From the NCBI GenBank assembly GCA_016432365.1, contig CP066686.1, positions 554,319 to 618,318 on the forward strand: a stretch of 64,000 bases of DNA, in the 5' to 3' direction. Origin of the DNA: Candidatus Woesebacteria bacterium. GTDB lineage: Bacteria > Patescibacteriota > Microgenomatia > UBA8517. Under the pieces are notes generated by a model. It made no database searches. It was not told the origin of the DNA and was given only the letters and a program-made list of their open reading frames with translations. The number at the start of each line of letters is the position of its first letter. Within the stretch, counting starts at the first letter, position 1. Below, one piece after another: positions 1 through 64,000 of the stretch. The translations under genes and the position numbers were made by a program.

Positions 1-315
1 ACGTATCGACTGAATTATCCTCCTGAAAACGCCCAGACACTTATTCGTGATCAAACCAGGAGTACCTTTCTGGAGCAAATTGCACACCCGTTTAGAGAAA
101 GCCTTTACGTTAATGGGTACGAACCTAAAAGTGAGGAGAATTATTCGGTGATAAATGGGACTAAATTTAGACAAAAAATAATCATTAGATACGTTCCCAG
201 CGCCGTGCCAGTGCGCATCGCAGTTTTTGTAGGAATAATTTTTTTTGCTTGGGTGCTTGCAGTGTCCTGGAAACAGACACTGTTTGATATCCGAGGCAAA
301 AAAATTAAGGTATAA
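1..315 (+). CDS. C-terminal fragment of an upstream hypothetical protein (enters window mid-gene; C-terminal TM helix)
   Basis: Frame 1 is open for about 104 codons from the window edge to TAA near 313-315. Translation ...VPVRIAVFVGIIFFAWVLAVSWKQTLFDIRGKKIKV has a plausible hydrophobic helix. No recognisable family. Confidence 0.3.
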   Translation, partial: TYRLNYPPENAQTLIRDQTRSTFLEQIAHPFRESLYVNGYEPKSEENYSVINGTKFRQKIIIRYVPSAVPVRIAVFVGIIFFAWVLAVSWKQTLFDIRGKKIKV

Positions 316-323
316 TTCCAAAT

Positions 324-1253
324 ATGTCACGAAAAAACATTGACGTTTCAATAGTAATAGTAGCTACAAATATCGAAGATATGCTTCGTGATTGTCTAAG
401 ATCTGTTTACAAGGCGCTTGATGGAATATCGGGTGAAGTAATAGTTGTAGACAATGCATCTAGCGACAATACTCCCAAAATGGTTGCTAAAGAATTTCCT
501 CAGGTAACTTTAATAAAAAAATATGAGAATCATGGGTTTGGAGAAAACAACAACTATGGAATGAAGATTGCTCGTGGCCGATATGTTTTACTTTTGAATT
601 CGGACACTCTAATAATCGATAAAAATATATTTAAAGAAATGGTTGAGTGGATGGATGCACATCCTAAGGTGGGACTTTCTTCATGTGCACTTCTTAACTC
701 CGATAGAAAAACATTTCAAGGTTCAGGTGGATATTTTCCCACACTGCATAGAGTTTTTGCATGGATGACTTTTATAGATGATATCCCTGGGGTTGATAGG
801 TTGATGAAGCCTTACCATCCACTTCATCCGGGTTCTCCGTTTTACAAAAATGAGAATTATTTTGAGAAATCGCAGAAGCAGGATTGGGTAACCGGAGCAT
901 ACTTTTTAATGAGAAAGAAAGCGATGGATGCGGCGGGACTGTTTGACGAGGACTTCTTTCTGTATGTTGAGGAGGTAGAACTTGCATATAGGTTTTATAA
1001 AGCCGGGTGGGAATCGTGGTACTTGCCGGAATGGAAAATAGTTCACTATGGACAAATGACCAACGGAAGCGAAAAGGCTACGATTTTTGAAATGCAGAAC
1101 TTGAAGCTTTTTTACAAAAAACACTACCCTCATTGGCAATTACCTGCTCTGACGTTCACTCTCAAACTTGGCGCCTTTCTTAGAATCTTGTTCTATAGTT
1201 TAGTCGATCCTAAAATCGCCAAAATTTATGTCAAAGCTTTTGTCTCGATTTAA
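324..1253 (+). CDS. Glycosyltransferase family 2
   Basis: N-terminal VSIVIVATN...VVDNASSDNT matches the GT2 Rossmann/DxD-type signature. About 309 aa, typical size. Confidence 0.8.
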   Translation: MSRKNIDVSIVIVATNIEDMLRDCLRSVYKALDGISGEVIVVDNASSDNTPKMVAKEFPQVTLIKKYENHGFGENNNYGMKIARGRYVLLLNSDTLIIDKNIFKEMVEWMDAHPKVGLSSCALLNSDRKTFQGSGGYFPTLHRVFAWMTFIDDIPGVDRLMKPYHPLHPGSPFYKNENYFEKSQKQDWVTGAYFLMRKKAMDAAGLFDEDFFLYVEEVELAYRFYKAGWESWYLPEWKIVHYGQMTNGSEKATIFEMQNLKLFYKKHYPHWQLPALTFTLKLGAFLRILFYSLVDPKIAKIYVKAFVSI

Positions 1254-2589
1254 CACAATTTCAAAATATTTAATCGCCGCTGTTTTAATAATCGTTCCGC
1301 TATTTCCAAAATTTCCATTAGTCAACGTTTCAGGAACCTACGTGGCGGTACGTTTTGAAGATTTGCTTCTTTTCACTTTAGCAGTTTTTACGTTGATTAA
1401 GATCGTTCCCAATTTTAAGTCTTTTTTTAGTGACAAAATTGTTCAGGCTTTTTTAATATTTTTTGGAGTGGGACTTTTATCTGTTTTTTCGGGGGTATAT
1501 CTTACCCAAACGGTTGGGCTATCCCTAGGTCTTTTGCATTGGGCAAGAAGAATTGAGTATGCGGTGCCTTTTTTGGCGACAATAACATTATTGGCAAGGG
1601 ACAAAGTATCCGAAAATTTGGACTTTTATATAAAGGTGTTGTTGATAGTTGTCGTCGCAGTATTTATATACGGGATCGGGGAAATGTATTTTCGTTTTCC
1701 CGTAATAATTACTCAAAATATGGAGTATTCCAAGGGCGTGGCTCTTTTTTGGATACCGGGGAGTCATATTAACTCAACGTTTGCCGGGCATTATGATTTA
1801 GCGGCGTTTATAGTTCTGGTTATTCCGATCTTTATTGCTTTTATTTTTTTACTGAAAGATAATTTTAGCAAAATTTTATTCTCACTAGTATCGGGGGCCG
1901 GTCTTTGGCTTCTTATTAATTCACTTTCAAGGACGGGTCAAATTTCCTATTTGGCTGCGGTAACTTTTGCTTTGATGATGCTCAAAAAATTTAAAGGGCT
2001 TGCAGTTGTGTTAGTTGTAAGTGTGTTTCTAATTCTGATGTCATCCGGAGTTAACCAAAGGTTCAGGCAGTTGATAAAAGTTTTTGGAATGACTAATCCG
2101 TCTATTACTGTATACGCTGACGAAACGACTCTTCCGACCAAGCGGGTGGATTTAAGTACTCCAACGCCGGCGCCGGTTCCGGTTGTTGAAGATAGATCAA
2201 CATCAATCCGTTTATATGTAGAGTGGCCCAGGGCTATACGGGGTTTTAAAATTAACCCGGTATTGGGTACAGGTTACTCTTCTATTGATCTTGCAACAGA
2301 CAATGATTATTTGAGAAGTTTGGGAGAGACCGGATTGTTCGGATTTTTGGCTTTTTGGCTAATATTTTTTAGAATAGGAAATACATTTGTTGGTTCCATT
2401 CCGGTAATTCGTAAACTAGACCCACTTTCGTTGGGATTCATGGTGGGTCTTTTTGGAGGAATTTTTGGGACATTTTTGAGTGCTTTGTTTATCGATTTAT
2501 TCGAAGCCTCAAAATTTGCGACAATTTTCTGGTTATTATTAGGATTAGCCGTTTATGTGGTTAAAAATAAACAATATGAACAAGAATAA
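1228..2589 (+). CDS. O-antigen ligase/polymerase-like (Wzy_C family) polytopic membrane protein
   Basis: Ten or more predicted TM helices. SRTGQISYLAAV motif resembles the Wzy_C SRG-type loop. A Pro/Thr-rich insert (TPTPAPVPVV) sits in a large loop. 26-nt overlap with the upstream gene. Confidence 0.55.
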   Translation: MSKLLSRFNTISKYLIAAVLIIVPLFPKFPLVNVSGTYVAVRFEDLLLFTLAVFTLIKIVPNFKSFFSDKIVQAFLIFFGVGLLSVFSGVYLTQTVGLSLGLLHWARRIEYAVPFLATITLLARDKVSENLDFYIKVLLIVVVAVFIYGIGEMYFRFPVIITQNMEYSKGVALFWIPGSHINSTFAGHYDLAAFIVLVIPIFIAFIFLLKDNFSKILFSLVSGAGLWLLINSLSRTGQISYLAAVTFALMMLKKFKGLAVVLVVSVFLILMSSGVNQRFRQLIKVFGMTNPSITVYADETTLPTKRVDLSTPTPAPVPVVEDRSTSIRLYVEWPRAIRGFKINPVLGTGYSSIDLATDNDYLRSLGETGLFGFLAFWLIFFRIGNTFVGSIPVIRKLDPLSLGFMVGLFGGIFGTFLSALFIDLFEASKFATIFWLLLGLAVYVVKNKQYEQE

Positions 2590-4051
2590 TACCCCTTTTT
2601 TTAGATCTAAATTTTTCGAGTATTTAATTTTATCAATAATTTTAGTTATGGGCTTCGTTGTGAGGCTTTACAGAATACAAAATCCAATAGCTGATTGGCA
2701 TTCTTGGAGACAGGCGGATACGGCATCTGTCACTCGTATGTATGTAGATAAGGGTATTAATTTTCTTTACCCCAGATATCATGATATCTCAAGCGTTCAA
2801 ACCGGCGTCTTTAACCCAAATGGGTATAGAATGGTAGAGTTTCCATTTTACAATGCTATTGCAGCATTGCTTACTAACACCTCTTCCGTTTTTTCTATGG
2901 AAGTTTGGTCGAGACTGGTTACTATTTCCTGTGCCTTAATTACTTCGTTTTTCTTGTATCTTATTGGTAAAAGATTTATTGGTAAATGGGGTGGGCTCCT
3001 GAGTGCATTTTTTTATTTATTTATTCCGTATAATATTTATTTTACTCGGGTAATACTCCCTGATCCAATGGGTGTAACTTTTGGGGTAATTTCACTTTGG
3101 TCATTTATCAGATTTTTTGATGACAACGGTGACTACTATTTATACCTTTCCGGAATATTTTTCGCAGCAATGCTTTTGATAAAACCCTACATGGGTTTTT
3201 ATATCATTCCGATGTGTTATCTTGCTCTTAAGAAATATGGATTAAAGAGAATTTTTAAAGACAAGCAAATTCTTTTTAAGTCGATCGCTTTTTTTGTTCT
3301 GGCGTTTTTACCGTTTGTTCTTTGGCGTGCTTGGATATCGAAATTTCCGGAAGGAATTCCTTTTTATCTTTGGGCTTTCAATGGCGATAGAATCAGATTT
3401 AAACCCTCATTTTGGTATTGGATTTTTGGAGAGCGGTTGGGACACTTGATATTGGGTTCCTTGGGTCTTATTCCGTTCGTTTTCGGTATTTTTAATACGA
3501 AGGTTAAAAATTTATTTATTCAATGGTTTTTGGTGGGGATATTTATGTATGTCGTAACTGTTGCTTCGGCTAATGTTATGCACGATTATTATCAGATTCA
3601 ATCAATTCCAGTTATTGCCTTAACACTTGCGGCGGGGTTTGTTTATTTGTGGCATCAACAAAATTTTAATAGATGGTTGGTAAGGATCACTTTGTTCATT
3701 TCTGTCTGGGTGATGTTGGTTACCGGGTGGAGTCAGGTTGTTGGAAATTACAATATTAATCATCCAGAGATTCTTATTGCAGGTACCGAAGTGGACAAAA
3801 TTACTTCAAAAGACGCGATTGTTGTAGCTCCATACAATGGTGATACTGCATTTTTGTATGCAACAAAGCGTTCCGGTTGGCCGGCAATTGACGATGCAAT
3901 AGATAATATCATCGAAAAAGGGGCTGATTACTATGTTTCGGTTGACTTGGGCAGTGCCGATACGAAAATGATAGCGTCAAGATTCAAAACTATACAGAAA
4001 ACTGACAAGTTTATAATTATTGATTTACACCAAGCAGTAAAAACCAAATGA
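2555..4051 (+). CDS. PMT/ArnT-family GT-C glycosyltransferase (GT39/GT83-like, polyprenyl-phosphate-sugar dependent)
   Basis: Polytopic membrane protein. N-terminal region FRSKFFEYLILSIILVMGFVVRLYRI...W(R/D)(Q/E)AxxA resembles the PMT_2/ArnT first-loop signature. About 500 aa. Confidence 0.65.
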   Translation: MWLKINNMNKNNTPFFRSKFFEYLILSIILVMGFVVRLYRIQNPIADWHSWRQADTASVTRMYVDKGINFLYPRYHDISSVQTGVFNPNGYRMVEFPFYNAIAALLTNTSSVFSMEVWSRLVTISCALITSFFLYLIGKRFIGKWGGLLSAFFYLFIPYNIYFTRVILPDPMGVTFGVISLWSFIRFFDDNGDYYLYLSGIFFAAMLLIKPYMGFYIIPMCYLALKKYGLKRIFKDKQILFKSIAFFVLAFLPFVLWRAWISKFPEGIPFYLWAFNGDRIRFKPSFWYWIFGERLGHLILGSLGLIPFVFGIFNTKVKNLFIQWFLVGIFMYVVTVASANVMHDYYQIQSIPVIALTLAAGFVYLWHQQNFNRWLVRITLFISVWVMLVTGWSQVVGNYNINHPEILIAGTEVDKITSKDAIVVAPYNGDTAFLYATKRSGWPAIDDAIDNIIEKGADYYVSVDLGSADTKMIASRFKTIQKTDKFIIIDLHQAVKTK

Positions 4052-4083
4052 AAATACTTACGATTATATCGAAGTATTTTTCT
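4052..4083 (+). terminator. Possible intrinsic terminator (AU-rich hairpin aaatactt...aagtattt followed by T-run)
   Basis: 8-bp inverted repeat immediately after the stop at 4049-4051, followed by ttttctt. Weak AT-rich stem. Confidence 0.3.
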
Positions 4084-4102
4084 TGATAAAAAATAAACCT
4101 TT

Positions 4103-5314
4103 ATGAAAATACTTATGTTGACCCCATATCTCCCTTTTCCGGATTCTTCGGGAGGACAGATACGGTCTTATAATCTCATAAAAGATTTAAGTAAAAAGCA
4201 TGATATTACACTTTTTTCTTTGATCAAGGACGATCAGGAAAAAAAATTTATCTCCGAGCTTGAAAAATATTGTAAAGAGGTTCAAGTTTTCAAGAGGTCT
4301 AAATCCCCCTGGACCCTGAGAAATATTCTTCTGACAGGTTTTGGCCCTTATCCGTTTCTGGTTATAAGAAATTTATCTCCTAAAGAAAAAGGAGCCGTAA
4401 AAGCTGAGATTCAAAAAAATAAATATGATCTCATACACGCTGAAACTTTTTATGTTATGCCTCACATACCCGAAACCAAAATTCCCATTCTTCTTGTGGA
4501 GCAGACCATTGAATACCTCGTGTACAGACATTTTGTGAAGGGTATTAAGAATATTTTTGTAAGAATACTTCTTTCTATAGATGTAGCCAAACTCCGTTTT
4601 TGGGAAACCAGTTTTTGGAAAAAAGCTGATGGTGTTGTCGCAGTGTCTGAAGCAGACAAAAAAGAAATGCTTAAACTTGCACCCGATTTAGATGTGGGTC
4701 TGGTGCCCAACGGTGTAAGTCTCGATTTTTTTAAGATTAAGGGAAGCTGGAGTCAAAAGAATCCAAAAATTCTTTTCGTCGCAAATTTTAAATGGTTGCA
4801 AAATGTTGAAGCCGCAGAATTACTTCTCGATGAAGTTTTTCCGCTCATTCATAAGAAAAATCCGTCTGTGAAAGTGTGGATTGTCGGGCAACATATTCCC
4901 GAGTCGATACTAAATAGAAGGAGGACAAACGTGATTGTAGACAATCTTAGAGAAGATGACCAGGAGGGTATAAGAAATGCTTACTATGAATCTACAGCCT
5001 TCGTATCACCTCTCAGAGGTCCGGGGGGAACAAGATTAAAACATTTTGCTGCAATGGCGGCAAAACTTCCACTTATCACAACCTCTGTCGGAGCGGAAGG
5101 CTTGGGAGCTACCAATGAAGAAAATATTATAGTTCAGGATGAACCTATCTCCCTCGCCCAGTCAACCCTTGAAATTATTGGAAACGAGAAAAAGGCAAAA
5201 TTCATTGCTGAAAATGCAAGGAAGCTGGTTGAAGAAAAATTTAGTTGGTATAAAATGAGTGAATATCTCGATAGAATTTACGAGGATACAGCATATGACA
5301 GCCACAAAACCTGA
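4103..5314 (+). CDS. Glycosyltransferase family 4 (GT-B, retaining)
   Basis: N-terminal MKILMLTPYLPFPDSSGGQIRSYNL is the typical GT4 N-domain. C-terminal half has the GT1/GT4 Rossmann fold pattern. Confidence 0.8.
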   Translation: MKILMLTPYLPFPDSSGGQIRSYNLIKDLSKKHDITLFSLIKDDQEKKFISELEKYCKEVQVFKRSKSPWTLRNILLTGFGPYPFLVIRNLSPKEKGAVKAEIQKNKYDLIHAETFYVMPHIPETKIPILLVEQTIEYLVYRHFVKGIKNIFVRILLSIDVAKLRFWETSFWKKADGVVAVSEADKKEMLKLAPDLDVGLVPNGVSLDFFKIKGSWSQKNPKILFVANFKWLQNVEAAELLLDEVFPLIHKKNPSVKVWIVGQHIPESILNRRRTNVIVDNLREDDQEGIRNAYYESTAFVSPLRGPGGTRLKHFAAMAAKLPLITTSVGAEGLGATNEENIIVQDEPISLAQSTLEIIGNEKKAKFIAENARKLVEEKFSWYKMSEYLDRIYEDTAYDSHKT

Positions 5315-6182
5315 ATTATCCGTAATAATTTTGAATTATAATACCAAGGAGCTTCTTGAGGATTGTCTCAACTCAGTTAAATCTCATATGCACGAAGTCC
5401 CAATGGAAGTAATAGTTTCGGATAACTCTTCAACTGACGGCGGCCCTGAAATGATAAAGAAAAAATTCCCATGGGTAACACTTATCGAGGGACCAAACAA
5501 TGGTTTTTCTGCGGGAAACAATCGCGCAAAACCACTAGTTCGGGGTGATATGGTCTTGTTTTTGAATCCGGATACAATCGTTCATGATAACGTGTTTGGC
5601 TTAACTGTTAGGTACCTTAAAGAGCATCCCAAGGTGGGGGCGGTGACTTGTAAGTTGGTTTTACCTGACGGCTCGATGGATAAAGATGTTCGTCGAAGAT
5701 TTCCCACACCATGGATATCCTTCAACCGATTGGTTCTCGGTAAAACCCGGGAATACTATTATGAATACATTCCGGATACATCGACCCATGAGGTAGAGGC
5801 TATACAAGGGGCCTTTTTCTTAAGTTGGAAAAAAATATTGGACAAGGTTGGTTGGTATGATGAAGGCTATTTCTTTGACGGAGAAGACGTGGACCTTTGT
5901 TACCAGATTTCCAAGTTGGGTTACAAACTTGTTTATTATCCGGATGTATATATTACACATTTAAAAGGGGTGACCAAGGGAAAAGTCGCGAAGTGGAAGT
6001 ATAAAGTAACCCGAGAGCAGAGAAAAAAGCTTAGAATGTCGGGGGTTGCTTCAATGGAAAGATTTTTTAGAAAGAATTTGTGGAAAAGATATCCGGTCTG
6101 GTTCGACTACTTCGTCCTTCTGGGAATCAATCTTTTTAAGATTGTTCGGTACGTGCGGGTAGCGATACTTTCTTCATACTAA
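5259..6182 (+). CDS. Glycosyltransferase family 2
   Basis: LSVIILNYNTKELLEDCLNSV...VIVSDNSSTDG GT2 signature. The true start is probably the internal Met near 5295, which reduces the overlap with the upstream gene. Confidence 0.8.
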   Translation: MNISIEFTRIQHMTATKPELSVIILNYNTKELLEDCLNSVKSHMHEVPMEVIVSDNSSTDGGPEMIKKKFPWVTLIEGPNNGFSAGNNRAKPLVRGDMVLFLNPDTIVHDNVFGLTVRYLKEHPKVGAVTCKLVLPDGSMDKDVRRRFPTPWISFNRLVLGKTREYYYEYIPDTSTHEVEAIQGAFFLSWKKILDKVGWYDEGYFFDGEDVDLCYQISKLGYKLVYYPDVYITHLKGVTKGKVAKWKYKVTREQRKKLRMSGVASMERFFRKNLWKRYPVWFDYFVLLGINLFKIVRYVRVAILSSY

Positions 6183-7307
6183 ATGAAAATAATTATTGAC
6201 GGTAGACTTTACGGTTTGGAAAACGCCGGTTTAGGTAGGTATTTAATCAATCTTGTTGAGGAACTGGGTAAGCTGGATAAAAAAAATGAATACACAATTC
6301 TTCTCAGAAAGAAATATTTTGATAGCTTGAAACTTTCCGCTAATTGGAAAAAGGTGCTTGTTGATTTGCGCCACTATAGTTTTGCAGAGCAAATATTCCT
6401 TCCGGGGATAATCACGAAAGAAAAACCGGATATTGTTCATTTCCCACATTTTAACGTACCCATTTTATATAAAGGAATGTTTGTGGTTACGATTCACGAT
6501 ATGCTTATGCACGATTTTGCAGGTCTTTCTGCTTCCACCTTACCCGGGCCGTTATATTTTTTAAAGCAATCTGTTTATAAATTTGTATTTAGGAGAGCAG
6601 TCCTTGCATCTTCCCGGATAATTGTGCCTTCATATGCTGTTGGAGCGGGGTTAAAGAAATATTACAACCTGCCGGATTCTAAAATAGAAACTATATACGA
6701 AGGTTTTGATAACAAGATAACCCTAAATCGGACAAAAAATAATGACCCCTACTTTATTTATACCGGAAACGCTTATCCTCACAAAAATCTCAACCGTCTT
6801 ATTGAAGCAATGGTGCTGCTTAATGAAAAAGTCGATAGAAAAGTCTTACTTATGATTGCTTCTGCGAGAAATGTTTTTACAAAAAGACTCGAAAAAGTGA
6901 TTACCGGATTAAAAGCCGATGAATATGTAAAACTTAAAGGCTTTGTGCCGGACTCTGAATTGGGTTCGTTGTATAAGAATTCTTTGGGATTTGTTTCCCC
7001 TGCGCTTTCCGAAGGCTTCGGTCTTCCCGGCCTTGAGGCAATGAGTTGTGGAACGCTTCTACTTGCATCCGATATTCCGGTATTTAAAGAAATTTATGAA
7101 AAACACGCCACATATTTTGATCCTTTTGATCCCTCTTCGATTGAAAATGCTATGAGAAGCGTGATAGAGACAGACGCGGTTACGCGCCGGAAGAAAATTT
7201 TGGAAGGCCAAAAGTTTTCAAAAGGCTATTCATGGGTTAAAATGGCCACTCAAACCCTGAAAATATATGAAAGCTTATTCAAAAAAGAAAGTGGCGATAG
7301 TTTATGA
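6183..7307 (+). CDS. Glycosyltransferase family 4
   Basis: C-terminal EGFGLPGLEAMSCGTLLLASDIPVFKEI matches the GT4 E-x7-E region. Confidence 0.8.
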   Translation: MKIIIDGRLYGLENAGLGRYLINLVEELGKLDKKNEYTILLRKKYFDSLKLSANWKKVLVDLRHYSFAEQIFLPGIITKEKPDIVHFPHFNVPILYKGMFVVTIHDMLMHDFAGLSASTLPGPLYFLKQSVYKFVFRRAVLASSRIIVPSYAVGAGLKKYYNLPDSKIETIYEGFDNKITLNRTKNNDPYFIYTGNAYPHKNLNRLIEAMVLLNEKVDRKVLLMIASARNVFTKRLEKVITGLKADEYVKLKGFVPDSELGSLYKNSLGFVSPALSEGFGLPGLEAMSCGTLLLASDIPVFKEIYEKHATYFDPFDPSSIENAMRSVIETDAVTRRKKILEGQKFSKGYSWVKMATQTLKIYESLFKKESGDSL

Positions 7308-8385
7308 CAGAGTAAATAAGTGGGGGGGCGCTGAGCGCGTTCTCCTCGCTCTCCACGAAATTTTTCCCAATGCACCTCTTTATACTTCGGTTTATGATAA
7401 AAAAAATGCCAAGTGGGCAAAAGTTTTTCCAAAGGTAGTAGCTTCGTTTTTACAGACATTTCCGTTTGCAAAATCCAACCACGAATTTTTTGCTTCGTTA
7501 ATGCCTCTGGCTTTTGAGTCCTTTGATTTTTCTGGTTTTGATATAGTTATTTCGGTGACCAGCGAAGCGGCAAAGGGAATTAAAACAAAGCATAATCAAT
7601 TACACATTTGTTATTGTTTAACACCAACACGCTATCTTTGGAGTTCTCATGACAGTTATTTCAAAAATCCGCCACCTATTTTTAAATTTTTCCCTTTCTT
7701 TGGAGTAATTTCAAGACCATTTGTCTTTTTTCTTAGAAGGTGGGACCTAGGAGCCTCAAAGCAACCTGACGTTATGATTGCCATTTCCGGTGAAGTCCAA
7801 AAAAGAATTAAAAAATATTACAAAAGAAACTCGGTGATAGTTTATCCTCCGGTAGAACTCAAGAGTCTAAATTCGAAATTCGGGAATACTATCCAAAAGT
7901 CAAAAAAAGAATTTTACTTGATAGTTAGTAGGCTGGTGGGATATAAGAGGGTTGATTTAGCGATTGCCGCTTTTAACAAATTAGAAATCCCTCTCGTTGT
8001 CGTAGGAACTGGCAGCGAAGAAAAGAGGTTGAAGAAAAAAGCAAAAAGAAATATTAAACTTGTAGGAGCAGTATCGGAAAAAGCATTGGTCCGTTACTAT
8101 TCAGGTGCAAAAGCGCTTATTATGCCGCAGGAGGAAGATTTTGGAATTGTGGCAGTTGAGGCACAGTCGATGGGTGTTCCGGTAATTGCTTACAAAAAGG
8201 GAGGGGCAATTGACACTGTCATTCCCGGTAAAACTGGTATATTCTTTGATGAACAAAAACCTGAGAGTCTGATAAAAGCAGTGAAGAGATTTGAAAAAAA
8301 TAAGTTTTTAGTTGATAATCTACGTACAAATGCAAAACGATTCAACAAACAAACCTTCCGGAAAAGATTCCTCAGACTCATATAA
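7267..8385 (+). CDS. Glycosyltransferase family 4
   Basis: EEDFGIVAVEAQSMGVPVIAYKKGGAIDTV matches the GT4 catalytic region. N-domain VYDRVNKWGGAERVLLAL. Confidence 0.75.
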   Translation: MKAYSKKKVAIVYDRVNKWGGAERVLLALHEIFPNAPLYTSVYDKKNAKWAKVFPKVVASFLQTFPFAKSNHEFFASLMPLAFESFDFSGFDIVISVTSEAAKGIKTKHNQLHICYCLTPTRYLWSSHDSYFKNPPPIFKFFPFFGVISRPFVFFLRRWDLGASKQPDVMIAISGEVQKRIKKYYKRNSVIVYPPVELKSLNSKFGNTIQKSKKEFYLIVSRLVGYKRVDLAIAAFNKLEIPLVVVGTGSEEKRLKKKAKRNIKLVGAVSEKALVRYYSGAKALIMPQEEDFGIVAVEAQSMGVPVIAYKKGGAIDTVIPGKTGIFFDEQKPESLIKAVKRFEKNKFLVDNLRTNAKRFNKQTFRKRFLRLI

Positions 8386-9466
8386 AGACCATTTGTATGC
8401 CCTGATTCTCGCAGGGGGGGGCGGAACTCGTCTTTGGCCAAGATCCAGGAATAAGACTCCAAAACAATTTCTCCCGTTATTTTTAGAGAACCAAACGCTA
8501 ACAGAGCTGACATTTCTTAGGTTTCAAAAATTGGTTCCGATCGACAGGATTTTTTGTGTTACTGTTTCCGAAGACTACAAAAAAGAGATCCTAAGAGAGA
8601 TTCCGGAATTTAAGAAAGAAAACATTGTTGTTGAGCCAGCCAGACGTGAAACCGGACCAGCCCATGCATTGGGGGCATATATTATCAGTAAATTAGATAA
8701 AGACGCAGTAATAATTACTGAGGCCGCAGATAGGTTGGTTAGTCCGGTTCATCGTTATCTTCAGGTATTAACAGCGTCGGCGAAAATAGCTTATGAAAAG
8801 CGAGTATTAGTTGCTTTAGGTGTACCCCCGCGATATCCCCATACTGGCTTGGGCCATATAAAGAGGGGGGAGAGGCTGGATGATGTTGGTGATGTTGCTT
8901 TTTTTAAACTGGAGAAGTTTGTGGAAAAGCCACCTCTAGAATTGGCTAAAGAGTACACCGAATCAAAAGAGTATTATTGGAATGCCGGTGAGTTTGTATG
9001 GAGGGCAGATGTTTTATTGGAGGAAATTGCAAATTACGCCCCGGAAATTACCAAGCATTTGGTTAGGATTGGAAAGGGAGAAAAAATTGAGGATGTTTAT
9101 AAAGATATGCCTGCAATAGCAATAGATTATGCGGTGGCAGAAAAATCAAAAAATTTTTACGTTGTTCATGGCGATTTTAACTGGACCGATATCGGTGATT
9201 GGAAAGAGGTTTGGGAAAATAGCAAGAAGGATGACTTTGGAAATGTAATTATTGATGGTAGCGCCAAGGGCGGCGAAATTATAAACATCGACACCTCGGA
9301 TGCGTTGGTCCACAAGGATGGGAGATTAATAGCGATTGTTGATGTAGATAATATTATAGTGGTTGATACTCCTGACGCGCTTTTGATTTGTTCAAAAAGT
9401 AAAGCCCAGAATGTAAAAAAGGTGGTTGAAAAATTGAAGGCGGAAAATAGAACGGAGCTGCTCTGA
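8312..9466 (+). CDS. manC: Mannose-1-phosphate guanylyltransferase (GDP-mannose pyrophosphorylase, no PMI domain)
   Basis: LYALILAGGGGTRLWPRSRNKTPKQF is the classic NDP-sugar pyrophosphorylase motif of ManC/CpsB. The real start is probably later: an in-frame TTG at 8393 would leave an 8-nt gap after the upstream stop. Confidence 0.8.
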   Translation: MIIYVQMQNDSTNKPSGKDSSDSYKDHLYALILAGGGGTRLWPRSRNKTPKQFLPLFLENQTLTELTFLRFQKLVPIDRIFCVTVSEDYKKEILREIPEFKKENIVVEPARRETGPAHALGAYIISKLDKDAVIITEAADRLVSPVHRYLQVLTASAKIAYEKRVLVALGVPPRYPHTGLGHIKRGERLDDVGDVAFFKLEKFVEKPPLELAKEYTESKEYYWNAGEFVWRADVLLEEIANYAPEITKHLVRIGKGEKIEDVYKDMPAIAIDYAVAEKSKNFYVVHGDFNWTDIGDWKEVWENSKKDDFGNVIIDGSAKGGEIINIDTSDALVHKDGRLIAIVDVDNIIVVDTPDALLICSKSKAQNVKKVVEKLKAENRTELL

Positions 9467-9478
9467 TATAATCCCGTT

Positions 9479-10129
9479 ATGTATTACAATTTTGTAAAAA
9501 GAATAATGGACATAGTAATGTCTATTTCTTTGATTGTTCTTTTTTCACCGGTGATGCTTCTAACAGCTGTAATTATTTGGATAACTTCGCCTGGCCCCGC
9601 TCTTGTAGAAAGAACCAATAAACACATGAAGAGAATTGGTAAGGACGGTAAAATCTTCCGTTTGTATAAATTCCGTTCAATGCCGGTTAATTCCGACTAT
9701 CTTATTACCAAAGATCCGAGATTCAAGAAACTCTATGTAGAGTGGAAAAGGTCGAATTTTAAACTGCATGACGATCCGAGGGTTAGTAAATTTGGGAAGT
9801 TTATAAGAAAGTATTCAATAGACGAAATGCCTCAACTATTTAACGTTCTAAGGGGAGAAATGAGTATCGTTGGCCCTAGACCGTACCATGCTGACGAGAT
9901 ATATGAACAGCAAAAGCGATACAGAGGAACTGAGAAATATGTTAAAGAAACCCAAACAGTAAAACCGGGTATTACCGGATATTGGCAAGTTACTGGGCGG
10001 AGCAATATAAATTTTGATAAAAGAATCCGAATGGATGCGGATTACGCACGCAGAAAATCGTTGTTAACGGATTTGTTTATTATTTTGAGAACCCCGATTG
10101 CAATGATAACAGGGGTTGGTGCAGTGTAG
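9479..10129 (+). CDS. Small phosphoglycosyltransferase (bacterial sugar transferase, PglC/WbaP-C-like), initiating enzyme on polyprenyl-phosphate
   Basis: Single N-terminal re-entrant helix with the SPGP motif. KFRSM, DE(L/M)PQLFNVLRGEMSIVGPRP catalytic signature. Confidence 0.8.
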   Translation: MYYNFVKRIMDIVMSISLIVLFSPVMLLTAVIIWITSPGPALVERTNKHMKRIGKDGKIFRLYKFRSMPVNSDYLITKDPRFKKLYVEWKRSNFKLHDDPRVSKFGKFIRKYSIDEMPQLFNVLRGEMSIVGPRPYHADEIYEQQKRYRGTEKYVKETQTVKPGITGYWQVTGRSNINFDKRIRMDADYARRKSLLTDLFIILRTPIAMITGVGAV

Positions 10130-10156
10130 TGCTTCTCGAATTACAATCTTTGTTAT

Positions 10157-12211
10157 ATGATTAATACTATGCAAGATACGGCTGGAGGTTTGACCAAAAT
10201 AAATTTAGATAATGAATTGCCCAAACAAACAGAAGAACCTTCTATATTGGTTCCAAAAATAGAAGTTTTGCAAGAAAACGCCTCGCCAACAGTTCAGGTA
10301 GATAACACTCAAGATCACCCGCGAGTTAAGTCCGGTAAAACCAAAAAAGTTTGGTCAATAATTATGGTATTGCTTTTGGTTTTTCTGGTCTACAATCTTG
10401 TTGCTTGTTTCTTGGTCTATCAGAAAGGGGTTAAACTTGCTTCCTCGTTAAATCAACTTTCTAAAGATGCTCAAAGTAAAGATCTGGCAAAGTTAAAAAC
10501 TAGCCTTGAACAGGCGAACGTTAAATTGAACGATTTTCGGGTTGCTTATAAACTTATTTCCTGGGCTAAAATTTTACCCTTTGCAGGTCCTTATGTGAAA
10601 GATGGGGATCACGCGGCCACTGCCGCAAAGGCCGGAATTGAAGCTGGGCAGATTGTCGTTACAACAATCGAGCCCTATTCTGACTTATTGGGTTTGCAGG
10701 GCGGGGCTTCATCTGTCCTGGGGGCAAAAACCGGCGAACAGACCACCAGGGATAGGATAGATTTTATAGTGAAAACTATCCCGGACCTCTTGCCAAATAT
10801 AGATAATATTTCAGCAAAGGCAAAGATTGTAAGCGATGAAATTTCTCAAATCGACGCCGACAGATACCCGGAAGTTTACAAAGGCAAAAAAATTCGTTCC
10901 AAGATTAAAGCTGTTCAGGATTTGGCAATCGAAGCTTCAAGTTTCATTGTAAATGGCAAACCAATGCTTGAAAACGCCCCTTATCTTCTTGGAATGGACT
11001 CTCCACGAACGTACATGATACTTTTCCAGAACGATAAAGAGTTACGTCCAACTGGAGGTTTTATGACCGCTTATGCAGTGATGAAAGTCGACAAGGCTAA
11101 ATTCGAGCCCGTATCGTCAAACGATATATACAATTTAGACGCTCAGTATAAACCTTCGATTCGCGCTCCAGAGCCAATAATAAAATACATTAAAGGGCCC
11201 TATATACTTTCTCAGAATTTGCGCTTAAGGGACATGAATTGGTCACCTGATTTTAGTGTCAGCATGCAAACATTTACGAATGCAATTAGTAAGTTGGGGG
11301 TAGGTAGTATTGACGGAATTGTTGCGGTTGATACACAACTTCTTACCAACTTACTCGACGCAATTGGCCCAATCGGTGTACCCGGTTTCGGAAATTTCAG
11401 TTCAGAGACAGACCCGGAATGCAACTGCCCTCAGGTAATTCACGAACTTGAAAGCTTTGCGGATATTGAAGGTCCGATAATTTGGGATCCTTTGACCGGA
11501 AAAATAATATTGCGTCCGCCAAATTCGGATAACAGAAAAAAGATAATAGGCCCTCTTATGAATTCTATTTTGGCCAATGCCTTTGGCCAGCCCAAAGAAA
11601 AACTTCCGGCTCTTTTTGAGGCAGGTTTTAAGTCTCTAATTGAAAAACATGTCCTTTTCTATATGTTTGACCAGAAAGTGGAAGCAGCAATTTCGGATTT
11701 CGGGCTAGGTGGAACTATTAAAGATTACGAGGGCGATTATCTTCATATCAACGATGCGAATTTGGGCGGGCGTAAATCAAATCTTTATGCGACGGAGGAT
11801 GTAACTCAGGAGATTAAAATTGGTTCTGATGGAACAGTTACTAAAATTTTAACAATAACTTATAAAAATCCTGCGAAACATGATGGTTGGCTTAACTCGG
11901 TTCTTCCTACCTGGGTAAGGGTGTACGTACCTAAAGGGAGTACTCTTATAACCTCGGAAGGGTTAGATGCCAAGACCGATCCCTATGAAGATCTGGGCAA
12001 GACTGTTTTTGCCGGTTTTTTTCAGTTAAGACCTGAAGGGGTATCCAAAGTTACGTTTGAATACAAATTGCCATTTAAAGTTTCTAAAAATTACAAACTT
12101 TTGATTCAAAAACAGCCAGGCACAGACGGATTTTTATATTCAATAAAAATTGGAAAACGTGTAGAAGAATTTTTCTTAAAAACAGACAAGGAACTCAAAA
12201 TTGGAATTTAG
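10157..12211 (+). CDS. Large membrane-anchored extracytoplasmic protein of unknown function (possibly DUF4012 family)
   Basis: One N-terminal TM helix (IIMVLLLVFLVYNLVACFLVY) followed by about 600 aa of soluble domain. Position directly after a PGT matches the typical DUF4012 context. Assignment is from memory and is weak. Confidence 0.45.
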   Translation: MINTMQDTAGGLTKINLDNELPKQTEEPSILVPKIEVLQENASPTVQVDNTQDHPRVKSGKTKKVWSIIMVLLLVFLVYNLVACFLVYQKGVKLASSLNQLSKDAQSKDLAKLKTSLEQANVKLNDFRVAYKLISWAKILPFAGPYVKDGDHAATAAKAGIEAGQIVVTTIEPYSDLLGLQGGASSVLGAKTGEQTTRDRIDFIVKTIPDLLPNIDNISAKAKIVSDEISQIDADRYPEVYKGKKIRSKIKAVQDLAIEASSFIVNGKPMLENAPYLLGMDSPRTYMILFQNDKELRPTGGFMTAYAVMKVDKAKFEPVSSNDIYNLDAQYKPSIRAPEPIIKYIKGPYILSQNLRLRDMNWSPDFSVSMQTFTNAISKLGVGSIDGIVAVDTQLLTNLLDAIGPIGVPGFGNFSSETDPECNCPQVIHELESFADIEGPIIWDPLTGKIILRPPNSDNRKKIIGPLMNSILANAFGQPKEKLPALFEAGFKSLIEKHVLFYMFDQKVEAAISDFGLGGTIKDYEGDYLHINDANLGGRKSNLYATEDVTQEIKIGSDGTVTKILTITYKNPAKHDGWLNSVLPTWVRVYVPKGSTLITSEGLDAKTDPYEDLGKTVFAGFFQLRPEGVSKVTFEYKLPFKVSKNYKLLIQKQPGTDGFLYSIKIGKRVEEFFLKTDKELKIGI

Positions 12212-12757
12212 ATGAAGCCCCGAAGTTATACTTCAGACGGAATTGTTTTGGCCAGGCGTAACTTTGGTGAAGCCGACAGAATCCTTGTAATATTCAGCAG
12301 GAACTTTGGCAGACTAAGTTTACTTGCGAGGGGGATCAGGAAACCAAAAAGTCGTAAAAGGGGGCACCTCGAAGTTTTTAGCCTGATTAATTTTCAGGCA
12401 ACGACAGGTCGAGGCCTGGATTACATTACTGAAGTTGAGATGATCGATGACTTTAAAGATATTAGAACAAGTTTGAACAAGGTGTCGTTGGCATATTATT
12501 TTGCTGAAATCGTTGGTCGTATTACTCACGATGGAGAAACCAATGTTGATTTGTATAATTTGATTCTCGGATATTTAAATCAGCTCAAAAAAACTAAGAA
12601 ACTGAAAGATCTTCGTATGAATTTTATTTACAGTCTTTTAACAACTTTGGGATTTTGGCCAAAAGGTAAAACTTTAACAGATGCCGATCAAATACTGGAA
12701 GAGACGATTGAGCGAAAAGTTTTCTCTCAAAGAGTCGGGAAAAGAATGGTATCATAA
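12212..12757 (+). CDS. recO: DNA repair protein RecO (compact, 181 aa)
   Basis: N-terminal GIVLARRNFGEADRILVIFSRNFGRLSLLARGIRKPKSRKRGHLE matches the RecO OB-fold consensus. C-terminal helical region present. No obvious 4-Cys zinc motif. Confidence 0.7.
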   Translation: MKPRSYTSDGIVLARRNFGEADRILVIFSRNFGRLSLLARGIRKPKSRKRGHLEVFSLINFQATTGRGLDYITEVEMIDDFKDIRTSLNKVSLAYYFAEIVGRITHDGETNVDLYNLILGYLNQLKKTKKLKDLRMNFIYSLLTTLGFWPKGKTLTDADQILEETIERKVFSQRVGKRMVS

Positions 12758-12763
12758 TATTGT

Positions 12764-13483
12764 ATGGAGAAAGACAATGTCCTATCTGTTCACGGGCTAA
12801 AAGTTAAATTTGATAATCACATCATCTTGGATGATGTAAGCTTTGAAATTAAAAGAGATGATACTCTAGCCATAATTGGTCCAAATGGGGCCGGAAAGTC
12901 AGTTCTTTTTAGAGCATTATTGGGCCTCATTCCTTTTGAGGGTAAAATTGAATGGGCTTCAAATATTAACATAGGCTACGTTCCTCAGAAACTTTTTGTT
13001 GAAAAAGATCTTCCTCTAACTGTTAGTGAATTTTTGCGATTCAAAGAAGATAATAAAGAAAAAATTCATCAAGTCCTTTTGGAGGTTGGTTTTCAACATG
13101 AATCTGATCATTTTCATAATGACAAACGAGTTCTGGCGACGCGAATCGGAGCATTGTCCGGCGGTGAACTCCAGAGAGTGTTGATTGCTTATGCACTTTT
13201 AGGCAATCCGCAGGTACTTTTGTTTGATGAACCAACTGCAGGGGTAGATGTAACTGGGGAGGAAACAATTTATTCTTTAATTCACAAACTTCAGAAGAAG
13301 GAAGACCTCACAATTATTTTCATTTCGCACGAACTTCAGGTGGTTAACCACTATGCTGCAAATGTCCTTTGTCTAAATAGAGAAAAAATATGTTTTGGAC
13401 CACCACTGAAAGTCATCGATAAAGAAACTTTGACAAAAATGTACGGTGAGGAGGTTAATTTATATCAACACCATGAACACTAA
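12764..13483 (+). CDS. znuC: ABC transporter ATP-binding protein, metal (Zn/Mn) uptake type
   Basis: Walker A GPNGAGKS, signature LSGGELQR, Walker B LLFDEPTAGVD. Pairs with an ABC-3 permease downstream. Confidence 0.8.
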   Translation: MEKDNVLSVHGLKVKFDNHIILDDVSFEIKRDDTLAIIGPNGAGKSVLFRALLGLIPFEGKIEWASNINIGYVPQKLFVEKDLPLTVSEFLRFKEDNKEKIHQVLLEVGFQHESDHFHNDKRVLATRIGALSGGELQRVLIAYALLGNPQVLLFDEPTAGVDVTGEETIYSLIHKLQKKEDLTIIFISHELQVVNHYAANVLCLNREKICFGPPLKVIDKETLTKMYGEEVNLYQHHEH

Positions 13484-14237
13484 TCTAATTCTAATTCTAT
13501 TGGTGGGGGCACTGGTAGGGGCCACCTCCGGCTACCTGGGAAGTTACATGGTTCTTAAAAGGATGTCGCTTGTTGGAGATGCCTTGAGTCACGTTGCCCT
13601 TCCCGGGATCGCTATTGCCATGGCTATGGGGGTTAACCCTCTTTTGGGGGCTTTGATCGCTTTAGTTATCGCAACCATTGGTATTTGGTACCTGGGGGAA
13701 CATTCTGAGGTTTACCCGGAGGCCTTAGTTGGGATTTTCTTTACAGCATCGCTGTCTATCGGCCTCCTTATAACCCCTGAACCGGATTTACTTGAGGCGC
13801 TTTTTGGAAATATAGACAAGATAGGAGCCATGGACGGAGTTATAACCATTTTCGGAGCAATTGTCATTTTTATTATCACATTCGCCTTTTCTAAAAAACT
13901 TCTTCTGGGTATAGTTTCCGAAGACCTGGCCAAATCACAGGGGGTCGATGTATCAAAAGTAAATTTAGTTTACCTGCTTTTGATTGCCCTTGTTGTTGCT
14001 TTAGGCGTCAAATTTTTGGGGACTTTATTGACGGGGGCGATGGTGATAATTCCGGCCGTAACAGCTAAAAACTTGGCCAAAAGTATCAAACAATTCCAAT
14101 TGTATGCAATTTTCTTCGGAGTTACTTCATCGATTTTAGGAATTTTACTCGCAAAATATATTGGCATTTCCTCGGGTCCTGCAGTAGTGCTTACAAGTAT
14201 TTCAATATTCCTCATTGGCTACGCTTTCAAAAATTAG
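13446..14237 (+). CDS. znuB: ABC-3 family metal permease (ZnuB/MntB-like)
   Basis: Polytopic. GDALSHVALPGIAIA motif typical of ABC-3 permeases. The real start may be the internal Met (MNTNLIL). Confidence 0.75.
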   Translation: MRRLIYINTMNTNLILILLVGALVGATSGYLGSYMVLKRMSLVGDALSHVALPGIAIAMAMGVNPLLGALIALVIATIGIWYLGEHSEVYPEALVGIFFTASLSIGLLITPEPDLLEALFGNIDKIGAMDGVITIFGAIVIFIITFAFSKKLLLGIVSEDLAKSQGVDVSKVNLVYLLLIALVVALGVKFLGTLLTGAMVIIPAVTAKNLAKSIKQFQLYAIFFGVTSSILGILLAKYIGISSGPAVVLTSISIFLIGYAFKN

Positions 14238-14284
14238 CTATTTCGTTTTGAGTTTTCTATAGCTAGAATATTACTTACCAAAAA

Positions 14285-14893
14285 ATGTTTGAAGTAATAT
14301 TTGACACAGAAACAAAAAAATTTTTTGATGAAATTGATGGATACGATGCAAGCAAACTTGGGGTATCTATTACTTCGGTTTATTCGCGGACGTTGGATGA
14401 AAATTTCAAGGAAATTGAGGGTAAGATGCAGTCTTTTTGGGAGGTTGATTTTCTCGAAATGTTCAAACTGTTCGAAAAGGCAGATAGAATAATAGGTTTT
14501 AATTCGTTTGGTTTTGACATCGCGGCACTTTCTCCGTATTTGCCAACTCACTGGTCTAAATTAAAACATTTTGATATTCTGGACATTATAAGAAAAGCGG
14601 AAGGTAAAAGAGTCTCACTTGATTCGCTGGCCAAGGCAACACTGGGAAGCAAGAAAAACGACTCGGGGGAGAATGCGGTTAAGTATTGGAAAGCGGGAGA
14701 CGCTGAAAGTTTGGCAAAATTAAAGAAATATTGTGAGATGGATGTGGAAATTACTACTAAAATTTACGACCATGCGCTACACAACGGATTTCTAAAATAT
14801 ACTGATTTTTGGAACGAAACTCACGAGGTAAAATTGGATTTTTCCTATCCCAAAAAAGATCCTGGCGAAAATATCCAAAACAGCCTATTCTAA
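14285..14893 (+). CDS. Stand-alone DEDDy-type 3'-5' exonuclease (RNase-H-fold, PolA-exo/RNase D/YprB-like)
   Basis: Exo I FDTET, Exo II NSFGFDIAAL, Exo III YCEMDVEITTKIY (Y-x3-D). 202 aa with no other domain. Confidence 0.6.
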   Translation: MFEVIFDTETKKFFDEIDGYDASKLGVSITSVYSRTLDENFKEIEGKMQSFWEVDFLEMFKLFEKADRIIGFNSFGFDIAALSPYLPTHWSKLKHFDILDIIRKAEGKRVSLDSLAKATLGSKKNDSGENAVKYWKAGDAESLAKLKKYCEMDVEITTKIYDHALHNGFLKYTDFWNETHEVKLDFSYPKKDPGENIQNSLF

Positions 14894-14897
14894 AGTC

Positions 14898-15278
14898 ATG
14901 GATGTCGATGAAGCAAAGAAAAAGTTAACCCCCGAACAATATAACGTTTGTTTTTTGAAAGGGACCGAGCCACCGGGAAGCGGAAAATATCTTCACAATG
15001 ATACAAAGGGAATATATGTCTGCGCTGTCTGTGGGCAAAAACTGTTTTCATCCGCTACAAAATATGATTCTCAAACGGGATGGCCGGCCTTTTGGGACTT
15101 TGCAGAAAAGGGGGCCATCAACGAATCTCAGGACTTCTCAATGGGAATAACCCGGACCGAGGTAACTTGTTCAAATTGCGGAAGTCATTTGGGTCACGTA
15201 TTTAACGACGGACCCAAAGAAAAAACGGGTTTAAGATATTGTATAAATTCTCTTGCGCTTGATTTTAAGTCTAGTTGA
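14898..15278 (+). CDS. msrB: Peptide-methionine (R)-S-oxide reductase MsrB
   Basis: Two CxxC pairs (CAVCGQKLF ... CSNCGSHLGHVFNDGP) and the GWPAF motif define SelR/MsrB. Confidence 0.9.
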   Translation: MDVDEAKKKLTPEQYNVCFLKGTEPPGSGKYLHNDTKGIYVCAVCGQKLFSSATKYDSQTGWPAFWDFAEKGAINESQDFSMGITRTEVTCSNCGSHLGHVFNDGPKEKTGLRYCINSLALDFKSS

Positions 15279-15558
15279 CTCTTGAGGTACTAATCAATGA
15301 TTGGATTTCGTTTTCCTGGAGTAGGTCTTCCTCGGTTATGGCATTACTTTTTTGTTCGTCTGATATTGCTTGGCACGATTCAGCCACCTCGATTAGATTA
15401 ATGTTCCGGCTTTTGGCAAACGGGCAGTTTGCCTCGTAAACACAGCGAGGCTCGCTTGAAAAGTTCATTGTTTTAAGATGGTCAAATAATTCACAAGACA
15501 TTCTAGCCGCTATTGTACTCCAAAACTCAAGATTGGCAAACCTTGTATAATTGGTTAG

Positions 15559-16377
15559 ATGAAATTTTTTATAAAATCCATACTATTCATTCTTTTTATC
15601 CCCGTTTTTTTAATCGCGGTTATAGCCGGGATAATAAAATACCAACTTCTTGATCCCTATTTTTGGCAGGGAAGTTTTGATCGGGGTAACGTATATAGTG
15701 GGCTTTCTCAAACCCTCAAAACCTATACAGTAAAACAAATTGTTAGGGAGGGTGGCAACACGACCGATGCCCGGGTTTTAACTGATCTAATTAATCCGGC
15801 TAATATAAAAGATCTTATAGACAGAAATGTGATTAATATTTTGAGTTTTGCTAATGGTCAGGCTCGCGAAATAACCGTATATATACCAATTAGTAAATTT
15901 CCGAAAGGGTTTGTCCCAAAGGATTTGGGGATAAATGAGCTGACGCCACTTAGCACGATACTTTCGAAATTTAATATACCCATCAACCGAAACCAAATTC
16001 AATGGATTTCTATCATCGGAAAAACTTCATCCTTTTTGTTGATGAGTTCGGTGGCAATTCTTGTAATATGCTTGTGTCTTTTCTTTGTTCTTACAGATGC
16101 CGGGAAAAGACTCACATTTGCCGGTGTTACAATTCTTCTGATCGGAATTTTATCTCTTTCGATTTGGAAACAGATTGGCAGTTATACTGGCAATCTGGCG
16201 GGAAACTTGCAAGCTCCACCGGTATTGGAAAAACAAATAGTAGCTATTGTCACCCAACCGGTGTTGGCAGAAATTGCAAAAACTTGGTTTCTTGTCGGTG
16301 TTACATTCACAATTTTTGGGATAGCATTATTCTTTATTAAAAAACCGGAGTTTGGTGCAAAAAAATCTGGTGTATAA
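15559..16377 (+). CDS. Membrane protein of unknown function (N-terminal TM, about 130-aa extracytoplasmic domain, 3 C-terminal TM helices)
   Basis: Hydropathy pattern. Extended -10 (TGTATAAT) about 25 nt upstream. 2-nt gap to the downstream nuclease gene. Confidence 0.5.
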   Translation: MKFFIKSILFILFIPVFLIAVIAGIIKYQLLDPYFWQGSFDRGNVYSGLSQTLKTYTVKQIVREGGNTTDARVLTDLINPANIKDLIDRNVINILSFANGQAREITVYIPISKFPKGFVPKDLGINELTPLSTILSKFNIPINRNQIQWISIIGKTSSFLLMSSVAILVICLCLFFVLTDAGKRLTFAGVTILLIGILSLSIWKQIGSYTGNLAGNLQAPPVLEKQIVAIVTQPVLAEIAKTWFLVGVTFTIFGIALFFIKKPEFGAKKSGV

Positions 16378-16379
16378 TC

Positions 16380-17225
16380 GTGATTATGGCACAGGACAAA
16401 TATTCTGCCGTTTGGGTTTCCCATTCTTCAATTTCGGATTTTCTGAAGTGCCCCCGGGCATATTTTTTGCGAAATGTGTATAAAGATCCTACAACCGGTC
16501 ACAAGATTACTGTCGTAACCCCACCGTTGGCACTCGGCGCTGCGGTCCATGAGGTAATAGAGTCGTTGGCAACACTTCCTTTAGAGGAAAGATTGAAAAT
16601 CTCACTTGTTAAAAAATTAGATCCTGTATGGCTAAAATTTAGCGGCAAAAAGGGTGGTTTTACAAATTACACAGATGAGATGGGTTATAGGAACCGCGCA
16701 ATTTCAATGCTTATGAATTTACAGGAGAATCCCGGTCCGATTTTAGAAAAGGCTGTAAAAATAAAAGTCGGTACGATGAATTTACCCAATTATTTTTTGT
16801 CGGAAGAAGAAAATATTATTCTATGCGGCAAAATCGATTGGCTTAAATATGTGGAAGATGACGATTCGGTTCACATAATTGATTTCAAAACAGGAAGGAA
16901 TGAGGAGCGTGAAGATTCTCTGCAGCTTCCGATTTATCTTTTATTAGCAACCAACACACAAAGCAGAAAAGTTTCAGGAGCCTCTTATTGGTATTTGGAT
17001 CGTGACGAGGGATTGATAGAAAAGAAACTACCTGAAATAAAAGAGTCGTATAAAAAAGTTTTTGAAATCGCTAAAAAAATTAAGGAAGCCAGAGCAAAAA
17101 ATGAGTTTACATGTCCCCATGGGGGATGTAGTACCTGCCGCCCGCTAGAGAGGGTGCTTAGAGGCGAGGGAGAATTGGTTGGTGGAAGTGAAACAAGGCA
17201 GGACGTGTATATATTGCCCAAATGA
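16380..17225 (+). CDS. Cas4-like / AddB-like PD-(D/E)XK nuclease with Fe-S cluster cysteines (no CRISPR context)
   Basis: N-terminal SxSxL..CPRAYFL, catalytic GKIDW...IIDFKTGR (D...D-x-K), C-terminal CPHGGCSTC. 1 N-terminal plus 3 C-terminal Cys match the Cas4/AddB Fe-S arrangement (PDDEXK_1-like). Confidence 0.7.
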   Translation: MIMAQDKYSAVWVSHSSISDFLKCPRAYFLRNVYKDPTTGHKITVVTPPLALGAAVHEVIESLATLPLEERLKISLVKKLDPVWLKFSGKKGGFTNYTDEMGYRNRAISMLMNLQENPGPILEKAVKIKVGTMNLPNYFLSEEENIILCGKIDWLKYVEDDDSVHIIDFKTGRNEEREDSLQLPIYLLLATNTQSRKVSGASYWYLDRDEGLIEKKLPEIKESYKKVFEIAKKIKEARAKNEFTCPHGGCSTCRPLERVLRGEGELVGGSETRQDVYILPK

Positions 17226-17422
17226 TTGAAAGAAAACTGACGGAAGAGAACAAGTTGGGTGGAAGCGATATCGAATTCCGTGAGGAATATGAAATAAATG
17301 ACTCAAGACCTTCGTTTAACAAAAAAGATCATTTCAGTAGATCCTTGGTACATCAGCCAAACCATTTGAAAGTTGTTAAAAAGATACATTTACTTGAGGA
17401 AATGGCCGAAGCCTTTTTTTAA
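17222..17422 (+). CDS. Possible small hypothetical protein (66 aa)
   Basis: Only an ORF in the 200-nt gap between convergent genes. Ends at a weak GGC-CGAA-GCC hairpin plus T7 run. No homology recognised. Confidence 0.2.
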   Translation: MIERKLTEENKLGGSDIEFREEYEINDSRPSFNKKDHFSRSLVHQPNHLKVVKKIHLLEEMAEAFF

Positions 17423-17428
17423 GGGTCT

Positions 17429-18490
17429 CTACAACTGGTTAGCGATATAGCTTCTAATTTGCGAAAAATCTAACATTCCGGCTTTGGGGTAAAGAATATA
17501 TGCCCCCTGAGCGGACTTTCCTTCATTTAAGACGTTCTCTAAATTTAAGTGAATATCAGTGATTATATAATCACTGGTTGGCCCTGTTGCATCTATCAAA
17601 TTTCTGATTGCGCTGATATTCAAATTAGTTCTGACAAGTTTAGATAACGTATCGATTGTTTGATTCGTCTTACTTAGTGCATTGAGAGAAATAAGTTTAG
17701 CCAAAATCCCCTTGAGAACCGCGAATTGCCGTTCACTTCGGCCAAAATCACTATCTCCGTGCCTTGAACGGACAAATTTTAAAGCAGTTGCTCCGTCTAA
17801 ATTTGCCGGCCCCAAATCAAAGTGTATGTGTTCATAACGGCAAGTAAACTGGATTTCCAGTTGATAGTCAGAATACTTTGCTTTTAACGCGTTTATTTCA
17901 TCGGGAGTTTTGCCGCATGTATCGTTTTCAAGTCCTGTGATGGGATATAGGGGATCGTCAAAAGTTTTTGGAACTGTGACGGTAATTCCGCCCAGGTCGT
18001 CAATAAGTTTTACAAACCCATCAAAATCTATAGAGACAAAATAATCGGTGGATAGTCCTGTAACATCTTTAATAACTCCCCCCTCATTTTGAAAGCCATT
18101 AATTGATGCTTCGGCATTAATCTTGTGATTTCCGGAAACCCACAAGTCTCTTGGAATGGAGATTATGGCCGCGGTTTTTTTGTTGGTGTTAACATGAATG
18201 ACGATAATACTGTCTGTAAGCAGAGACCCTGCATGTCCGGCCCCGCCATATCCTAGTAATACCGCGTTGTAAACACCTTTTTCCGGTGCGATTTCGGGTG
18301 GCGGAGCAAAAACCACAGGGTTTGGGGAGACGGTGGGAGAAATAGAGGTCTTTTGAGGGAAGGGAGTCGAAGTGAATACTTTCGACAATTTAAGAGTTAG
18401 GTAAGATATAAAAAAACCCAAAGCAAAAATTCCTACAAGCAATATTCCAATCAAAATATTTTGCCAATTTGATTTAATTCGCGAGATCAC
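17429..18490 (-). CDS. LCP family (LytR-CpsA-Psr) cell-wall glycopolymer phosphotransferase
   Basis: N-terminal TM anchor, then ISIPRDLWV...KINAEASINGF...GG, the characteristic LCP core. Confidence 0.8.
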   Translation of the reverse strand: MISRIKSNWQNILIGILLVGIFALGFFISYLTLKLSKVFTSTPFPQKTSISPTVSPNPVVFAPPPEIAPEKGVYNAVLLGYGGAGHAGSLLTDSIIVIHVNTNKKTAAIISIPRDLWVSGNHKINAEASINGFQNEGGVIKDVTGLSTDYFVSIDFDGFVKLIDDLGGITVTVPKTFDDPLYPITGLENDTCGKTPDEINALKAKYSDYQLEIQFTCRYEHIHFDLGPANLDGATALKFVRSRHGDSDFGRSERQFAVLKGILAKLISLNALSKTNQTIDTLSKLVRTNLNISAIRNLIDATGPTSDYIITDIHLNLENVLNEGKSAQGAYILYPKAGMLDFSQIRSYIANQL

Positions 18491-18519
18491 CTTGAAGTTT
18501 ATTATACATTAGGTTTAAT

Positions 18520-18921
18520 ATGAGAACTATGGACCTGTCCTGGTATAACACTCTTAATAAACCGTTCTTTACTCCGCCAAGCTGGTTGTTCGGTCCCGCT
18601 TGGACAATTCTTTATATTTTAATTGGGGTGTCGGCCTATCTTATTTGGAAAAAAGGATTCAAAAATAATCAAGTGAAAGAGGCTTTTAAAATTTTCACAA
18701 TTCAGCTTATTTTAAACCTATTGTGGTCCCCGATATTTTTTGGAGCTAAACAGATTTTTCTTGCCCTCATTGTAATAGTTATTATGTGGATTTTTATATT
18801 CAAGACAATAAAAGCTTTTGCAAAAATCGACAAAACAGCTTCGTATCTCCTTTATCCATATCTTGCATGGGTAAGTTTTGCCACAGTTTTAAATTTCTTT
18901 GTCTGGATGTTAAACAAATAA
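18520..18921 (+). CDS. tspO: TspO/MBR family tryptophan-rich sensory protein (short form)
   Basis: LSWYNTLNKPFFTPPSWLFGPAWTILYILIG matches the TspO N-terminal consensus. Trp-rich and polytopic. Confidence 0.75.
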   Translation: MRTMDLSWYNTLNKPFFTPPSWLFGPAWTILYILIGVSAYLIWKKGFKNNQVKEAFKIFTIQLILNLLWSPIFFGAKQIFLALIVIVIMWIFIFKTIKAFAKIDKTASYLLYPYLAWVSFATVLNFFVWMLNK

Positions 18922-18932
18922 GTTACATAATA

Positions 18933-19340
18933 CTAAGCCAATAGCTTTGAAGCATCTTCAGGCAGCAATTTAAGAGCTATCAAATTCTGAACGACATCGA
19001 ATATGAAGGATTTGTTATCTGACCAGTTGGCGATTATTCCAATCCTATATTTATCGTCAACTGTATACCCCTTTATTATTTTAGCCGACGACTCCAACGA
19101 TTTAAAAAGTTCAGTGCCAGCTTCATCGTCGGGATTTCTTAGTTTACTTTCAAGTCTTTCTGCTTCCTCTCTTGTTTCGTAGATAAAATTAACACTTGAG
19201 GCCTGTTCAAGTCTGTGGATTTCTATTCTCGAAATACCGTCTGGGCATTCATTTTGTGAAAAGACGTGTGTTTCGCCGTCCTTGAGAACCGACGATGCGG
19301 TTGGTATTTCCATGTTTAGAATGTATAGATTATAATACAA
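18933..19340 (-). CDS. Hypothetical protein (about 125-135 aa)
   Basis: ORF with protein-like composition between tspO and glyQS. The real start may be the internal Met (MEIPTASSV). No family recognised. Confidence 0.4.
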   Translation of the reverse strand: MYYNLYILNMEIPTASSVLKDGETHVFSQNECPDGISRIEIHRLEQASSVNFIYETREEAERLESKLRNPDDEAGTELFKSLESSAKIIKGYTVDDKYRIGIIANWSDNKSFIFDVVQNLIALKLLPEDASKLLA

Positions 19341-19343
19341 AAT

Positions 19344-20702
19344 ATGGACCTAATGGAAAAAGTTGTGGCTCTTGCCAAAAGGAGGGGTTTTGTTTATCCA
19401 TCCTCAGAATTATATGGCGGAATGGCAAACGTTTATGATTTTGGGCCTGCCGGAACTCTTCTTAAAAATAATATACGAGATCTCTGGCTCAAGAAATTTG
19501 TTTTAGACCGTGACGACATGGTTGTGATTGATGCCGCGACAATTCTCAAACCTGAAATTTGGGAGGCGTCGGGTCATTTAGCTGGATTTAACGAGGCATT
19601 AATTGATTGCAAAGAATGTAAAAATAGGGCACGAGCAGATCATCTGATCGAGAATTTTCTTCCGGATAAAAAAGTTGAAGGTCTTAAGTTTGAGGAGCTG
19701 GAGAAAATTATTGACGAAAATAAAATTCCTTGTCCGAAATGCGGAAAATTCGATTGGACAAAAATTAGGAAATTTAATCAACTAGTAGAAATTAAACTCG
19801 GTGTACTTGAAGAAGGAAAAAACATGGCGTATCTTCGGGGAGAAATAGCCCAGGGAATTTTTATAAACTTCAAAAACGTTTTAGACTCAACTCGTGTAAA
19901 AATTCCATTTGGAATCGCCCAACAGGGAAAGGCTTATAGAAATGAAATAACGATGGGGCAATTTACTCATCGGTCTTTTGAGTTTGACTTAATGGAGTTT
20001 GAATATTTTATTAAATCGGAAGGTTGGGAAAAGGTTTTTGATATGTGGAAAGAAGAGATGTGGAAATTCGCGCTTTCTCTTGGAATAAAAGAGGAAAATC
20101 TAAGATGGCGCGAACACGAGGAATTCGAGCGATCTTTTTATTCCAAAAAGACAATGGATATTGAATATAAATATCCATTTGGGTTTAAAGAAATGTTCGG
20201 AATTGCTTATAGGACTGATTATGATTTAAAAAATCATTCAAAGAATACAGGTAAGGACTTGGATTACCGCGATCCTTATACAAACGAAGTTTATACACCG
20301 CATGTTATTGAACCCACGTTCGGGCTTTCCAGATTAACGGGAATTCTTCTTTTTAATGGGTATAGCGAGGATGGAGAAAGGGTTGTATTAAAGCTTGATC
20401 CCAAAATCGCTCCATATAAGGTGGCAGTATTTCCGCTTCTTGGAAACAAACTAGAATTAACCGAAAAAGCGCGCGAAATTTATAAAAATCTCAAAAAAGA
20501 GTTTAACGTGGTGTGGGACGATCGGGGGAATATCGGTAAGCGTTATTTTGCTCAGGATGAAATTGGAACTCCTTGGTGTGTTACGGTCGATTTTCAGTCC
20601 CTGGACGACGATACAGTAACCGTACGCGACAGGGATACGGCAAATCAGGTAAGAATAGCCATTGACAAGTTATCTGAATATTTTCAAAATGGATTAAGGT
20701 AA
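19344..20702 (+). CDS. glyQS: Glycine--tRNA ligase, alpha2 dimeric (GlyQS) type
   Basis: N-terminus RRGFVYPSSELYGGMANVYDFGPAGTLLKNNI matches the class II GlyRS motifs. Full-length C-terminal anticodon-binding domain. Confidence 0.9.
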   Translation: MDLMEKVVALAKRRGFVYPSSELYGGMANVYDFGPAGTLLKNNIRDLWLKKFVLDRDDMVVIDAATILKPEIWEASGHLAGFNEALIDCKECKNRARADHLIENFLPDKKVEGLKFEELEKIIDENKIPCPKCGKFDWTKIRKFNQLVEIKLGVLEEGKNMAYLRGEIAQGIFINFKNVLDSTRVKIPFGIAQQGKAYRNEITMGQFTHRSFEFDLMEFEYFIKSEGWEKVFDMWKEEMWKFALSLGIKEENLRWREHEEFERSFYSKKTMDIEYKYPFGFKEMFGIAYRTDYDLKNHSKNTGKDLDYRDPYTNEVYTPHVIEPTFGLSRLTGILLFNGYSEDGERVVLKLDPKIAPYKVAVFPLLGNKLELTEKAREIYKNLKKEFNVVWDDRGNIGKRYFAQDEIGTPWCVTVDFQSLDDDTVTVRDRDTANQVRIAIDKLSEYFQNGLR

Positions 20703-20725
20703 CGAAACGATTTCGATATGTCATT

Positions 20726-21394
20726 ATGAATGTCATGAAAAAATATCTTCCATTGATTTTAATAAGTTTTGGAGTATTGATCGTAGCGTTTGTCGGAATT
20801 CTTATAGTCAAGTCTATGAAAGGAAGTACTTCTTCTATTCAAGAGGAAGAAATTATCCCCGAGCTTCCACAGTCACAGTGGCCTTCGGTTTCTCTTACAC
20901 CGACAAATAACCCCAGCGTTAAAGGGTCCGATGGGCATTGGTTGAATTTCAAAGTTCAGAAGATTAATGTTCCCGGCGCCGCCAGTATGGATTACCTCAT
21001 GGTTTATTCTACTAGTGATGGCGGTCAACAGGGCGTCCCGGGAACGGTTAAGTTAACAGGCGGTGACATTGAACGACCGTTGTTGCTTGGTTCCGAATCT
21101 TCTGGAAAGTTTAGATACGATGCAGGTGTGGAAAGAGGAACAATTACGATAACATTTCGTGATGGGAATGGTAAGTCGATGGGTAAACTTTCTACCGACT
21201 TTCATTTACAATCAGATACAACCGAATTGACCTCTATTGATGGAAAGTTCATTTATAAGCTAGATAAAGTAGCTAAAGGAGTGTTTTTTGTAACAATGCC
21301 AACTTTTGTTCAGCCTGATTCCTCAATATATGTTACCTGGTCTGATGGCTATGGTGTTTTTGCTTCAGATGGTAAACCTCATAGTGGTAAGTAA
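20726..21394 (+). CDS. Membrane-anchored extracytoplasmic hypothetical protein
   Basis: N-terminal TM/signal anchor (LPLILISFGVLIVAFVGILIV), then a Ser/Thr/Gly-rich beta-type domain. No family recognised. Confidence 0.45.
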   Translation: MNVMKKYLPLILISFGVLIVAFVGILIVKSMKGSTSSIQEEEIIPELPQSQWPSVSLTPTNNPSVKGSDGHWLNFKVQKINVPGAASMDYLMVYSTSDGGQQGVPGTVKLTGGDIERPLLLGSESSGKFRYDAGVERGTITITFRDGNGKSMGKLSTDFHLQSDTTELTSIDGKFIYKLDKVAKGVFFVTMPTFVQPDSSIYVTWSDGYGVFASDGKPHSGK

Positions 21395-21437
21395 CTTCTA
21401 GACTGTTTGATCCACTTGCGATTATTTTGTTCGGTGA

Positions 21438-21466
21438 AAATTGGGGTTGACATCTTGTGAAAAAAT
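21438..21466 (+). promoter_or_regulatory. Sigma-70-like promoter of the dcw cluster (TTGACA - 16/17 nt - cATAAT)
   Basis: TTGACA at 21438-21443, spacer, CATAAT/ATAATG at 21460-21466. About 90 nt upstream of mraZ. Confidence 0.45.
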
Positions 21467-21490
21467 ATCATAATGGTTGTTAATGGTGAG
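21463..21490 (+). promoter_or_regulatory. Putative MraZ operator: three direct repeats aATGGTtg / aATGGTga / aATGGTga with exact 10-bp phasing
   Basis: ATGG at 21464, 21474, 21484. Starts inside the -10 element. Known MraZ boxes are short G-rich direct repeats with 10-bp periodicity upstream of mraZ. Confidence 0.45.
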
Positions 21491-21554
21491 AAATGGTGAT
21501 TACCAAATCAAGCCAGAATAAATATGAACCTGCCCAGTTCGAAATATTGTCGCT

Positions 21555-21992
21555 ATGCTTCTAGGAACTTATCCAACCAAAATTCTTGCAGGCCGTCGAG
21601 TCGCAGTGCCGTCAGCCTTCCGTTCTCAGCTTGGGGAAACTTACATATTAGCCAGATGGTACGAAGAGTGTTTAGTTTTGGTGAATAAGAGTCTTTTAAG
21701 CGCACTTTTGACAAGAATTACAGGTGGAGATAAATCAATTGTCGAACCAATAAGACTAACGGAACATTTTATATTTGCATCAGCCTATGAGGTTCTACCG
21801 GATGAACAAGGAAGAATTGTAATACCGGAAAGACTAGCAAATTACGCGAAACTAACTGAACAAGTGTACTTTTTGGGCGTGGGGGATAGAGTAGAAATCT
21901 GGAACAAAGAAGTTTGGGACGAAAAAGAGAGTGTTGTAGCCAAGAATGCGGCAGAGTACATCGAACAGCTATCAAAAAAATATGGAAAATAA
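21555..21992 (+). CDS. mraZ: Transcriptional regulator MraZ
   Basis: MLLGTYPTKILAGRRVAVPSAFR and the second repeat EQGRIVIPERLANYA. Tandem DXXXR-type MraZ repeats, 145 aa. Confidence 0.9.
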   Translation: MLLGTYPTKILAGRRVAVPSAFRSQLGETYILARWYEECLVLVNKSLLSALLTRITGGDKSIVEPIRLTEHFIFASAYEVLPDEQGRIVIPERLANYAKLTEQVYFLGVGDRVEIWNKEVWDEKESVVAKNAAEYIEQLSKKYGK

Positions 21993-22872
21993 TACCAAGA
22001 ATAAATATCACGAGTCGGTAATGGTAGATGAAGCCATAAAGGGCTTGCACATTGAAAAAGGCTTGAAGTACATAGATTGTACGGCCGGTAATGGCGGACA
22101 CATGGAGGCAATCTTAAAAATGGGTGGACAGGTTTTGGGAATTGATTTAGATCCGGCAATGCTTGCGGTTACACAAAAGCGTTTAGAAATTTTCCGGGAT
22201 TTTAAACTCGTTCAAGGTAATTTTGTGAATATAGATAGGATTGCAAGAAATAACAACTGGTCCCCGGTAAACGGAATCCTCCTTGACTTGGGTGTAAGCA
22301 ATATCCATTTGAAGGACCTTGAAAGGGGATTTTCGTTCGAAAACCCCGAAGCGATACTTGATATGCGTCTTGATCCAAATACTCAGGATATTAAGGGTTC
22401 TGATTTATTAAATATCTTGCGTGAGGATCAACTTGAAGATTTATTTTCAGTAAGCCTTGATCCCGGCGCCGCGAAGTGGATTACGGGTAGGGTTTTGCAT
22501 TCAAGAATGGCTAAACCCGTCGAGACGGTCGGAGACATGCTCGAAATTTGTGAAGGGCTTCGTACGGGAAAGCCCGGAATGAGCATTGCGACTCTTCCGT
22601 TTTTAGCATTAAGAATTGCGGTAAATAGCGAATTAACGAATTTAAAAGAGGTCTTGCCGGTTGCCTTTGACCTTTTGGAGAGCGACGGGCGTTTAGTGGT
22701 TATTAGTTTTCACTCAGGGGAAGACAAGATAGTAAAAGAATTTATTAAGGGGAAAGGGCAAACAGGAGAAGGTAAAATGATTACTTTTGCGCCAATAAGA
22801 GCGGGAGAAACCGAAATTGATTTAAACAGACGCGCGAGAAGCGCAAAGATGAGAATTATTCAAAAAATATGA
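21946..22872 (+). CDS. rsmH: 16S rRNA (cytosine1402-N4)-methyltransferase RsmH
   Basis: HESVMVDEAI...YIDCTAGNGGH, the RsmH SAM-binding signature. Confidence 0.9.
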   Translation: MRQSTSNSYQKNMENNTKNKYHESVMVDEAIKGLHIEKGLKYIDCTAGNGGHMEAILKMGGQVLGIDLDPAMLAVTQKRLEIFRDFKLVQGNFVNIDRIARNNNWSPVNGILLDLGVSNIHLKDLERGFSFENPEAILDMRLDPNTQDIKGSDLLNILREDQLEDLFSVSLDPGAAKWITGRVLHSRMAKPVETVGDMLEICEGLRTGKPGMSIATLPFLALRIAVNSELTNLKEVLPVAFDLLESDGRLVVISFHSGEDKIVKEFIKGKGQTGEGKMITFAPIRAGETEIDLNRRARSAKMRIIQKI

Positions 22873-23183
22873 TCAAAAAAATACAGGTAAAAAATACAAA
22901 CAAGAAAGGAAATTTAAAGAATTATATTCTTATTTCAATATGCGGAGTGCTCGCCATCCTCTCGGTTGCAATGACCGTAGAAACCGCAACCAGTGGTTTG
23001 GAAATCGCTTCATTTGAAAAAACTGAGGGAAGTTTAATCGACACGAGACGGGATCTCGAGGAAACCTTGGTAAAAACTCTATCGAGCCGTGAACTTCAAC
23101 AAAAAAGTGAAGAGTTGGGTTTTACAAACCCCGAAAACTTAGTTTATATTACTCAAATTTTGCCTGTTGCCAAACTTCCTTGA
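22869..23183 (+). CDS. ftsL: FtsL-like small bitopic division protein
   Basis: 104 aa, a single TM followed by a coiled-coil-like segment, in the canonical position between rsmH and ftsI. Confidence 0.5.
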   Translation: MIKKIQVKNTNKKGNLKNYILISICGVLAILSVAMTVETATSGLEIASFEKTEGSLIDTRRDLEETLVKTLSSRELQQKSEELGFTNPENLVYITQILPVAKLP

Positions 23184-23202
23184 AAGCGGAAAATGAAAAA
23201 GT

Positions 23203-24906
23203 ATGCGTGACAGGAAAAAAAACAAACCCGAGTGGAGACTTATAATTTTCTCTGTAATTTATTTGCTTCTTTTTACAGGATTAATTCTCAGACTTATTTA
23301 TTGGCAAGTTATAAGGGGAACGGATCTATCCGAGGGGGCTAAGGGTCAATATAAATCTTCTCGTATTACTGTTGCACCAAGGGGAAATATTTTGGCCAGC
23401 GATGGTAGTTTTTGGGCACTACGAACCGACGCCTGGTTTGTTTATGCGAACACCAACGAGCTTACTGCAAACGTTTCTGACGTGTCAAACAAACTTGCAG
23501 TTCTTCTAGATGATGATGAGTCACGTTTGTTTAGTCTTTTGAGTAAAAAAAGTGCCTACGTACCTCTAAAACAGAAAATCGATAATGAGACTAAAAAAAA
23601 TATCGAAGCCCTAGGAATAAAGGGAATTGGCTTTGAAACACGGGAGGCGAGGTATTACCCGGAGGCTTCAACTGCGGCACAACTTTTGGGGTTTGTAGGC
23701 AAGGACGAAACCGGTGCCGATATTGGTTATTTTGGTCTGGAGGGCTACTACAACCTGCCTTTAAGCGGTAAACCGGGTTTTTTGGGAAGGGAAAAGGATG
23801 CTCACGGGTCACCCATTCTGATAGAGCCCGGTAAAAGCGTTTCAGCAATTAATGGAATTGATTTATTGACAAGTATCGACAAAAGAATACAAATTTTAGC
23901 AGAGGCAAAACTAAAAGAGGGTATAGAAAAATATGGGGCGTTAGGTGGCTCGATCACAATTGAGGACCCGAAAACGGGTGAAATATTGGCAATGGCAAGT
24001 TATCCATCATACGATCCAAGTAACTACAGTGAATACGGAAACTCCTTTTTTAAAAACCCGGTTATTTCCGATACATTTGAACCTGGATCAATTATGAAGG
24101 TGATTGTTATGGCAGCAGGACTAGATGCCGGACTGGTTAAACCGGATACAGAATGTGATATTTGCTCGGAGCCACTGAAGCTTGACAAGTACTTTATAAA
24201 AACTTGGAACAATAAGTACCACCCCAACATTTCGATGACGGACGTTATAGTTGACTCCGACAATGTCGGAATGGTTTTTGTGGGACAAAAATTGGGTGCT
24301 GATGGTTTGTACAGTTATTTTGACAATTTTGGTGTGGGCCAACTTACCGGAATAGATTTACAAGGCGAAAGTGCGCCACCCCTTAGAAAAAAGGGGACTT
24401 GGAATATGGTGGATTTGGCAACTGCCAGTTTCGGACAGGGAGTCGCTGTGACCGGCATTCAAATGGTTAGGGCTGTTTCTGCAATTGCTAATGGGGGATA
24501 TATGTTAATACCGAAAGTTGTAACCGGCTTAAAGGGCGATGGATGGGAAGAAAAAATTAAAGTAGAATCGCCCAAAAAAGTGATAAGTTCAGAAGCGGCT
24601 ACGCAGATCACACAAATGATGATCGAAGCGGCGGATAAAGGAGAGGCAAAGTGGGCAAAGGTTCCTGGTTTTAAGGTAGCAGGCAAAACCGGGACAGCTC
24701 AGATTCCGGTTGAAGGCCATTATGATTCTACAAATACGAACCATTCATTTATTGGTTTTGCCCCGGCAGATAAACCAAAATTTGTAATGCTTGTAACCTT
24801 AAAGTCTCCTCAGAGTTCGCCGTGGGCTGCTGAAACTGCAGCCCCACTTTGGTACACAGTTGCAAAAGAACTCTTTCTATATTTGGGGATTGAGCCCAGT
24901 CAGTAG
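23203..24906 (+). CDS. ftsI: Class B penicillin-binding protein (FtsI/PBP2 transpeptidase)
   Basis: N-terminal TM and PBP dimerisation domain. Transpeptidase motifs SxxK-like (ASYPSYD context), SDN (VDSDNVG), KTG (AGKTGTAQ). Confidence 0.85.
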   Translation: MRDRKKNKPEWRLIIFSVIYLLLFTGLILRLIYWQVIRGTDLSEGAKGQYKSSRITVAPRGNILASDGSFWALRTDAWFVYANTNELTANVSDVSNKLAVLLDDDESRLFSLLSKKSAYVPLKQKIDNETKKNIEALGIKGIGFETREARYYPEASTAAQLLGFVGKDETGADIGYFGLEGYYNLPLSGKPGFLGREKDAHGSPILIEPGKSVSAINGIDLLTSIDKRIQILAEAKLKEGIEKYGALGGSITIEDPKTGEILAMASYPSYDPSNYSEYGNSFFKNPVISDTFEPGSIMKVIVMAAGLDAGLVKPDTECDICSEPLKLDKYFIKTWNNKYHPNISMTDVIVDSDNVGMVFVGQKLGADGLYSYFDNFGVGQLTGIDLQGESAPPLRKKGTWNMVDLATASFGQGVAVTGIQMVRAVSAIANGGYMLIPKVVTGLKGDGWEEKIKVESPKKVISSEAATQITQMMIEAADKGEAKWAKVPGFKVAGKTGTAQIPVEGHYDSTNTNHSFIGFAPADKPKFVMLVTLKSPQSSPWAAETAAPLWYTVAKELFLYLGIEPSQ

Positions 24907-24920
24907 TATACTTATCTCTG

Positions 24921-26171
24921 ATGTCAAAATTAATTGTTACTGGCGGCAGAAAACTTGAAGGTAATATTAGCCTTTCAGGTAATAAGAACTCGGTTTTGAA
25001 GCTAATCCCAGCAGTTCTTCTTGCAGATTCCCCCTCTACTCTAACAAATGTACCTGATATATTGGATGTTTCTGTTGTGCTTCAGCTTATTGAGACTTTG
25101 GGAGCAAAAGTTACAAGGGACGGCCATTCGGTTACGATAGACCCTTCGGGATTACACTCTTTCGACTTGGATCCGGATCTTTCTGCAAAATTTAGAGCTT
25201 CGGTTGTCCTTGCTGCACCTCTTTTAGTCAAATTCGGCAAAGCGATCGTTACACCTCCTGGGGGAGACCAAATAGGAGACAGATTCTTGGATACCCATTT
25301 TTCTATGATGCAAAAGATGGGGGTTGAAATGAGGCGTGAAGATGGAAGGTTTTTCCTCACCTGGAACAAGAAAAAAACTGGTACCCTCTTCTTAGAAGAA
25401 GCTTCTGTGACTGCCACCGAAATGGCTCTAATGATGGCCACTTCTTCTCCGGACATCACAGTAGTTGAAAACGCTGCCACAGAACCTCACGTTACAGACT
25501 TAGGTAAACTGTTAATTAAAATGGGGGCAAAAATAACAGGTTTGGGTCTTAGTACCCTATCTATTTCCGGTGGAAAATTAAAAGGCGTTGAATACAGAGT
25601 TATGCCCGATCATATTGAAGGCGGTACGTTTGTGATAGCCTCGGCAATTACCGGCGGGCATATAAAAATAGATGATTTCATCCCCGAAGATCACAGGATG
25701 GCTCTAATCAATCTTGCAAACATGGGTGTTAAATTTGAGCTGTCAAAAAACAGTATCGAGGTTTTTCCGTCAAAATTGGTTGCTACTAGAAAGAAATTTA
25801 AAGCCCAACCTTGGCCGGGTTTTCCGACGGATCTCATGAGTCCTTTTATCGTTCTTGCCACACAAACCCAGGGAACGGTTCTCTGCCACGATTGGATGTA
25901 TGAATGGAGAATGTTTTTTGTAGACGATCTAATTTCAATGGGAGCAAATATTTTCATTGCTGACCCCCATAGAGTCATTGTTAGCGGCCCTACGCCTTTG
26001 ATGAGCGACAGACTTTTTTGTAAAGATATTAGGGCGGGGATTTCGGTAATATTAGCAGCCCTTATTGCGGACGGTAGGAGTGAAATAGAAAATATTGAAG
26101 TAGTTCAAAGAGGGTATGAAAGAATAGATGAAAGGTTAAGAAGTTTGGGAGCAGAGATAGTTACGAAATAA
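24921..26171 (+). CDS. murA: UDP-N-acetylglucosamine 1-carboxyvinyltransferase
   Basis: LIVTGGRKLEGNISLSGNKNSVLKL..PAVLLAD is the MurA N-terminus. About 416 aa. Confidence 0.9.
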   Translation: MSKLIVTGGRKLEGNISLSGNKNSVLKLIPAVLLADSPSTLTNVPDILDVSVVLQLIETLGAKVTRDGHSVTIDPSGLHSFDLDPDLSAKFRASVVLAAPLLVKFGKAIVTPPGGDQIGDRFLDTHFSMMQKMGVEMRREDGRFFLTWNKKKTGTLFLEEASVTATEMALMMATSSPDITVVENAATEPHVTDLGKLLIKMGAKITGLGLSTLSISGGKLKGVEYRVMPDHIEGGTFVIASAITGGHIKIDDFIPEDHRMALINLANMGVKFELSKNSIEVFPSKLVATRKKFKAQPWPGFPTDLMSPFIVLATQTQGTVLCHDWMYEWRMFFVDDLISMGANIFIADPHRVIVSGPTPLMSDRLFCKDIRAGISVILAALIADGRSEIENIEVVQRGYERIDERLRSLGAEIVTK

Positions 26172-27188
26172 ATGTCAGGTAAAACTCTCAAATTCCGTCA
26201 AAAAATTGTCACCTTCGGCGGAAAGACCGGACACTTCCAGCTACTGAATGGTTTAAAAAAATTCAACGATACCGAGTTTATTACTGCAGTTGTTGGGACA
26301 TGGGACAGCGGAGGAAGTAGCGGAGTCTTAAGAAGCGAACTTGGGGTTCTTCCCCCAGGGGACATCAGAGCCTGCCTTTTGGCTCTAATGGAAGATGATG
26401 AACAACAAAGAGTCGCTCAAAGATTGTTTGACGATAGGTTAAAGGAGGTGGTAGGCCCCTTAAAAGGACATTCCCTAGGAAACCTGATAGGAGTTAGGCT
26501 TGATCACATTTTTCATGGGCAGGATAGAGGAACGGATGCCGAGCGCTCGCTTTTTAGAATTCGTGGACATGTGCTTCCGGCGACATTAACAGATTTAAAC
26601 TTGGTTGCGGTTACAAAAAAAGGGAAAGAGATAGATGGCGAAACAAATATTGATACCCGCCGTGAACAAGATGGATTTGATCCAAAAGATAGGATTATGC
26701 GCATATATTTTGGTACACACGCAGACAGTAATCCCAGAGTCCTCGAGGCGATTAAAAAGGCAGACAAAATAGTTTTTGCTCCGGGTGACCTGTACACAAG
26801 TGTTTTACCCCATTTGCTTATAGCAGGAGTTCCGGAGGCAATTCAGAAAAGTCATGCAAAAGTTTACTTTGTTCTGAATTTAATTGAAAAAGAGGGAGAG
26901 ACAGATTATTTTAAAGCGTCAGATTTTGTAAAAGCGTTTATTTTTTACCTTGGTAATCCAAAACGATTGGATTACTTAGTTGCCAATGGTGGTAGTTTCG
27001 GCAGAGAAATTGTAAAGGTCTATGAAGGTGAAAAGAAAAAGGCTGTCAAACTTGATGAACCGACATGTAGAAAGATTGCTCCAAATGTAAACATAATTAA
27101 AACTAAATTGTGGGAATATCTTAAAACAGCACACCTACTTCGTCACGATTCGGAAAAACTTGCGCTTAGTATTTTACAAGAACGCTGA
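26172..27188 (+). CDS. yvcK: YvcK/GlmR-like gluconeogenesis factor (UPF0052/CofD-like)
   Basis: IVTFGGKTGHFQLLNGL...ITAVVGTWDSGGSSGVLRSELGVLPPGDIRACLLAL matches the YvcK signature. Confidence 0.8.
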   Translation: MSGKTLKFRQKIVTFGGKTGHFQLLNGLKKFNDTEFITAVVGTWDSGGSSGVLRSELGVLPPGDIRACLLALMEDDEQQRVAQRLFDDRLKEVVGPLKGHSLGNLIGVRLDHIFHGQDRGTDAERSLFRIRGHVLPATLTDLNLVAVTKKGKEIDGETNIDTRREQDGFDPKDRIMRIYFGTHADSNPRVLEAIKKADKIVFAPGDLYTSVLPHLLIAGVPEAIQKSHAKVYFVLNLIEKEGETDYFKASDFVKAFIFYLGNPKRLDYLVANGGSFGREIVKVYEGEKKKAVKLDEPTCRKIAPNVNIIKTKLWEYLKTAHLLRHDSEKLALSILQER

Positions 27189-27233
27189 ATGATATATAAT
27201 TTGCTGAGAGGAAATAGGTAGTTCTTTTATTAC

Positions 27234-27546
27234 AGAGCGTGTGGCCCCGCGAAGCCTTGGCGGAGTGGGGATACGAGGAAGAAGGTCCAAGGTATAAAAT
27301 TGATCGTTAGTCTTGGAAATCGTACCCGCATCATTTTGAATGATACGGAGTATCTGCGGAAACCTTCCGGCATGTTGAATGCCGAAATGATTTTTTTAAA
27401 ATTCCGGAGTAATCCGGAAAGTGAAGCCCCCCAACCTAACGGTCGGGGTATCTTCTCCCAAGCTTTGTCGGGAGCGAAATCCCCCAGAAGCGAAACATCT
27501 TCGCTTACCAGCGGGCTGACGCCCTAGGTATTTGCGAAGGGGGATA
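27234..27546 (+). ncRNA. glmS ribozyme: Candidate glmS ribozyme (GlcN6P-responsive self-cleaving leader) in glmS 5'UTR
   Basis: About 310-nt GC-enriched structured leader immediately 5' of glmS. It contains an AGCG...GGCGG hairpin followed by a GAUACGAGGAAGAAGGU...UAUAAAAUUGAUCG segment resembling the conserved glmS-ribozyme core (GACGAGGAUGGAGGUUAUCGAAUUUUCGG in Bacillus, recalled from memory). A TATATAAT-type -10 lies at about 27191-27200. The ORF-track 75-aa ORF here is non-coding-like. Confidence 0.5.
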
Positions 27547-27595
27547 AAGAAAAATCTGGTCAACAACTACTTCAGACCTTTCTATTAAAGTTTTT

Positions 27596-29368
27596 ATGTG
27601 TGGAATTTTTGGTTATATTGGAAAACGTACCGATTCTGCAAAAATAGTTTTTGACGGATTAAAAAGTCTTGAATACCGTGGCTATGATTCATGGGGTGTT
27701 GCCGTACTGTCTAAGTCCAGTTTAAAAATTTTTACTAAAAAGGCTGCAGGAAAAATAGGAAATAATAATGTAAATGCGTTGCCCGACGGAAATATCGCAA
27801 TCGGACACACAAGATGGGCTACACATGGCGGCGTCACAGATACAAATTCACATCCACATTCTGACTGCTCGGGAAATATTTCAATAATTCATAATGGAAT
27901 TTTCGAAAATTACGAAGATTATAAAAAGAAACTAGTCCAAAAAGGTCACAAATTTATATCAGAAACCGACACGGAAGTTATCTCACATTTGGTAGAAGAC
28001 TTCAGCAAAAAGTTGACCTTCTCTGATTCAGTTAAAAAAACCTTCAATTTGATGACCGGGCTTAACGCAATAATTGCAGTAAAGCTGATTGAAGACCGTA
28101 TTGTCGCGATAAGAAACGGCTCTCCTCTTGTTGTGGGTTTTGGACAGGATGAGAATTTTTTGGCAAGCGACGCTTCAGCATTACTCCCGTTTACAAAAGA
28201 TGTTTATTTCTTGGAGGACGATGAAATGGTAATTTTGGAAAGGGGTAAAGTAAGAGTTTCAAATGTAAAAACCGGTAAAATTGTGAGATTCAAAAAACAA
28301 AAGCTTAATTGGAATGTCGATCAGGGAGAAATGGGTAAATACTCAAGTTTTATGTTAAAGGAGATTAATGAACAGCCTAAAATTTTGAGAGAAATTGCAA
28401 TGAGTGCCGGCAAAAATGTCGAAAAGATTTCAAAGATAATAAAAAAATCCCGCGGGTCGTATTTGGTGGGGTGTGGTTCGGCTTCCTATGCTGCGATGGC
28501 CGGGACATATTTATTTTCTAAGATTGCTGGACGCCATATAAATTTTGCTATTGGAAGTGAGTTCGGATACCACCTGGATTTTCTAAACAAAGACAGTTTG
28601 GTTATACCCATCTCCCAGTCCGGAGAGACAATAGATATTCTTGAATCAATGAAAAAGGCCAAGGAACGTGGAGCCGGGATTGTTTCGCTTGTTAATGTTC
28701 TGGGATCTTCTCTATACAGGATGTCTGATGAAAAAATTTTAATAGGGGCGGGGCCAGAAAAATCGGTTGCTTCGACAAAAGCACTTACGGGAATGATTGC
28801 CCATTTGGTTTTGCTTTCATTTTCGTTAGACGGCGGAGTCAAAAAAGGTAAAAAAGCTTTATTGGAGGCGGCTAATTCTATTAAAAAAATTCTTTCAGGT
28901 AAAGACTCCAAAAACATTAAAAAGTTAGCAGACATTATATGTGATAGTAAAAACATCTATGTGATTGGACGTGGACTCTCTTACCCAACAGCTCTTGAAA
29001 CAGCAATGAAAATTAAGGAAATTTCATATATCCACGCGGAAGGGTTGGCTGCGGGGGAACTTAAACACGGACCGTTGGCATTGGTAACAAAAGGAACTCC
29101 TTGTATTGCCTTTTTACCAAACGATGAAACATATGGTGCTAATCTTGCTGGGGCAATGGAGATGAAAGCGAGGGGGGGATTTGTAATAGGTATTTCATTT
29201 AAATCTCACGAGGTTTTTGATTATTATATTCAGGTAAAAGATGTGGGCATAGCCACAATGATTCCGAATATTGTTGTGGGTCAACTTTTAGCCTATTTTT
29301 TGACGATAAAAAAAGGATTGGATGTAGATAAGCCCCGCAATTTGGCAAAAAGTGTAACTGTTAAATAG
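27596..29368 (+). CDS. glmS: Glutamine--fructose-6-phosphate aminotransferase (isomerizing)
   Basis: MCGIFGYIG N-terminal nucleophile Cys, glutaminase domain, two SIS domains. 590 aa. Confidence 0.9.
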   Translation: MCGIFGYIGKRTDSAKIVFDGLKSLEYRGYDSWGVAVLSKSSLKIFTKKAAGKIGNNNVNALPDGNIAIGHTRWATHGGVTDTNSHPHSDCSGNISIIHNGIFENYEDYKKKLVQKGHKFISETDTEVISHLVEDFSKKLTFSDSVKKTFNLMTGLNAIIAVKLIEDRIVAIRNGSPLVVGFGQDENFLASDASALLPFTKDVYFLEDDEMVILERGKVRVSNVKTGKIVRFKKQKLNWNVDQGEMGKYSSFMLKEINEQPKILREIAMSAGKNVEKISKIIKKSRGSYLVGCGSASYAAMAGTYLFSKIAGRHINFAIGSEFGYHLDFLNKDSLVIPISQSGETIDILESMKKAKERGAGIVSLVNVLGSSLYRMSDEKILIGAGPEKSVASTKALTGMIAHLVLLSFSLDGGVKKGKKALLEAANSIKKILSGKDSKNIKKLADIICDSKNIYVIGRGLSYPTALETAMKIKEISYIHAEGLAAGELKHGPLALVTKGTPCIAFLPNDETYGANLAGAMEMKARGGFVIGISFKSHEVFDYYIQVKDVGIATMIPNIVVGQLLAYFLTIKKGLDVDKPRNLAKSVTVK

Positions 29369-29381
29369 CTGAGTAACTTAG

Positions 29382-29441
29382 GGACTAAGGGTCATTAACG
29401 AGGACTAAAAGTCTTAAGAAGGACTAAAAGTCATAAGAAGG
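29382..29441. repeat. Three tandem about 19-20-nt direct repeats GGACTAAR(R)GTCWTWARGAA
   Basis: Units at 29382-29401, 29402-29420, 29421-29439, the last two differing by 1 nt. They span the convergent glmS/GNAT junction and encode the last about 8 aa of the GNAT ORF. Confidence 0.5.
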
Positions 29442-29971
29442 TGATTATCTTCAGTGGTTATTTTTGTAATGAACCCGAATTTTTCGTAAAGTTTTATTGC
29501 AAATTTGTTATCCCTTCTGGTGACAAGCCAAAATCCTTTTTGTTGAGACTCTAGATATTTATCGGATTTCATAAATTTTTCAAACGCGGCTCTCATAAGT
29601 TTTTCTGAATAACCCTGTCCCCTGGCTGGAGGATAAATTCTAATCGCAAACGTAAAAGGAAATTCTATTGCTTGTGGATTTGCTTTAAACGCAAACCAAG
29701 CTACGCCCAAAAGTTTTCCATTTTTATCACTTAATGTGTAAATATATTTACCCAACACCCATTTTTCAAAAGATTCCAGACTCTTAAATCTTTTGGCGTC
29801 ATGGGTGAATTTTCTGATCTGGGGATCGGACTTAGTGTAACTCAATAATTCCTGAACCTGATTTTTGGTTATTCCTAAAGAAACTATTTGGCCATGCATT
29901 TGGTATAATATACCACGAATGGGGAAAATTATTGGTATTACCGATGACTCCAGAAAGGTTAAACCAGGCAT
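29414..29971 (-). CDS. GNAT family N-acetyltransferase
   Basis: ARGQGYSEKLMRA...AIKLYEKFGF match GNAT motifs A/B. The true start may be the internal Met (MHGQIV), which would remove the overlap with murE. Confidence 0.7.
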   Translation of the reverse strand: MPGLTFLESSVIPIIFPIRGILYQMHGQIVSLGITKNQVQELLSYTKSDPQIRKFTHDAKRFKSLESFEKWVLGKYIYTLSDKNGKLLGVAWFAFKANPQAIEFPFTFAIRIYPPARGQGYSEKLMRAAFEKFMKSDKYLESQQKGFWLVTRRDNKFAIKLYEKFGFITKITTEDNHLLMTFSPS

Positions 29972-31952
29972 GGTTTTTGTCGCGGTTAAGGGTAAGACAA
30001 CTGACGGGCATAACTATATTGAAGAAGCTCTAAAAAATGGTGCGGAACATGTTTTTGGAGAAATGAATTTTAAAAATTCAAAATATACTAAGGTATCGGA
30101 CTCGAGGCAAAAACTAGGTGATTTAGCATCAGAATTTTACGAAAATCCCTCAAAAAAACTGAAGATTATTGGTGTAACCGGTACAAAAGGTAAGACTACC
30201 ACAACACATATTATTTACCATATTTTAACCGCTTTGAAAAAAAAGGCGGGAATGGTTTCCTCGAATATGGCAAGGATTGGAAACAAAGAAGTCGATACGG
30301 GGTTCCATGTAACAAGCCCTGATGTAATTTCACTTCATAAATTTTTAAAAGAAATGGTAGATGCCGGGTGTGAATATGCTGTAATTGAGGTCAGTTCACA
30401 CGGAATAGACCAGAAAAGAATTGCCGGGGTCGATTTTGAAGTCGGAGTTTTGACCAATATTGCTCCTGAACATCTGGATTATCACAAAACCTTCAGAGAA
30501 TATAGACGGGTCAAAATGTCATTTGTTAACTCGTGTAAATTTAAGGTTATTGCACCCAAAGAAACTACTACAAATATTCTTCCCGGAAAATTCAACAATT
30601 TGAATGTTGATGTGGCCGTTGAAACCGTAACAAAACTTGGCTTTGATAGAAAAAAAGCGTTGGGAACTTTGGAATCTTTCGAATTACCAAAAGGAAGATT
30701 GGACGAAATCAAAAACAATTTAGGTTTTAGAATAGTAATCGACTTCGCTCACACACCCGACTCGTTGGAAGCAGTACTCACATATTTGAGATCGGAACGT
30801 AAAGGCAAGGGGAAATTGATTTCTGTATTCGGATGCGCCGGGGAAAGAGATATCAAAAAAAGATTCAAAATGGGTAAAGTTTCAGTTAAACTGGCGGATT
30901 TTTCGGTATTTACCGCTGAGGATCCAAGGAGTGAGGATGTAAATGATATTTTGGCCAAAATGGTTGAAGGAGCAAAATCAGTTGGAGGGATCGATGGGAA
31001 AAACTTTGTCAGAATTCCGCTTCGAGGAGAAGCGGTTGCATTCGCACTTTCTATCGCAAAAAAGGGCGATATCGTAGGGTTTTTTGGAAAAGGGCACGAA
31101 ACCAGTATGGCATATAGCGCGTGTGACGCTTCAAGCAATGCTTGTAAAAGATTTGAACATCCTTGGAGTGATAGAACCGAAATTGAAAATTATTTACATG
31201 GAACGCCTGATGTCTCGGCGGTAATTTTGGCGGCAGGAAAAGGAACAAGAATGAGATCTCAATATCCGAAAGTCATTCATGAAATTTGTGGACGTCCGAT
31301 GGTTTCGTACACACTTGAGAACTTAAGAAAGGCCGGAATAATAGATATCACCGCGGTTGTTTCGTTTAGAAAAAACCTTGTAATTAATAGAATTAAAGGT
31401 GCTGTAAAAATTGCGTACCAGAAAAATCCAAAAGGAGGAACCGCTGATGCCGCTAAAGCAGGTTTCAAGCTGATTTCTCCAAACACTAAAACCCTCTTAA
31501 TCATAAACGGAGACGACAGCGCGTTTTACACCCCGGAAACGATTAAAAAAATTTTAGAAATCCACACAGATAGAGAGCGGAAACTTACATTTGTATCTTT
31601 GATGAAAGAAAATCCAACAGGATTGGGCCGTGTTATACGTAGACCCGACGGTCTTATTGCAAAAATTGTTGAGGAGAAAGACGCAACTGATGCAGAAAGA
31701 AAAATTAACGAAGTCAATGACGGCCTTTATGTTTTTGATAAAAAATGGTTCTCTCGTAATATAGAAAAAGTTAAGAAAAGTGCTCAGGGGGAATATTACC
31801 TGGTAGATTTGATTAAGCTTGCGATAGACCAGGGAGATAGAATGGCTACTTATACTTTACCGAATGATGACGAATGGCAGGGGATTAATACTCCGGAACA
31901 ACTTGCGGAAGCAAATAGGAAGATGGACAAGAAACTAAAAGGACATAATTAA
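29865..31952 (+). CDS. murE: Bifunctional fusion: MurE (UDP-MurNAc-L-Ala-D-Glu:diamino-acid ligase) + GlmU-type GlcNAc-1-P uridyltransferase domain (no acetyltransferase LbH domain)
   Basis: Residues about 19-440 are Mur ligase (GKIIGITDDSRK, GVTGTKGKTTTTHI, DFAHTPDSLEAVL, GKGHE). Residues about 445-695 are a nucleotidyltransferase domain AVILAAGKGTRMRSQYPKVIHEICGRPMV, close to the GlmU N-domain consensus (LAAGKGTRM...PKVLH). The ORF-track start is a TTG; the probable true start is the Met at about 29919. Confidence 0.8.
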   Translation: MVIPKETIWPCIWYNIPRMGKIIGITDDSRKVKPGMVFVAVKGKTTDGHNYIEEALKNGAEHVFGEMNFKNSKYTKVSDSRQKLGDLASEFYENPSKKLKIIGVTGTKGKTTTTHIIYHILTALKKKAGMVSSNMARIGNKEVDTGFHVTSPDVISLHKFLKEMVDAGCEYAVIEVSSHGIDQKRIAGVDFEVGVLTNIAPEHLDYHKTFREYRRVKMSFVNSCKFKVIAPKETTTNILPGKFNNLNVDVAVETVTKLGFDRKKALGTLESFELPKGRLDEIKNNLGFRIVIDFAHTPDSLEAVLTYLRSERKGKGKLISVFGCAGERDIKKRFKMGKVSVKLADFSVFTAEDPRSEDVNDILAKMVEGAKSVGGIDGKNFVRIPLRGEAVAFALSIAKKGDIVGFFGKGHETSMAYSACDASSNACKRFEHPWSDRTEIENYLHGTPDVSAVILAAGKGTRMRSQYPKVIHEICGRPMVSYTLENLRKAGIIDITAVVSFRKNLVINRIKGAVKIAYQKNPKGGTADAAKAGFKLISPNTKTLLIINGDDSAFYTPETIKKILEIHTDRERKLTFVSLMKENPTGLGRVIRRPDGLIAKIVEEKDATDAERKINEVNDGLYVFDKKWFSRNIEKVKKSAQGEYYLVDLIKLAIDQGDRMATYTLPNDDEWQGINTPEQLAEANRKMDKKLKGHN

Positions 31953-31953
31953 A

Positions 31954-33018
31954 ATGGAATCAACAGATGACATGGTTGAAGAGTACTTAAATCAGCCTCC
32001 CGTCGATCGAGAACTATCGATAAGATCTATCCGTTTAAACGAGTCGACCGTTGATAGTGGTTTTGTTGAGATTCCCGTTTTACCTCAAAGACCGGCGGTA
32101 AAGCCAGGTGAAGAAGATGCGTTTTTACTAAATACAAAGAAAACATTAAGAGATTTGAATATTTCGGAAACCGAGACTGTTTCTACAGAAGTCATAACAA
32201 TCGGTTTCCAGGAAAATATACCCGACGAGGTACGGGGTCCAGACCGGAGTGGAGAACAGTCTCTGAAAATATATAGTTTTCTGTCTCCAGAAAAAGTTAG
32301 CAAGGAAGGTTTAAAGGATGGGGTTCCTTTAGTAATTTTTAGTCATGGCGGAAAGATACATTCAGAAGTGATTGCGTCGAGTGGATACCTTCCAATGCTT
32401 TATGAAGATAATCCAGATATGATTTTAATTGCTATGGATCACAGAGGATCCCAGTCTCACAAAGCAAAAGAGGATTACGGTTTGGATGACCGTGTGGCTG
32501 ATATCCTCATTGCTCTCAAGTACACCCAAGATAATTTGGTTAAAGAATATGCAGATAAAGGCATTAAGTGGAATGGTAACATTATAATAATTGGAGACAG
32601 TATGGGGGGTGAAGTAGCTACAGTGGTAGCTGAAAAAGTCGGCGCCGACGGCCTGGTTTTAACTGAGCCGGCAGCTTATTCGGTATTTGCACATCATGTA
32701 AAATTCGGTCAAAAAAGTGAACAGGAACCAGTGTTTGGTGGAGAAAAAGGGGTTATTAAAACTAAATCTCCGGAAGACTCTTACGCCTTTGATTCAATCA
32801 AAAAATATGCCAATGAGCCAAACTCAAAAATTTTGATGATAAAAATGAAAAATGACAAAATTGTGGGTAGCGTCCCTGATAAATATATCGAAAGTATAAA
32901 CGAGACAGATCCACAAAAAATCGAAGTCTTAGAAGTTGAGGGGGGTCACGGGTCTACAACACCTGAGGAGGTTAGGAAGATATCAGGTTTTGTAAAGAGT
33001 CTGAAAGGTAAAAAATGA
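31954..33018 (+). CDS. Alpha/beta-hydrolase fold protein (serine hydrolase, GDSMGG nucleophile elbow) with an acidic about 110-aa N-terminal extension
   Basis: GxSxG motif IIIIGDSMGGEVA with HGG oxyanion-type motif upstream (VIFSHGG). No signal peptide. Translationally coupled to both neighbours: 1-nt gap upstream, ATGA overlap downstream. Confidence 0.65.
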   Translation: MESTDDMVEEYLNQPPVDRELSIRSIRLNESTVDSGFVEIPVLPQRPAVKPGEEDAFLLNTKKTLRDLNISETETVSTEVITIGFQENIPDEVRGPDRSGEQSLKIYSFLSPEKVSKEGLKDGVPLVIFSHGGKIHSEVIASSGYLPMLYEDNPDMILIAMDHRGSQSHKAKEDYGLDDRVADILIALKYTQDNLVKEYADKGIKWNGNIIIIGDSMGGEVATVVAEKVGADGLVLTEPAAYSVFAHHVKFGQKSEQEPVFGGEKGVIKTKSPEDSYAFDSIKKYANEPNSKILMIKMKNDKIVGSVPDKYIESINETDPQKIEVLEVEGGHGSTTPEEVRKISGFVKSLKGKK

Positions 33019-35207
33019 CAAAAAAAATTCATTTCGTTGGAATTGGGGGGAGCGGGATTTCGGGTGTGGGCAAATTGGCCGAAAAAATGGGTTACGAAGT
33101 CACGGGATGTGATGTGGAATCTTCCACGGCATATGCAAAAAATATATTTCAAGGACACAGCCCTCAACATTTAGAAGATACTGATTTGGTCGTCGCTTCT
33201 CCAGCTTTATATTTCAACAAAGAAACAATAGATGAGATTGAGGCGGCCCGAAAAGATAGTAAATTAATGACATGGCAGGAGTTTTTAGGCAGAATTCTTT
33301 TAAAAGACAAAAAAATAATTTGTATTGCTGGAACTCATGGTAAGTCTACTACCACAGCAATGGTCGGAAAACTTCTTATTGATAATGGCCTCGATCCGAT
33401 TGTGATGGTCGGTGCGTTTGTCCCAGAGTGGGAAGGGAACTCAAGATTTGGGGAAGGTGAATATGCAGTGATTGAAGCAGACGAATTTAATAATAACTTT
33501 CTTAATTACTATCCGGATATTGCAATCGTAAATAACATAGAATTTGATCATCCCGATTTTTTTAAAAATGAAGGGGAAGTTAGAGAAAGTTTTAAAAAAT
33601 TTGTTGGTAATCTAAAGGGTGAAAAGTTGTTAATTACAGAGGGTGATAGTTTAGGAAAGAAATTCAATTTAAAAATTTTAGGCGAACACAACCAAAAAAA
33701 CGCTAATATGGTTTTTTTGTTAGGTAAGGCATTGGGAATAGATGAAGACAAGATTGTTACTTCGATCGAAAATTTTAAAGGGATTGGTAGGCGACTCGAA
33801 CTAATTGCGGATCGAGACGGGGTTAAGGTTTTTGATGATTATGCTCATCATCCGACAGCGATTAAGACAACGGTTGATGGGTTAAGGGAGGAATATCCCA
33901 AGGCAAAAATTTTAGCAATTGACGAGCCACACGGTTATAAAAGAACGAAAGCGCTTCTTGAAAATTATAAAGGTGTTTTTGATAGTGCAGACAAGGTCAT
34001 TATTGGCCCAATTTTTAAAGCAAGAGATGAAGTTGATCTATCCATTTCGCCGGAATCTGTTGCAAAAGCATCAGCTCATCGAGATATACAAACAGTCGGT
34101 AGTTTGGAAGAATTAATTAATAATTTAAAATTAATAATTAAAAATTTCGATATAGTTGTAGTTATGGGCGCAGGTAAAAGTTATTTGTGGGCCAGAGAAA
34201 TCGCCAGAATTTTACCAGTTAAATTTTCAGATATTACATCCTTTAAAATAGGTGGCAAGATAAAAAAATATTTTGAAGTAAGGACTAAGAACGAGATCGA
34301 TGAAGCTGTTAAATTTGCGAGTAATAACAATTTACCCATTTTTATTATCGGGGACGGAACAGATATTTTAGCATCAGATAAGGACTTTAATGGCATTGTT
34401 GTTAAATATGTAGGTAATAACATTGTTATCGATGATGATGGGAGTGCAACTGCCGAGGCTGGTGCGAATTGGGATAAATTTGTCGAGGAAGCTGTTACCC
34501 AGGGCTTTCAAGGTATTGAAAATTTATCCGGGATTCCCGGAACAGTCGGGGCAGCTCCGATTCAAAATATTGGGGCTTACGGATCGGAGTTAGATGATAG
34601 GTTCATAAGCCTTGAGGCATACGATTTAGAAAAAAGCAAGATAATTACTTTTTCTAAAAGCGATTGTAAATTTGGATACCGCGAAAGCATTTTCAAAAAA
34701 AGCAGCTATTGGCAGAAATTTGTGATTTTAAAAATAAAACTAAAGCTTATTAAAAATCAATTCGGAACGGCAAATTACGAATCATTAAAGAGATATATAA
34801 ATTCAAAAAAACCCACAATTCAAGAAATCCGTGATGCTGTATTAAAAGTGAGGTCCGAAAAATTAGAAAACCCAAAAGTAGTCGGAAATGCAGGTTCGTT
34901 TTTTAAGAACCCGATAGTTACTGCACAAGATAAAGAGAAGCTGGAAATAAAGTTACCCGGCATTAAAATTTTTCCATTTGGAGATAAATTTAAAATATCT
35001 GCTGGATGGTTGATTGAGTCGACAGGGTGGAAAGGTAAAGAATATAAAAACGCGGCGGTTTCTTCTAAACACGCGCTAATATTAATTAACAAAACTGGTA
35101 CAGCTACGGCAAAAGAGATCTACGATTTATCTGAGGAAATAATCAACGATGTCTCTAAAAAATTTGGGATTAAGCTAGAAAGAGAAGTTCAATTAATTAA
35201 TTTTTAA
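33015..35207 (+). CDS. murC: Bifunctional fusion: MurC (UDP-MurNAc:L-Ala ligase) + MurB (UDP-GlcNAc-enolpyruvate reductase)
   Basis: N-terminus KIHFVGIGGSGISGVGKLAEKMGYEVTGCD and IAGTHGKSTTTAM are MurC. C-terminal about 300 aa (KIGGKIKKYFEV...NLSGIPGTVGAAPIQNIGAYG...) is the MurB FAD-binding and substrate domain. Confidence 0.85.
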   Translation: MTKKIHFVGIGGSGISGVGKLAEKMGYEVTGCDVESSTAYAKNIFQGHSPQHLEDTDLVVASPALYFNKETIDEIEAARKDSKLMTWQEFLGRILLKDKKIICIAGTHGKSTTTAMVGKLLIDNGLDPIVMVGAFVPEWEGNSRFGEGEYAVIEADEFNNNFLNYYPDIAIVNNIEFDHPDFFKNEGEVRESFKKFVGNLKGEKLLITEGDSLGKKFNLKILGEHNQKNANMVFLLGKALGIDEDKIVTSIENFKGIGRRLELIADRDGVKVFDDYAHHPTAIKTTVDGLREEYPKAKILAIDEPHGYKRTKALLENYKGVFDSADKVIIGPIFKARDEVDLSISPESVAKASAHRDIQTVGSLEELINNLKLIIKNFDIVVVMGAGKSYLWAREIARILPVKFSDITSFKIGGKIKKYFEVRTKNEIDEAVKFASNNNLPIFIIGDGTDILASDKDFNGIVVKYVGNNIVIDDDGSATAEAGANWDKFVEEAVTQGFQGIENLSGIPGTVGAAPIQNIGAYGSELDDRFISLEAYDLEKSKIITFSKSDCKFGYRESIFKKSSYWQKFVILKIKLKLIKNQFGTANYESLKRYINSKKPTIQEIRDAVLKVRSEKLENPKVVGNAGSFFKNPIVTAQDKEKLEIKLPGIKIFPFGDKFKISAGWLIESTGWKGKEYKNAAVSSKHALILINKTGTATAKEIYDLSEEIINDVSKKFGIKLEREVQLINF

Positions 35208-35209
35208 AT

Positions 35210-36466
35210 ATGAACAAATATATAAACAAAAAAGTTGCAATTTTAGGATATGGGTTAGAGGGTCAGGATGCCGAGAAATATTTTATAAATCTTGGAATTA
35301 ATCCTACGATTTTGGACCAAAAAGACGATCCGAATTACCTAAACAATTTAAAAAGTTTTGATGTAATTGTTAGATCCCCGGGAGTTTATAGATATAAAAA
35401 AGAAATTGTTGATGCAGAAAAGTCCGGAGTTATTGTTACCAGTCCAATAAAAATTTTTTTTGACGAATGTCCGGGAAAAATAATTGGGGTTACCGGAACA
35501 AAAGGGAAAGGAACAACTTCAACATTAATTTACGAGATACTAAAAGCTGATGGACGCGATGTTTATCTCTCCGGAAATATTGGCAAACCCTACCTTGAGC
35601 TTTTGCCAAAATTAACAAAAGATAGTTTTGTGGTGATGGAGATGTCATCGTTTCAGTTGATAGATTTAGATAGAAGTCCAAATATTGCAGTTGTTCTTAA
35701 TATTACTTCAGACCACATGGACTGGCACAAAAACCAGGAAGAATATATTAATGCAAAGAAAAATATTGTTAGGTACCAAAAACAGAGAGACTATCTAATA
35801 GTCAACTCTGAATATAAAAGTTCAATAGATTTTGCAGATGAGACTAAAGCAAACATAATATATGTTTCGAAAAAATCGTTAGACAATAAGTTCAAAAATG
35901 GAACTACATTGAGAGGAGAACATAACCAAGAAAATATTGTAATGGCAGTTGAGGTTGCAAGAATATTAAATATAAACGAAGAAACAATAGAAAAAGTGGT
36001 TATAGGGTTTAAAGGACTTGAACACAGGCTTGAATACGTCAACGAAGTGGGTGGAATTAAATTTTATAACGACTCTTTTGCCACAGGCCCGCAACCCACA
36101 ATTGCAGCGGTTAATTCGTTTACAGAACCGGAAACATTAATATTGGGTGGTAGTGACAAAGGTCTAAACTACCAAGAATTGGGAGATGTTATTAATAAAA
36201 CAAAAAACATTAAAAACGTAGTTCTGATCGGCGTAACTGGTCCAATAATTAATAAATATCTTGATAGTAATTTACAATTTACAATTTACAATTTACAAAA
36301 ACCAAACATGGAGGAGATAGTTAAAAAAGCTTTCGACATTACTCCTAAGGGTGGAGTAGTTATACTTTCTCCGGCCTCGGCAAGCTTCGATATGTTTAAA
36401 AATTACAAAGACAGAGGAAATCAATTCAAAAAAGCTGTACAATCACTTCTCAATGAGCAAAAATAG
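35210..36466 (+). CDS. murD: UDP-N-acetylmuramoylalanine--D-glutamate ligase
   Basis: KKVAILGYGLEGQDAEKYF, GVTGTKGKGTTSTLI, Mur ligase C-domain. 418 aa. Confidence 0.85.
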   Translation: MNKYINKKVAILGYGLEGQDAEKYFINLGINPTILDQKDDPNYLNNLKSFDVIVRSPGVYRYKKEIVDAEKSGVIVTSPIKIFFDECPGKIIGVTGTKGKGTTSTLIYEILKADGRDVYLSGNIGKPYLELLPKLTKDSFVVMEMSSFQLIDLDRSPNIAVVLNITSDHMDWHKNQEEYINAKKNIVRYQKQRDYLIVNSEYKSSIDFADETKANIIYVSKKSLDNKFKNGTTLRGEHNQENIVMAVEVARILNINEETIEKVVIGFKGLEHRLEYVNEVGGIKFYNDSFATGPQPTIAAVNSFTEPETLILGGSDKGLNYQELGDVINKTKNIKNVVLIGVTGPIINKYLDSNLQFTIYNLQKPNMEEIVKKAFDITPKGGVVILSPASASFDMFKNYKDRGNQFKKAVQSLLNEQK

Positions 36467-37253
36467 TCCCATTGGAATTTTCGATTCAGGGCTCGGGGGG
36501 CTGACCGTTGCCAAACAAATTGTCAAACTTCTCCCTCGTGAGGATATTATCTATCTTGGAGACACCGCCAGAGTTCCGTATGGTCCGAGGAGTCCGGAGA
36601 TAATAAAAAGATTTTCCGAAGAAAATACACAGTTTTTGATTTCCAAAAAAGTTAAATGTATTGTAATCGCCTGCAACACATCTTCTGCGGTTGCCTCGGA
36701 TTATTTGAAAAGGAAATTTAGAAAGACTCCGATTTTTGAGGTTATTAATCCGGCGGCTAAAGAAGCAACAGGAATGGGTAATAAAATCGGAGTAATCGGA
36801 ACGAGAGCAACTATAGCGAGCCACGCTTACGAGAAAGATATTAATAAATATTCAAAATCAGCGAAAGTAATCTCATTGGCATGTCCCTTGTTTGTTCCGT
36901 TCATTGAAGAAGGTGAAATTAAAAGCGATGGTTTAAAAGAAGTTGCGCGGGAGTATCTTACAAAGTTAAAAATAAAAAAGATAGATACTCTGGTAATGGG
37001 TTGTACTCACTATCCAATTATCGGAAAACTTATTGCCAGGGAGGTAGATAATCATGTCAGAATTGTCGATCCTGGAAAATCAGTTGCCAAAGAAGTTTTT
37101 GATTTTTTATCTAAGAATAAAATGTTAAATGAGCAGAAAACCAGCGGAAAAAAGAATTTCTTCGTGACCGATTTGACCGAAAGATTCACAAAAGTCGCAG
37201 AAATGTTTCTAGGACAAAAAATAAAAGGAAAGATCCTGGAAGTTAATTTGTAG
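36453..37253 (+). CDS. murI: Glutamate racemase
   Basis: PIGIFDSGLGGLTVAKQI...YLGDTARVPYGPRS and CNTSSA catalytic Cys motif. Confidence 0.9.
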   Translation: MSKNSPIGIFDSGLGGLTVAKQIVKLLPREDIIYLGDTARVPYGPRSPEIIKRFSEENTQFLISKKVKCIVIACNTSSAVASDYLKRKFRKTPIFEVINPAAKEATGMGNKIGVIGTRATIASHAYEKDINKYSKSAKVISLACPLFVPFIEEGEIKSDGLKEVAREYLTKLKIKKIDTLVMGCTHYPIIGKLIAREVDNHVRIVDPGKSVAKEVFDFLSKNKMLNEQKTSGKKNFFVTDLTERFTKVAEMFLGQKIKGKILEVNL

Positions 37254-37254
37254 A

Positions 37255-38295
37255 ATGAATAAAAAAATTAGAGTATTGGTATTAATGGGAGGTAAGTCGT
37301 CGGAGCATGATGTTTCTATTGCATCCGGTACCGAAATCTTAAAAAATCTTGATACAAAAAAATATAATGTTTTGCCTGTTATCATTTCCAAAGACGGAAC
37401 AAAATGGATACTTACTGACTCTAAATCACTTCTTAAGCGTAAAAATATTATTTCAAAAGAAGTAACCGACAAAGATATTGTTTTACGGAGTTCAAAATAT
37501 ATTGAAGGTGTAGGTAACGCGTCAATAAAATCTGTGGATGTTGTTTTTATCGCAATGCATGGAAAACATGGTGAAGATGGAAATGTTCAAGGGATGCTCG
37601 AACTCACTGGAATTCCCTATACCGGCTCCGGTGTTCTGGCTTCGGCAATTGGGATGGATAAGGAAATTTTTAGAAAACTACTAGTTCCACAAAATTTAAA
37701 AATTCCCAAGTTTGTTACATTACACGCAAATGAGAAATATCCAAATTTTAAAAAAAAGTTAGGAAGTTTTCCCTATTTTGTTAAACCAGTCAACGGAGGT
37801 TCATCGGTTGGTGCGTCTTTGGCAAGAAACCAAAAAGAACTAGATGAATCAATAAAACTCGCCTTTAATTACGATGATAGGGTGTTAGTCGATGAATATA
37901 TTAGAGGACTTGAGGTGACTTGTGCAGTTATTGGTAACGACAATCCAATCGCTTTACCTGTGGTAGAGATCAGACCATTGAAAGGTGAATTTTTTGATTA
38001 CGAGTCAAAATATACTGAAAGTGGATCAGAGGAAATAGTACCTGCAAGGATTTCCAAGGGCATATCAGAAAAAATTAAAAAAATGGCAATAGATGTCTAT
38101 AAAGCTATTGGTTGCAAGGGTTTTGGTCGGGTTGATTTTATTCTTAAAAATAACAAATATCCTGTTGTTTTGGAAATAAATACGATTCCAGGTATGACCC
38201 CAACCTCTTTACTTCCGAAGGCGGCCAAGGCAGAAGGCATTTCTTATTCCCAATTAGTTGATAAAATAATAGAGTATGCTACAGAAAAAAATTAA
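37255..38295 (+). CDS. ddl: D-alanine--D-alanine ligase
   Basis: IRVLVLMGGKSSEHDVSIASG N-terminus. ATP-grasp fold. C-terminal PGMT motif (EINTIPGMTPTS). Confidence 0.9.
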   Translation: MNKKIRVLVLMGGKSSEHDVSIASGTEILKNLDTKKYNVLPVIISKDGTKWILTDSKSLLKRKNIISKEVTDKDIVLRSSKYIEGVGNASIKSVDVVFIAMHGKHGEDGNVQGMLELTGIPYTGSGVLASAIGMDKEIFRKLLVPQNLKIPKFVTLHANEKYPNFKKKLGSFPYFVKPVNGGSSVGASLARNQKELDESIKLAFNYDDRVLVDEYIRGLEVTCAVIGNDNPIALPVVEIRPLKGEFFDYESKYTESGSEEIVPARISKGISEKIKKMAIDVYKAIGCKGFGRVDFILKNNKYPVVLEINTIPGMTPTSLLPKAAKAEGISYSQLVDKIIEYATEKN

Positions 38296-39427
38296 CCCAT
38301 TTATCAGGTGGTGGGTGACTCCCAAACTTCCGATTCACGATGTATTCGAATTTCCACTTTTGCAAAATAAAAGTTTATTTGCAAAGTACACATTCTTGTT
38401 TTCTCAATGGCTTATCCATCCAATAAAACGAAGATTGGCGAGATGGTATTTGAAACTATTGAAAAAATTTACCGATATTACAATAATTGCGGTGACCGGA
38501 AGTGCCGGGAAAAGTACAACTTCGCAGATGATCTTTAGTATTTTGAAAAATACGGGTAAAACTATCTCAACACTTCCGGGCCTAGATTCGGTTTTTAATA
38601 TTCCAAATACAATTCTGAGAACCCCCTGGGGTACTAAATATTTGATTCTCGAAATGTCAGTCGAATATCCCGGTGAGATGGATTATTATCTCTGGTTAGC
38701 AAGACCCGATATCGGAGTAATCACAAATATTTTTCCGACACATTTACAGTTTTTGGGAAACATAGATGGAGTGTTAAATGAAAAAGGGAAATTGGTATTG
38801 AACCTTCCGAAATCCGGAGTGGCGTTCTTAAATTCTGGAGATCAAAATTTAGTAAAATTTGGGAAAAGGATAAATAAAAAGATTGTGTGGTTTCATTCTG
38901 ACCCCGACCCAATTACCCAGAATTCATTGGTGGCGGAAAAGATAGCAACCTATCTTGGAATTAGTAAAGCGTTGGTGAGAAGTGGAATTGAAAATTATAA
39001 AAAACCCCCACACAGGTTAGATATTTTAAAATTAAAAAATGGGGCAATGGTTTTGGACGATACCTATAGCAGTAACCCGAAATCGGCGTTATCTGCGCTT
39101 CGGTATTTTAATAAAATAGCTAATGGAAAAAAGATTGCAGTTTTGGGTGACATGCTGGAGTTGGGAAAGTATGATGAGCAAGCACATCGTGAACTAGGTA
39201 TAGAAATTGCCAAATCTAATTTTGAAGTTGTGGTTGGTGTGGGGAAGTCTGTAAGGTTTTTAGTAGACGAGGTTAACAAAAAGTCTAAGAAAACAAAGAC
39301 TTATTTGTTCTCCAATACAGAGAGCTCTGCTCGGAAGGTAGAAAGTTTAGTTCAGAGAAATGTGAGCATATTGATTAAGGGATCCAGATCGATTGGTCTC
39401 GATAAGCTTGTAGCCGAACTCTTCTGA
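38276..39427 (+). CDS. murF: UDP-MurNAc-tripeptide--D-Ala-D-Ala ligase
   Basis: IIAVTGSAGKSTTSQMI P-loop, Mur ligase middle and C domains. Position after ddl. Confidence 0.8.
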   Translation: MLQKKINPFIRWWVTPKLPIHDVFEFPLLQNKSLFAKYTFLFSQWLIHPIKRRLARWYLKLLKKFTDITIIAVTGSAGKSTTSQMIFSILKNTGKTISTLPGLDSVFNIPNTILRTPWGTKYLILEMSVEYPGEMDYYLWLARPDIGVITNIFPTHLQFLGNIDGVLNEKGKLVLNLPKSGVAFLNSGDQNLVKFGKRINKKIVWFHSDPDPITQNSLVAEKIATYLGISKALVRSGIENYKKPPHRLDILKLKNGAMVLDDTYSSNPKSALSALRYFNKIANGKKIAVLGDMLELGKYDEQAHRELGIEIAKSNFEVVVGVGKSVRFLVDEVNKKSKKTKTYLFSNTESSARKVESLVQRNVSILIKGSRSIGLDKLVAELF

Positions 39428-39468
39428 TTGCCATACTTTTCACAGAAGTTATATAATTAAGCCACGAT

Positions 39469-40524
39469 ATGACCACACCGAACTTGTTGCCGCTTGGTTT
39501 GGGCCTAATTATCTTCTCTTTTTTGATTTCTTTTGTCCTAATAGTGCCCTATATCGGGCTTTTATATAAATTGAAGCTAACAAGACGTAGAGAAGCTCCG
39601 AAAAGTGGCAAGATACCTCTTTTTGACAAGCTCCATGACATAAAAACCGGTACACCCGTGGGAGGAGGGATTTTTATTATCTTTCTCGTCACTTTGTTCT
39701 TTGCCATTCTATTTCCCCTGTCTTCTAGACTTGGTGTGTATATAAAGACGTCATATCCGCTTAGAGAAGAACTTTTTATAATATTTTTTACTTTTTTGAG
39801 CTTTGGGCTTTTGGGTTTACTTGACGATATTCTCAAAATTTTTGCAAGACCCACAAGGGGTGTTTTGGGTCTGTGGTTTGGTCTTAGAAGGTGGCAAAAA
39901 TTTATTCTTCAGTGGATTCTGGGTTTAACCGTCGGATTTTTGATTTATCAGAATTTGGGTATACATATTGTTAACATTCCTCTTTTGCACATCGTTTTTG
40001 ATATGGGTATTTGGTATATCCCATTTGCCGCGTTTATGCTTGTGGCTTTTTCGAATGCGTTCAATGTAACCGACGGTTTGGATGGTTTGGCCTCAGGCCT
40101 TCTTATTATATGTTTGGCTGCATTTGGTGTAATAATTGCGGGACACTTGGATACACCGCTTTCACTTTTTGTAGCGCTTTGGTTAGGATCTTTATTTGCA
40201 TTTTTGTATTTTAATATTTGGCCAGCCAGAATTTTCTTGGGAGACTCAGGGGCATTGTCTTTTGGGGCGAGCCTCGCTGTTATCGGTTTACTTTCTGGGA
40301 GTATTATTGCGCTTTTGGTAATGGGTGGAATTTTTGTTATAGAACTGGCTTCTTCCGCAATTCAAATTTTTGGTTGGAAGATGTTTAATAAACCGATTTT
40401 TCCACTTGCTCCGATTCACCATGCCTTTTTGGCAATAGGTTGGGAGGAACCGAAAATAGTAATGCGAGCGTGGCTTTTGGGTATACTCCTCGCTATTTTT
40501 GGGCTCTGGTTGGCCACAATATGA
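39469..40524 (+). CDS. mraY: Phospho-N-acetylmuramoyl-pentapeptide transferase
   Basis: NAFNVTDGLDGLASG and DDxxK-type motifs. 10 TM. Confidence 0.9.
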   Translation: MTTPNLLPLGLGLIIFSFLISFVLIVPYIGLLYKLKLTRRREAPKSGKIPLFDKLHDIKTGTPVGGGIFIIFLVTLFFAILFPLSSRLGVYIKTSYPLREELFIIFFTFLSFGLLGLLDDILKIFARPTRGVLGLWFGLRRWQKFILQWILGLTVGFLIYQNLGIHIVNIPLLHIVFDMGIWYIPFAAFMLVAFSNAFNVTDGLDGLASGLLIICLAAFGVIIAGHLDTPLSLFVALWLGSLFAFLYFNIWPARIFLGDSGALSFGASLAVIGLLSGSIIALLVMGGIFVIELASSAIQIFGWKMFNKPIFPLAPIHHAFLAIGWEEPKIVMRAWLLGILLAIFGLWLATI

Positions 40525-41604
40525 ATGAAAAAGATTGATAAGAAGTTTTTTTGGCTGATACTTTCCTTTGTCGTCGTTGGCTTGATAGCCGTTGCCGATG
40601 TCTCGGCTCCCCAGGCGCTCAATGCCTATGGAGACAAGTTTTTTCTACTCCGTCAGCAGGTTGTATGGGCGGCCATCGGAGTGGTTGCGCTTATCATTAC
40701 GATGAATATACATTATTCGTTTTGGGAAAAAGTGGCGACTCCGTTTTTTTTTCTTTCGGTGTTTTTTCTCTTAATTGTTCTACTTCCCCATTTGAGTTTT
40801 GCGGCGTTGGGTGCCCGAAGATGGATTTCTATAGGGAGTTTCAACTTCCAACCTTCAGAACTAGTCAAACTTAGTCTTGCTATGTATTTGGCGAAAATTG
40901 CTACTAAAAATAAAGGACCCGCTGCTTATTTTGTTCCTCTGGTTATTGTAACTGGTTTAATAATGTTACAGCCCGATTTGGGTACAACTTTAGTGGTTGC
41001 AACAATCGGACTTTCACAAATATTTATTTCCGGTATGAATTTATCGTATTTTTTTGGTGCACTTGTCGCCGGGGCCTTGGGCACGATCGGTCTTATTCTA
41101 GCCTCTCCATATAGAAGAGACCGTCTACTCACTTTTTTTGAAACAACAAGCGACCCACTGGGAAAGGGTTATCATATTAGGCAAATTCTATTAGCATTGG
41201 GGTCGGGTGGAATATTTGGTGTGGGTTTAGGGGCTTCGAGGCAAAAATATTTGTTTTTACCTGAGGCCTCAACTGACTCGATTTTCGCAGTCATTGCTGA
41301 AGAGTTGGGACTGATTGGCTCGGTTGTAATTATTTTTCTGTACGCATATTTGTTTGTCAAGGGAGTTAGGATTGCGAAACGCGCACCGGACAAATTTTCA
41401 AAAATACTCGCAATCGGTATTGTTGCTTGGATTTCCGGACAAGCATTTTTAAACATTGCATCAATGGTGTCGTTCACTCCACTGACCGGTATACCATTGC
41501 CGTTTTTATCTTATGGAGGAACAAGTTTGGTGATGATATTATCGGCATGTGGAATACTTTTAAATATTTCAAAATATGAAACTTACGAAAATGCAAAGCA
41601 TTAA
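40525..41604 (+). CDS. ftsW: SEDS-family peptidoglycan glycosyltransferase FtsW
   Basis: SEDS signature region (DLGTTLVV, PEASTDSIFAVIAEELG, LPFLSYGGTS). Position between mraY and murG. Confidence 0.85.
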   Translation: MKKIDKKFFWLILSFVVVGLIAVADVSAPQALNAYGDKFFLLRQQVVWAAIGVVALIITMNIHYSFWEKVATPFFFLSVFFLLIVLLPHLSFAALGARRWISIGSFNFQPSELVKLSLAMYLAKIATKNKGPAAYFVPLVIVTGLIMLQPDLGTTLVVATIGLSQIFISGMNLSYFFGALVAGALGTIGLILASPYRRDRLLTFFETTSDPLGKGYHIRQILLALGSGGIFGVGLGASRQKYLFLPEASTDSIFAVIAEELGLIGSVVIIFLYAYLFVKGVRIAKRAPDKFSKILAIGIVAWISGQAFLNIASMVSFTPLTGIPLPFLSYGGTSLVMILSACGILLNISKYETYENAKH

Positions 41605-42697
41605 AATTGTCTTAACAGGCGGGCATGCAGCAACAACAGGGATAGCTGTTGTTGAAGAAATAAGGAGGAGAGCAATATTGAAAGATTCCGAAATTTATTG
41701 GATTGGCTCCCTAACAGCAATAGAGGGTTCAAAAATCTCAACAATCGAATCCCGGACTTTTCCTAAAATCGGCGTCAATTTTATTCCGATTACAGCCGGA
41801 AAAATTCAGACCAAATTTACCAAACATACAATTCCATCCTTATTAAAAATTCCAGTCGGTTTTATCCAGGCCTTTTGGTTGTTACTGAAAATTAAACCCA
41901 AAGTGACACTTTCTTTTGGTGGTTATTCGTCGTTTCCTGTAATTTTTTGGTCATGGGTTTTTAGAATCCCGGTGATTTTACATGAGCAAACAGTGGTAGC
42001 CGGTCGCGCATCAATTTCTTCAGCTTTTTTTGCAACAAAAATTGCCTTGGCAAGGCTCGAAAGCCAAATATATTTTCCAAAAAATAAATCGATAGTCACG
42101 GGAAACCCGTTGATGACCAATGTCTTGAATATAAAAAACAAGACAGTTCTAGGAAAACCCCCAACAATATTGGTTATAGGCGGTTCGCGCGGTTCCAATT
42201 TTATTAATGATTTAGTTATGGAAATGGCAAAATCAATACTTGTTCATAATATTTTAATTCACATAACAGGGGAGAGAGATTTTGAAAAAGTGGAAAAGTT
42301 TAAAGATAGATTGCCACCAAATTTGAGGATTAATTATAAAATTTATTCGTCAATCAATCCTTCAGAAATGGGAAATTATTATTCTCGGACAGATTTGGTT
42401 ATTAGCAGGTCGGGTGCCAATTCCGTATCGGAAATTATTTACGCCCGTCGTCCCGCAATATTAATTCCGCTCCCCAGAACTTTTTTGGACGAACAAGTAA
42501 AAAATGCCAAGTATGCGGAAAGCTTCGGATTCTCCTCAGTTTTTTTGGAAAAAGATGCTACTCCAGAAGTGGTATTAAAAGAAATTAATCGTTTTCTGAA
42601 AGATTGGAACCAACTAGTTAGAAAAGCAGAAGAACATCTTAGTCAGGACACAGACGCTTCTAAAAAGATTGTTGATTTGGTAGCGGAGTATATATGA
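41576..42697 (+). CDS. murG: UDP-GlcNAc:lipid I GlcNAc transferase
   Basis: IVLTGGHAATTG (G-loop 1), IGGSRGS (G-loop 2). GT28 N and C domains. Confidence 0.85.
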   Translation: MKLTKMQSIKIVLTGGHAATTGIAVVEEIRRRAILKDSEIYWIGSLTAIEGSKISTIESRTFPKIGVNFIPITAGKIQTKFTKHTIPSLLKIPVGFIQAFWLLLKIKPKVTLSFGGYSSFPVIFWSWVFRIPVILHEQTVVAGRASISSAFFATKIALARLESQIYFPKNKSIVTGNPLMTNVLNIKNKTVLGKPPTILVIGGSRGSNFINDLVMEMAKSILVHNILIHITGERDFEKVEKFKDRLPPNLRINYKIYSSINPSEMGNYYSRTDLVISRSGANSVSEIIYARRPAILIPLPRTFLDEQVKNAKYAESFGFSSVFLEKDATPEVVLKEINRFLKDWNQLVRKAEEHLSQDTDASKKIVDLVAEYI

Positions 42698-43362
42698 TAA
42701 GGAGACTTCCATATTTTTTGATATTAATTTGTTTTGCTTTGGTGTTTCTCTCTCCTTTTTTCATAAAGATTAAGATAAACTGTAAAAGTCAGTTCGGTTC
42801 CTGTCCTGAAAGGGTTTTATCTAGAATTGGTGTTTTCAACGGTAAAAATTTATACATTGCGAAGAGAAATATCGGGAAAATACTATCTTCCGATTTCACA
42901 ATTTCGAATTACAGTTTGCAGTTTAAGTTGCCGAATATTTTGGAAACTTACATAGTTGTAAAAAAACCGTTTGCAGCCTTGGTCGATAGAAATACTAAGA
43001 TAGCTGCTTTGGTTGATGGTGATGGAAAAATACTGTCTTTCGGATCAGACTCAACCCTCCCAACCGTGACGACAGACTTAATCAATCAAAGTGAAGGTCA
43101 AAGGGTTACCGATAGAGATTTTTTTGCGCTTAAAATAATTGCAGGTGTTTTTCAAATGTATCAAATTAGGACTGGCGAAATGGATTCGGAGAGTTTGGTT
43201 GTTGAACTCTCACCACAAATCAGAGTAATATTTCCATTGTACGGAGATTCTGACATTTTGCTTGGAAGCTTGAGGTTGATATACTCTAAGATTAGTGAAC
43301 CTGACAATACGGGCAAATTTTCCGAAATTGACTTGCGTTTTAAAAATGCAGTATTAAGATGA
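42694..43362 (+). CDS. ftsQ: FtsQ/DivIB-like division protein (bitopic, POTRA-like)
   Basis: N-terminal TM, about 190-aa extracytoplasmic domain, canonical position before ftsA. Weak sequence signal. Confidence 0.5.
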   Translation: MIRRLPYFLILICFALVFLSPFFIKIKINCKSQFGSCPERVLSRIGVFNGKNLYIAKRNIGKILSSDFTISNYSLQFKLPNILETYIVVKKPFAALVDRNTKIAALVDGDGKILSFGSDSTLPTVTTDLINQSEGQRVTDRDFFALKIIAGVFQMYQIRTGEMDSESLVVELSPQIRVIFPLYGDSDILLGSLRLIYSKISEPDNTGKFSEIDLRFKNAVLR

Positions 43363-43370
43363 ACTAAACA

Positions 43371-44636
43371 ATGACTAAAACAAGAATTGTAGCGGCAATT
43401 GAAATGGGCTCGACTAAAATAGCTACCCTAATTAGTCAGGTTGCAATTGACCCTGTTAGTACCGAGACTTCGATTAATATTGCGGGAGCAGCAACTACCG
43501 ACTCTCGTGGAATAAAAAAAGGTCAAATAGTTGACATAGAAGAGGCGACCGAAGCCACAATTGCTTCGATAGAAGCCGCCGAAAGAATGGCCGGTTATAA
43601 TTTAGATACAGCTTACGTATCTATCGGAGGAGCACATATTCATTCACAGAATTCTCATGGAGTAGTTGCAGTTTCGGATCCCAGTGGTGAAATCAGTCAA
43701 AACGATGTTGATCGTGCGATTGAGGCGGCGAGCGCAATCTCTATTCCAGCCTCGCGCGAGATTATTCATGTGTTGCCCAGAGAATTTATTGTTGATGGGG
43801 AGAGTGGTGTACGTGACCCGGTAGGAATGAGCGGTGTAAGGCTTGAGGTCGATACTCATATAATTTCTGCCGGCGTAGGTCCGATTAAAAATGCAAAAAA
43901 GGCAATTCAGGAGGCCGGTGTAAAAATTGAGGACCTCGTTTTTTCGGGGCTGGCAGCGGCAGAAGCTGTTATCTCTCCCACAGAGAAAGAACTGGGATGT
44001 GTTTTAATTGATATTGGTGGTGGAACGACTTCAATTGTGGTTTATGTTGACGGCGCACTTACTTACTCCGGTGTTATTCCGGTTGGGGCAAAGAATGTGA
44101 CAAACGATTTGGCAATCGGCCTTCGAGTCTCACTCGAAACTGCGGAGAAAATTAAACTGGCACTTTCTAAAAAACCAAGAAAAGATAAGATCGAGGAAGA
44201 CGATATGGATTTGGAAGGTTTGGGAGTAACCGAGGTTAGAAAGATTTCCAGAAAAACGCTTTTAGAGGGGATAATTAGACCCCGGTTGAATGAAATATTT
44301 ACTATGGTTAGAATTGAACTTGAAAGAGAAGGCTTATCTGTTCGTATTCCTTCGGGTGCGATTATCACCGGTGGTGGAGCGGAAACCGCTGGAGTAGTAG
44401 ATTCAGCAAAAAGAATGCTTTCCCTCCCGGTACGCATCGGGATCCCGAGAGGAGTGGGTGGTCTAATCGACGATATAATGAATCCATCCTTTGCGACATG
44501 TGTTGGACTGCTACATTATGGTGCAAAGGCGTTACCGAATGAAAACTTGACAAGTTTTGGGAAAAAGATAAGACTACCTAAGATGACCGGAATGTTTGGA
44601 AAAGTGATTGATTCGATTAAAGACCTTCTGCCCTAG
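43371..44636 (+). CDS. ftsA: Cell division protein FtsA
   Basis: Actin-fold motifs IVAAIEMGSTKI (phosphate 1), LIDIGGGTTSI (phosphate 2), IITGGGAE (adenosine). Confidence 0.9.
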   Translation: MTKTRIVAAIEMGSTKIATLISQVAIDPVSTETSINIAGAATTDSRGIKKGQIVDIEEATEATIASIEAAERMAGYNLDTAYVSIGGAHIHSQNSHGVVAVSDPSGEISQNDVDRAIEAASAISIPASREIIHVLPREFIVDGESGVRDPVGMSGVRLEVDTHIISAGVGPIKNAKKAIQEAGVKIEDLVFSGLAAAEAVISPTEKELGCVLIDIGGGTTSIVVYVDGALTYSGVIPVGAKNVTNDLAIGLRVSLETAEKIKLALSKKPRKDKIEEDDMDLEGLGVTEVRKISRKTLLEGIIRPRLNEIFTMVRIELEREGLSVRIPSGAIITGGGAETAGVVDSAKRMLSLPVRIGIPRGVGGLIDDIMNPSFATCVGLLHYGAKALPNENLTSFGKKIRLPKMTGMFGKVIDSIKDLLP

Positions 44637-44709
44637 TTGTATTTTATTCTTGCCCACGATACAATCCTGCTTGTTAGCATGTTATTGGTCTTTTTAAATT
44701 TTCTTTAAC

Positions 44710-44735
44710 AATATTTCTTTTTGAAAAGAAATATT
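44710..44735. promoter_or_regulatory. Perfect 12-2-12 AT-rich palindrome AATATTTCTTTT-tg-AAAAGAAATATT ending 3 nt before the ftsZ ATG
   Basis: Seen directly in the sequence. Covers the position where the ftsZ RBS should be. Confidence 0.4.
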
Positions 44736-44738
44736 GAA

Positions 44739-45899
44739 ATGTCTATGGCACTTGTTAAACCTGATTCAGCTAGAATAGCAAAAATAAAAGTAATAGGTGT
44801 TGGTGGTGGTGGTGGAAACGCGGTTTCTTCAATGATTGACGCCGGTACGATTAGTGGAGTTGAGTTTATTGCATTAAATACCGATGCGCAGGTACTTCTT
44901 CAAAATAAAGCTCCGACAAAACTCCAGATCGGAGAAAAGCTTACAAAGGGGCTTGGAGTTGGTGGAAATCCTGAAATTGGCGCACAAGCGGCAGAAGAGT
45001 CGGTAGAAAAAATAAAAGAACTTTTGATTGACAGCGATATGGTTTTTGTAACCGCAGGGATGGGTGGTGGAACCGGAACGGGAGCGGCGCCTGTTATTGC
45101 AAGGCTAGCAAAAGAAAGTGGGGCGCTCACTGTCGGAGTAGTCACTAAGCCCTTTGCCTTTGAAGGCACAAGGCGGGCTGTTGCAGCTGAGGATGGAATT
45201 GAAAAACTTAAAGAGTCAACAGACACTCTAATAGTTATTCCAAATCAACGCCTAATGGATGTTATAGATCGGAAGATGACTCTTCTTGAGGCATTTAAAG
45301 TGGTCGACTCTGTACTGGGACAGGCAGTTGGGGGGATTGCGGATATTATCACTACGGCAGGGCTAGTTAACGTGGATTTTGCTGACGTTAAAACTATCAT
45401 GAAAGACGCGGGAAGTGCGCTATTGGGTATCGGGACAGGAGCCGGTGAAAATAGAGCTCAAATGGCGGCACGTGCGGCGGTTTCTTCACCACTTCTCGAT
45501 TTGTCTATTGAGGGAGCCAGGGGAGTCCTATTCAATATTGCCGGTGGGAATGATTTGACTATGTTTGAAGTCGACGAGGCTGCGAGAATTATTTCATCTG
45601 CAGCAGACCCGGATGCCAACGTCATTTTTGGCGCGGTGATTAAAGAGGGTCTAAATGATCAGGTTAGGATTACTGTTATAGCCACAGGTTTCGATGAAAC
45701 CCGTTCCCGCCTGGCGCAAATGAGTAAACCTATTCAAAAGCCTATTGTGCAAGGGGTTGTAAGTGAACCCGTCATTAACAGAAAAGATGAACAAAACAAT
45801 AGGGATACTGAACCGCCGGAAAATTCTGACGATTCAGGTGACGACGATGTGTTTGGTGAAAAATTTGAAATCCCCGCTTTCCTCCGTAAAATCAACTAG
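44739..45899 (+). CDS. ftsZ: Cell division GTPase FtsZ
   Basis: [17 protein letters not shown] (tubulin signature), T7 loop, acidic C-terminal tail with conserved DIPAFLRK peptide. The ORF-track start at 44721 is TTG; the first ATG is at 44739. Confidence 0.9.
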
Positions 45900-45948
45900 T
45901 CAAACCCGCCTTGAATGAGTAGGGGTGAAATAGTAAAATAGCTCCATA

Positions 45949-48900
45949 GTGTCCACGCGTAAGCCCTACTTTGAGCCTGTTGACCTCAAAGTCGATTTTC
46001 CTAAAATGGAAAATAGGCTTCTGGAAGTTTGGGCTAAAAAAGGCTTAGTCAAGAAATATCTTCAAAAAAATTCAAAATCCACAAAACATTTTTCTTTCCT
46101 TGATGGCCCTATTACAGCCAACAATCCAATGGGTGTACACCATGCCTGGGGGCGTACCTATAAAGATTTGTGGCGCAGGTTTAAAAACATGCAGGGCTTT
46201 AATCAGCGTTTTCAAAATGGTTTTGATGCCCAGGGTCTTTGGGTAGAGGTCGAGGTCGAAAAGGAATTGGGATTCAAAAGCAAAAAAGACATAGAAACTT
46301 TTGGTGTTGCCAAATTCGTTCAGCTTTGTCGCGATAGGGTGAAGAAATACTCCGGTATTCAAACGGAACAGAGTAAGCGCTTAGGTTACTTCATGGATTG
46401 GGATAACTCATATTACACATTAAGCGATGATAACAATTATATGATTTGGGATTTTTTGAAGAAGTGTTACGACAACGGCTGGATCTACAAAGGGAATGAT
46501 TCTGTTCCTTGGTGCCCGAGATGTGAAACGGCCATCTCTCAACACGAAATGCTTACTGAAGACTATAAAGAAATCACACACGAATCTGTGTATTTGGCGT
46601 TTCCTGTTGTTGGGGTAGTCGATGAATATTTTATGGTTTGGACAACAACTCCGTGGACTATCCCCGCCAATATCGCAATAGCGGTAGATGAAAAGCTTGA
46701 GTATTCACTTGTTGAGGTCAAGAAAAGAAGATATTGGATGGCGAAGGATACAGTTTCCCGGGTCCTTTCCGGTGAGAGTTATAAGGTTATAAAGACTACC
46801 AAGGGTGGGAAACTTGTGGGTTTAAGATACAAAGGCGCTTTTGATAATTTACCTGGAGTGGTTGCTGCTTCATCAAAAAATGATGCTAAGTTCCATAATA
46901 TTGTTGCTACGGACAATTTAATTTTACCAATAACCGTAGATGAAGGAACAGGACTTGTGCACACTGCGGTTTCGGCAGGAAGTGAGGATTTTAAACTTGG
47001 TAAAAAACTTGGTTTGCCGATGATCCCGGTGATCAACGATGATGCGTCCTATGTGGAAGGACTGGGAGAATTTTCGGGTCTAAACGCTAAAAAGCATCCG
47101 GAAATAATTTTAGATTACCTACACAATCTGGACAATGAAGGAAGCCACTTCCTTTTCAAAACTGAGAAATATACTCACAGATACCCCGCCTGTTGGAGGT
47201 GTAAGACTGAACTTGTTTGGAAAGTAACTGACGAGTGGTACGTGGCAATGGATAAACCATTGCAAATCTCAAAAATCAAATCTCAAAAATCAAAATTGAA
47301 TAAATGGGGGGATGAAGACGAGGAACCAAAAGCACTAGACACAAGGACGTTAAGAGAGAGGATGAAAGATGTCACTAGTAAAATCAACTGGATTCCCGGT
47401 TTTGGGCTTGACCGTGAGATGGATTGGTTATCTAATATGCACGATTGGCTCATTAGCAAGAAAAATAGGTATTGGGGGCTTGCTCTTCCAATTTGGGAAT
47501 GTAAGAAATGTGGGAATTTTGAAGTTGTCGGTTCCAAAGAAGAACTTAAAAACCTTGCCGTTGTCGGATGGGAGAAATTTGATGGTAAGACTCCCCATAA
47601 ACCCCAAATAGACGAGGTTAAAATCAAGTGCTCCCGGTGCGGAAGCGTTATGGGTAGAATTGAGCCGGTCGGAAACCCGTGGTTGGACGCAGGGATAATT
47701 CCATATTCAACGATTAGCGAAAATAACAAGGCTGCCAACTTTGAGGTGACAAAAACCAAACCTTTATATCTTACAGACCGGGCTAGATGGGAAAAATGGT
47801 TCCCCGCAGATTTTATTACCGAAAGTTTCCCCGGACAATTTAAGAACTGGTTTTATTCACTTATCGCTATGAGTACAGTTATGGAAGACATGGAACCTTT
47901 TAAGACCGTCTTGGGGTATGCCACATTATTCGACGAAAAGGGGAATGCTATGCACAAAAGTTCGGGAAACATGATTGAATTTACCCAAGGAGCAGATCAA
48001 ATGGGCGTTGATGTGATGAGGTGGATGTTTGCACGTCAGAATCCAGGAGAAAATTTGTTGTTTGGATATAAAGTTGCGGACGAAGTCAGAAGGAGATTCC
48101 ATTTAAAGATTTGGAATGTTTACAACTTTTTTGTGACTTATGCCAATTTGGACGGATGGAGGCCAAGTAAAAAGGAAGAACGAAGAGTGAAAAGCGATAA
48201 CGTTTTGGACAAATGGATTTTGGTTAGTCTTAACCAAACTTTACAGCTGGTTACAGACAGACTTGAGAAATTCGATGCTTATGCTGGGGCTAACGAAATT
48301 GAAAAATTCGTTGACGACTTAAGCCTTTGGTATATAAGAAGGTCCCGTGACAGGGTAGGTCCTGCGGCGGAATCTGAGGATGATAAAGAAGCTTTTTATT
48401 TTACTACCCATTTCGTGTTAGTGACATTATCCAAACTTTTAGCCCCGTTTATGCCTTTTATATCTGAAACGTTGTTTACAAACTTAACCAAGGAAGAGTC
48501 GGTGCATTTGAGTGACTGGCCGGTTGTAAATAACAAATCACAAATCTCTAATCTAAAACTATTGAAGGAAATGAAAATAGCGCGTGAGATTGTAGAAAAA
48601 GCACATTCTATACGTAAAGAAAAGGAAGTTAGTGTTAAACAGCCTCTTAATTCCTACTCGGTAGCACTTCAGCAGGTTTCTAAAAATCTTGAATATTTAA
48701 TAAAGGATGAAATTAACGTAAAGAAATTAATTTGGGGATCAAAAGAAGATGAATTTGATTTAAAAATTACACCTGAACTTTCCGAAGAGGCTAAAATTCG
48801 GGACTTGGCACGCAGGATTCAGGAAGAAAGAAAATTATTGGGTCTAAATCTTACTCAGAAGGTTAATGTGCAATTAGAGGTGATTCCGTTGGATAAAAAA

Positions 48901-48981
48901 CTTGTTCAATGGATGGTCAAAAAAGCTCAGATAAACGATTTAAGTGTAGGCAAATTTAAAGTTTCTAAAGCTTCAAAGTGA
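45949..48981 (+). CDS. ileS: Isoleucine--tRNA ligase (type 2, eukaryote-like architecture)
   Basis: HMGH-type motif (NPMGVHHAWGRT), CP1 editing domain, KMSKS variant (MHKSSGN). GTG start. 1010 aa. Confidence 0.9.
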   Translation: MSTRKPYFEPVDLKVDFPKMENRLLEVWAKKGLVKKYLQKNSKSTKHFSFLDGPITANNPMGVHHAWGRTYKDLWRRFKNMQGFNQRFQNGFDAQGLWVEVEVEKELGFKSKKDIETFGVAKFVQLCRDRVKKYSGIQTEQSKRLGYFMDWDNSYYTLSDDNNYMIWDFLKKCYDNGWIYKGNDSVPWCPRCETAISQHEMLTEDYKEITHESVYLAFPVVGVVDEYFMVWTTTPWTIPANIAIAVDEKLEYSLVEVKKRRYWMAKDTVSRVLSGESYKVIKTTKGGKLVGLRYKGAFDNLPGVVAASSKNDAKFHNIVATDNLILPITVDEGTGLVHTAVSAGSEDFKLGKKLGLPMIPVINDDASYVEGLGEFSGLNAKKHPEIILDYLHNLDNEGSHFLFKTEKYTHRYPACWRCKTELVWKVTDEWYVAMDKPLQISKIKSQKSKLNKWGDEDEEPKALDTRTLRERMKDVTSKINWIPGFGLDREMDWLSNMHDWLISKKNRYWGLALPIWECKKCGNFEVVGSKEELKNLAVVGWEKFDGKTPHKPQIDEVKIKCSRCGSVMGRIEPVGNPWLDAGIIPYSTISENNKAANFEVTKTKPLYLTDRARWEKWFPADFITESFPGQFKNWFYSLIAMSTVMEDMEPFKTVLGYATLFDEKGNAMHKSSGNMIEFTQGADQMGVDVMRWMFARQNPGENLLFGYKVADEVRRRFHLKIWNVYNFFVTYANLDGWRPSKKEERRVKSDNVLDKWILVSLNQTLQLVTDRLEKFDAYAGANEIEKFVDDLSLWYIRRSRDRVGPAAESEDDKEAFYFTTHFVLVTLSKLLAPFMPFISETLFTNLTKEESVHLSDWPVVNNKSQISNLKLLKEMKIAREIVEKAHSIRKEKEVSVKQPLNSYSVALQQVSKNLEYLIKDEINVKKLIWGSKEDEFDLKITPELSEEAKIRDLARRIQEERKLLGLNLTQKVNVQLEVIPLDKKLVQWMVKKAQINDLSVGKFKVSKASK

Positions 48982-50039
48982 AAAGACAAAACCCTATATT
49001 TGGATTTTTAACCAGAGATGTAAGTTTTTCCTTTTCTATTATATTTCTACTTTTTCTTAGCATAATTATTTTAAAATCTGTTGCTCCGGCCATATTTCCG
49101 CTGTATTTTCTGAGTGTGTTCATTGGTATTTGTGCCTTCATTATTTTTTCCCAGTTGGATTTTGATATTATTTCTCTTTTTTCTAGGCATCTGTATATTT
49201 TTTCAATTATCCTTCTTCTTGCAACTCTTATTATCGGAAGTGTTACGAGGGGTACCATTCGTTGGATACCAATTGGGCCGATCAGTCTTCAACCGGCAGA
49301 AATCGTCCGTCCGTTTCTTTTGATTTTTTTTGCCAATTACCTTACTTCCGGAAAACTGGATTTTAAAAAAATAATCAAAACTTTTGGGCTGGTGTTTCTC
49401 CCGGTTTTTCTCATTTTTATACAACCTTCTCTTGGGGTATCTATTCTAACGTTGGTAGGGTTTTTAGGTGTTTTGATTTCTTCTAAGATTGACAAAAAGT
49501 ATGTTTTTTTCGGTATTATAGCTACGTTGGTTATTTCTCCACTGTTTTGGTTGGTAATGGCCCCTTATCAACGGCAACGCATTGCTACATTTATTACTCC
49601 CTCATCAGATCCTCTGGGTGCCGGTTATAATAGCTTACAGTCAACTATTGCCGCCGGTTCGGGTAAAATTGTGGGACTGGGACTAGGTCGTGGTGTTCAG
49701 ACACAACTATCATTTCTACCTGAAAAACAAACGGATTTTATATTTTCAGCAATTTCCGAAGAGCTGGGCTTTGTTGGGGCACTTTTGGCGATTGTTATGA
49801 GTTTTGTAATCCTTTATCGGCTGACTATATATATGGAGCAAGCTGTAAACCCGGCTGCACGCGGCTACCTGTCAGGTTTTTTCCTAACATATTTACTCCA
49901 AATCTTTATTCATATAGGCATGAACATGGGGCTTTTACCGGTTACAGGGCTACCATTCCCATTGGTCTCGGCCGGCGGATCTTCGCTTTTAGCCACAATG
50001 ATAGGCTTGGGGATTGCCAGTTCGTCTTATAAACGCTAA
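48978..50039 (+). CDS. rodA: SEDS-family protein RodA (second SEDS paralogue)
   Basis: SEDS signature (PEKQTDFIFSAISEELGF, LPFPLVSAGGSS). Distinct from ftsW at 40525. Confidence 0.8.
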   Translation: MKRQNPIFGFLTRDVSFSFSIIFLLFLSIIILKSVAPAIFPLYFLSVFIGICAFIIFSQLDFDIISLFSRHLYIFSIILLLATLIIGSVTRGTIRWIPIGPISLQPAEIVRPFLLIFFANYLTSGKLDFKKIIKTFGLVFLPVFLIFIQPSLGVSILTLVGFLGVLISSKIDKKYVFFGIIATLVISPLFWLVMAPYQRQRIATFITPSSDPLGAGYNSLQSTIAAGSGKIVGLGLGRGVQTQLSFLPEKQTDFIFSAISEELGFVGALLAIVMSFVILYRLTIYMEQAVNPAARGYLSGFFLTYLLQIFIHIGMNMGLLPVTGLPFPLVSAGGSSLLATMIGLGIASSSYKR

Positions 50040-50052
50040 AATACCAGTTATT

Positions 50053-50361
50053 ATGAATAAATACGCAGTTGTCAGAATTGGTGGTAGGCAATATAAAGCC
50101 GAGGAAGGCAAAGAACTTCTGGTGGACAAACTTGTCGATATTAAGGGTTTTGAAACTGAAGTACTTATGTTCGTGGACGGGGAAAAGGTAAAAGTGGGTA
50201 AGCCGGTTCTTAAAGATGTAAAAGTAGCCTTAAAGGTTGTGACAGAGCTTGAAAAAGGAGAAAAGATCGAAGTTTACAAGTTTAAAGCAAAATCACGTTA
50301 TAGGAAGCACACAGGGTTTAGACCTCAATATACAAGACTTCTGGTGGAAAAAATCTCATAA
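50053..50361 (+). CDS. rplU: 50S ribosomal protein L21
   Basis: MNKYAVVRIGGRQYKAEEGKEL matches the L21 N-terminus. The ORF-track start is 39 nt earlier, but ATG at 50053 fits L21 length. Confidence 0.9.
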   Translation: MNKYAVVRIGGRQYKAEEGKELLVDKLVDIKGFETEVLMFVDGEKVKVGKPVLKDVKVALKVVTELEKGEKIEVYKFKAKSRYRKHTGFRPQYTRLLVEKIS

Positions 50362-50392
50362 CTTCAATCAAAGGAGCTTTTAAAAAATCTTG

Positions 50393-50448
50393 CGGCTGAA
50401 ACCTCTGGCAAATGTACTGGTGTACATCTACTTTTGGTTCCAGCCGCA
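50393..50448 (-). terminator. Intrinsic terminator for the minus-strand GC-rich gene (12-bp stem GCGGCTGAAACC/GGTTCCAGCCGC, 1 mismatch, then T6 on the - strand)
   Basis: Inverted repeat with a nested ATGTAC...GTACAT palindrome in the loop. On the minus strand the stem is followed by AAGATTTTTTAA. On the + strand there is no T-run, so it is a weak terminator for rplU. Confidence 0.5.
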
Positions 50449-50478
50449 AATAGCAGGAGGAGATTTGTAGTGAAAAAA

Positions 50479-50976
50479 CTACATGTTGGCGATGGCCAGA
50501 TCCAGTTGCGTCGGGTCAAAATTGGCGCTCCGAATGGGGCACATGGTCAGCGGGACGGGGCAGATCATGCAGTTTTCGTTCACGAGTTCATTCAGGCCTG
50601 GGATGCCAGCGTACTTTTCGGCCATTTCCATGGTCGGACCCGTGAATTCACTTTCGCCGAAACCGGCGATCATGCTGCTGAGAACATCGTCCAAGGACTT
50701 GTGGAACCAATCCGGTTCGGCTTCTTGCCACTTGGTGAAATCGGCGGCGTTCAGATACCTTCCTTCTCCCTCAGTGTTGATGAGGTGGTGGACGGTTGTG
50801 CCGGCGCCTTCATCCAGAGAGGAGAACCTGGGATCTTCCATTCCCTCCTGAAGGGCAGCCTCGAACGCTTCCTGGCTGTAGACGATGCCGAACTGATTCT
50901 TGAGTTCTTCCGTCTCGAAGTGAACTTCGAGCTTGGTCCCATTGTGGGACTTGAGATCGGTCAGCTTCAGTTCCAT
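50479..50976 (-). CDS. Hypothetical acidic protein (165 aa) encoded in a GC-rich island; likely horizontally acquired
   Basis: Only this strand and frame give protein-like composition. Strong SD (AAGGAGT, 6 nt before the ATG) and TATAAT upstream on the - strand, plus its own terminator. GC is about 55-58% against about 40% in the flanks. No family recognised. Confidence 0.6.
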   Translation of the reverse strand: MELKLTDLKSHNGTKLEVHFETEELKNQFGIVYSQEAFEAALQEGMEDPRFSSLDEGAGTTVHHLINTEGEGRYLNAADFTKWQEAEPDWFHKSLDDVLSSMIAGFGESEFTGPTMEMAEKYAGIPGLNELVNENCMICPVPLTMCPIRSANFDPTQLDLAIANM

Positions 50977-51105
50977 TTCAAACTCCTTCTTATTAACGTA
51001 CAGATTTAGGATTTATATGCAGGATGCATATTGAGATGCAATTATATCCTATATTATGATTTTTGTCAAGAACGAAGTATGATTTAATACATCTTACCAA
51101 CCCTC

Positions 51106-51134
51106 TTGACAACTGTGAAAACATACTTTATATT
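51106..51134 (+). promoter_or_regulatory. Sigma-70-like promoter for rpmA (TTGACA-17-TATATT)
   Basis: TTGACA at 51106-51111, TATATT at 51129-51134. GGA SD before the ATG at 51144. Confidence 0.4.
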
Positions 51135-51143
51135 GTGCCAAGG

Positions 51144-51395
51144 ATGTCAACACATAAAGCAGCAGGGGGAAAAGCTTCACAACATGTTAGCCCAGCAGGT
51201 AAAAGATTGGGTGTAAAAGTTTCAGGTGGTGAAAAAGTCGGCAAAGGACAGATTCTAGTCCGTCAACGCGGTACCACTTTTGGCAAAGGTGCCGGGGCCA
51301 AATTAGGCCGTGATCACACTTTGTATTCTGTTGCCGACGGAGTTGTTAAATTTACTAAGAAGTTGGGTAAACGTGTTGTTAGTGTAGTCTCATAA
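51144..51395 (+). CDS. rpmA: 50S ribosomal protein L27 (no Prp-cleavable N-extension)
   Basis: MSTHKAAGGKASQ...GKRLGVKVSGGEKV...QRGTTFGKGAGAKLGRDHTLYS matches L27. The ORF-track start at 51063 is upstream of the promoter, so the ATG at 51144 is used. Confidence 0.9.
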   Translation: MSTHKAAGGKASQHVSPAGKRLGVKVSGGEKVGKGQILVRQRGTTFGKGAGAKLGRDHTLYSVADGVVKFTKKLGKRVVSVVS

Positions 51396-51400
51396 ATATC

Positions 51401-52240
51401 ATGGCAGAAGAAGTAGTACAAATTGAAGTTACACAGTTACAACCAAATCCTCTTCAGCCTCGTGGCGCAATCACTCCGGAAAGTTTGGTAGACCTCGTTG
51501 ATTCAATCCGTGAACATGGAATATTGGAACCCTTGGTGGTTGCTAAAACTCCGGCTGGTTTTCAAATCATCGCAGGTGAGCGTAGATGGAGAGCTTCCAA
51601 ACTTGCAGGGCTTACTCATGTACCCGTTATTATCCGCGAAACCTCACCAAAAGGAATGCTCGAAATGGCACTTGTGGAGAATGTTCAAAGAGTAGACCTT
51701 AACCCTTTGGACCGCGCTAAGGGCTTCGAACGTCTTATGAATGAGTTTAATTTAACCACAAGTGAAATTGCGGTTAGAATCGGTAAATCCGTAGCCTATG
51801 TAAGTAATTCCTTGAGGCTTCTTTCCCTTCCGGACGCACTTAAAGACGGACTTTTGTCGGGGCTTATTACAGAAGGTCATGCAAGGGCCTTGGCAGCCAT
51901 AGACGATCCAAATCTTATGATAGAGGCCTACAAGATAGTTCTAAGGGAGAGTGGCAGTGTAAGACGGGCAGAAGAGCTTGCAAGACGCATGAAGGCCAAG
52001 TCTCAACAGGAAGCACCAAGAACAAGTCAACATGTAAGGATTGTCTCTGAGGAGATTGACAGAATGCAGGAAGATTTGCAAAAAGCATTTCAAAATAACG
52101 GTGATTCCGAGCTTGCCAAAAAGACAGCAGTTAAGCTAATAAGATCTCAAAGGGAGACAAAAGTTAACTTTACTTTTAAAGGTGGATTGGAAGAAACCGA
52201 AGAAAGACTTCAAAGAGTTTACAAAGCAATCACTTCTTAA
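51401..52240 (+). CDS. parB: ParB/Spo0J family partition protein
   Basis: LEPLVVAKTPAGFQIIAGERRWRASKLAGL (ParB box II) and HTH region. No parA adjacent in this window. Confidence 0.85.
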   Translation: MAEEVVQIEVTQLQPNPLQPRGAITPESLVDLVDSIREHGILEPLVVAKTPAGFQIIAGERRWRASKLAGLTHVPVIIRETSPKGMLEMALVENVQRVDLNPLDRAKGFERLMNEFNLTTSEIAVRIGKSVAYVSNSLRLLSLPDALKDGLLSGLITEGHARALAAIDDPNLMIEAYKIVLRESGSVRRAEELARRMKAKSQQEAPRTSQHVRIVSEEIDRMQEDLQKAFQNNGDSELAKKTAVKLIRSQRETKVNFTFKGGLEETEERLQRVYKAITS

Positions 52241-52788
52241 TACGTCGGTATTTTTACGACTCCCGAAAGATTTATCGGCCAATAAATTACCCAGGCTCTC
52301 CCGCTAATTGATTTTTTGGTGATAGGACCCCAAGCACGGGAATCTGAGGAGTGGGGCCTGTTATCTCCCATAACAAAGTAGTGACCTTCAGGAATTGTGT
52401 AATTTTCCCCGTCCTTTAAGAACCCTTCATTTTCCGTATAAATATCACTTGCAAGATACGGTTCGCTAAGAAGCGTGTCGTTGATATATACACGACTATT
52501 TTTAAGCATTACACGCTCTCCGGGAAGGCCTATAACTCTTTTAATAAATTCGTCTGTTTCTGAGACGGGCGGGGTAAAAACTACGACATCTCCTCTTTTA
52601 GGACTTCTGGAGTAGTAGGTAACTTTTTCGGTTAATAAATATTCACCATCCGGAAAATTGGGATGCATCGATTGCCCTTTAATTTTATGAGGACGCATAA
52701 TAAGAAGATAGACAAAAAAGAAGATGCCTACAGCAAAAACAATTACTTCTAATATATCCAAAAAAAATGCACCAATTTTACCAACCAT
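52237..52788 (-). CDS. lepB: Signal peptidase I
   Basis: N-terminal TM, Ser box (GQSMHPNF) and Lys box (KRVIGLPGE), GDNRPHSSDSR box. Confidence 0.85.
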   Translation of the reverse strand: MVGKIGAFFLDILEVIVFAVGIFFFVYLLIMRPHKIKGQSMHPNFPDGEYLLTEKVTYYSRSPKRGDVVVFTPPVSETDEFIKRVIGLPGERVMLKNSRVYINDTLLSEPYLASDIYTENEGFLKDGENYTIPEGHYFVMGDNRPHSSDSRAWGPITKKSISGRAWVIYWPINLSGVVKIPTY

Positions 52789-52832
52789 ATGTAACTTTCA
52801 TTATATTTGCGGTTGAGGAGTAAACACAAGTA

Positions 52833-53891
52833 CTAGCTTTGCACTAGAACATCGTGAGCCTCGCTTTCGCGGCGCCCCATGGCAGTTATTTGAATAAATT
52901 GTGCTTTTTTCCAGAGCTTGGCGATGTTTTTAGCTCCCGCATACGAAAATCCCGATCGGATATTCGCTGTCCACAATTCTATGCTTTTTTTTAGCGGTCC
53001 TTTGTACGGAACTAAACTTTCTACCCCTTCAATATGTTTAGTATAAGATTTCGGTAGACAATTCAGCGCTTTGACGTGCTTTTCTTTTTCAGCAAGAGAT
53101 GTAGAGGCGTTATAGGTTTTGTATTTAATTCCGTTTTTAATTATAAAATCGCCGGGAGCCTCGTCATGTCCGGCAAACTGACTGCCCATGATAACAGCTG
53201 AGGCGCCGGCAGCCAAACCCTTTACAATATCACCTGCGTTTTTTGTACCTCCGTCGCATAAAATGGTTTTTTTAAACTTTCGTGCGGCCCTTGAACAATC
53301 TAAAACTGCTGTAATTTGCGGGACTCCGAACCCTGTTTGGACTCGGGTAATACAAATGGTTCCTGGTCCCACTCCGACGCGGACGGAGTCTGCTCCGGCC
53401 TTAAATAAATCAGCTGCTGTTTCGTATGTGCCGACTACTCCTGAAACTATTCCACATGTTTTACCAAACCTTGATTTTAATTGACGCGTTGCTTCGATTG
53501 CTTGCAACATTCCACCGTGGGCTACGTCTAAAGTAATAATGTCCACACCCGCTTTAGCCAACATTTCGGCCCGGTTTATATATCCATCTTTACACCCAAC
53601 CGCGGCGCCCACCATTACTTTTGACATTTTAACCCTCCTGACCATATCTGCCTGCCCTTCAGGAGTTACAAATCTGGGCAGAAATCCCATACCTCCAAGT
53701 TTGCCGAGTTCGATTGCCATTTTTACGCCTGTAACATCAGTCATATTGATACTGATTAACGGAAGAGAAATGGTAACTTTTGAGGTGATTTTTGTAGAGA
53801 GATCCACGTCACTCCTGCTTGCAATCTCAGAATGTTGGGGAACCAACAAGACATCGTCATAAGAAAGCGCCAAGGGGAATTTTTGATTCAT
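52833..53891 (-). CDS. guaB: IMP dehydrogenase/GMP reductase family protein lacking CBS domains
   Basis: MNQKFPLALSYDDVLLVP N-terminus, catalytic Cys loop GVGPGTICITRV, TIM barrel. 352 aa, so the CBS subdomain is absent (IMPDH versus GuaC cannot be decided). Confidence 0.75.
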   Translation of the reverse strand: MNQKFPLALSYDDVLLVPQHSEIASRSDVDLSTKITSKVTISLPLISINMTDVTGVKMAIELGKLGGMGFLPRFVTPEGQADMVRRVKMSKVMVGAAVGCKDGYINRAEMLAKAGVDIITLDVAHGGMLQAIEATRQLKSRFGKTCGIVSGVVGTYETAADLFKAGADSVRVGVGPGTICITRVQTGFGVPQITAVLDCSRAARKFKKTILCDGGTKNAGDIVKGLAAGASAVIMGSQFAGHDEAPGDFIIKNGIKYKTYNASTSLAEKEKHVKALNCLPKSYTKHIEGVESLVPYKGPLKKSIELWTANIRSGFSYAGAKNIAKLWKKAQFIQITAMGRRESEAHDVLVQS

Positions 53892-53896
53892 ATTTT

Positions 53897-53916
53897 GTAA
53901 TGATATGAATCATTAC
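53897..53916. promoter_or_regulatory. Perfect 8-4-8 palindrome GTAATGAT-atga-ATCATTAC, 6 nt upstream of the guaB-like start codon (minus strand)
   Basis: Seen in the sequence. Lies between the PRTase stop and the guaB-like start, over the expected RBS position. Confidence 0.35.
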
Positions 53917-53954
53917 GTTTCACTCTAGGGGGTACGGGAAAACTTGTCAAGAGT

Positions 53955-54533
53955 TTAAATTTTAACTACAAGTCCGGGGTAGTTTCTGAAGGTGTTTTCT
54001 TCGTCCGGAACACCAAGATCCATGCCGCAACCACCGACCCATTTGTCATCTATTTTTAAGCCGATGGTCATGTTTGGAATTTGTATTTGATTTGGAATAC
54101 CTGTTTTTGTAACAAACGCCACCGCCTCCGACGACGGGCCGGAATCAGCCATGATGGCACGGAAAACTCCGCCACTGTCGTATATGTCGTCTACCGTTAA
54201 AAGTTTTAGATTTCGGAGTTCGGGTGGAACCGGGGTTACAATTGTTGCTCCGTACGCATTTTCCGGACGGTGATACTCAATTTTTACAGGGTTTTTAGAG
54301 TACCCTTGTAAACGCGAAAGACTCTCGAACAGAAACATCCCACCCTTCATGTTTACCAAAACCGCATCAAAATTATCGAGTTTTACTTTATCGGACAATA
54401 TCTTGACATATTTTGCCATTTCGCTAGGGTTAACATATTCGAAAACTTTAAAATCTCCTACAGTAATAATTTTGGGGTCTTCAGGGAAGCGGACATAGGG
54501 TATTTCGCTTTCCGAAGGAATCTCACAGGTCAT
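53955..54533 (-). CDS. Type I purine phosphoribosyltransferase (Hpt/Xpt-like)
   Basis: PRPP-binding motif LKLLTVDDIYDSGG (hydrophobic-VDD-x-x-D-S/T-G). About 190 aa. Upstream of the IMPDH-family gene, so a purine-salvage pair. Confidence 0.6.
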   Translation of the reverse strand: MTCEIPSESEIPYVRFPEDPKIITVGDFKVFEYVNPSEMAKYVKILSDKVKLDNFDAVLVNMKGGMFLFESLSRLQGYSKNPVKIEYHRPENAYGATIVTPVPPELRNLKLLTVDDIYDSGGVFRAIMADSGPSSEAVAFVTKTGIPNQIQIPNMTIGLKIDDKWVGGCGMDLGVPDEENTFRNYPGLVVKI

Positions 54534-54636
54534 ACATCTTTTTACTAATTCGTTTCTATATTGTCAAGCCGGTAAGCAGAGCTTGCCACTCAACACCTAG
54601 AATGTCTCGTGGTAAAATAACAGGGTGGGTCAGCCG

Positions 54637-54708
54637 GACCGCTTAGCTCAGTGGTAGAGCGCTTCGTTCACATCGAAGAGGCCAGGGGTTCGAAACCCTT
54701 AGCGGTCA
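54637..54708 (+). tRNA. tRNA-Val (anticodon CAC)
   Basis: Folded by hand. Acceptor GACCGCT/AGCGGTC, D-arm GCTC-AGTGGTA-GAGC, anticodon arm CTTCG-TTCACAT-CGAAG (anticodon CAC), T-arm AGGGG-TTCGAAA-CCCTT, discriminator A, no encoded CCA. Confidence 0.85.
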
Positions 54709-54712
54709 CAAA

Positions 54713-55396
54713 ATGAAAAACAAAATATTATTTTTCCTTGTTTGGCTGGGAGCGCTAAGTTTGGTGCCCATTTCAATACTTTCCAATACCCCTCTTTCCC
54801 GTGCGTTAACAAACTATTCTACGATTTCAAATTTTGTTCAAAGATTTCTGGGGCTTACAGCGTTTACTCTGCTATTTTTCCAGATAGTTCTTGGTGCATT
54901 TATGGAAAAGTGGACCAATAAATTTGGAGGTTGGATATTTAGGTTTCATATCATTGAAGGAGTTTTGATATATATCCTTATTATTCTCCATCCACTCAGT
55001 TTTATGTTCTTTAATTACTTTACGCGGCATGGCCTGGACCCGTTTTTTGTATTTACATACTTCTGTGTTCTATGTCCAACCAGAATAGATTTTTACCAGA
55101 CATTGGGTAGGGTTTCTTTTTGGCTGATAAATATTACCGTTTGGGCGGGGTTACTCCGTGCAACCACTCCTTATATGAGGGTTAATTGGAGGAAATTTCA
55201 CATCCTAAATTATTTGGTATTTGTATTAATTGGGGCACATTCGATCGGTATAGGAACCGATATCGGGACTCCACCTTTTTCATTTTTTCATGGTCCGGCC
55301 CTTGCGGTAGTGGGTTTTATTATCATTTCTAAGATTTTTGTATTTGCAAAGACGTGGTTTGCCAGAGAAACTTCAAAAAAAACATTTAATCCCTGA
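54713..55396 (+). CDS. Polytopic membrane protein (about 6 TM) with conserved intramembrane His residues
   Basis: Hydropathy. His in or near four helices (FRFHII, ILHPL, GAHSIG, FFHGP), reminiscent of di-heme ferric-reductase/YedZ-like proteins. Speculative. Confidence 0.45.
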   Translation: MKNKILFFLVWLGALSLVPISILSNTPLSRALTNYSTISNFVQRFLGLTAFTLLFFQIVLGAFMEKWTNKFGGWIFRFHIIEGVLIYILIILHPLSFMFFNYFTRHGLDPFFVFTYFCVLCPTRIDFYQTLGRVSFWLINITVWAGLLRATTPYMRVNWRKFHILNYLVFVLIGAHSIGIGTDIGTPPFSFFHGPALAVVGFIIISKIFVFAKTWFARETSKKTFNP

Positions 55397-55447
55397 ATCT
55401 TTACAGCTTTCCTTTTAAGACGAGCGAGGTATATAATTCGGCGAAAT

Positions 55448-55735
55448 ATGAAAAGGGAGCTTGAACAAATAATTGTGACTGATGCGAACAATCTTTGGCG
55501 AGAAGTTGTCAATAAAACAGATTTGGATGTGGAAGCGGTTGTACCGGTTGAAATGGTTGATCCGGAAAGCAATACACGCTTAGGTTCGTTCCACGCATCT
55601 TTTGTAAAAGAAGATTCAAAAATATATCTGCAATTGGAAGATTTCGATACCCCAGAGTGGGCAGAAATGTTTTTTCAAATTTATGAAGGGGAGTGGGAAG
55701 TCTGTTTAGGAGGAATATATAGGATGGAGTTGTGA
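55448..55735 (+). CDS. Small acidic hypothetical protein (95 aa)
   Basis: ORF with protein-like composition in an otherwise empty interval. No family recognised. Confidence 0.3.
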   Translation: MKRELEQIIVTDANNLWREVVNKTDLDVEAVVPVEMVDPESNTRLGSFHASFVKEDSKIYLQLEDFDTPEWAEMFFQIYEGEWEVCLGGIYRMEL

Positions 55736-55759
55736 TGACTGTGCCTTGGACCTTCAATG

Positions 55760-57745
55760 TTATTTGTGAAACTTGTTGAAATATCTCCAGAAGTCGAACC
55801 CAGGTTTGGAGGAATGTGTATCTTTGGGTTCCCCTTTATCGGTTAAAATATCTTCTTCTGGATTCTCTGAACTAAATTCAATAAGTTTAATTTTTTGTTT
55901 TAAACCTTTAAATTTATATTCTTTGTATAAAGTTTTTCCATTGGGAAGGAATTGGGCTACAATAAAAGAAGTAGTATCCGAGGTTGGGATTATTTGTAGT
56001 CGATAATCGCCATCGTTGGGATTCATAATGGCTACCATTCCGTTATCACTTTGGATGGTGGTACCGTTTTTGTCAGTTACCCAAAAATTTCCCGGGTATC
56101 CAACAAGGACTAAAGCAGAAGCCGGATCCAAATATGGTGGGTCTGCAATTCCCGGGGAACCAAAAAATTCTAAAATTTTGCTTACTCCTTCTGTTGACGC
56201 GATAATTCCCGAGTGAGATTGATTTATGACCTCGTTAGAAGTTGCGCCCGGAATTTGTGCACTATCAACTAAAACCATACCGTCGCCTTCATTAACATTT
56301 TCTTTTCTGATAGGTTTTCCGTCCGGCCATGAAGAATTTTTGATAACATCAATTATCTTTAAAGTGGATTTCCCAGTTCCAGCAAGTGTTCCCACCTTCA
56401 CTCCCCAAAATGGACTAACAAAGTTTGTTGGTAAATAATCATTTTTTGTTTTCATGGTATTAACATCTTTTAATTCACTTGTTTTGAAGTCCCTTAAGTA
56501 GTCATATATTGGAAGCATATTTTTAAACGATGCTGGAACACCACAGTGCTTGAATAGCAATGTCGCAGCAATCCTCTCAACCAGATCGTTTGCCCAAATT
56601 TCTCCACCAACGACCGCCGGGTAGGCGAGTGCCAGACCTTTATGAGGGCTCCCAACGGTTAGTAGTTTTGAGGCCTTACCGCCGTTTTGATTTTCCAGAT
56701 AACTTCTACCTATTAAACCTCCAAGACTGTGACCAACAATATCCACCTTTTCATTTACGTCGACATTTGAATTTATAAAGTTAGAAAAAAGCGCTGAGTT
56801 TTCCGGGACTTGTTTTCTCCAGTCATAGTTAAAAGTAGTTAGGTCCCAACCCGCGGAAGCTAATGAACTTAATAGTTGTGAATATACATTTTTTGCGTAT
56901 GGTGCCATTGTCCAACTTCCGGAATAACCCGAGTCTTTACAGTTTATTAACGCATCGACATTCCAACTGGCCCCTGTTCCCGGAATTAAAAAAACTTTTG
57001 TAACTGGTGTAGGAGTTGGAGATGGTGTAGGTGTTGGGGTAGGAGTGGGGGTGGGGGAGGGCGATGGACTAGGTGAAGGAGTTGGAGTTTCCGTCGGAAT
57101 TTCGGTTACAACAACATTGTCAAACCAGACTTCGGATAAAGAGGCCCCGGTTGTTATGGCAAGCCCAATTTTACCTGAAAGGATTGGATTATTATCATCT
57201 ATATAATCTATCGTTGGAGTAGGGTTGTTGGCAATAAAAACTCTTATTCGATTACCAACTAAAAGTATTCGAAAATGCGTGACGGTGTTATCAGGCAGGG
57301 AAATGGCGTAATTAACTGGTTCGAATCCCTCATTTAGGATCCACTTTTGGAGCCATATGCGATTTGGATACATGTGCAGCGAGTAGGTTATGGGCATATC
57401 TAGGCTTGGATTAGCCAACGATCTCTGAGGTGTGACTCTGAAAAAGACGTTTCTATCAATTCCGCTGATAGGCAACATATCAAATGAAAATTCGTAATCA
57501 GACCAGTTAAAATCACCACCTTCAACTTCTGAGATTGAAGATGAACTATTCAGATTTAAACCGTACCGCATACTACCTTGGATAAAGCTTCTTTGCCAGT
57601 TACCATGGATGACTGACCATTGGGAAGTGTTGTCTGTCTCAAAATTGTCTTGGAATAAAATATTCTGAGCCTTCGTCAATTTAGGAGCAGACAGGAATAA
57701 TATACCTAAAAATACTACAACAACAAAACGAAATATAAGTTTCAT
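55760..57745 (-). CDS. Secreted multidomain lipase/esterase: signal peptide, ConA/LamG-like jelly-roll domain, (PT/PS)n linker, alpha/beta-hydrolase lipase domain (GHSLGG), C-terminal beta-rich domain
   Basis: N-terminal signal peptide (LGILFLSAPKLTKA). Linker TPTPSPSPSPSPTPTPTPTPTPSPTPTP. Nucleophile elbow VDIVGHSLGGLIGRSY, typical of lipase class 2/PGAP1-like enzymes. Confidence 0.7.
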   Translation of the reverse strand: MKLIFRFVVVVFLGILFLSAPKLTKAQNILFQDNFETDNTSQWSVIHGNWQRSFIQGSMRYGLNLNSSSSISEVEGGDFNWSDYEFSFDMLPISGIDRNVFFRVTPQRSLANPSLDMPITYSLHMYPNRIWLQKWILNEGFEPVNYAISLPDNTVTHFRILLVGNRIRVFIANNPTPTIDYIDDNNPILSGKIGLAITTGASLSEVWFDNVVVTEIPTETPTPSPSPSPSPTPTPTPTPTPSPTPTPVTKVFLIPGTGASWNVDALINCKDSGYSGSWTMAPYAKNVYSQLLSSLASAGWDLTTFNYDWRKQVPENSALFSNFINSNVDVNEKVDIVGHSLGGLIGRSYLENQNGGKASKLLTVGSPHKGLALAYPAVVGGEIWANDLVERIAATLLFKHCGVPASFKNMLPIYDYLRDFKTSELKDVNTMKTKNDYLPTNFVSPFWGVKVGTLAGTGKSTLKIIDVIKNSSWPDGKPIRKENVNEGDGMVLVDSAQIPGATSNEVINQSHSGIIASTEGVSKILEFFGSPGIADPPYLDPASALVLVGYPGNFWVTDKNGTTIQSDNGMVAIMNPNDGDYRLQIIPTSDTTSFIVAQFLPNGKTLYKEYKFKGLKQKIKLIEFSSENPEEDILTDKGEPKDTHSSKPGFDFWRYFNKFHK

Positions 57746-57816
57746 TTATTCGATACTGAATATACTACAGAACAATTTCAGTTGTTTGTCAAGTGATATG
57801 TTGCTAAAATTCGAGC

Positions 57817-58545
57817 ATGAAGATTTATGAGGGTTACCACAAAGACCGTAAACCGCAAACACGAATCATTACAAGAAATGATTTCACCTATCATACGATC
57901 CTGTCTTATTTGTCAAAATATGTTAATAAAAAGAAAGAAGTATTGGATATTGGATGTGGGGTAGGAGCAGTTGATTTATATTTGGGTAACCTAGGAGTTA
58001 GTGTGTTGGGAATAGATATATCTAAAAATGGCATTGCAATCGCTAAGGAAAATGCCAAACATTTAGGGGTTGCTCATTTTGTGAAATTTACAATAATGGA
58101 TTTTCCAAGAAGATTGCCAAAAAAACAGTTCGATTTGGTAATTTGTTCTGAGGTTTTAGAGCATATAGTTAACGATAAAAGTGCTGTAGAAAAGATTTTC
58201 AAACTATTAAAGACCGGCGGAGTGGTAATTGCTTCTTCCCCCTCAGAAAATGCGCCGCTTTATCGAATGGGTGTATTAAGAAAATTTGAACAGAAGGTTG
58301 GGCATCTACGTCGGTATTCAGTAAAGAATTTTAGTCGTATGTTTACGGCTTCAGGATTTGAAATCTTAGAAACTAAAAAAACAGAAGGGTTACTAAGGAA
58401 TTTTCTATTTACAAATTTTTTTGGTGGTTTTCTATTGCGGATATTGAATAAATGGCCATTTTCAGAAATAGTGACATTTTTAGACGATATCACAGTCCCG
58501 ATTTTTGGAGAGTCTAATATTTATATAGTTGCTAAGAAAAAATGA
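57817..58545 (+). CDS. Class I SAM-dependent methyltransferase
   Basis: Motif I VLDIGCGVGAV, post-I LGIDIS, motif II LVICSEVLEH. Confidence 0.8.
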   Translation: MKIYEGYHKDRKPQTRIITRNDFTYHTILSYLSKYVNKKKEVLDIGCGVGAVDLYLGNLGVSVLGIDISKNGIAIAKENAKHLGVAHFVKFTIMDFPRRLPKKQFDLVICSEVLEHIVNDKSAVEKIFKLLKTGGVVIASSPSENAPLYRMGVLRKFEQKVGHLRRYSVKNFSRMFTASGFEILETKKTEGLLRNFLFTNFFGGFLLRILNKWPFSEIVTFLDDITVPIFGESNIYIVAKKK

Positions 58546-59459
58546 ACATCCTATTTCTTACCAGGCTTTATCATCCACACATTGGCGGGGTGGAAAAACA
58601 CGTTTTCGAAGTAGCTAAGAGTTTAGAGCGAAAAGGGAAAAGTGTAACTATACTAACGGAAAAATTTGACTCAAAACTGAAAGATCAGGAAACGACTAAG
58701 GGAATAAAAGTTGTAAGATTTTCTTATCCTCACATAAAATTCTTTGGGCTTATATTTATTTGGTTGGAAATATTTAAAAATAGAAAACTGATTCAAGATG
58801 CAGACGTAGTTCATATCCACGATGTTTTTATTTGGTATTTGCCGTTTAGGTTTTTATTTCCGAGAAAGCCCGTATTTACGACGATTCACGGGCTGGAGTG
58901 GGACAATCCATTATCAAGGTCCGGTGTTTGGCAAAAAAGGCTCGCCGTTAGGCTTTCAACGGGGACGGTCGGGGTTGGTAAATTTTTAGAAAAATACTTG
59001 AAAATTAAATTTAATAAAATAATTTATGGTGCCACAATATTAATACATAACAATATAGTTAAAGATAAAAATGAAATTGTATATGTAGGAAGGTTGGAAA
59101 AAAATACAGGTTTGCTAAAGTTCCTGGAATGGTTAGATAGAAATTCGAAATATGAAGTTGATTTTTGTGGGGATGGTCGGCTTAGAAAAGAGTGCGAACA
59201 ATATGGAAAAGTACACGGGTTCACTGACCCGATCCCTTTTTTTAAAAAAGCAAAATATTGTGTCCCCGGAGGATATTTGGCGGCATTTGAAGCAAAGGCA
59301 TATGGTTGTGAGTTAAAGCTATTCGGAAATAGTAAAATAAAGGAAGACTATTGGAAGATGTCTCCTTTTACTGGTCCTGAAGTTAAAAAGTGGGTAAAGT
59401 CTCAAACTTGGGACAACTTGGCAAATGAATATCTCGATCTGTATTACAACACTAAATGA
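58542..59459 (+). CDS. GT4-like glycosyltransferase (short, 305 aa)
   Basis: N-terminus MNILFLTRLYHPHIGGVEKHV is GT4-like. The C-domain is shorter than usual. Confidence 0.55.
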   Translation: MNILFLTRLYHPHIGGVEKHVFEVAKSLERKGKSVTILTEKFDSKLKDQETTKGIKVVRFSYPHIKFFGLIFIWLEIFKNRKLIQDADVVHIHDVFIWYLPFRFLFPRKPVFTTIHGLEWDNPLSRSGVWQKRLAVRLSTGTVGVGKFLEKYLKIKFNKIIYGATILIHNNIVKDKNEIVYVGRLEKNTGLLKFLEWLDRNSKYEVDFCGDGRLRKECEQYGKVHGFTDPIPFFKKAKYCVPGGYLAAFEAKAYGCELKLFGNSKIKEDYWKMSPFTGPEVKKWVKSQTWDNLANEYLDLYYNTK

Positions 59460-60369
59460 AGAAGATTCGGTAGAGCGGCTTCTAGACTCTCTTTTGATGC
59501 AATCAAAAAAACCTGATCAGATTATTATTGTTGATGGTGGTTCCCAGGATAAAACAGTCGAAATAATCAGGCATTATCAAAAAAAAGACGGTCGTATTAA
59601 ACTTCTTGTCGAAAAATGTTCAAGGGCCAGAGGCCGTAATTTGGGTGTTGAAATTGCCATAGGTGAGATTGTTCTAATGACCGATGCCGGTTGTGTAGCT
59701 TCACCCGATTGGGTTAAGAATATTGTTTCTCCCTTTGAGAATGCAGGAGTGGACGTTGTGGCTGGATTCTACAAAATGGTGTCAAACAACTTTTTTCAAA
59801 AGGCAGAGTCGGTGTTTTTGGGTACTAGGCCAAACGACTTCGATGTTAATTTTTTACCTTCGACACGCTCAATCGCCTTTACTAAACAAATTTGGGAAAA
59901 AGTCGGAGGTTTTCCTGAAAGCGTAAAGGGAGCAGCGGAGGATACTATTTTCAATTACAAATTGTTGAAAGCAGGAGCTAGGATTTCACGCATGAAAAAT
60001 GCAGTTGTAGGGTGGGGGATGCCAGGGTCGATCAAGGACTTCAGATCAAAGATCTATGAATATGCAAAGGGCGATGCAAAATCAAAAATTTGGATATTTC
60101 CCGGAAAAGGATTTACGTCGCACAATATTAAAGTGCTTTTTGTTGCCTTCCGCTACCTAGCTGGCTTTTCATTATTAGTATTTACTTTCAAATTTCATTT
60201 CCTACTTCCCTATTTGTTTATATGCGTTTTTGCTTATTTGATTTTTGCTTTTCGGAAAATCTATTTAGAATTTCGCGATTGGAGAGTTGCCGTTTGGGGA
60301 CCATTTCTTCAAATTGTTTCCGATCTTGGTGTCACGGGAGGGTTTGTATCAGGTATACTTAACAGGTAA
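59425..60369 (+). CDS. Glycosyltransferase family 2 with C-terminal TM segments
   Basis: ISICITTLNEEDSVERLLDSL...IIIVDGGSQDKT GT2 signature. Hydrophobic C-terminus. Confidence 0.8.
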   Translation: MNISICITTLNEEDSVERLLDSLLMQSKKPDQIIIVDGGSQDKTVEIIRHYQKKDGRIKLLVEKCSRARGRNLGVEIAIGEIVLMTDAGCVASPDWVKNIVSPFENAGVDVVAGFYKMVSNNFFQKAESVFLGTRPNDFDVNFLPSTRSIAFTKQIWEKVGGFPESVKGAAEDTIFNYKLLKAGARISRMKNAVVGWGMPGSIKDFRSKIYEYAKGDAKSKIWIFPGKGFTSHNIKVLFVAFRYLAGFSLLVFTFKFHFLLPYLFICVFAYLIFAFRKIYLEFRDWRVAVWGPFLQIVSDLGVTGGFVSGILNR

Positions 60370-61589
60370 TGGGTTATTTTAAGGATACATTAAAAGGTCT
60401 AAGCTGGATGACGGCTTTTAGGGTCCTGTACCGTATTATTGGTGTTGTACGGATTGCAATCATTGCACACATCCTCACCCCTTTTAGTTTAGGAGTGTTT
60501 GGAATTGTTACCATAGTTCTAGGATTTTTGGAGATAATTACGGAAACGGGAATTAACATTTTTCTTATTCAGGAAAAGGAGGATATTGATAACTACATAG
60601 ATACGGCGTGGGTTGTTTCCATAATCCGCGGTTTTTTAATCTCCGTACTAATTTTTGTTGCAGCAGCCCCCATTTCAGGTTTTTTCAATTCGCCGGGATC
60701 GAAGACCCTTTTATATATCGCTTCTTTAGTACCGTTAATTCGCGGTTTGATTAACCCATCAATCGTTAAATTTCAAAAGGAGTTACTATTCAATAAAGAA
60801 TTTTTATACAGAGTTTCGGTCTTTTCAGTTGAATGTCTCGTCTCGGTATTGGGTGTGATTATTTTAAAATCTGCATTAGGGATGGTTTGGGGACTGGTGG
60901 CGAGTGCCGCATATGAGGTTGTTTTTACATTTGCTGTCGCCAAACCTTGGCCGAAGTTTAATTTTGACGCAGTTAAAACCAGGCGAGTGATCGAAAGGGG
61001 GAAATGGGTAACACTTTTCGGGATTTTTGATTATTTTTATACTCAAAGCGACAATGTCGTTGTTGGTAAGATTTTGGGTGTTGCCCCACTTGGTATTTAT
61101 CAAAATGCTTATAAAATTTCCACAGCTCCTCTAACTGAAGTTGGTGATATTTTCTACAGAGTAACATTCCCTATTTTTTCTAAGATTTCGGGTGACGCGG
61201 CAAGGCTTAAATCTGCTTTTATCAAAAACACTGTAACGAATTTTGTTTTAATGACTTCTGCCGGAATAATTGTTTTTATTTTTGCCGGCCCAATAGTCAG
61301 TATTCTTTTTGGAAAAGGGTGGGAGGGCGCTATCCCTGTGGTAAAACTTCTTTCTATACTTGGTGTTGTCCGCGGAGTGGCCAGTTCGACAAACTCGTTA
61401 TTAGTTGCAAAAGAAAAGCAAAAATATTCGGCAATAATTACGATTGTTAGTACGCTTGGTCTTTGGGTGACGATTATTCCACTTACGAAAGCTTACGGAA
61501 TAATAGGAGCCGGGATGTCTGCCATCGTAGGAACCCTAATCTCACTTCCATTTACAGTCTATTTTATATTTAAAACACTTAAGACCTGA
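60369..61589 (+). CDS. wzx: Wzx-type polysaccharide flippase (MOP/PST family)
   Basis: 406 aa, about 12 TM, topology and size match polysaccharide-biosynthesis Wzx proteins. Sits inside the glycan locus. Confidence 0.7.
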   Translation: MGYFKDTLKGLSWMTAFRVLYRIIGVVRIAIIAHILTPFSLGVFGIVTIVLGFLEIITETGINIFLIQEKEDIDNYIDTAWVVSIIRGFLISVLIFVAAAPISGFFNSPGSKTLLYIASLVPLIRGLINPSIVKFQKELLFNKEFLYRVSVFSVECLVSVLGVIILKSALGMVWGLVASAAYEVVFTFAVAKPWPKFNFDAVKTRRVIERGKWVTLFGIFDYFYTQSDNVVVGKILGVAPLGIYQNAYKISTAPLTEVGDIFYRVTFPIFSKISGDAARLKSAFIKNTVTNFVLMTSAGIIVFIFAGPIVSILFGKGWEGAIPVVKLLSILGVVRGVASSTNSLLVAKEKQKYSAIITIVSTLGLWVTIIPLTKAYGIIGAGMSAIVGTLISLPFTVYFIFKTLKT

Positions 61590-62337
61590 AAGGAACAAAA
61601 TGTTTCTTAAAAGAAAGAAGATCTTCTTCAAGTGGAATTTTAATGTCTGAATCTACGAATGAATTCGGTGGCAGATTTGCTTTTCCTTTCTCGTTAACAA
61701 AGTTGCTCGGCTGAATCAATTTTCGATCAACGTCAAAAGTTTTAGCCACTTTTATTGCAAATTTGTACTTGGATATTTTTCTTTCGGTAAAAATATTAAG
61801 TATTCCTTTTTTATCTCTGTTTTTGTAAATTTCCTCAATCAACCGATTTATGGATACAGGGTTAAAGAAAGCGTTTTTGTAGGCATTTGTAACGTTACCC
61901 GAAACCAGAGATTTGATAATGTAATATTTATTGCTGTAAAAACTTGTTCTAATTACCAGATTTTTTGACTTATCGATAAGTTTTTCACTTATTAGTTTGG
62001 AATATCCATAAACATTAGTTGGATTAACTGCATAGTCTGAGGAAAGGTGTATTAATTTTTTGTTATATTTTCGGGAAAGTGTGTCCAAATTCCGAACGGA
62101 AATGGAGTTAACATTAAAACATTCTTCAGGGTTTTTCTCGGCGTATCCAATATCGGTAATTGCGGCGCAATTGATTATGTAGTGTGCATCGGATTTTTGG
62201 ATTACTTTTTCTAAAATCTTAATATCTGTTATATCGCACTTGCTTTTGTTCAAAGAAACGCACCTTTCCTTGTAAGTTTGAGTAAAATATTTGGCTAGTG
62301 TTGATTCTCCACCGAGAATCAGAAAATCTTTGGTCAT
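61579..62337 (-). CDS. RmlD-like NDP-4-keto-6-deoxyhexose reductase (dTDP-4-dehydrorhamnose reductase family)
   Basis: MTKDFLILGGESTLA Rossmann start, CAAITDI, catalytic YGYSK. About 250 aa from the internal Met (the ORF-track start is 15 codons earlier). Confidence 0.7.
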   Translation of the reverse strand: MTKDFLILGGESTLAKYFTQTYKERCVSLNKSKCDITDIKILEKVIQKSDAHYIINCAAITDIGYAEKNPEECFNVNSISVRNLDTLSRKYNKKLIHLSSDYAVNPTNVYGYSKLISEKLIDKSKNLVIRTSFYSNKYYIIKSLVSGNVTNAYKNAFFNPVSINRLIEEIYKNRDKKGILNIFTERKISKYKFAIKVAKTFDVDRKLIQPSNFVNEKGKANLPPNSFVDSDIKIPLEEDLLSFKKHFVPFRS

Positions 62338-62384
62338 GGCAATTTGAGAGAATGTTAGCACAAAATTTGGTAAACTACACACGA

Positions 62385-63641
62385 ATGATTAAGAAAGAGG
62401 TAAAAATAGGAAAATTCAAAAAGAGAAAAACTTGCAGATTTTGCAAAAGCCGTAAGTTGATTAAATTTCTTGATTTTGGCCACATGCCCCACGCTGGCAA
62501 CTATCTTAAACCCAAGGAGGTGGGGAAAGAGTATTATTACCCCCTGAGAATTTTCTTTTGTAAGAACTGTGGCTTAATTCAAAACCTGGACATTATTTCT
62601 TCCGAGACATTATTTAAAAATTATCACTACTTGTCATCGGTAAGTTTAACTAAGCATTTTCAGGAATATGCCAAGGAAGTAAAAAAGAAATTTTTGAATA
62701 AAAATTCCTTTATCGTGGAAATTGGCAGTAATGACGGTGTTTTACTTTTGCCGCTTTCAAAAATGGGTTTTAAAGTTCTCGGGGTTGATCCGGCTGTCAA
62801 TGTTGGAAGAATTGCCAAGAAAAAAGATCTGGATATTATTGTTGATTATTTTGGAGTTAAAGTGGCTGACAATATTGTAAAGAAAAATGGAAAAGCTGAT
62901 TTAATTTTGGCAAATAATGTTTTGGCACATATCGATGATATGAACAATGTTTTTAAGGGTATAGGTAAACTTCTTAAGGACGACGGCGTGCTAATTTTTG
63001 AAGTCCACTATTTCCCCGACCTATTAAAGCGGCTTCAATACGACTTTTTCTACGGTGAACACCTGAGTTACTACAACGTGTCGACATTGATAACATTTTT
63101 AAATAAATACAATCTGGAAATATTCGATGTTAAAAAGATGCCTATACACTCCGGTTCAATACGTGTATACGCTAAATTTAAAGGTAACAACAGATTAAAG
63201 ACAAAAGCCGGTGTTTTGAAATTGGTGAAGTATGAAGATGATTTGGATCGTGTTGATGAAAAAATTTTGGAAAACTTTAATTTAAAAATTGATAAGCACA
63301 GATCAGATATAAAAAAATTATTAATGGATATCAAAAAGGGCGGCTCAAGGATCGTGGGCTATGGGGCCGGGGGGCGTGCAAACACTTTTTTGTGCTCTTG
63401 TGATGTCAATAACGACCTTTTGGATTATATAGTTGACGAATCACCAGAAAGACAGGGGAAGTTTACTCCTGGAACACACATTCCGATTGTTTCGCCGGAA
63501 ATATTTAGAAAAGATAAAGTAAAATATGTACTACTTCTTGCATGGAATTATAAAAAAGAAATAATTAAAAAAGAGCAAGCTTTTGCAAAAAATGGAGGTA
63601 AATTTATTGTCTCGTTTCCTAAAATACATCTAGTCCATTAA
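62385..63641 (+). CDS. NDP-hexose C-methyltransferase (TcaB9/TylC3/NovU family: Zn-ribbon + SAM MTase + C-MT C-terminal domain)
   Basis: CRFC...CKNC zinc ribbon, FIVEIGSNDG SAM motif, IHSGSIRVYA, IVGYGAGGRANTF, FTPGTHIPIV, LLLAWNYKKEIIKKEQAF...GG. Each corresponds to segments of TcaB9 (recalled from memory). Start taken at the Met 13 residues before the first Cys. Confidence 0.75.
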   Translation: MIKKEVKIGKFKKRKTCRFCKSRKLIKFLDFGHMPHAGNYLKPKEVGKEYYYPLRIFFCKNCGLIQNLDIISSETLFKNYHYLSSVSLTKHFQEYAKEVKKKFLNKNSFIVEIGSNDGVLLLPLSKMGFKVLGVDPAVNVGRIAKKKDLDIIVDYFGVKVADNIVKKNGKADLILANNVLAHIDDMNNVFKGIGKLLKDDGVLIFEVHYFPDLLKRLQYDFFYGEHLSYYNVSTLITFLNKYNLEIFDVKKMPIHSGSIRVYAKFKGNNRLKTKAGVLKLVKYEDDLDRVDEKILENFNLKIDKHRSDIKKLLMDIKKGGSRIVGYGAGGRANTFLCSCDVNNDLLDYIVDESPERQGKFTPGTHIPIVSPEIFRKDKVKYVLLLAWNYKKEIIKKEQAFAKNGGKFIVSFPKIHLVH

Positions 63642-63644
63642 AAA

Positions 63645-64000
63645 ATGAAGAAAAACATTGAAGTTTCAGTAATTGTTGGGCACTACGGTAGAGGAAGTGA
63701 AGTTTACAAGTGCTTGGATAAACTCAAAATAATCAAATCGAAATTTAAATCTGTTGAATTCATTTTGGTGGACAACAACGATGCCAAACTTGAGAAAAAT
63801 ATATTTAAGAGAAAATATTCTTGGGTAAAATACATCCCCTCTCCAAAAAATTTAGGATGGGGGGCGGGACGAAATTTAGGAATCAAACACTCGACCGGAA
63901 AGTATATTTTTTCTATCGACTCGGATATACTTATCGATCTTCAATCCTTTAATAATATTTACGATATCTTGAAAAAAGATGGCAAAATTGGGATGGTGAT
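63645..64000 (+). CDS. Glycosyltransferase family 2 (N-terminal part; runs off the window end)
   Basis: ATG at 63645 is 3 nt after the upstream stop. VSVIVGHYGRG...FILVDNNDAK...GWGAGRNLG...DSD are GT2 motifs. No stop before the window end. Confidence 0.6.
   Translation, partial: MKKNIEVSVIVGHYGRGSEVYKCLDKLKIIKSKFKSVEFILVDNNDAKLEKNIFKRKYSWVKYIPSPKNLGWGAGRNLGIKHSTGKYIFSIDSDILIDLQSFNNIYDILKKDGKIGMV

Follow-up and report, generated by a model that had tools for sequence, protein, structure and literature searches.

A sugar C-methyltransferase and a divergent RmlD-like reductase under purifying selection in a Woesebacteria surface-glycan cluster that has lost its linked dehydratase

Sugar C-methyltransferases are known from actinomycete antibiotic deoxysugar pathways, in which TcaB9, KijD1, MtmC, TylC3 and EryBIII are 3-C-methyltransferases. 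Pathways to UDP-2-acetamido-2,6-dideoxy-L-hexoses include those of PseB/FlaA1 and of FnlA/CapE or WbvB with the RmlD-like reductase WbvR. All characterised members of the C-methyltransferase family use dTDP sugars (PMC3539893). For Coxiella burnetii, an in silico proposal derives virenose from the TylCIII-like methyltransferase CBU_0691, a 4-ketoreductase and either Gmd or RmlB (PMC3539893).

Here we analysed 64,000 nucleotides of a Candidatus Woesebacteria genome (contig CP066686.1, positions 554,319 to 618,318), referred to below as the window. An earlier, sequence-only reading had placed a glycan locus at the end of the window, with a TcaB9/TylC3-family C-methyltransferase encoded divergently from an RmlD-like 4-ketoreductase and flanked by GT4, GT2, Wzx and methyltransferase genes, and all of the genes it listed are present where it put them, with Pfam scores far above chance:

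57817-58545, + strand, class I SAM-dependent methyltransferase, 242 aa (PF13489, 80.5 bits)
58542-59459, + strand, short GT4-like glycosyltransferase, 305 aa (PF13439, 64.5 bits)
59425-60369, + strand, GT2 glycosyltransferase, 314 aa (PF00535, 97.1 bits)
60369-61589, + strand, Wzx-type flippase of the MOP family, 406 aa (PF13440, 205.8 bits)
61579-62337 (ORF 61579-62382), - strand, short RmlD-like NDP-4-keto-sugar reductase, 252 aa, QQG41194.1 (PF04321, 91.5 bits)
62338-62384, no strand, 47-bp divergent spacer between reductase and C-methyltransferase (sequence reading)
62385-63641, + strand, NDP-4-keto-sugar C-methyltransferase, 418 aa, QQG41195.1 (PF08421, PF13489, PF08484)
63645-64000, continuing past the window end, + strand, N-terminal part of a 752-aa GT2-PMT_2 (GT-C) fusion (PF00535, 58.9 bits on the in-window fragment)

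The gene at 62385-63641 encodes a true sugar C-methyltransferase of the TcaB9/TylC3 family with all catalytic residues retained. Like the actinomycete enzymes, it combines a zinc ribbon (PF08421, 68.7 bits, residues 17-77) with a class I SAM methyltransferase domain (PF13489, 77.0 bits, residues 93-246) and PF08484, the C-terminal domain foreseen by the sequence-only reading, which scores 160.7 bits over residues 253-412 with the profile covered entirely. The protein aligns end to end with MtmC (4rv9, E 2.2e-78), KijD1 (5t6b, E 3.9e-70) and TcaB9 (3ndi, E 5.3e-69), with identities of 32% to MtmC and 31% to KijD1. Its zinc cysteines (Cys17, Cys20, Cys59 and Cys62) are retained, and the catalytic Tyr80, His182, Tyr223, Glu225 and His226 are common to this enzyme, MtmC and KijD1 and to 84-85 of 85 family members.

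For the divergent reductase the ATG at 62337 is the most likely start, as in the NCBI call (QQG41194.1) and the orthologs; no obvious Shine-Dalgarno sequence was seen for either gene on reading the 47-bp spacer. Its match to TIGR01214 (91.9 bits) does not reach the equivalog cut-off of 224, and its best matches among solved structures are RmlD-like proteins, headed by 2ggs from S. tokodaii (E 1.5e-18). Ser99, Tyr110 and Lys114 are invariant and the Rossmann motif, GGxSxLAK, has an atypical glycine pattern. A single-sequence AlphaFold run on the reductase gave a pLDDT of 36. According to a published motif table, its signature SSDY...YxxxK is without the dehydratase acid/base pair (PMC8987622). 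The coupling of the reductase to the C-methyltransferase is confirmed by fusion proteins elsewhere, namely RmlD-like::C-methyltransferase (P0097) and RmlD::Polysacc_synt_2::C-methyltransferase (P0372), the second of which also links a dehydratase (Polysacc_synt_2) to the pair.

The pair lies inside a Wzx/Wzy-type surface-glycan assembly cluster comprising Wzx, Wzy, GT4, GT2 and the GT2-GT-C fusion. Beyond the fusion come a gene for a 191-aa protein and then a Wzy_C gene, just past the window end, and the locus extends ~9 kb past the window. The GT2-PMT_2 gene lies downstream of the C-methyltransferase, adjacent or one gene apart, in Woesebacteria-type loci L007, L011-L015, L017 and L096. The GT4-like gene (dN/dS = 0.136) is kept in relatives at 64-79% identity, its C-terminal PF00534 match of merely 17.7 bits being under the cut-off, and the GT2 gene at 59425-60369 (dN/dS = 0.110), whose product has a hydrophobic C-terminal tail, is kept at 51-85% identity. 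The flippase (dN/dS = 0.04-0.095) matches NF007773 with 173 bits and does not reach the cut-off of 273. The methyltransferase at 57817-58545 is a strain-specific accessory gene, which tblastn (1e-10) matched to none of 10 related loci, those of the 83-84% identical sister genomes among them, and is possibly a glycan O-methyltransferase.

Three further genes in the window bear on precursor supply and glycan priming:

8312-9466, + strand, ManC-like mannose-1-phosphate guanylyltransferase of the first glycan locus, GDP-mannose supply (TIGR01479, 280.6 bits, GMP domain only, cut-off 373; also PF00483 and PF22640)
9479-10129, + strand, small polyprenyl-phosphate glycosylphosphotransferase, Bac_transf (PF02397; TIGR03025, 246 bits), the only priming transferase seen
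29919-31952, + strand, MurE fused to a GlmU uridyltransferase domain, UDP-GlcNAc supply (TIGR01085, 412 bits; glmU N-terminal domain, 208-215 bits, residues 433-674)

UDP-GlcNAc supply genes in the window thus comprise GlmS and the MurE-GlmU fusion.

The sequence-only reading considered C-methylation of this kind unexpected in a small-genome organism; the family is in fact common in tiny-genome microbes. It comprises 3,637 50%-identity clusters (E<=1e-30) and more than 4,272 90%-identity clusters (E<=1e-20), with 495 matches in species-representative genomes using just two peptide patterns, and the nearest relatives of the enzyme studied here belong to other Woesebacteria, further CPR lineages and DPANN archaea.

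The same reading expected the 4-keto-6-deoxy sugar to be supplied by RmlAB or Gmd, and it was right that neither is encoded in the window. The usual partner of the C-methyltransferase in this clade is, however, a PseB/FnlA-like UDP-GlcNAc 4,6-dehydratase and not RmlAB or Gmd. Of 49 loci from species-representative genomes, each flanked by 5 kb or more on either side, 28 have a gene for such an enzyme within 10 kb, whereas the sole dehydratase is Gmd in four and RmlB in two; RmlB and a PseB-like enzyme occur together in two further loci. At least 24 dehydratase matches fall on contigs equal in size to those bearing C-methyltransferase matches. In the syntenic Woesebacteria loci L011/L015, L012, L017, L018 and L096 a PseB-like dehydratase of 337-338 aa adjoins the pair (TIGR03589, 366-370 bits; FlaA1 2gn4, 5e-79) and carries the signature TDK...MxxxK, found in 94 of 120 dehydratases of the module, versus TDK...YxxxK in PseB. 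On a neighbour-joining, unbootstrapped tree the enzyme nests within the PseB-associated Woesebacteria clade, with the RmlB-RmlA-RmlD-associated enzymes in a clade of their own beside the dTDP-sugar enzyme KijD1.

The cognate dehydratase is absent at the locus in the study genome, GW2011_GWB1_39_10 and L014/L007, a clean loss from the locus in the study genome and two sister genomes. No 4-keto-sugar-forming enzyme is encoded between window positions -19.6 kb and +73.6 kb, a span of 93 kb that surrounds the locus, and the homolog search recovered no PseB-like ortholog (>=52% identity) from the 1,078,985-bp contig (1.08-Mb chromosome). The only other extended SDR nearby is GalE-like, with T. maritima GalE as best match (6e-54); its motif, SSSSIYG, is without the dehydratase acid/base pair (PMC8987622).

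The pair is nevertheless under strong purifying selection. Across the three dehydratase-less genomes the C-methyltransferase has a dN/dS (omega) of 0.065-0.083 and the reductase one of 0.10-0.14, similar to the housekeeping genes Obg (0.058) and Ddl (0.077), these values being approximate with dS near saturation. Both frames are intact in the three genomes at dS ~0.8-1.4.

The pair is most likely functional and probably yields a C-methyl-branched 6-deoxy sugar that is built into a surface glycan. We predict that the C-methyltransferase binds an NDP-4-keto-6-deoxyhexose, abstracts a proton adjacent to the 4-keto group and transfers the SAM methyl group to that carbon, which is C3 in all characterised relatives and C3 or conceivably C5 here. 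The divergent RmlD-like enzyme would then use NAD(P)H to reduce the 4-keto group and give an NDP-activated C-methyl-branched 6-deoxy sugar, which the co-transcribed GT2-PMT_2 fusion and other transferases would put into the cell-surface glycan. Phylogeny and gene neighbourhood place the pair in a large, biochemically uncharacterised module whose first enzyme is a PseB/FnlA-like UDP-GlcNAc 4,6-dehydratase, so that a UDP-linked C-methyl 2-acetamido-2,6-dideoxyhexose, and not a dTDP or GDP sugar, was most likely what the module originally made. A UDP-HexNAc substrate is suggested solely by neighbourhoods and fusions in other genomes, and we infer the nucleotide carrier, the methylated carbon, the acceptor glycan and a dehydratase encoded at a distance. 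With the local dehydratase gene deleted, the pair would depend for its 4-keto substrate on an unlinked enzyme other than a PseB-like ortholog. On balance we lean towards this reading as a whole, that is, a functional surface-glycan cluster whose pair derives from the PseB-associated module and is fed from elsewhere in the genome.

RmlAB or Gmd encoded elsewhere might instead feed the pair dTDP-4-keto-6-deoxyglucose or GDP-4-keto-6-deoxymannose, giving a virenose- or evalose-like 3-C-methyl-6-deoxyhexose. The ManC-like GDP-mannose pyrophosphorylase in the window is consistent with this, as are the family members that adjoin Gmd (L030, L032, L039, L079 and L090) or lie in RmlB-RmlA-RmlD-C-methyltransferase operons of CPR genomes (L049, L068, L070, L073 and L078). 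The characterised enzymes take dTDP sugars, virenose synthesis in Coxiella has been proposed to run by a GDP route (PMC3539893), and a pair still selected after loss of the PseB-like gene would fit a precursor switch. However, RmlA, RmlB, RmlC and Gmd are all absent from the 93 kb around the locus, the enzyme lies in the PseB-associated clade, outside the RmlB-associated and Gmd-associated DPANN clades, and the ortholog of the reductase in L012 (63% identity) adjoins a PseB-like gene. We regard this supply as unlikely, with an appreciable chance of being correct.

We find it improbable that the C-methyltransferase, perhaps ketoreductase-active like MtmC, and the SDR have been repurposed in this subclade for another substrate, such as a 4-keto pentose or a host-derived 4-keto sugar. 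MtmC, the top solved match (2.2e-78), is deposited as a D-mycarose 3-C-methyltransferase and reported to have 4-ketoreductase activity too (PMC3539893). The L011 module adjoins a UDP-glucose dehydrogenase and a UXS/ArnA-like SDR that could synthesize a UDP-4-keto-pentose, and repurposing would suit a locus with no dehydratase nearby. Yet no UGDH or UXS-like gene occurs within the 93 kb, and the active-site residues are the same as in relatives having the dehydratase. The organism is presumed to be an episymbiont, but we know of no nucleotide-sugar uptake system in bacteria, which counts against a host-derived substrate. Decay of the pair into a non-functional remnant, its substrate lost with the dehydratase, would accord with the missing gene and ortholog but is strongly disfavoured by the intact frames, housekeeping-like omega of 0.065-0.14 and fully kept catalytic residues, and we consider it very improbable.

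Compared with RmlD (dTDP-4-dehydrorhamnose reductase), the reductase shares PF04321, the S/Y/K triad and an STDY-type signature, but has 252 aa versus ~290-300, the glycine motif GGxSxLA, no ~13-residue loop ahead of YxxxK and no rmlABC partners. The GT2 and PMT_2 (ArnT-like GT-C) domains, fused here and in relatives, recall the two-step transfer via polyprenyl-phosphate sugar of ArnC/ArnT or GtrB/GtrC, a likeness suggested by domain content alone, the GT2 of the fusion scoring over the cut-off in no specific NCBIfam model. Loci of the relatives pair a PF02719 UDP-GlcNAc 4,6-dehydratase with an RmlD-like 4-reductase, as in the logic of UDP-L-RhaNAc synthesis, but the PseB/FlaA1, FnlA/CapE and WbvB/WbvR pathways are without a C-methyltransferase and the study genome is without the dehydratase. 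As proposed for Coxiella virenose, a TylC3-family C-methyltransferase would serve a surface glycan (LPS in Coxiella; PMC3539893) and not an antibiotic, and in both cases the ketoreductase and precursor steps are in part tentative. In the Coxiella proposal the starting sugar is dTDP-glucose or GDP-mannose and a 4,6-dehydratase is recognisable (PMC3539893), whereas none was found here in the 93 kb and relatives point to a UDP-GlcNAc dehydratase. With the TcaB9/KijD1/MtmC group the 62385 product shares identical Tyr, His and Tyr-x-Glu-His residues and four zinc cysteines, and SAM-dependent methylation beside the 4-keto group would be expected likewise. It is 31-32% identical to these enzymes, however, lies in a Wzx/Wzy glycan locus rather than an antibiotic cluster, and belongs to a clade tied to PseB-like UDP-GlcNAc dehydratases rather than RmlB.

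The stretch at 57817–64000, which a sequence-only reading had proposed as a locus for a C-methyl-branched deoxysugar, comprises the seven genes that this reading had placed there, and each of them is backed by a Pfam match.

Genes of the locus (window coordinates, strand, product and Pfam match)
57817–58545, plus strand, class I SAM methyltransferase (PF13489, 80.5 bits)
58542–59459, plus strand, short GT4-like protein (PF13439, 64.5 bits)
59425–60369, plus strand, GT2 (PF00535, 97.1 bits)
60369–61589, plus strand, Wzx flippase (PF13440, 205.8 bits)
61579–62382, minus strand, RmlD_sub_bind protein, here called the reductase (PF04321, 91.5 bits)
62385–63641, plus strand, C-methyltransferase (PF08421, 68.7 bits; PF13489, 77.0 bits; PF08484, 160.7 bits)
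63645 to the window end, plus strand, GT2 truncated at the window end (PF00535, 58.9 bits)

The C-methyltransferase (QQG41195.1) and the reductase (QQG41194.1, 252 aa) are recorded as “class I SAM-dependent methyltransferase” and “sugar nucleotide-binding protein”, respectively, both on the 1,078,985-bp contig of a Candidatus Woesebacteria MAG. The 252-aa NCBI call and the orthologs favor the ATG at 62337 as the start of the reductase, which leaves a 47-bp divergent spacer between the two genes. The locus was extended past the window end with an identical Logan contig (L001), in which the truncated GT2 forms the N-terminal domain of a 752-aa GT2-PMT_2 fusion; behind it come a 191-aa gene, a Wzy_C gene and, convergent to these, a Big-domain gene.

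Membership of the C-methyltransferase in the TcaB9/TylC3 family is secure at the level of sequence. It has a four-cysteine zinc-binding domain (PF08421, cut-off 31.3 bits; residues 17–77, full profile) whose two CxxC pairs, C17/C20 and C59/C62, align with those of MtmC and KijD1, a class I SAM-binding domain (PF13489; residues 93–246) and, in full, the C-terminal C-methyltransferase domain on which the sequence-only reading had made its proposal depend (PF08484, cut-off 23.5 bits; residues 253–412, profile positions 1–160 of 160). The protein aligns over its full length with three solved sugar 3-C-methyltransferases, MtmC (4rv9, E 2.2e-78), KijD1 (5t6b, 3.9e-70) and TcaB9 (3ndi, 5.3e-69), and is 32% identical to MtmC and 31% to KijD1. 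Gly114 of the EIGSNDG motif is invariant (85/85 sequences), and Tyr80, His182, Tyr223, Glu225 and His226 are the same in MtmC and KijD1 and kept in 84–85 of the 85 aligned family members; we take these five to be the equivalents of the catalytic residues Tyr76, His181, Tyr222, Glu224 and His225 of TcaB9. The chemistry of the family requires a 4-keto group adjoining the methylated carbon (PMC3539893). We predict SAM-dependent methylation at C3 of an NDP-4-keto-6-deoxyhexose, the sequence itself fixing neither the carrier (dTDP, GDP or UDP) nor the carbon (C3 or C5).

The reductase passes PF04321 (cut-off 27 bits) and misses the cut-off of the RmlD equivalog model TIGR01214 (91.9 bits against 224.05), making it an RmlD-like family member and not an RmlD equivalog. 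Its best solved match is 2ggs, a 273-aa RmlD-like protein of S. tokodaii (E 1.5e-18). A loop of ~13 residues ahead of the YxxxK motif is missing, the glycine motif GGESTLA is a GxxSxxA variant common to the ortholog in a relative with a PseB-like dehydratase (L012), and the SDR triad Ser99, Tyr110 and Lys114 is invariant across orthologs and more typical homologs. A single-sequence AlphaFold model had a pLDDT of 36 and was unusable. In a published signature table, 4,6-dehydratases are marked by an Asp-Glu, Asp-Lys or Ser-Glu pair (PMC8987622); the reductase has SSDY...YxxxK with none of these pairs and is therefore a reductase rather than a dehydratase in disguise. A truncated PseB-type dehydratase, the other reading of a protein that also matches PF02719 (65 bits), is ruled out by the SSDY in place of TDK and by best solved matches that are RmlD-like reductases.

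The sequence-only reading had found this chemistry unexpected in a small-genome organism. It is not so, as the C-methyltransferase family is large and the best relatives are mostly from CPR bacteria and DPANN archaea. At least 4,272 clusters (90% identity) were found at E ≤ 1e-20 in a word-indexed search with 8,000 candidates scored, and 3,637 representatives (50% identity) at E ≤ 1e-30 in an exhaustive search. GTDB species representatives, scanned with two peptide patterns only, hold at least 495 relatives, and the best 80 of these belong mainly to Woesebacteria, other CPR groups (Levybacteria, Gottesmanbacteria, Kaiserbacteria, Saccharibacteria and Parcubacteria) and DPANN archaea (Woesearchaeota, Aenigmatarchaeota, Iainarchaeum and AR10), followed by Pelagibacteraceae, Planctomycetota, Omnitrophota and others. 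The source genome is not part of this set, the closest entry being GW2011_GWB1_39_10 at 83% identity. A literature search for sugar C-methyltransferases in Patescibacteria/CPR returned no relevant report; in the papers covered, the CPR enzymes are undescribed rather than surprising. Among the homologs, the C-methyltransferase is repeatedly joined to an extended SDR domain, on its N-terminal or its C-terminal side (P0372, P0387, P0393, P0395, P0396, P0457, P0483, P0386 and P0398).

Syntenic loci in Woesebacteria share their flanks, with signal peptidase, IMPDH, lipase-like and Wzx genes leading in and GT2-PMT_2, a small gene, Wzy_C and a Big-domain gene following. In all of these (L011/L015 on a 982-kb chromosome, L012, L017, L018 and L096) a 337–338-aa SDR adjoins the reductase and C-methyltransferase, and orthologs of the reductase have PseB-like dehydratases as neighbors. 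This SDR is a member of PF02719, a family of UDP-GlcNAc 4,6-dehydratases, scores 366–370 bits with the PseB model TIGR03589, slightly under its cut-off of 407.75, and matches H. pylori FlaA1 (2gn4, 5.2e-79) ahead of CapE, FnlA-type and CapD structures. Of the 120 best homologs, 94 have the signature TDK...MxxxK and 21 have TDK...YxxxK, both being listed for UDP-GlcNAc dehydratases (PMC8987622). A census covered 49 species-representative loci whose flanks both extend 5 kb or more and counted dehydratases no more than 10 kb away: 28 loci have a PseB-like gene (two of them an RmlB-like gene as well), four a Gmd-like gene, two an RmlB-like gene only, and 15 have no dehydratase within this distance. 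A PseB-like gene is within reach in 40 of 80 loci, at a median of 1.5 kb from the C-methyltransferase, and for at least 24 top-ranking dehydratase homologs the contig has the same length as that of a C-methyltransferase homolog.

Gene fusions join the same partners. P0097 is an RmlD-like::C-methyltransferase fusion with a PseB/FnlA-like gene directly upstream, and P0372 (1,100 aa) is a triple fusion of RmlD_sub_bind, Polysacc_synt_2 and C-methyltransferase domains. The module of dehydratase, C-methyltransferase and reductase is complete in L011, L012, L017, L018, L096, L009 and P0372. In an unbootstrapped neighbor-joining tree of 85 sequences, the enzyme of the source genome (L001) and its two closest relatives, from GW2011_GWB1_39_10 (L013) and a sister relative (L014), nest within those of L012 and L015–L018, all of which have PseB-like genes where flanks are adequate, and the enzymes of RmlB-RmlA-RmlD operons form a separate clade beside KijD1. 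From synteny, census, fusions and tree we infer that the natural pathway of the clade runs from a PseB-like dehydratase through the C-methyltransferase to the RmlD-like reductase, most plausibly on UDP-GlcNAc, in place of the RmlAB or Gmd supply that had been expected from the sequence.

Genes for UDP-GlcNAc supply in the window are GlmS and a MurE-GlmU(N) fusion. The latter (29919–31952, 677 aa) joins MurE (TIGR01085, 412 bits) to the GlmU uridyltransferase domain (glmU N-terminal domain, 208–215 bits), and a Mur ligase-MurB fusion of 730 aa lies at 33015–35207. The reductase of the 982-kb Woesebacteria genome has additional neighbors in this locus (L011 11183–17324), namely a TylF-like methyltransferase, a UDP-glucose dehydrogenase and a UXS/ArnA-like SDR, which hint at further sugar variants, possibly with a 4-keto-pentose branch. 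The records of L014, L016, L017 and L018 are titled “uncultured Gammaproteobacteria bacterium”; their loci are syntenic with Woesebacteria and 56–83% identical, and these names look wrong.

The module is incomplete in the window, where the C-methyltransferase and reductase are present and the PseB-like gene is absent. The dehydratase gene is also absent from the locus in the 83%-identical sister relative (L007/L014) and in GW2011_GWB1_39_10. The locus has no scar and no room for such a gene, since the stop of Wzx lies at 61589 and that of the reductase at 61579, an overlap of 11 bp. That RmlAB and Gmd are not in the window had been noted from the sequence and is borne out over 93 kb annotated with identical Logan contigs (window −19.6 kb to +73.6 kb), in which there is no 4,6-dehydratase, RmlA, RmlB, RmlC or Gmd, and the reductase accordingly has no rmlA, rmlB or rmlC neighbor. 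The only other extended SDR in these 93 kb, a GalE-like epimerase of 313 aa ~8.7 kb upstream of the window (L010 1015–1956), is ruled out as the missing dehydratase, its best matches being TIGR01179 (174 bits) and T. maritima GalE (6e-54) and its motif SSSSIYG having no dehydratase Asp/Glu or Asp/Lys pair. With the L012 dehydratase as query, the 1,078,985-bp contig is not among the best 120 matches (down to 52% identity); the same query recovered partners for the 982-kb, 878-kb, 140-kb and 113-kb contigs.

The two remaining enzymes are intact in all three genomes whose locus has no dehydratase. In three pairwise comparisons omega was 0.065–0.083 for the C-methyltransferase and 0.10–0.14 for the reductase, values that are approximate because dS is 0.8–1.4; for comparison, Wzx gave 0.04–0.095, Obg 0.058 and Ddl 0.077. 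Both genes are under strong purifying selection, and a relic or pseudogene pair is ruled out by these dN/dS ratios. Being intact and so constrained, the pair is in use, and with the dehydratase lost from the locus something else must supply the 4-keto sugar. This could be an unlinked non-orthologous dehydratase such as Gmd acting on GDP-mannose, which the ManC-like gene at 8312–9466 would make, or the source may be more unusual. As a complete account it is possible, if rather unlikely, that a UDP-GlcNAc 4,6-dehydratase of the TDK...MxxxK type, a TcaB9-like C-methyltransferase and a short RmlD-like reductase produce a C-methyl-branched 2-acetamido-2,6-dideoxyhexose, and that the present subclade, its dehydratase deleted, draws on a new 4-keto source, from a non-orthologous enzyme or from the host if the organism is an episymbiont. 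That the C-methyltransferase and reductase stay under purifying selection with the dehydratase deleted implies a new precursor source. The same tentative account takes the three-enzyme module to occur widely, in CPR bacteria, in DPANN archaea and across many more phyla, sometimes as one fused polypeptide. A literature search found no glycan in which a C-methyl-branched 2-acetamido-2,6-dideoxyhexose is described.

Genes for glycan assembly in the locus comprise Wzx, GT4, GT2 and GT2-PMT_2, with Wzy_C (PF04932) just past the window. There is no initiating phosphoglycosyl transferase in the locus; the only one seen is a small Bac_transf protein (9479–10129) in the first glycan locus. GT2-PMT_2, a GT2 with an ArnT-like GT-C domain, starts 4 bp downstream of the C-methyltransferase and is kept downstream of it in Woesebacteria relatives, directly or with one gene between. 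Going by domain content alone, it may handle the modified sugar, possibly in the manner of ArnC/ArnT by way of a polyprenyl-phosphate intermediate. The 242-aa SAM methyltransferase at 57817–58545 has no counterpart in ten related loci (tblastn, 1e-10), and its place is taken in L011 and L096 by a different methyltransferase; it is a strain-specific accessory in a variable slot.

The first glycan locus spans ~26 kb, from window position 12211 back through position 1 to about −13.7 kb upstream (L010 and L094, contigs extending the window). It holds a second Wzx, three PMT_2 GT-C enzymes, Wzy_C, several GT2 and GT4 genes, two methyltransferases, a WcaF-like acetyltransferase, a GalE-like epimerase, ManC-like and Bac_transf genes and DUF4012, and no dehydratase. 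Within the C-methyltransferase locus (window 58542–64000 and L001 11261–15233), dS against L007 is very uneven, at 0.13 for the 191-aa gene, 0.65 for GT2-PMT_2, 0.80 for GT4 and 1.4–1.7 for the C-methyltransferase, Wzx and Wzy_C. The 191-aa product has 91% identity in L007/L014 and only 58% in L013, a pattern that, taken with the uneven dS, points to recent recombination inside the locus. A 661-aa secreted lipase/esterase-like protein (55760–57745, minus strand) with LCAT, Palm_thioest and PGAP1 matches and a long Pro/Thr/Ser linker has only 39% identity to the protein at the syntenic position in L007, against 72–91% for neighboring genes, and looks like a fast-evolving surface protein. Past the window end (L001 16846–18289, window ~69.2–70.7 kb), 392-aa and 60-aa ORFs, neither with a Pfam match, sit between an NAD_binding_1 gene and a Ddl-like gene and are absent from the 83% relative L007.

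Assignment of the C-methyltransferase to its family is routine, and the family is widespread. C-methyl sugars are rare in characterized surface glycans, yet the enzyme family is common in genomes, above all in those of the ultra-small CPR and DPANN organisms, which attach to their hosts by way of the cell surface. Should the product of the PseB-linked module be a C-methyl HexNAc derivative, this would be a new and widespread class of monosaccharide and a possible surface marker for uncultured CPR/DPANN lineages. For annotation, the natural partner in this clade should be sought in a UDP-GlcNAc dehydratase and not in RmlAB or Gmd. The concrete gap in this genome is the enzyme that supplies the 4-keto sugar; targeted follow-up is merited by the predicted class of sugar and by a pair that selection maintains without its dehydratase.

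The nearest surface-glycan precedent is the virenose pathway proposed for Coxiella (PMC3539893). Monosaccharides with a 3-C-methyl branch are, in the words of a 2023 review, “quite uncommon” (PMC9912281), and the known C-methyl sugars, such as 3-C-methyl-mannose in H. pylori and 3-C-methyl-rhamnose in P. trifolii, are viewed as uncommon (PMC9912281; PMC5644692). Our literature search found no report of a C-methyltransferase in a pathway of the UDP-GlcNAc-dehydratase type. In its coupling to such a dehydratase and to a short RmlD-like reductase, the clade differs from the known TcaB9/TylC3 systems, and the pairing of these two enzymes resembles the UDP-L-RhaNAc logic of WbvB/WbvR.
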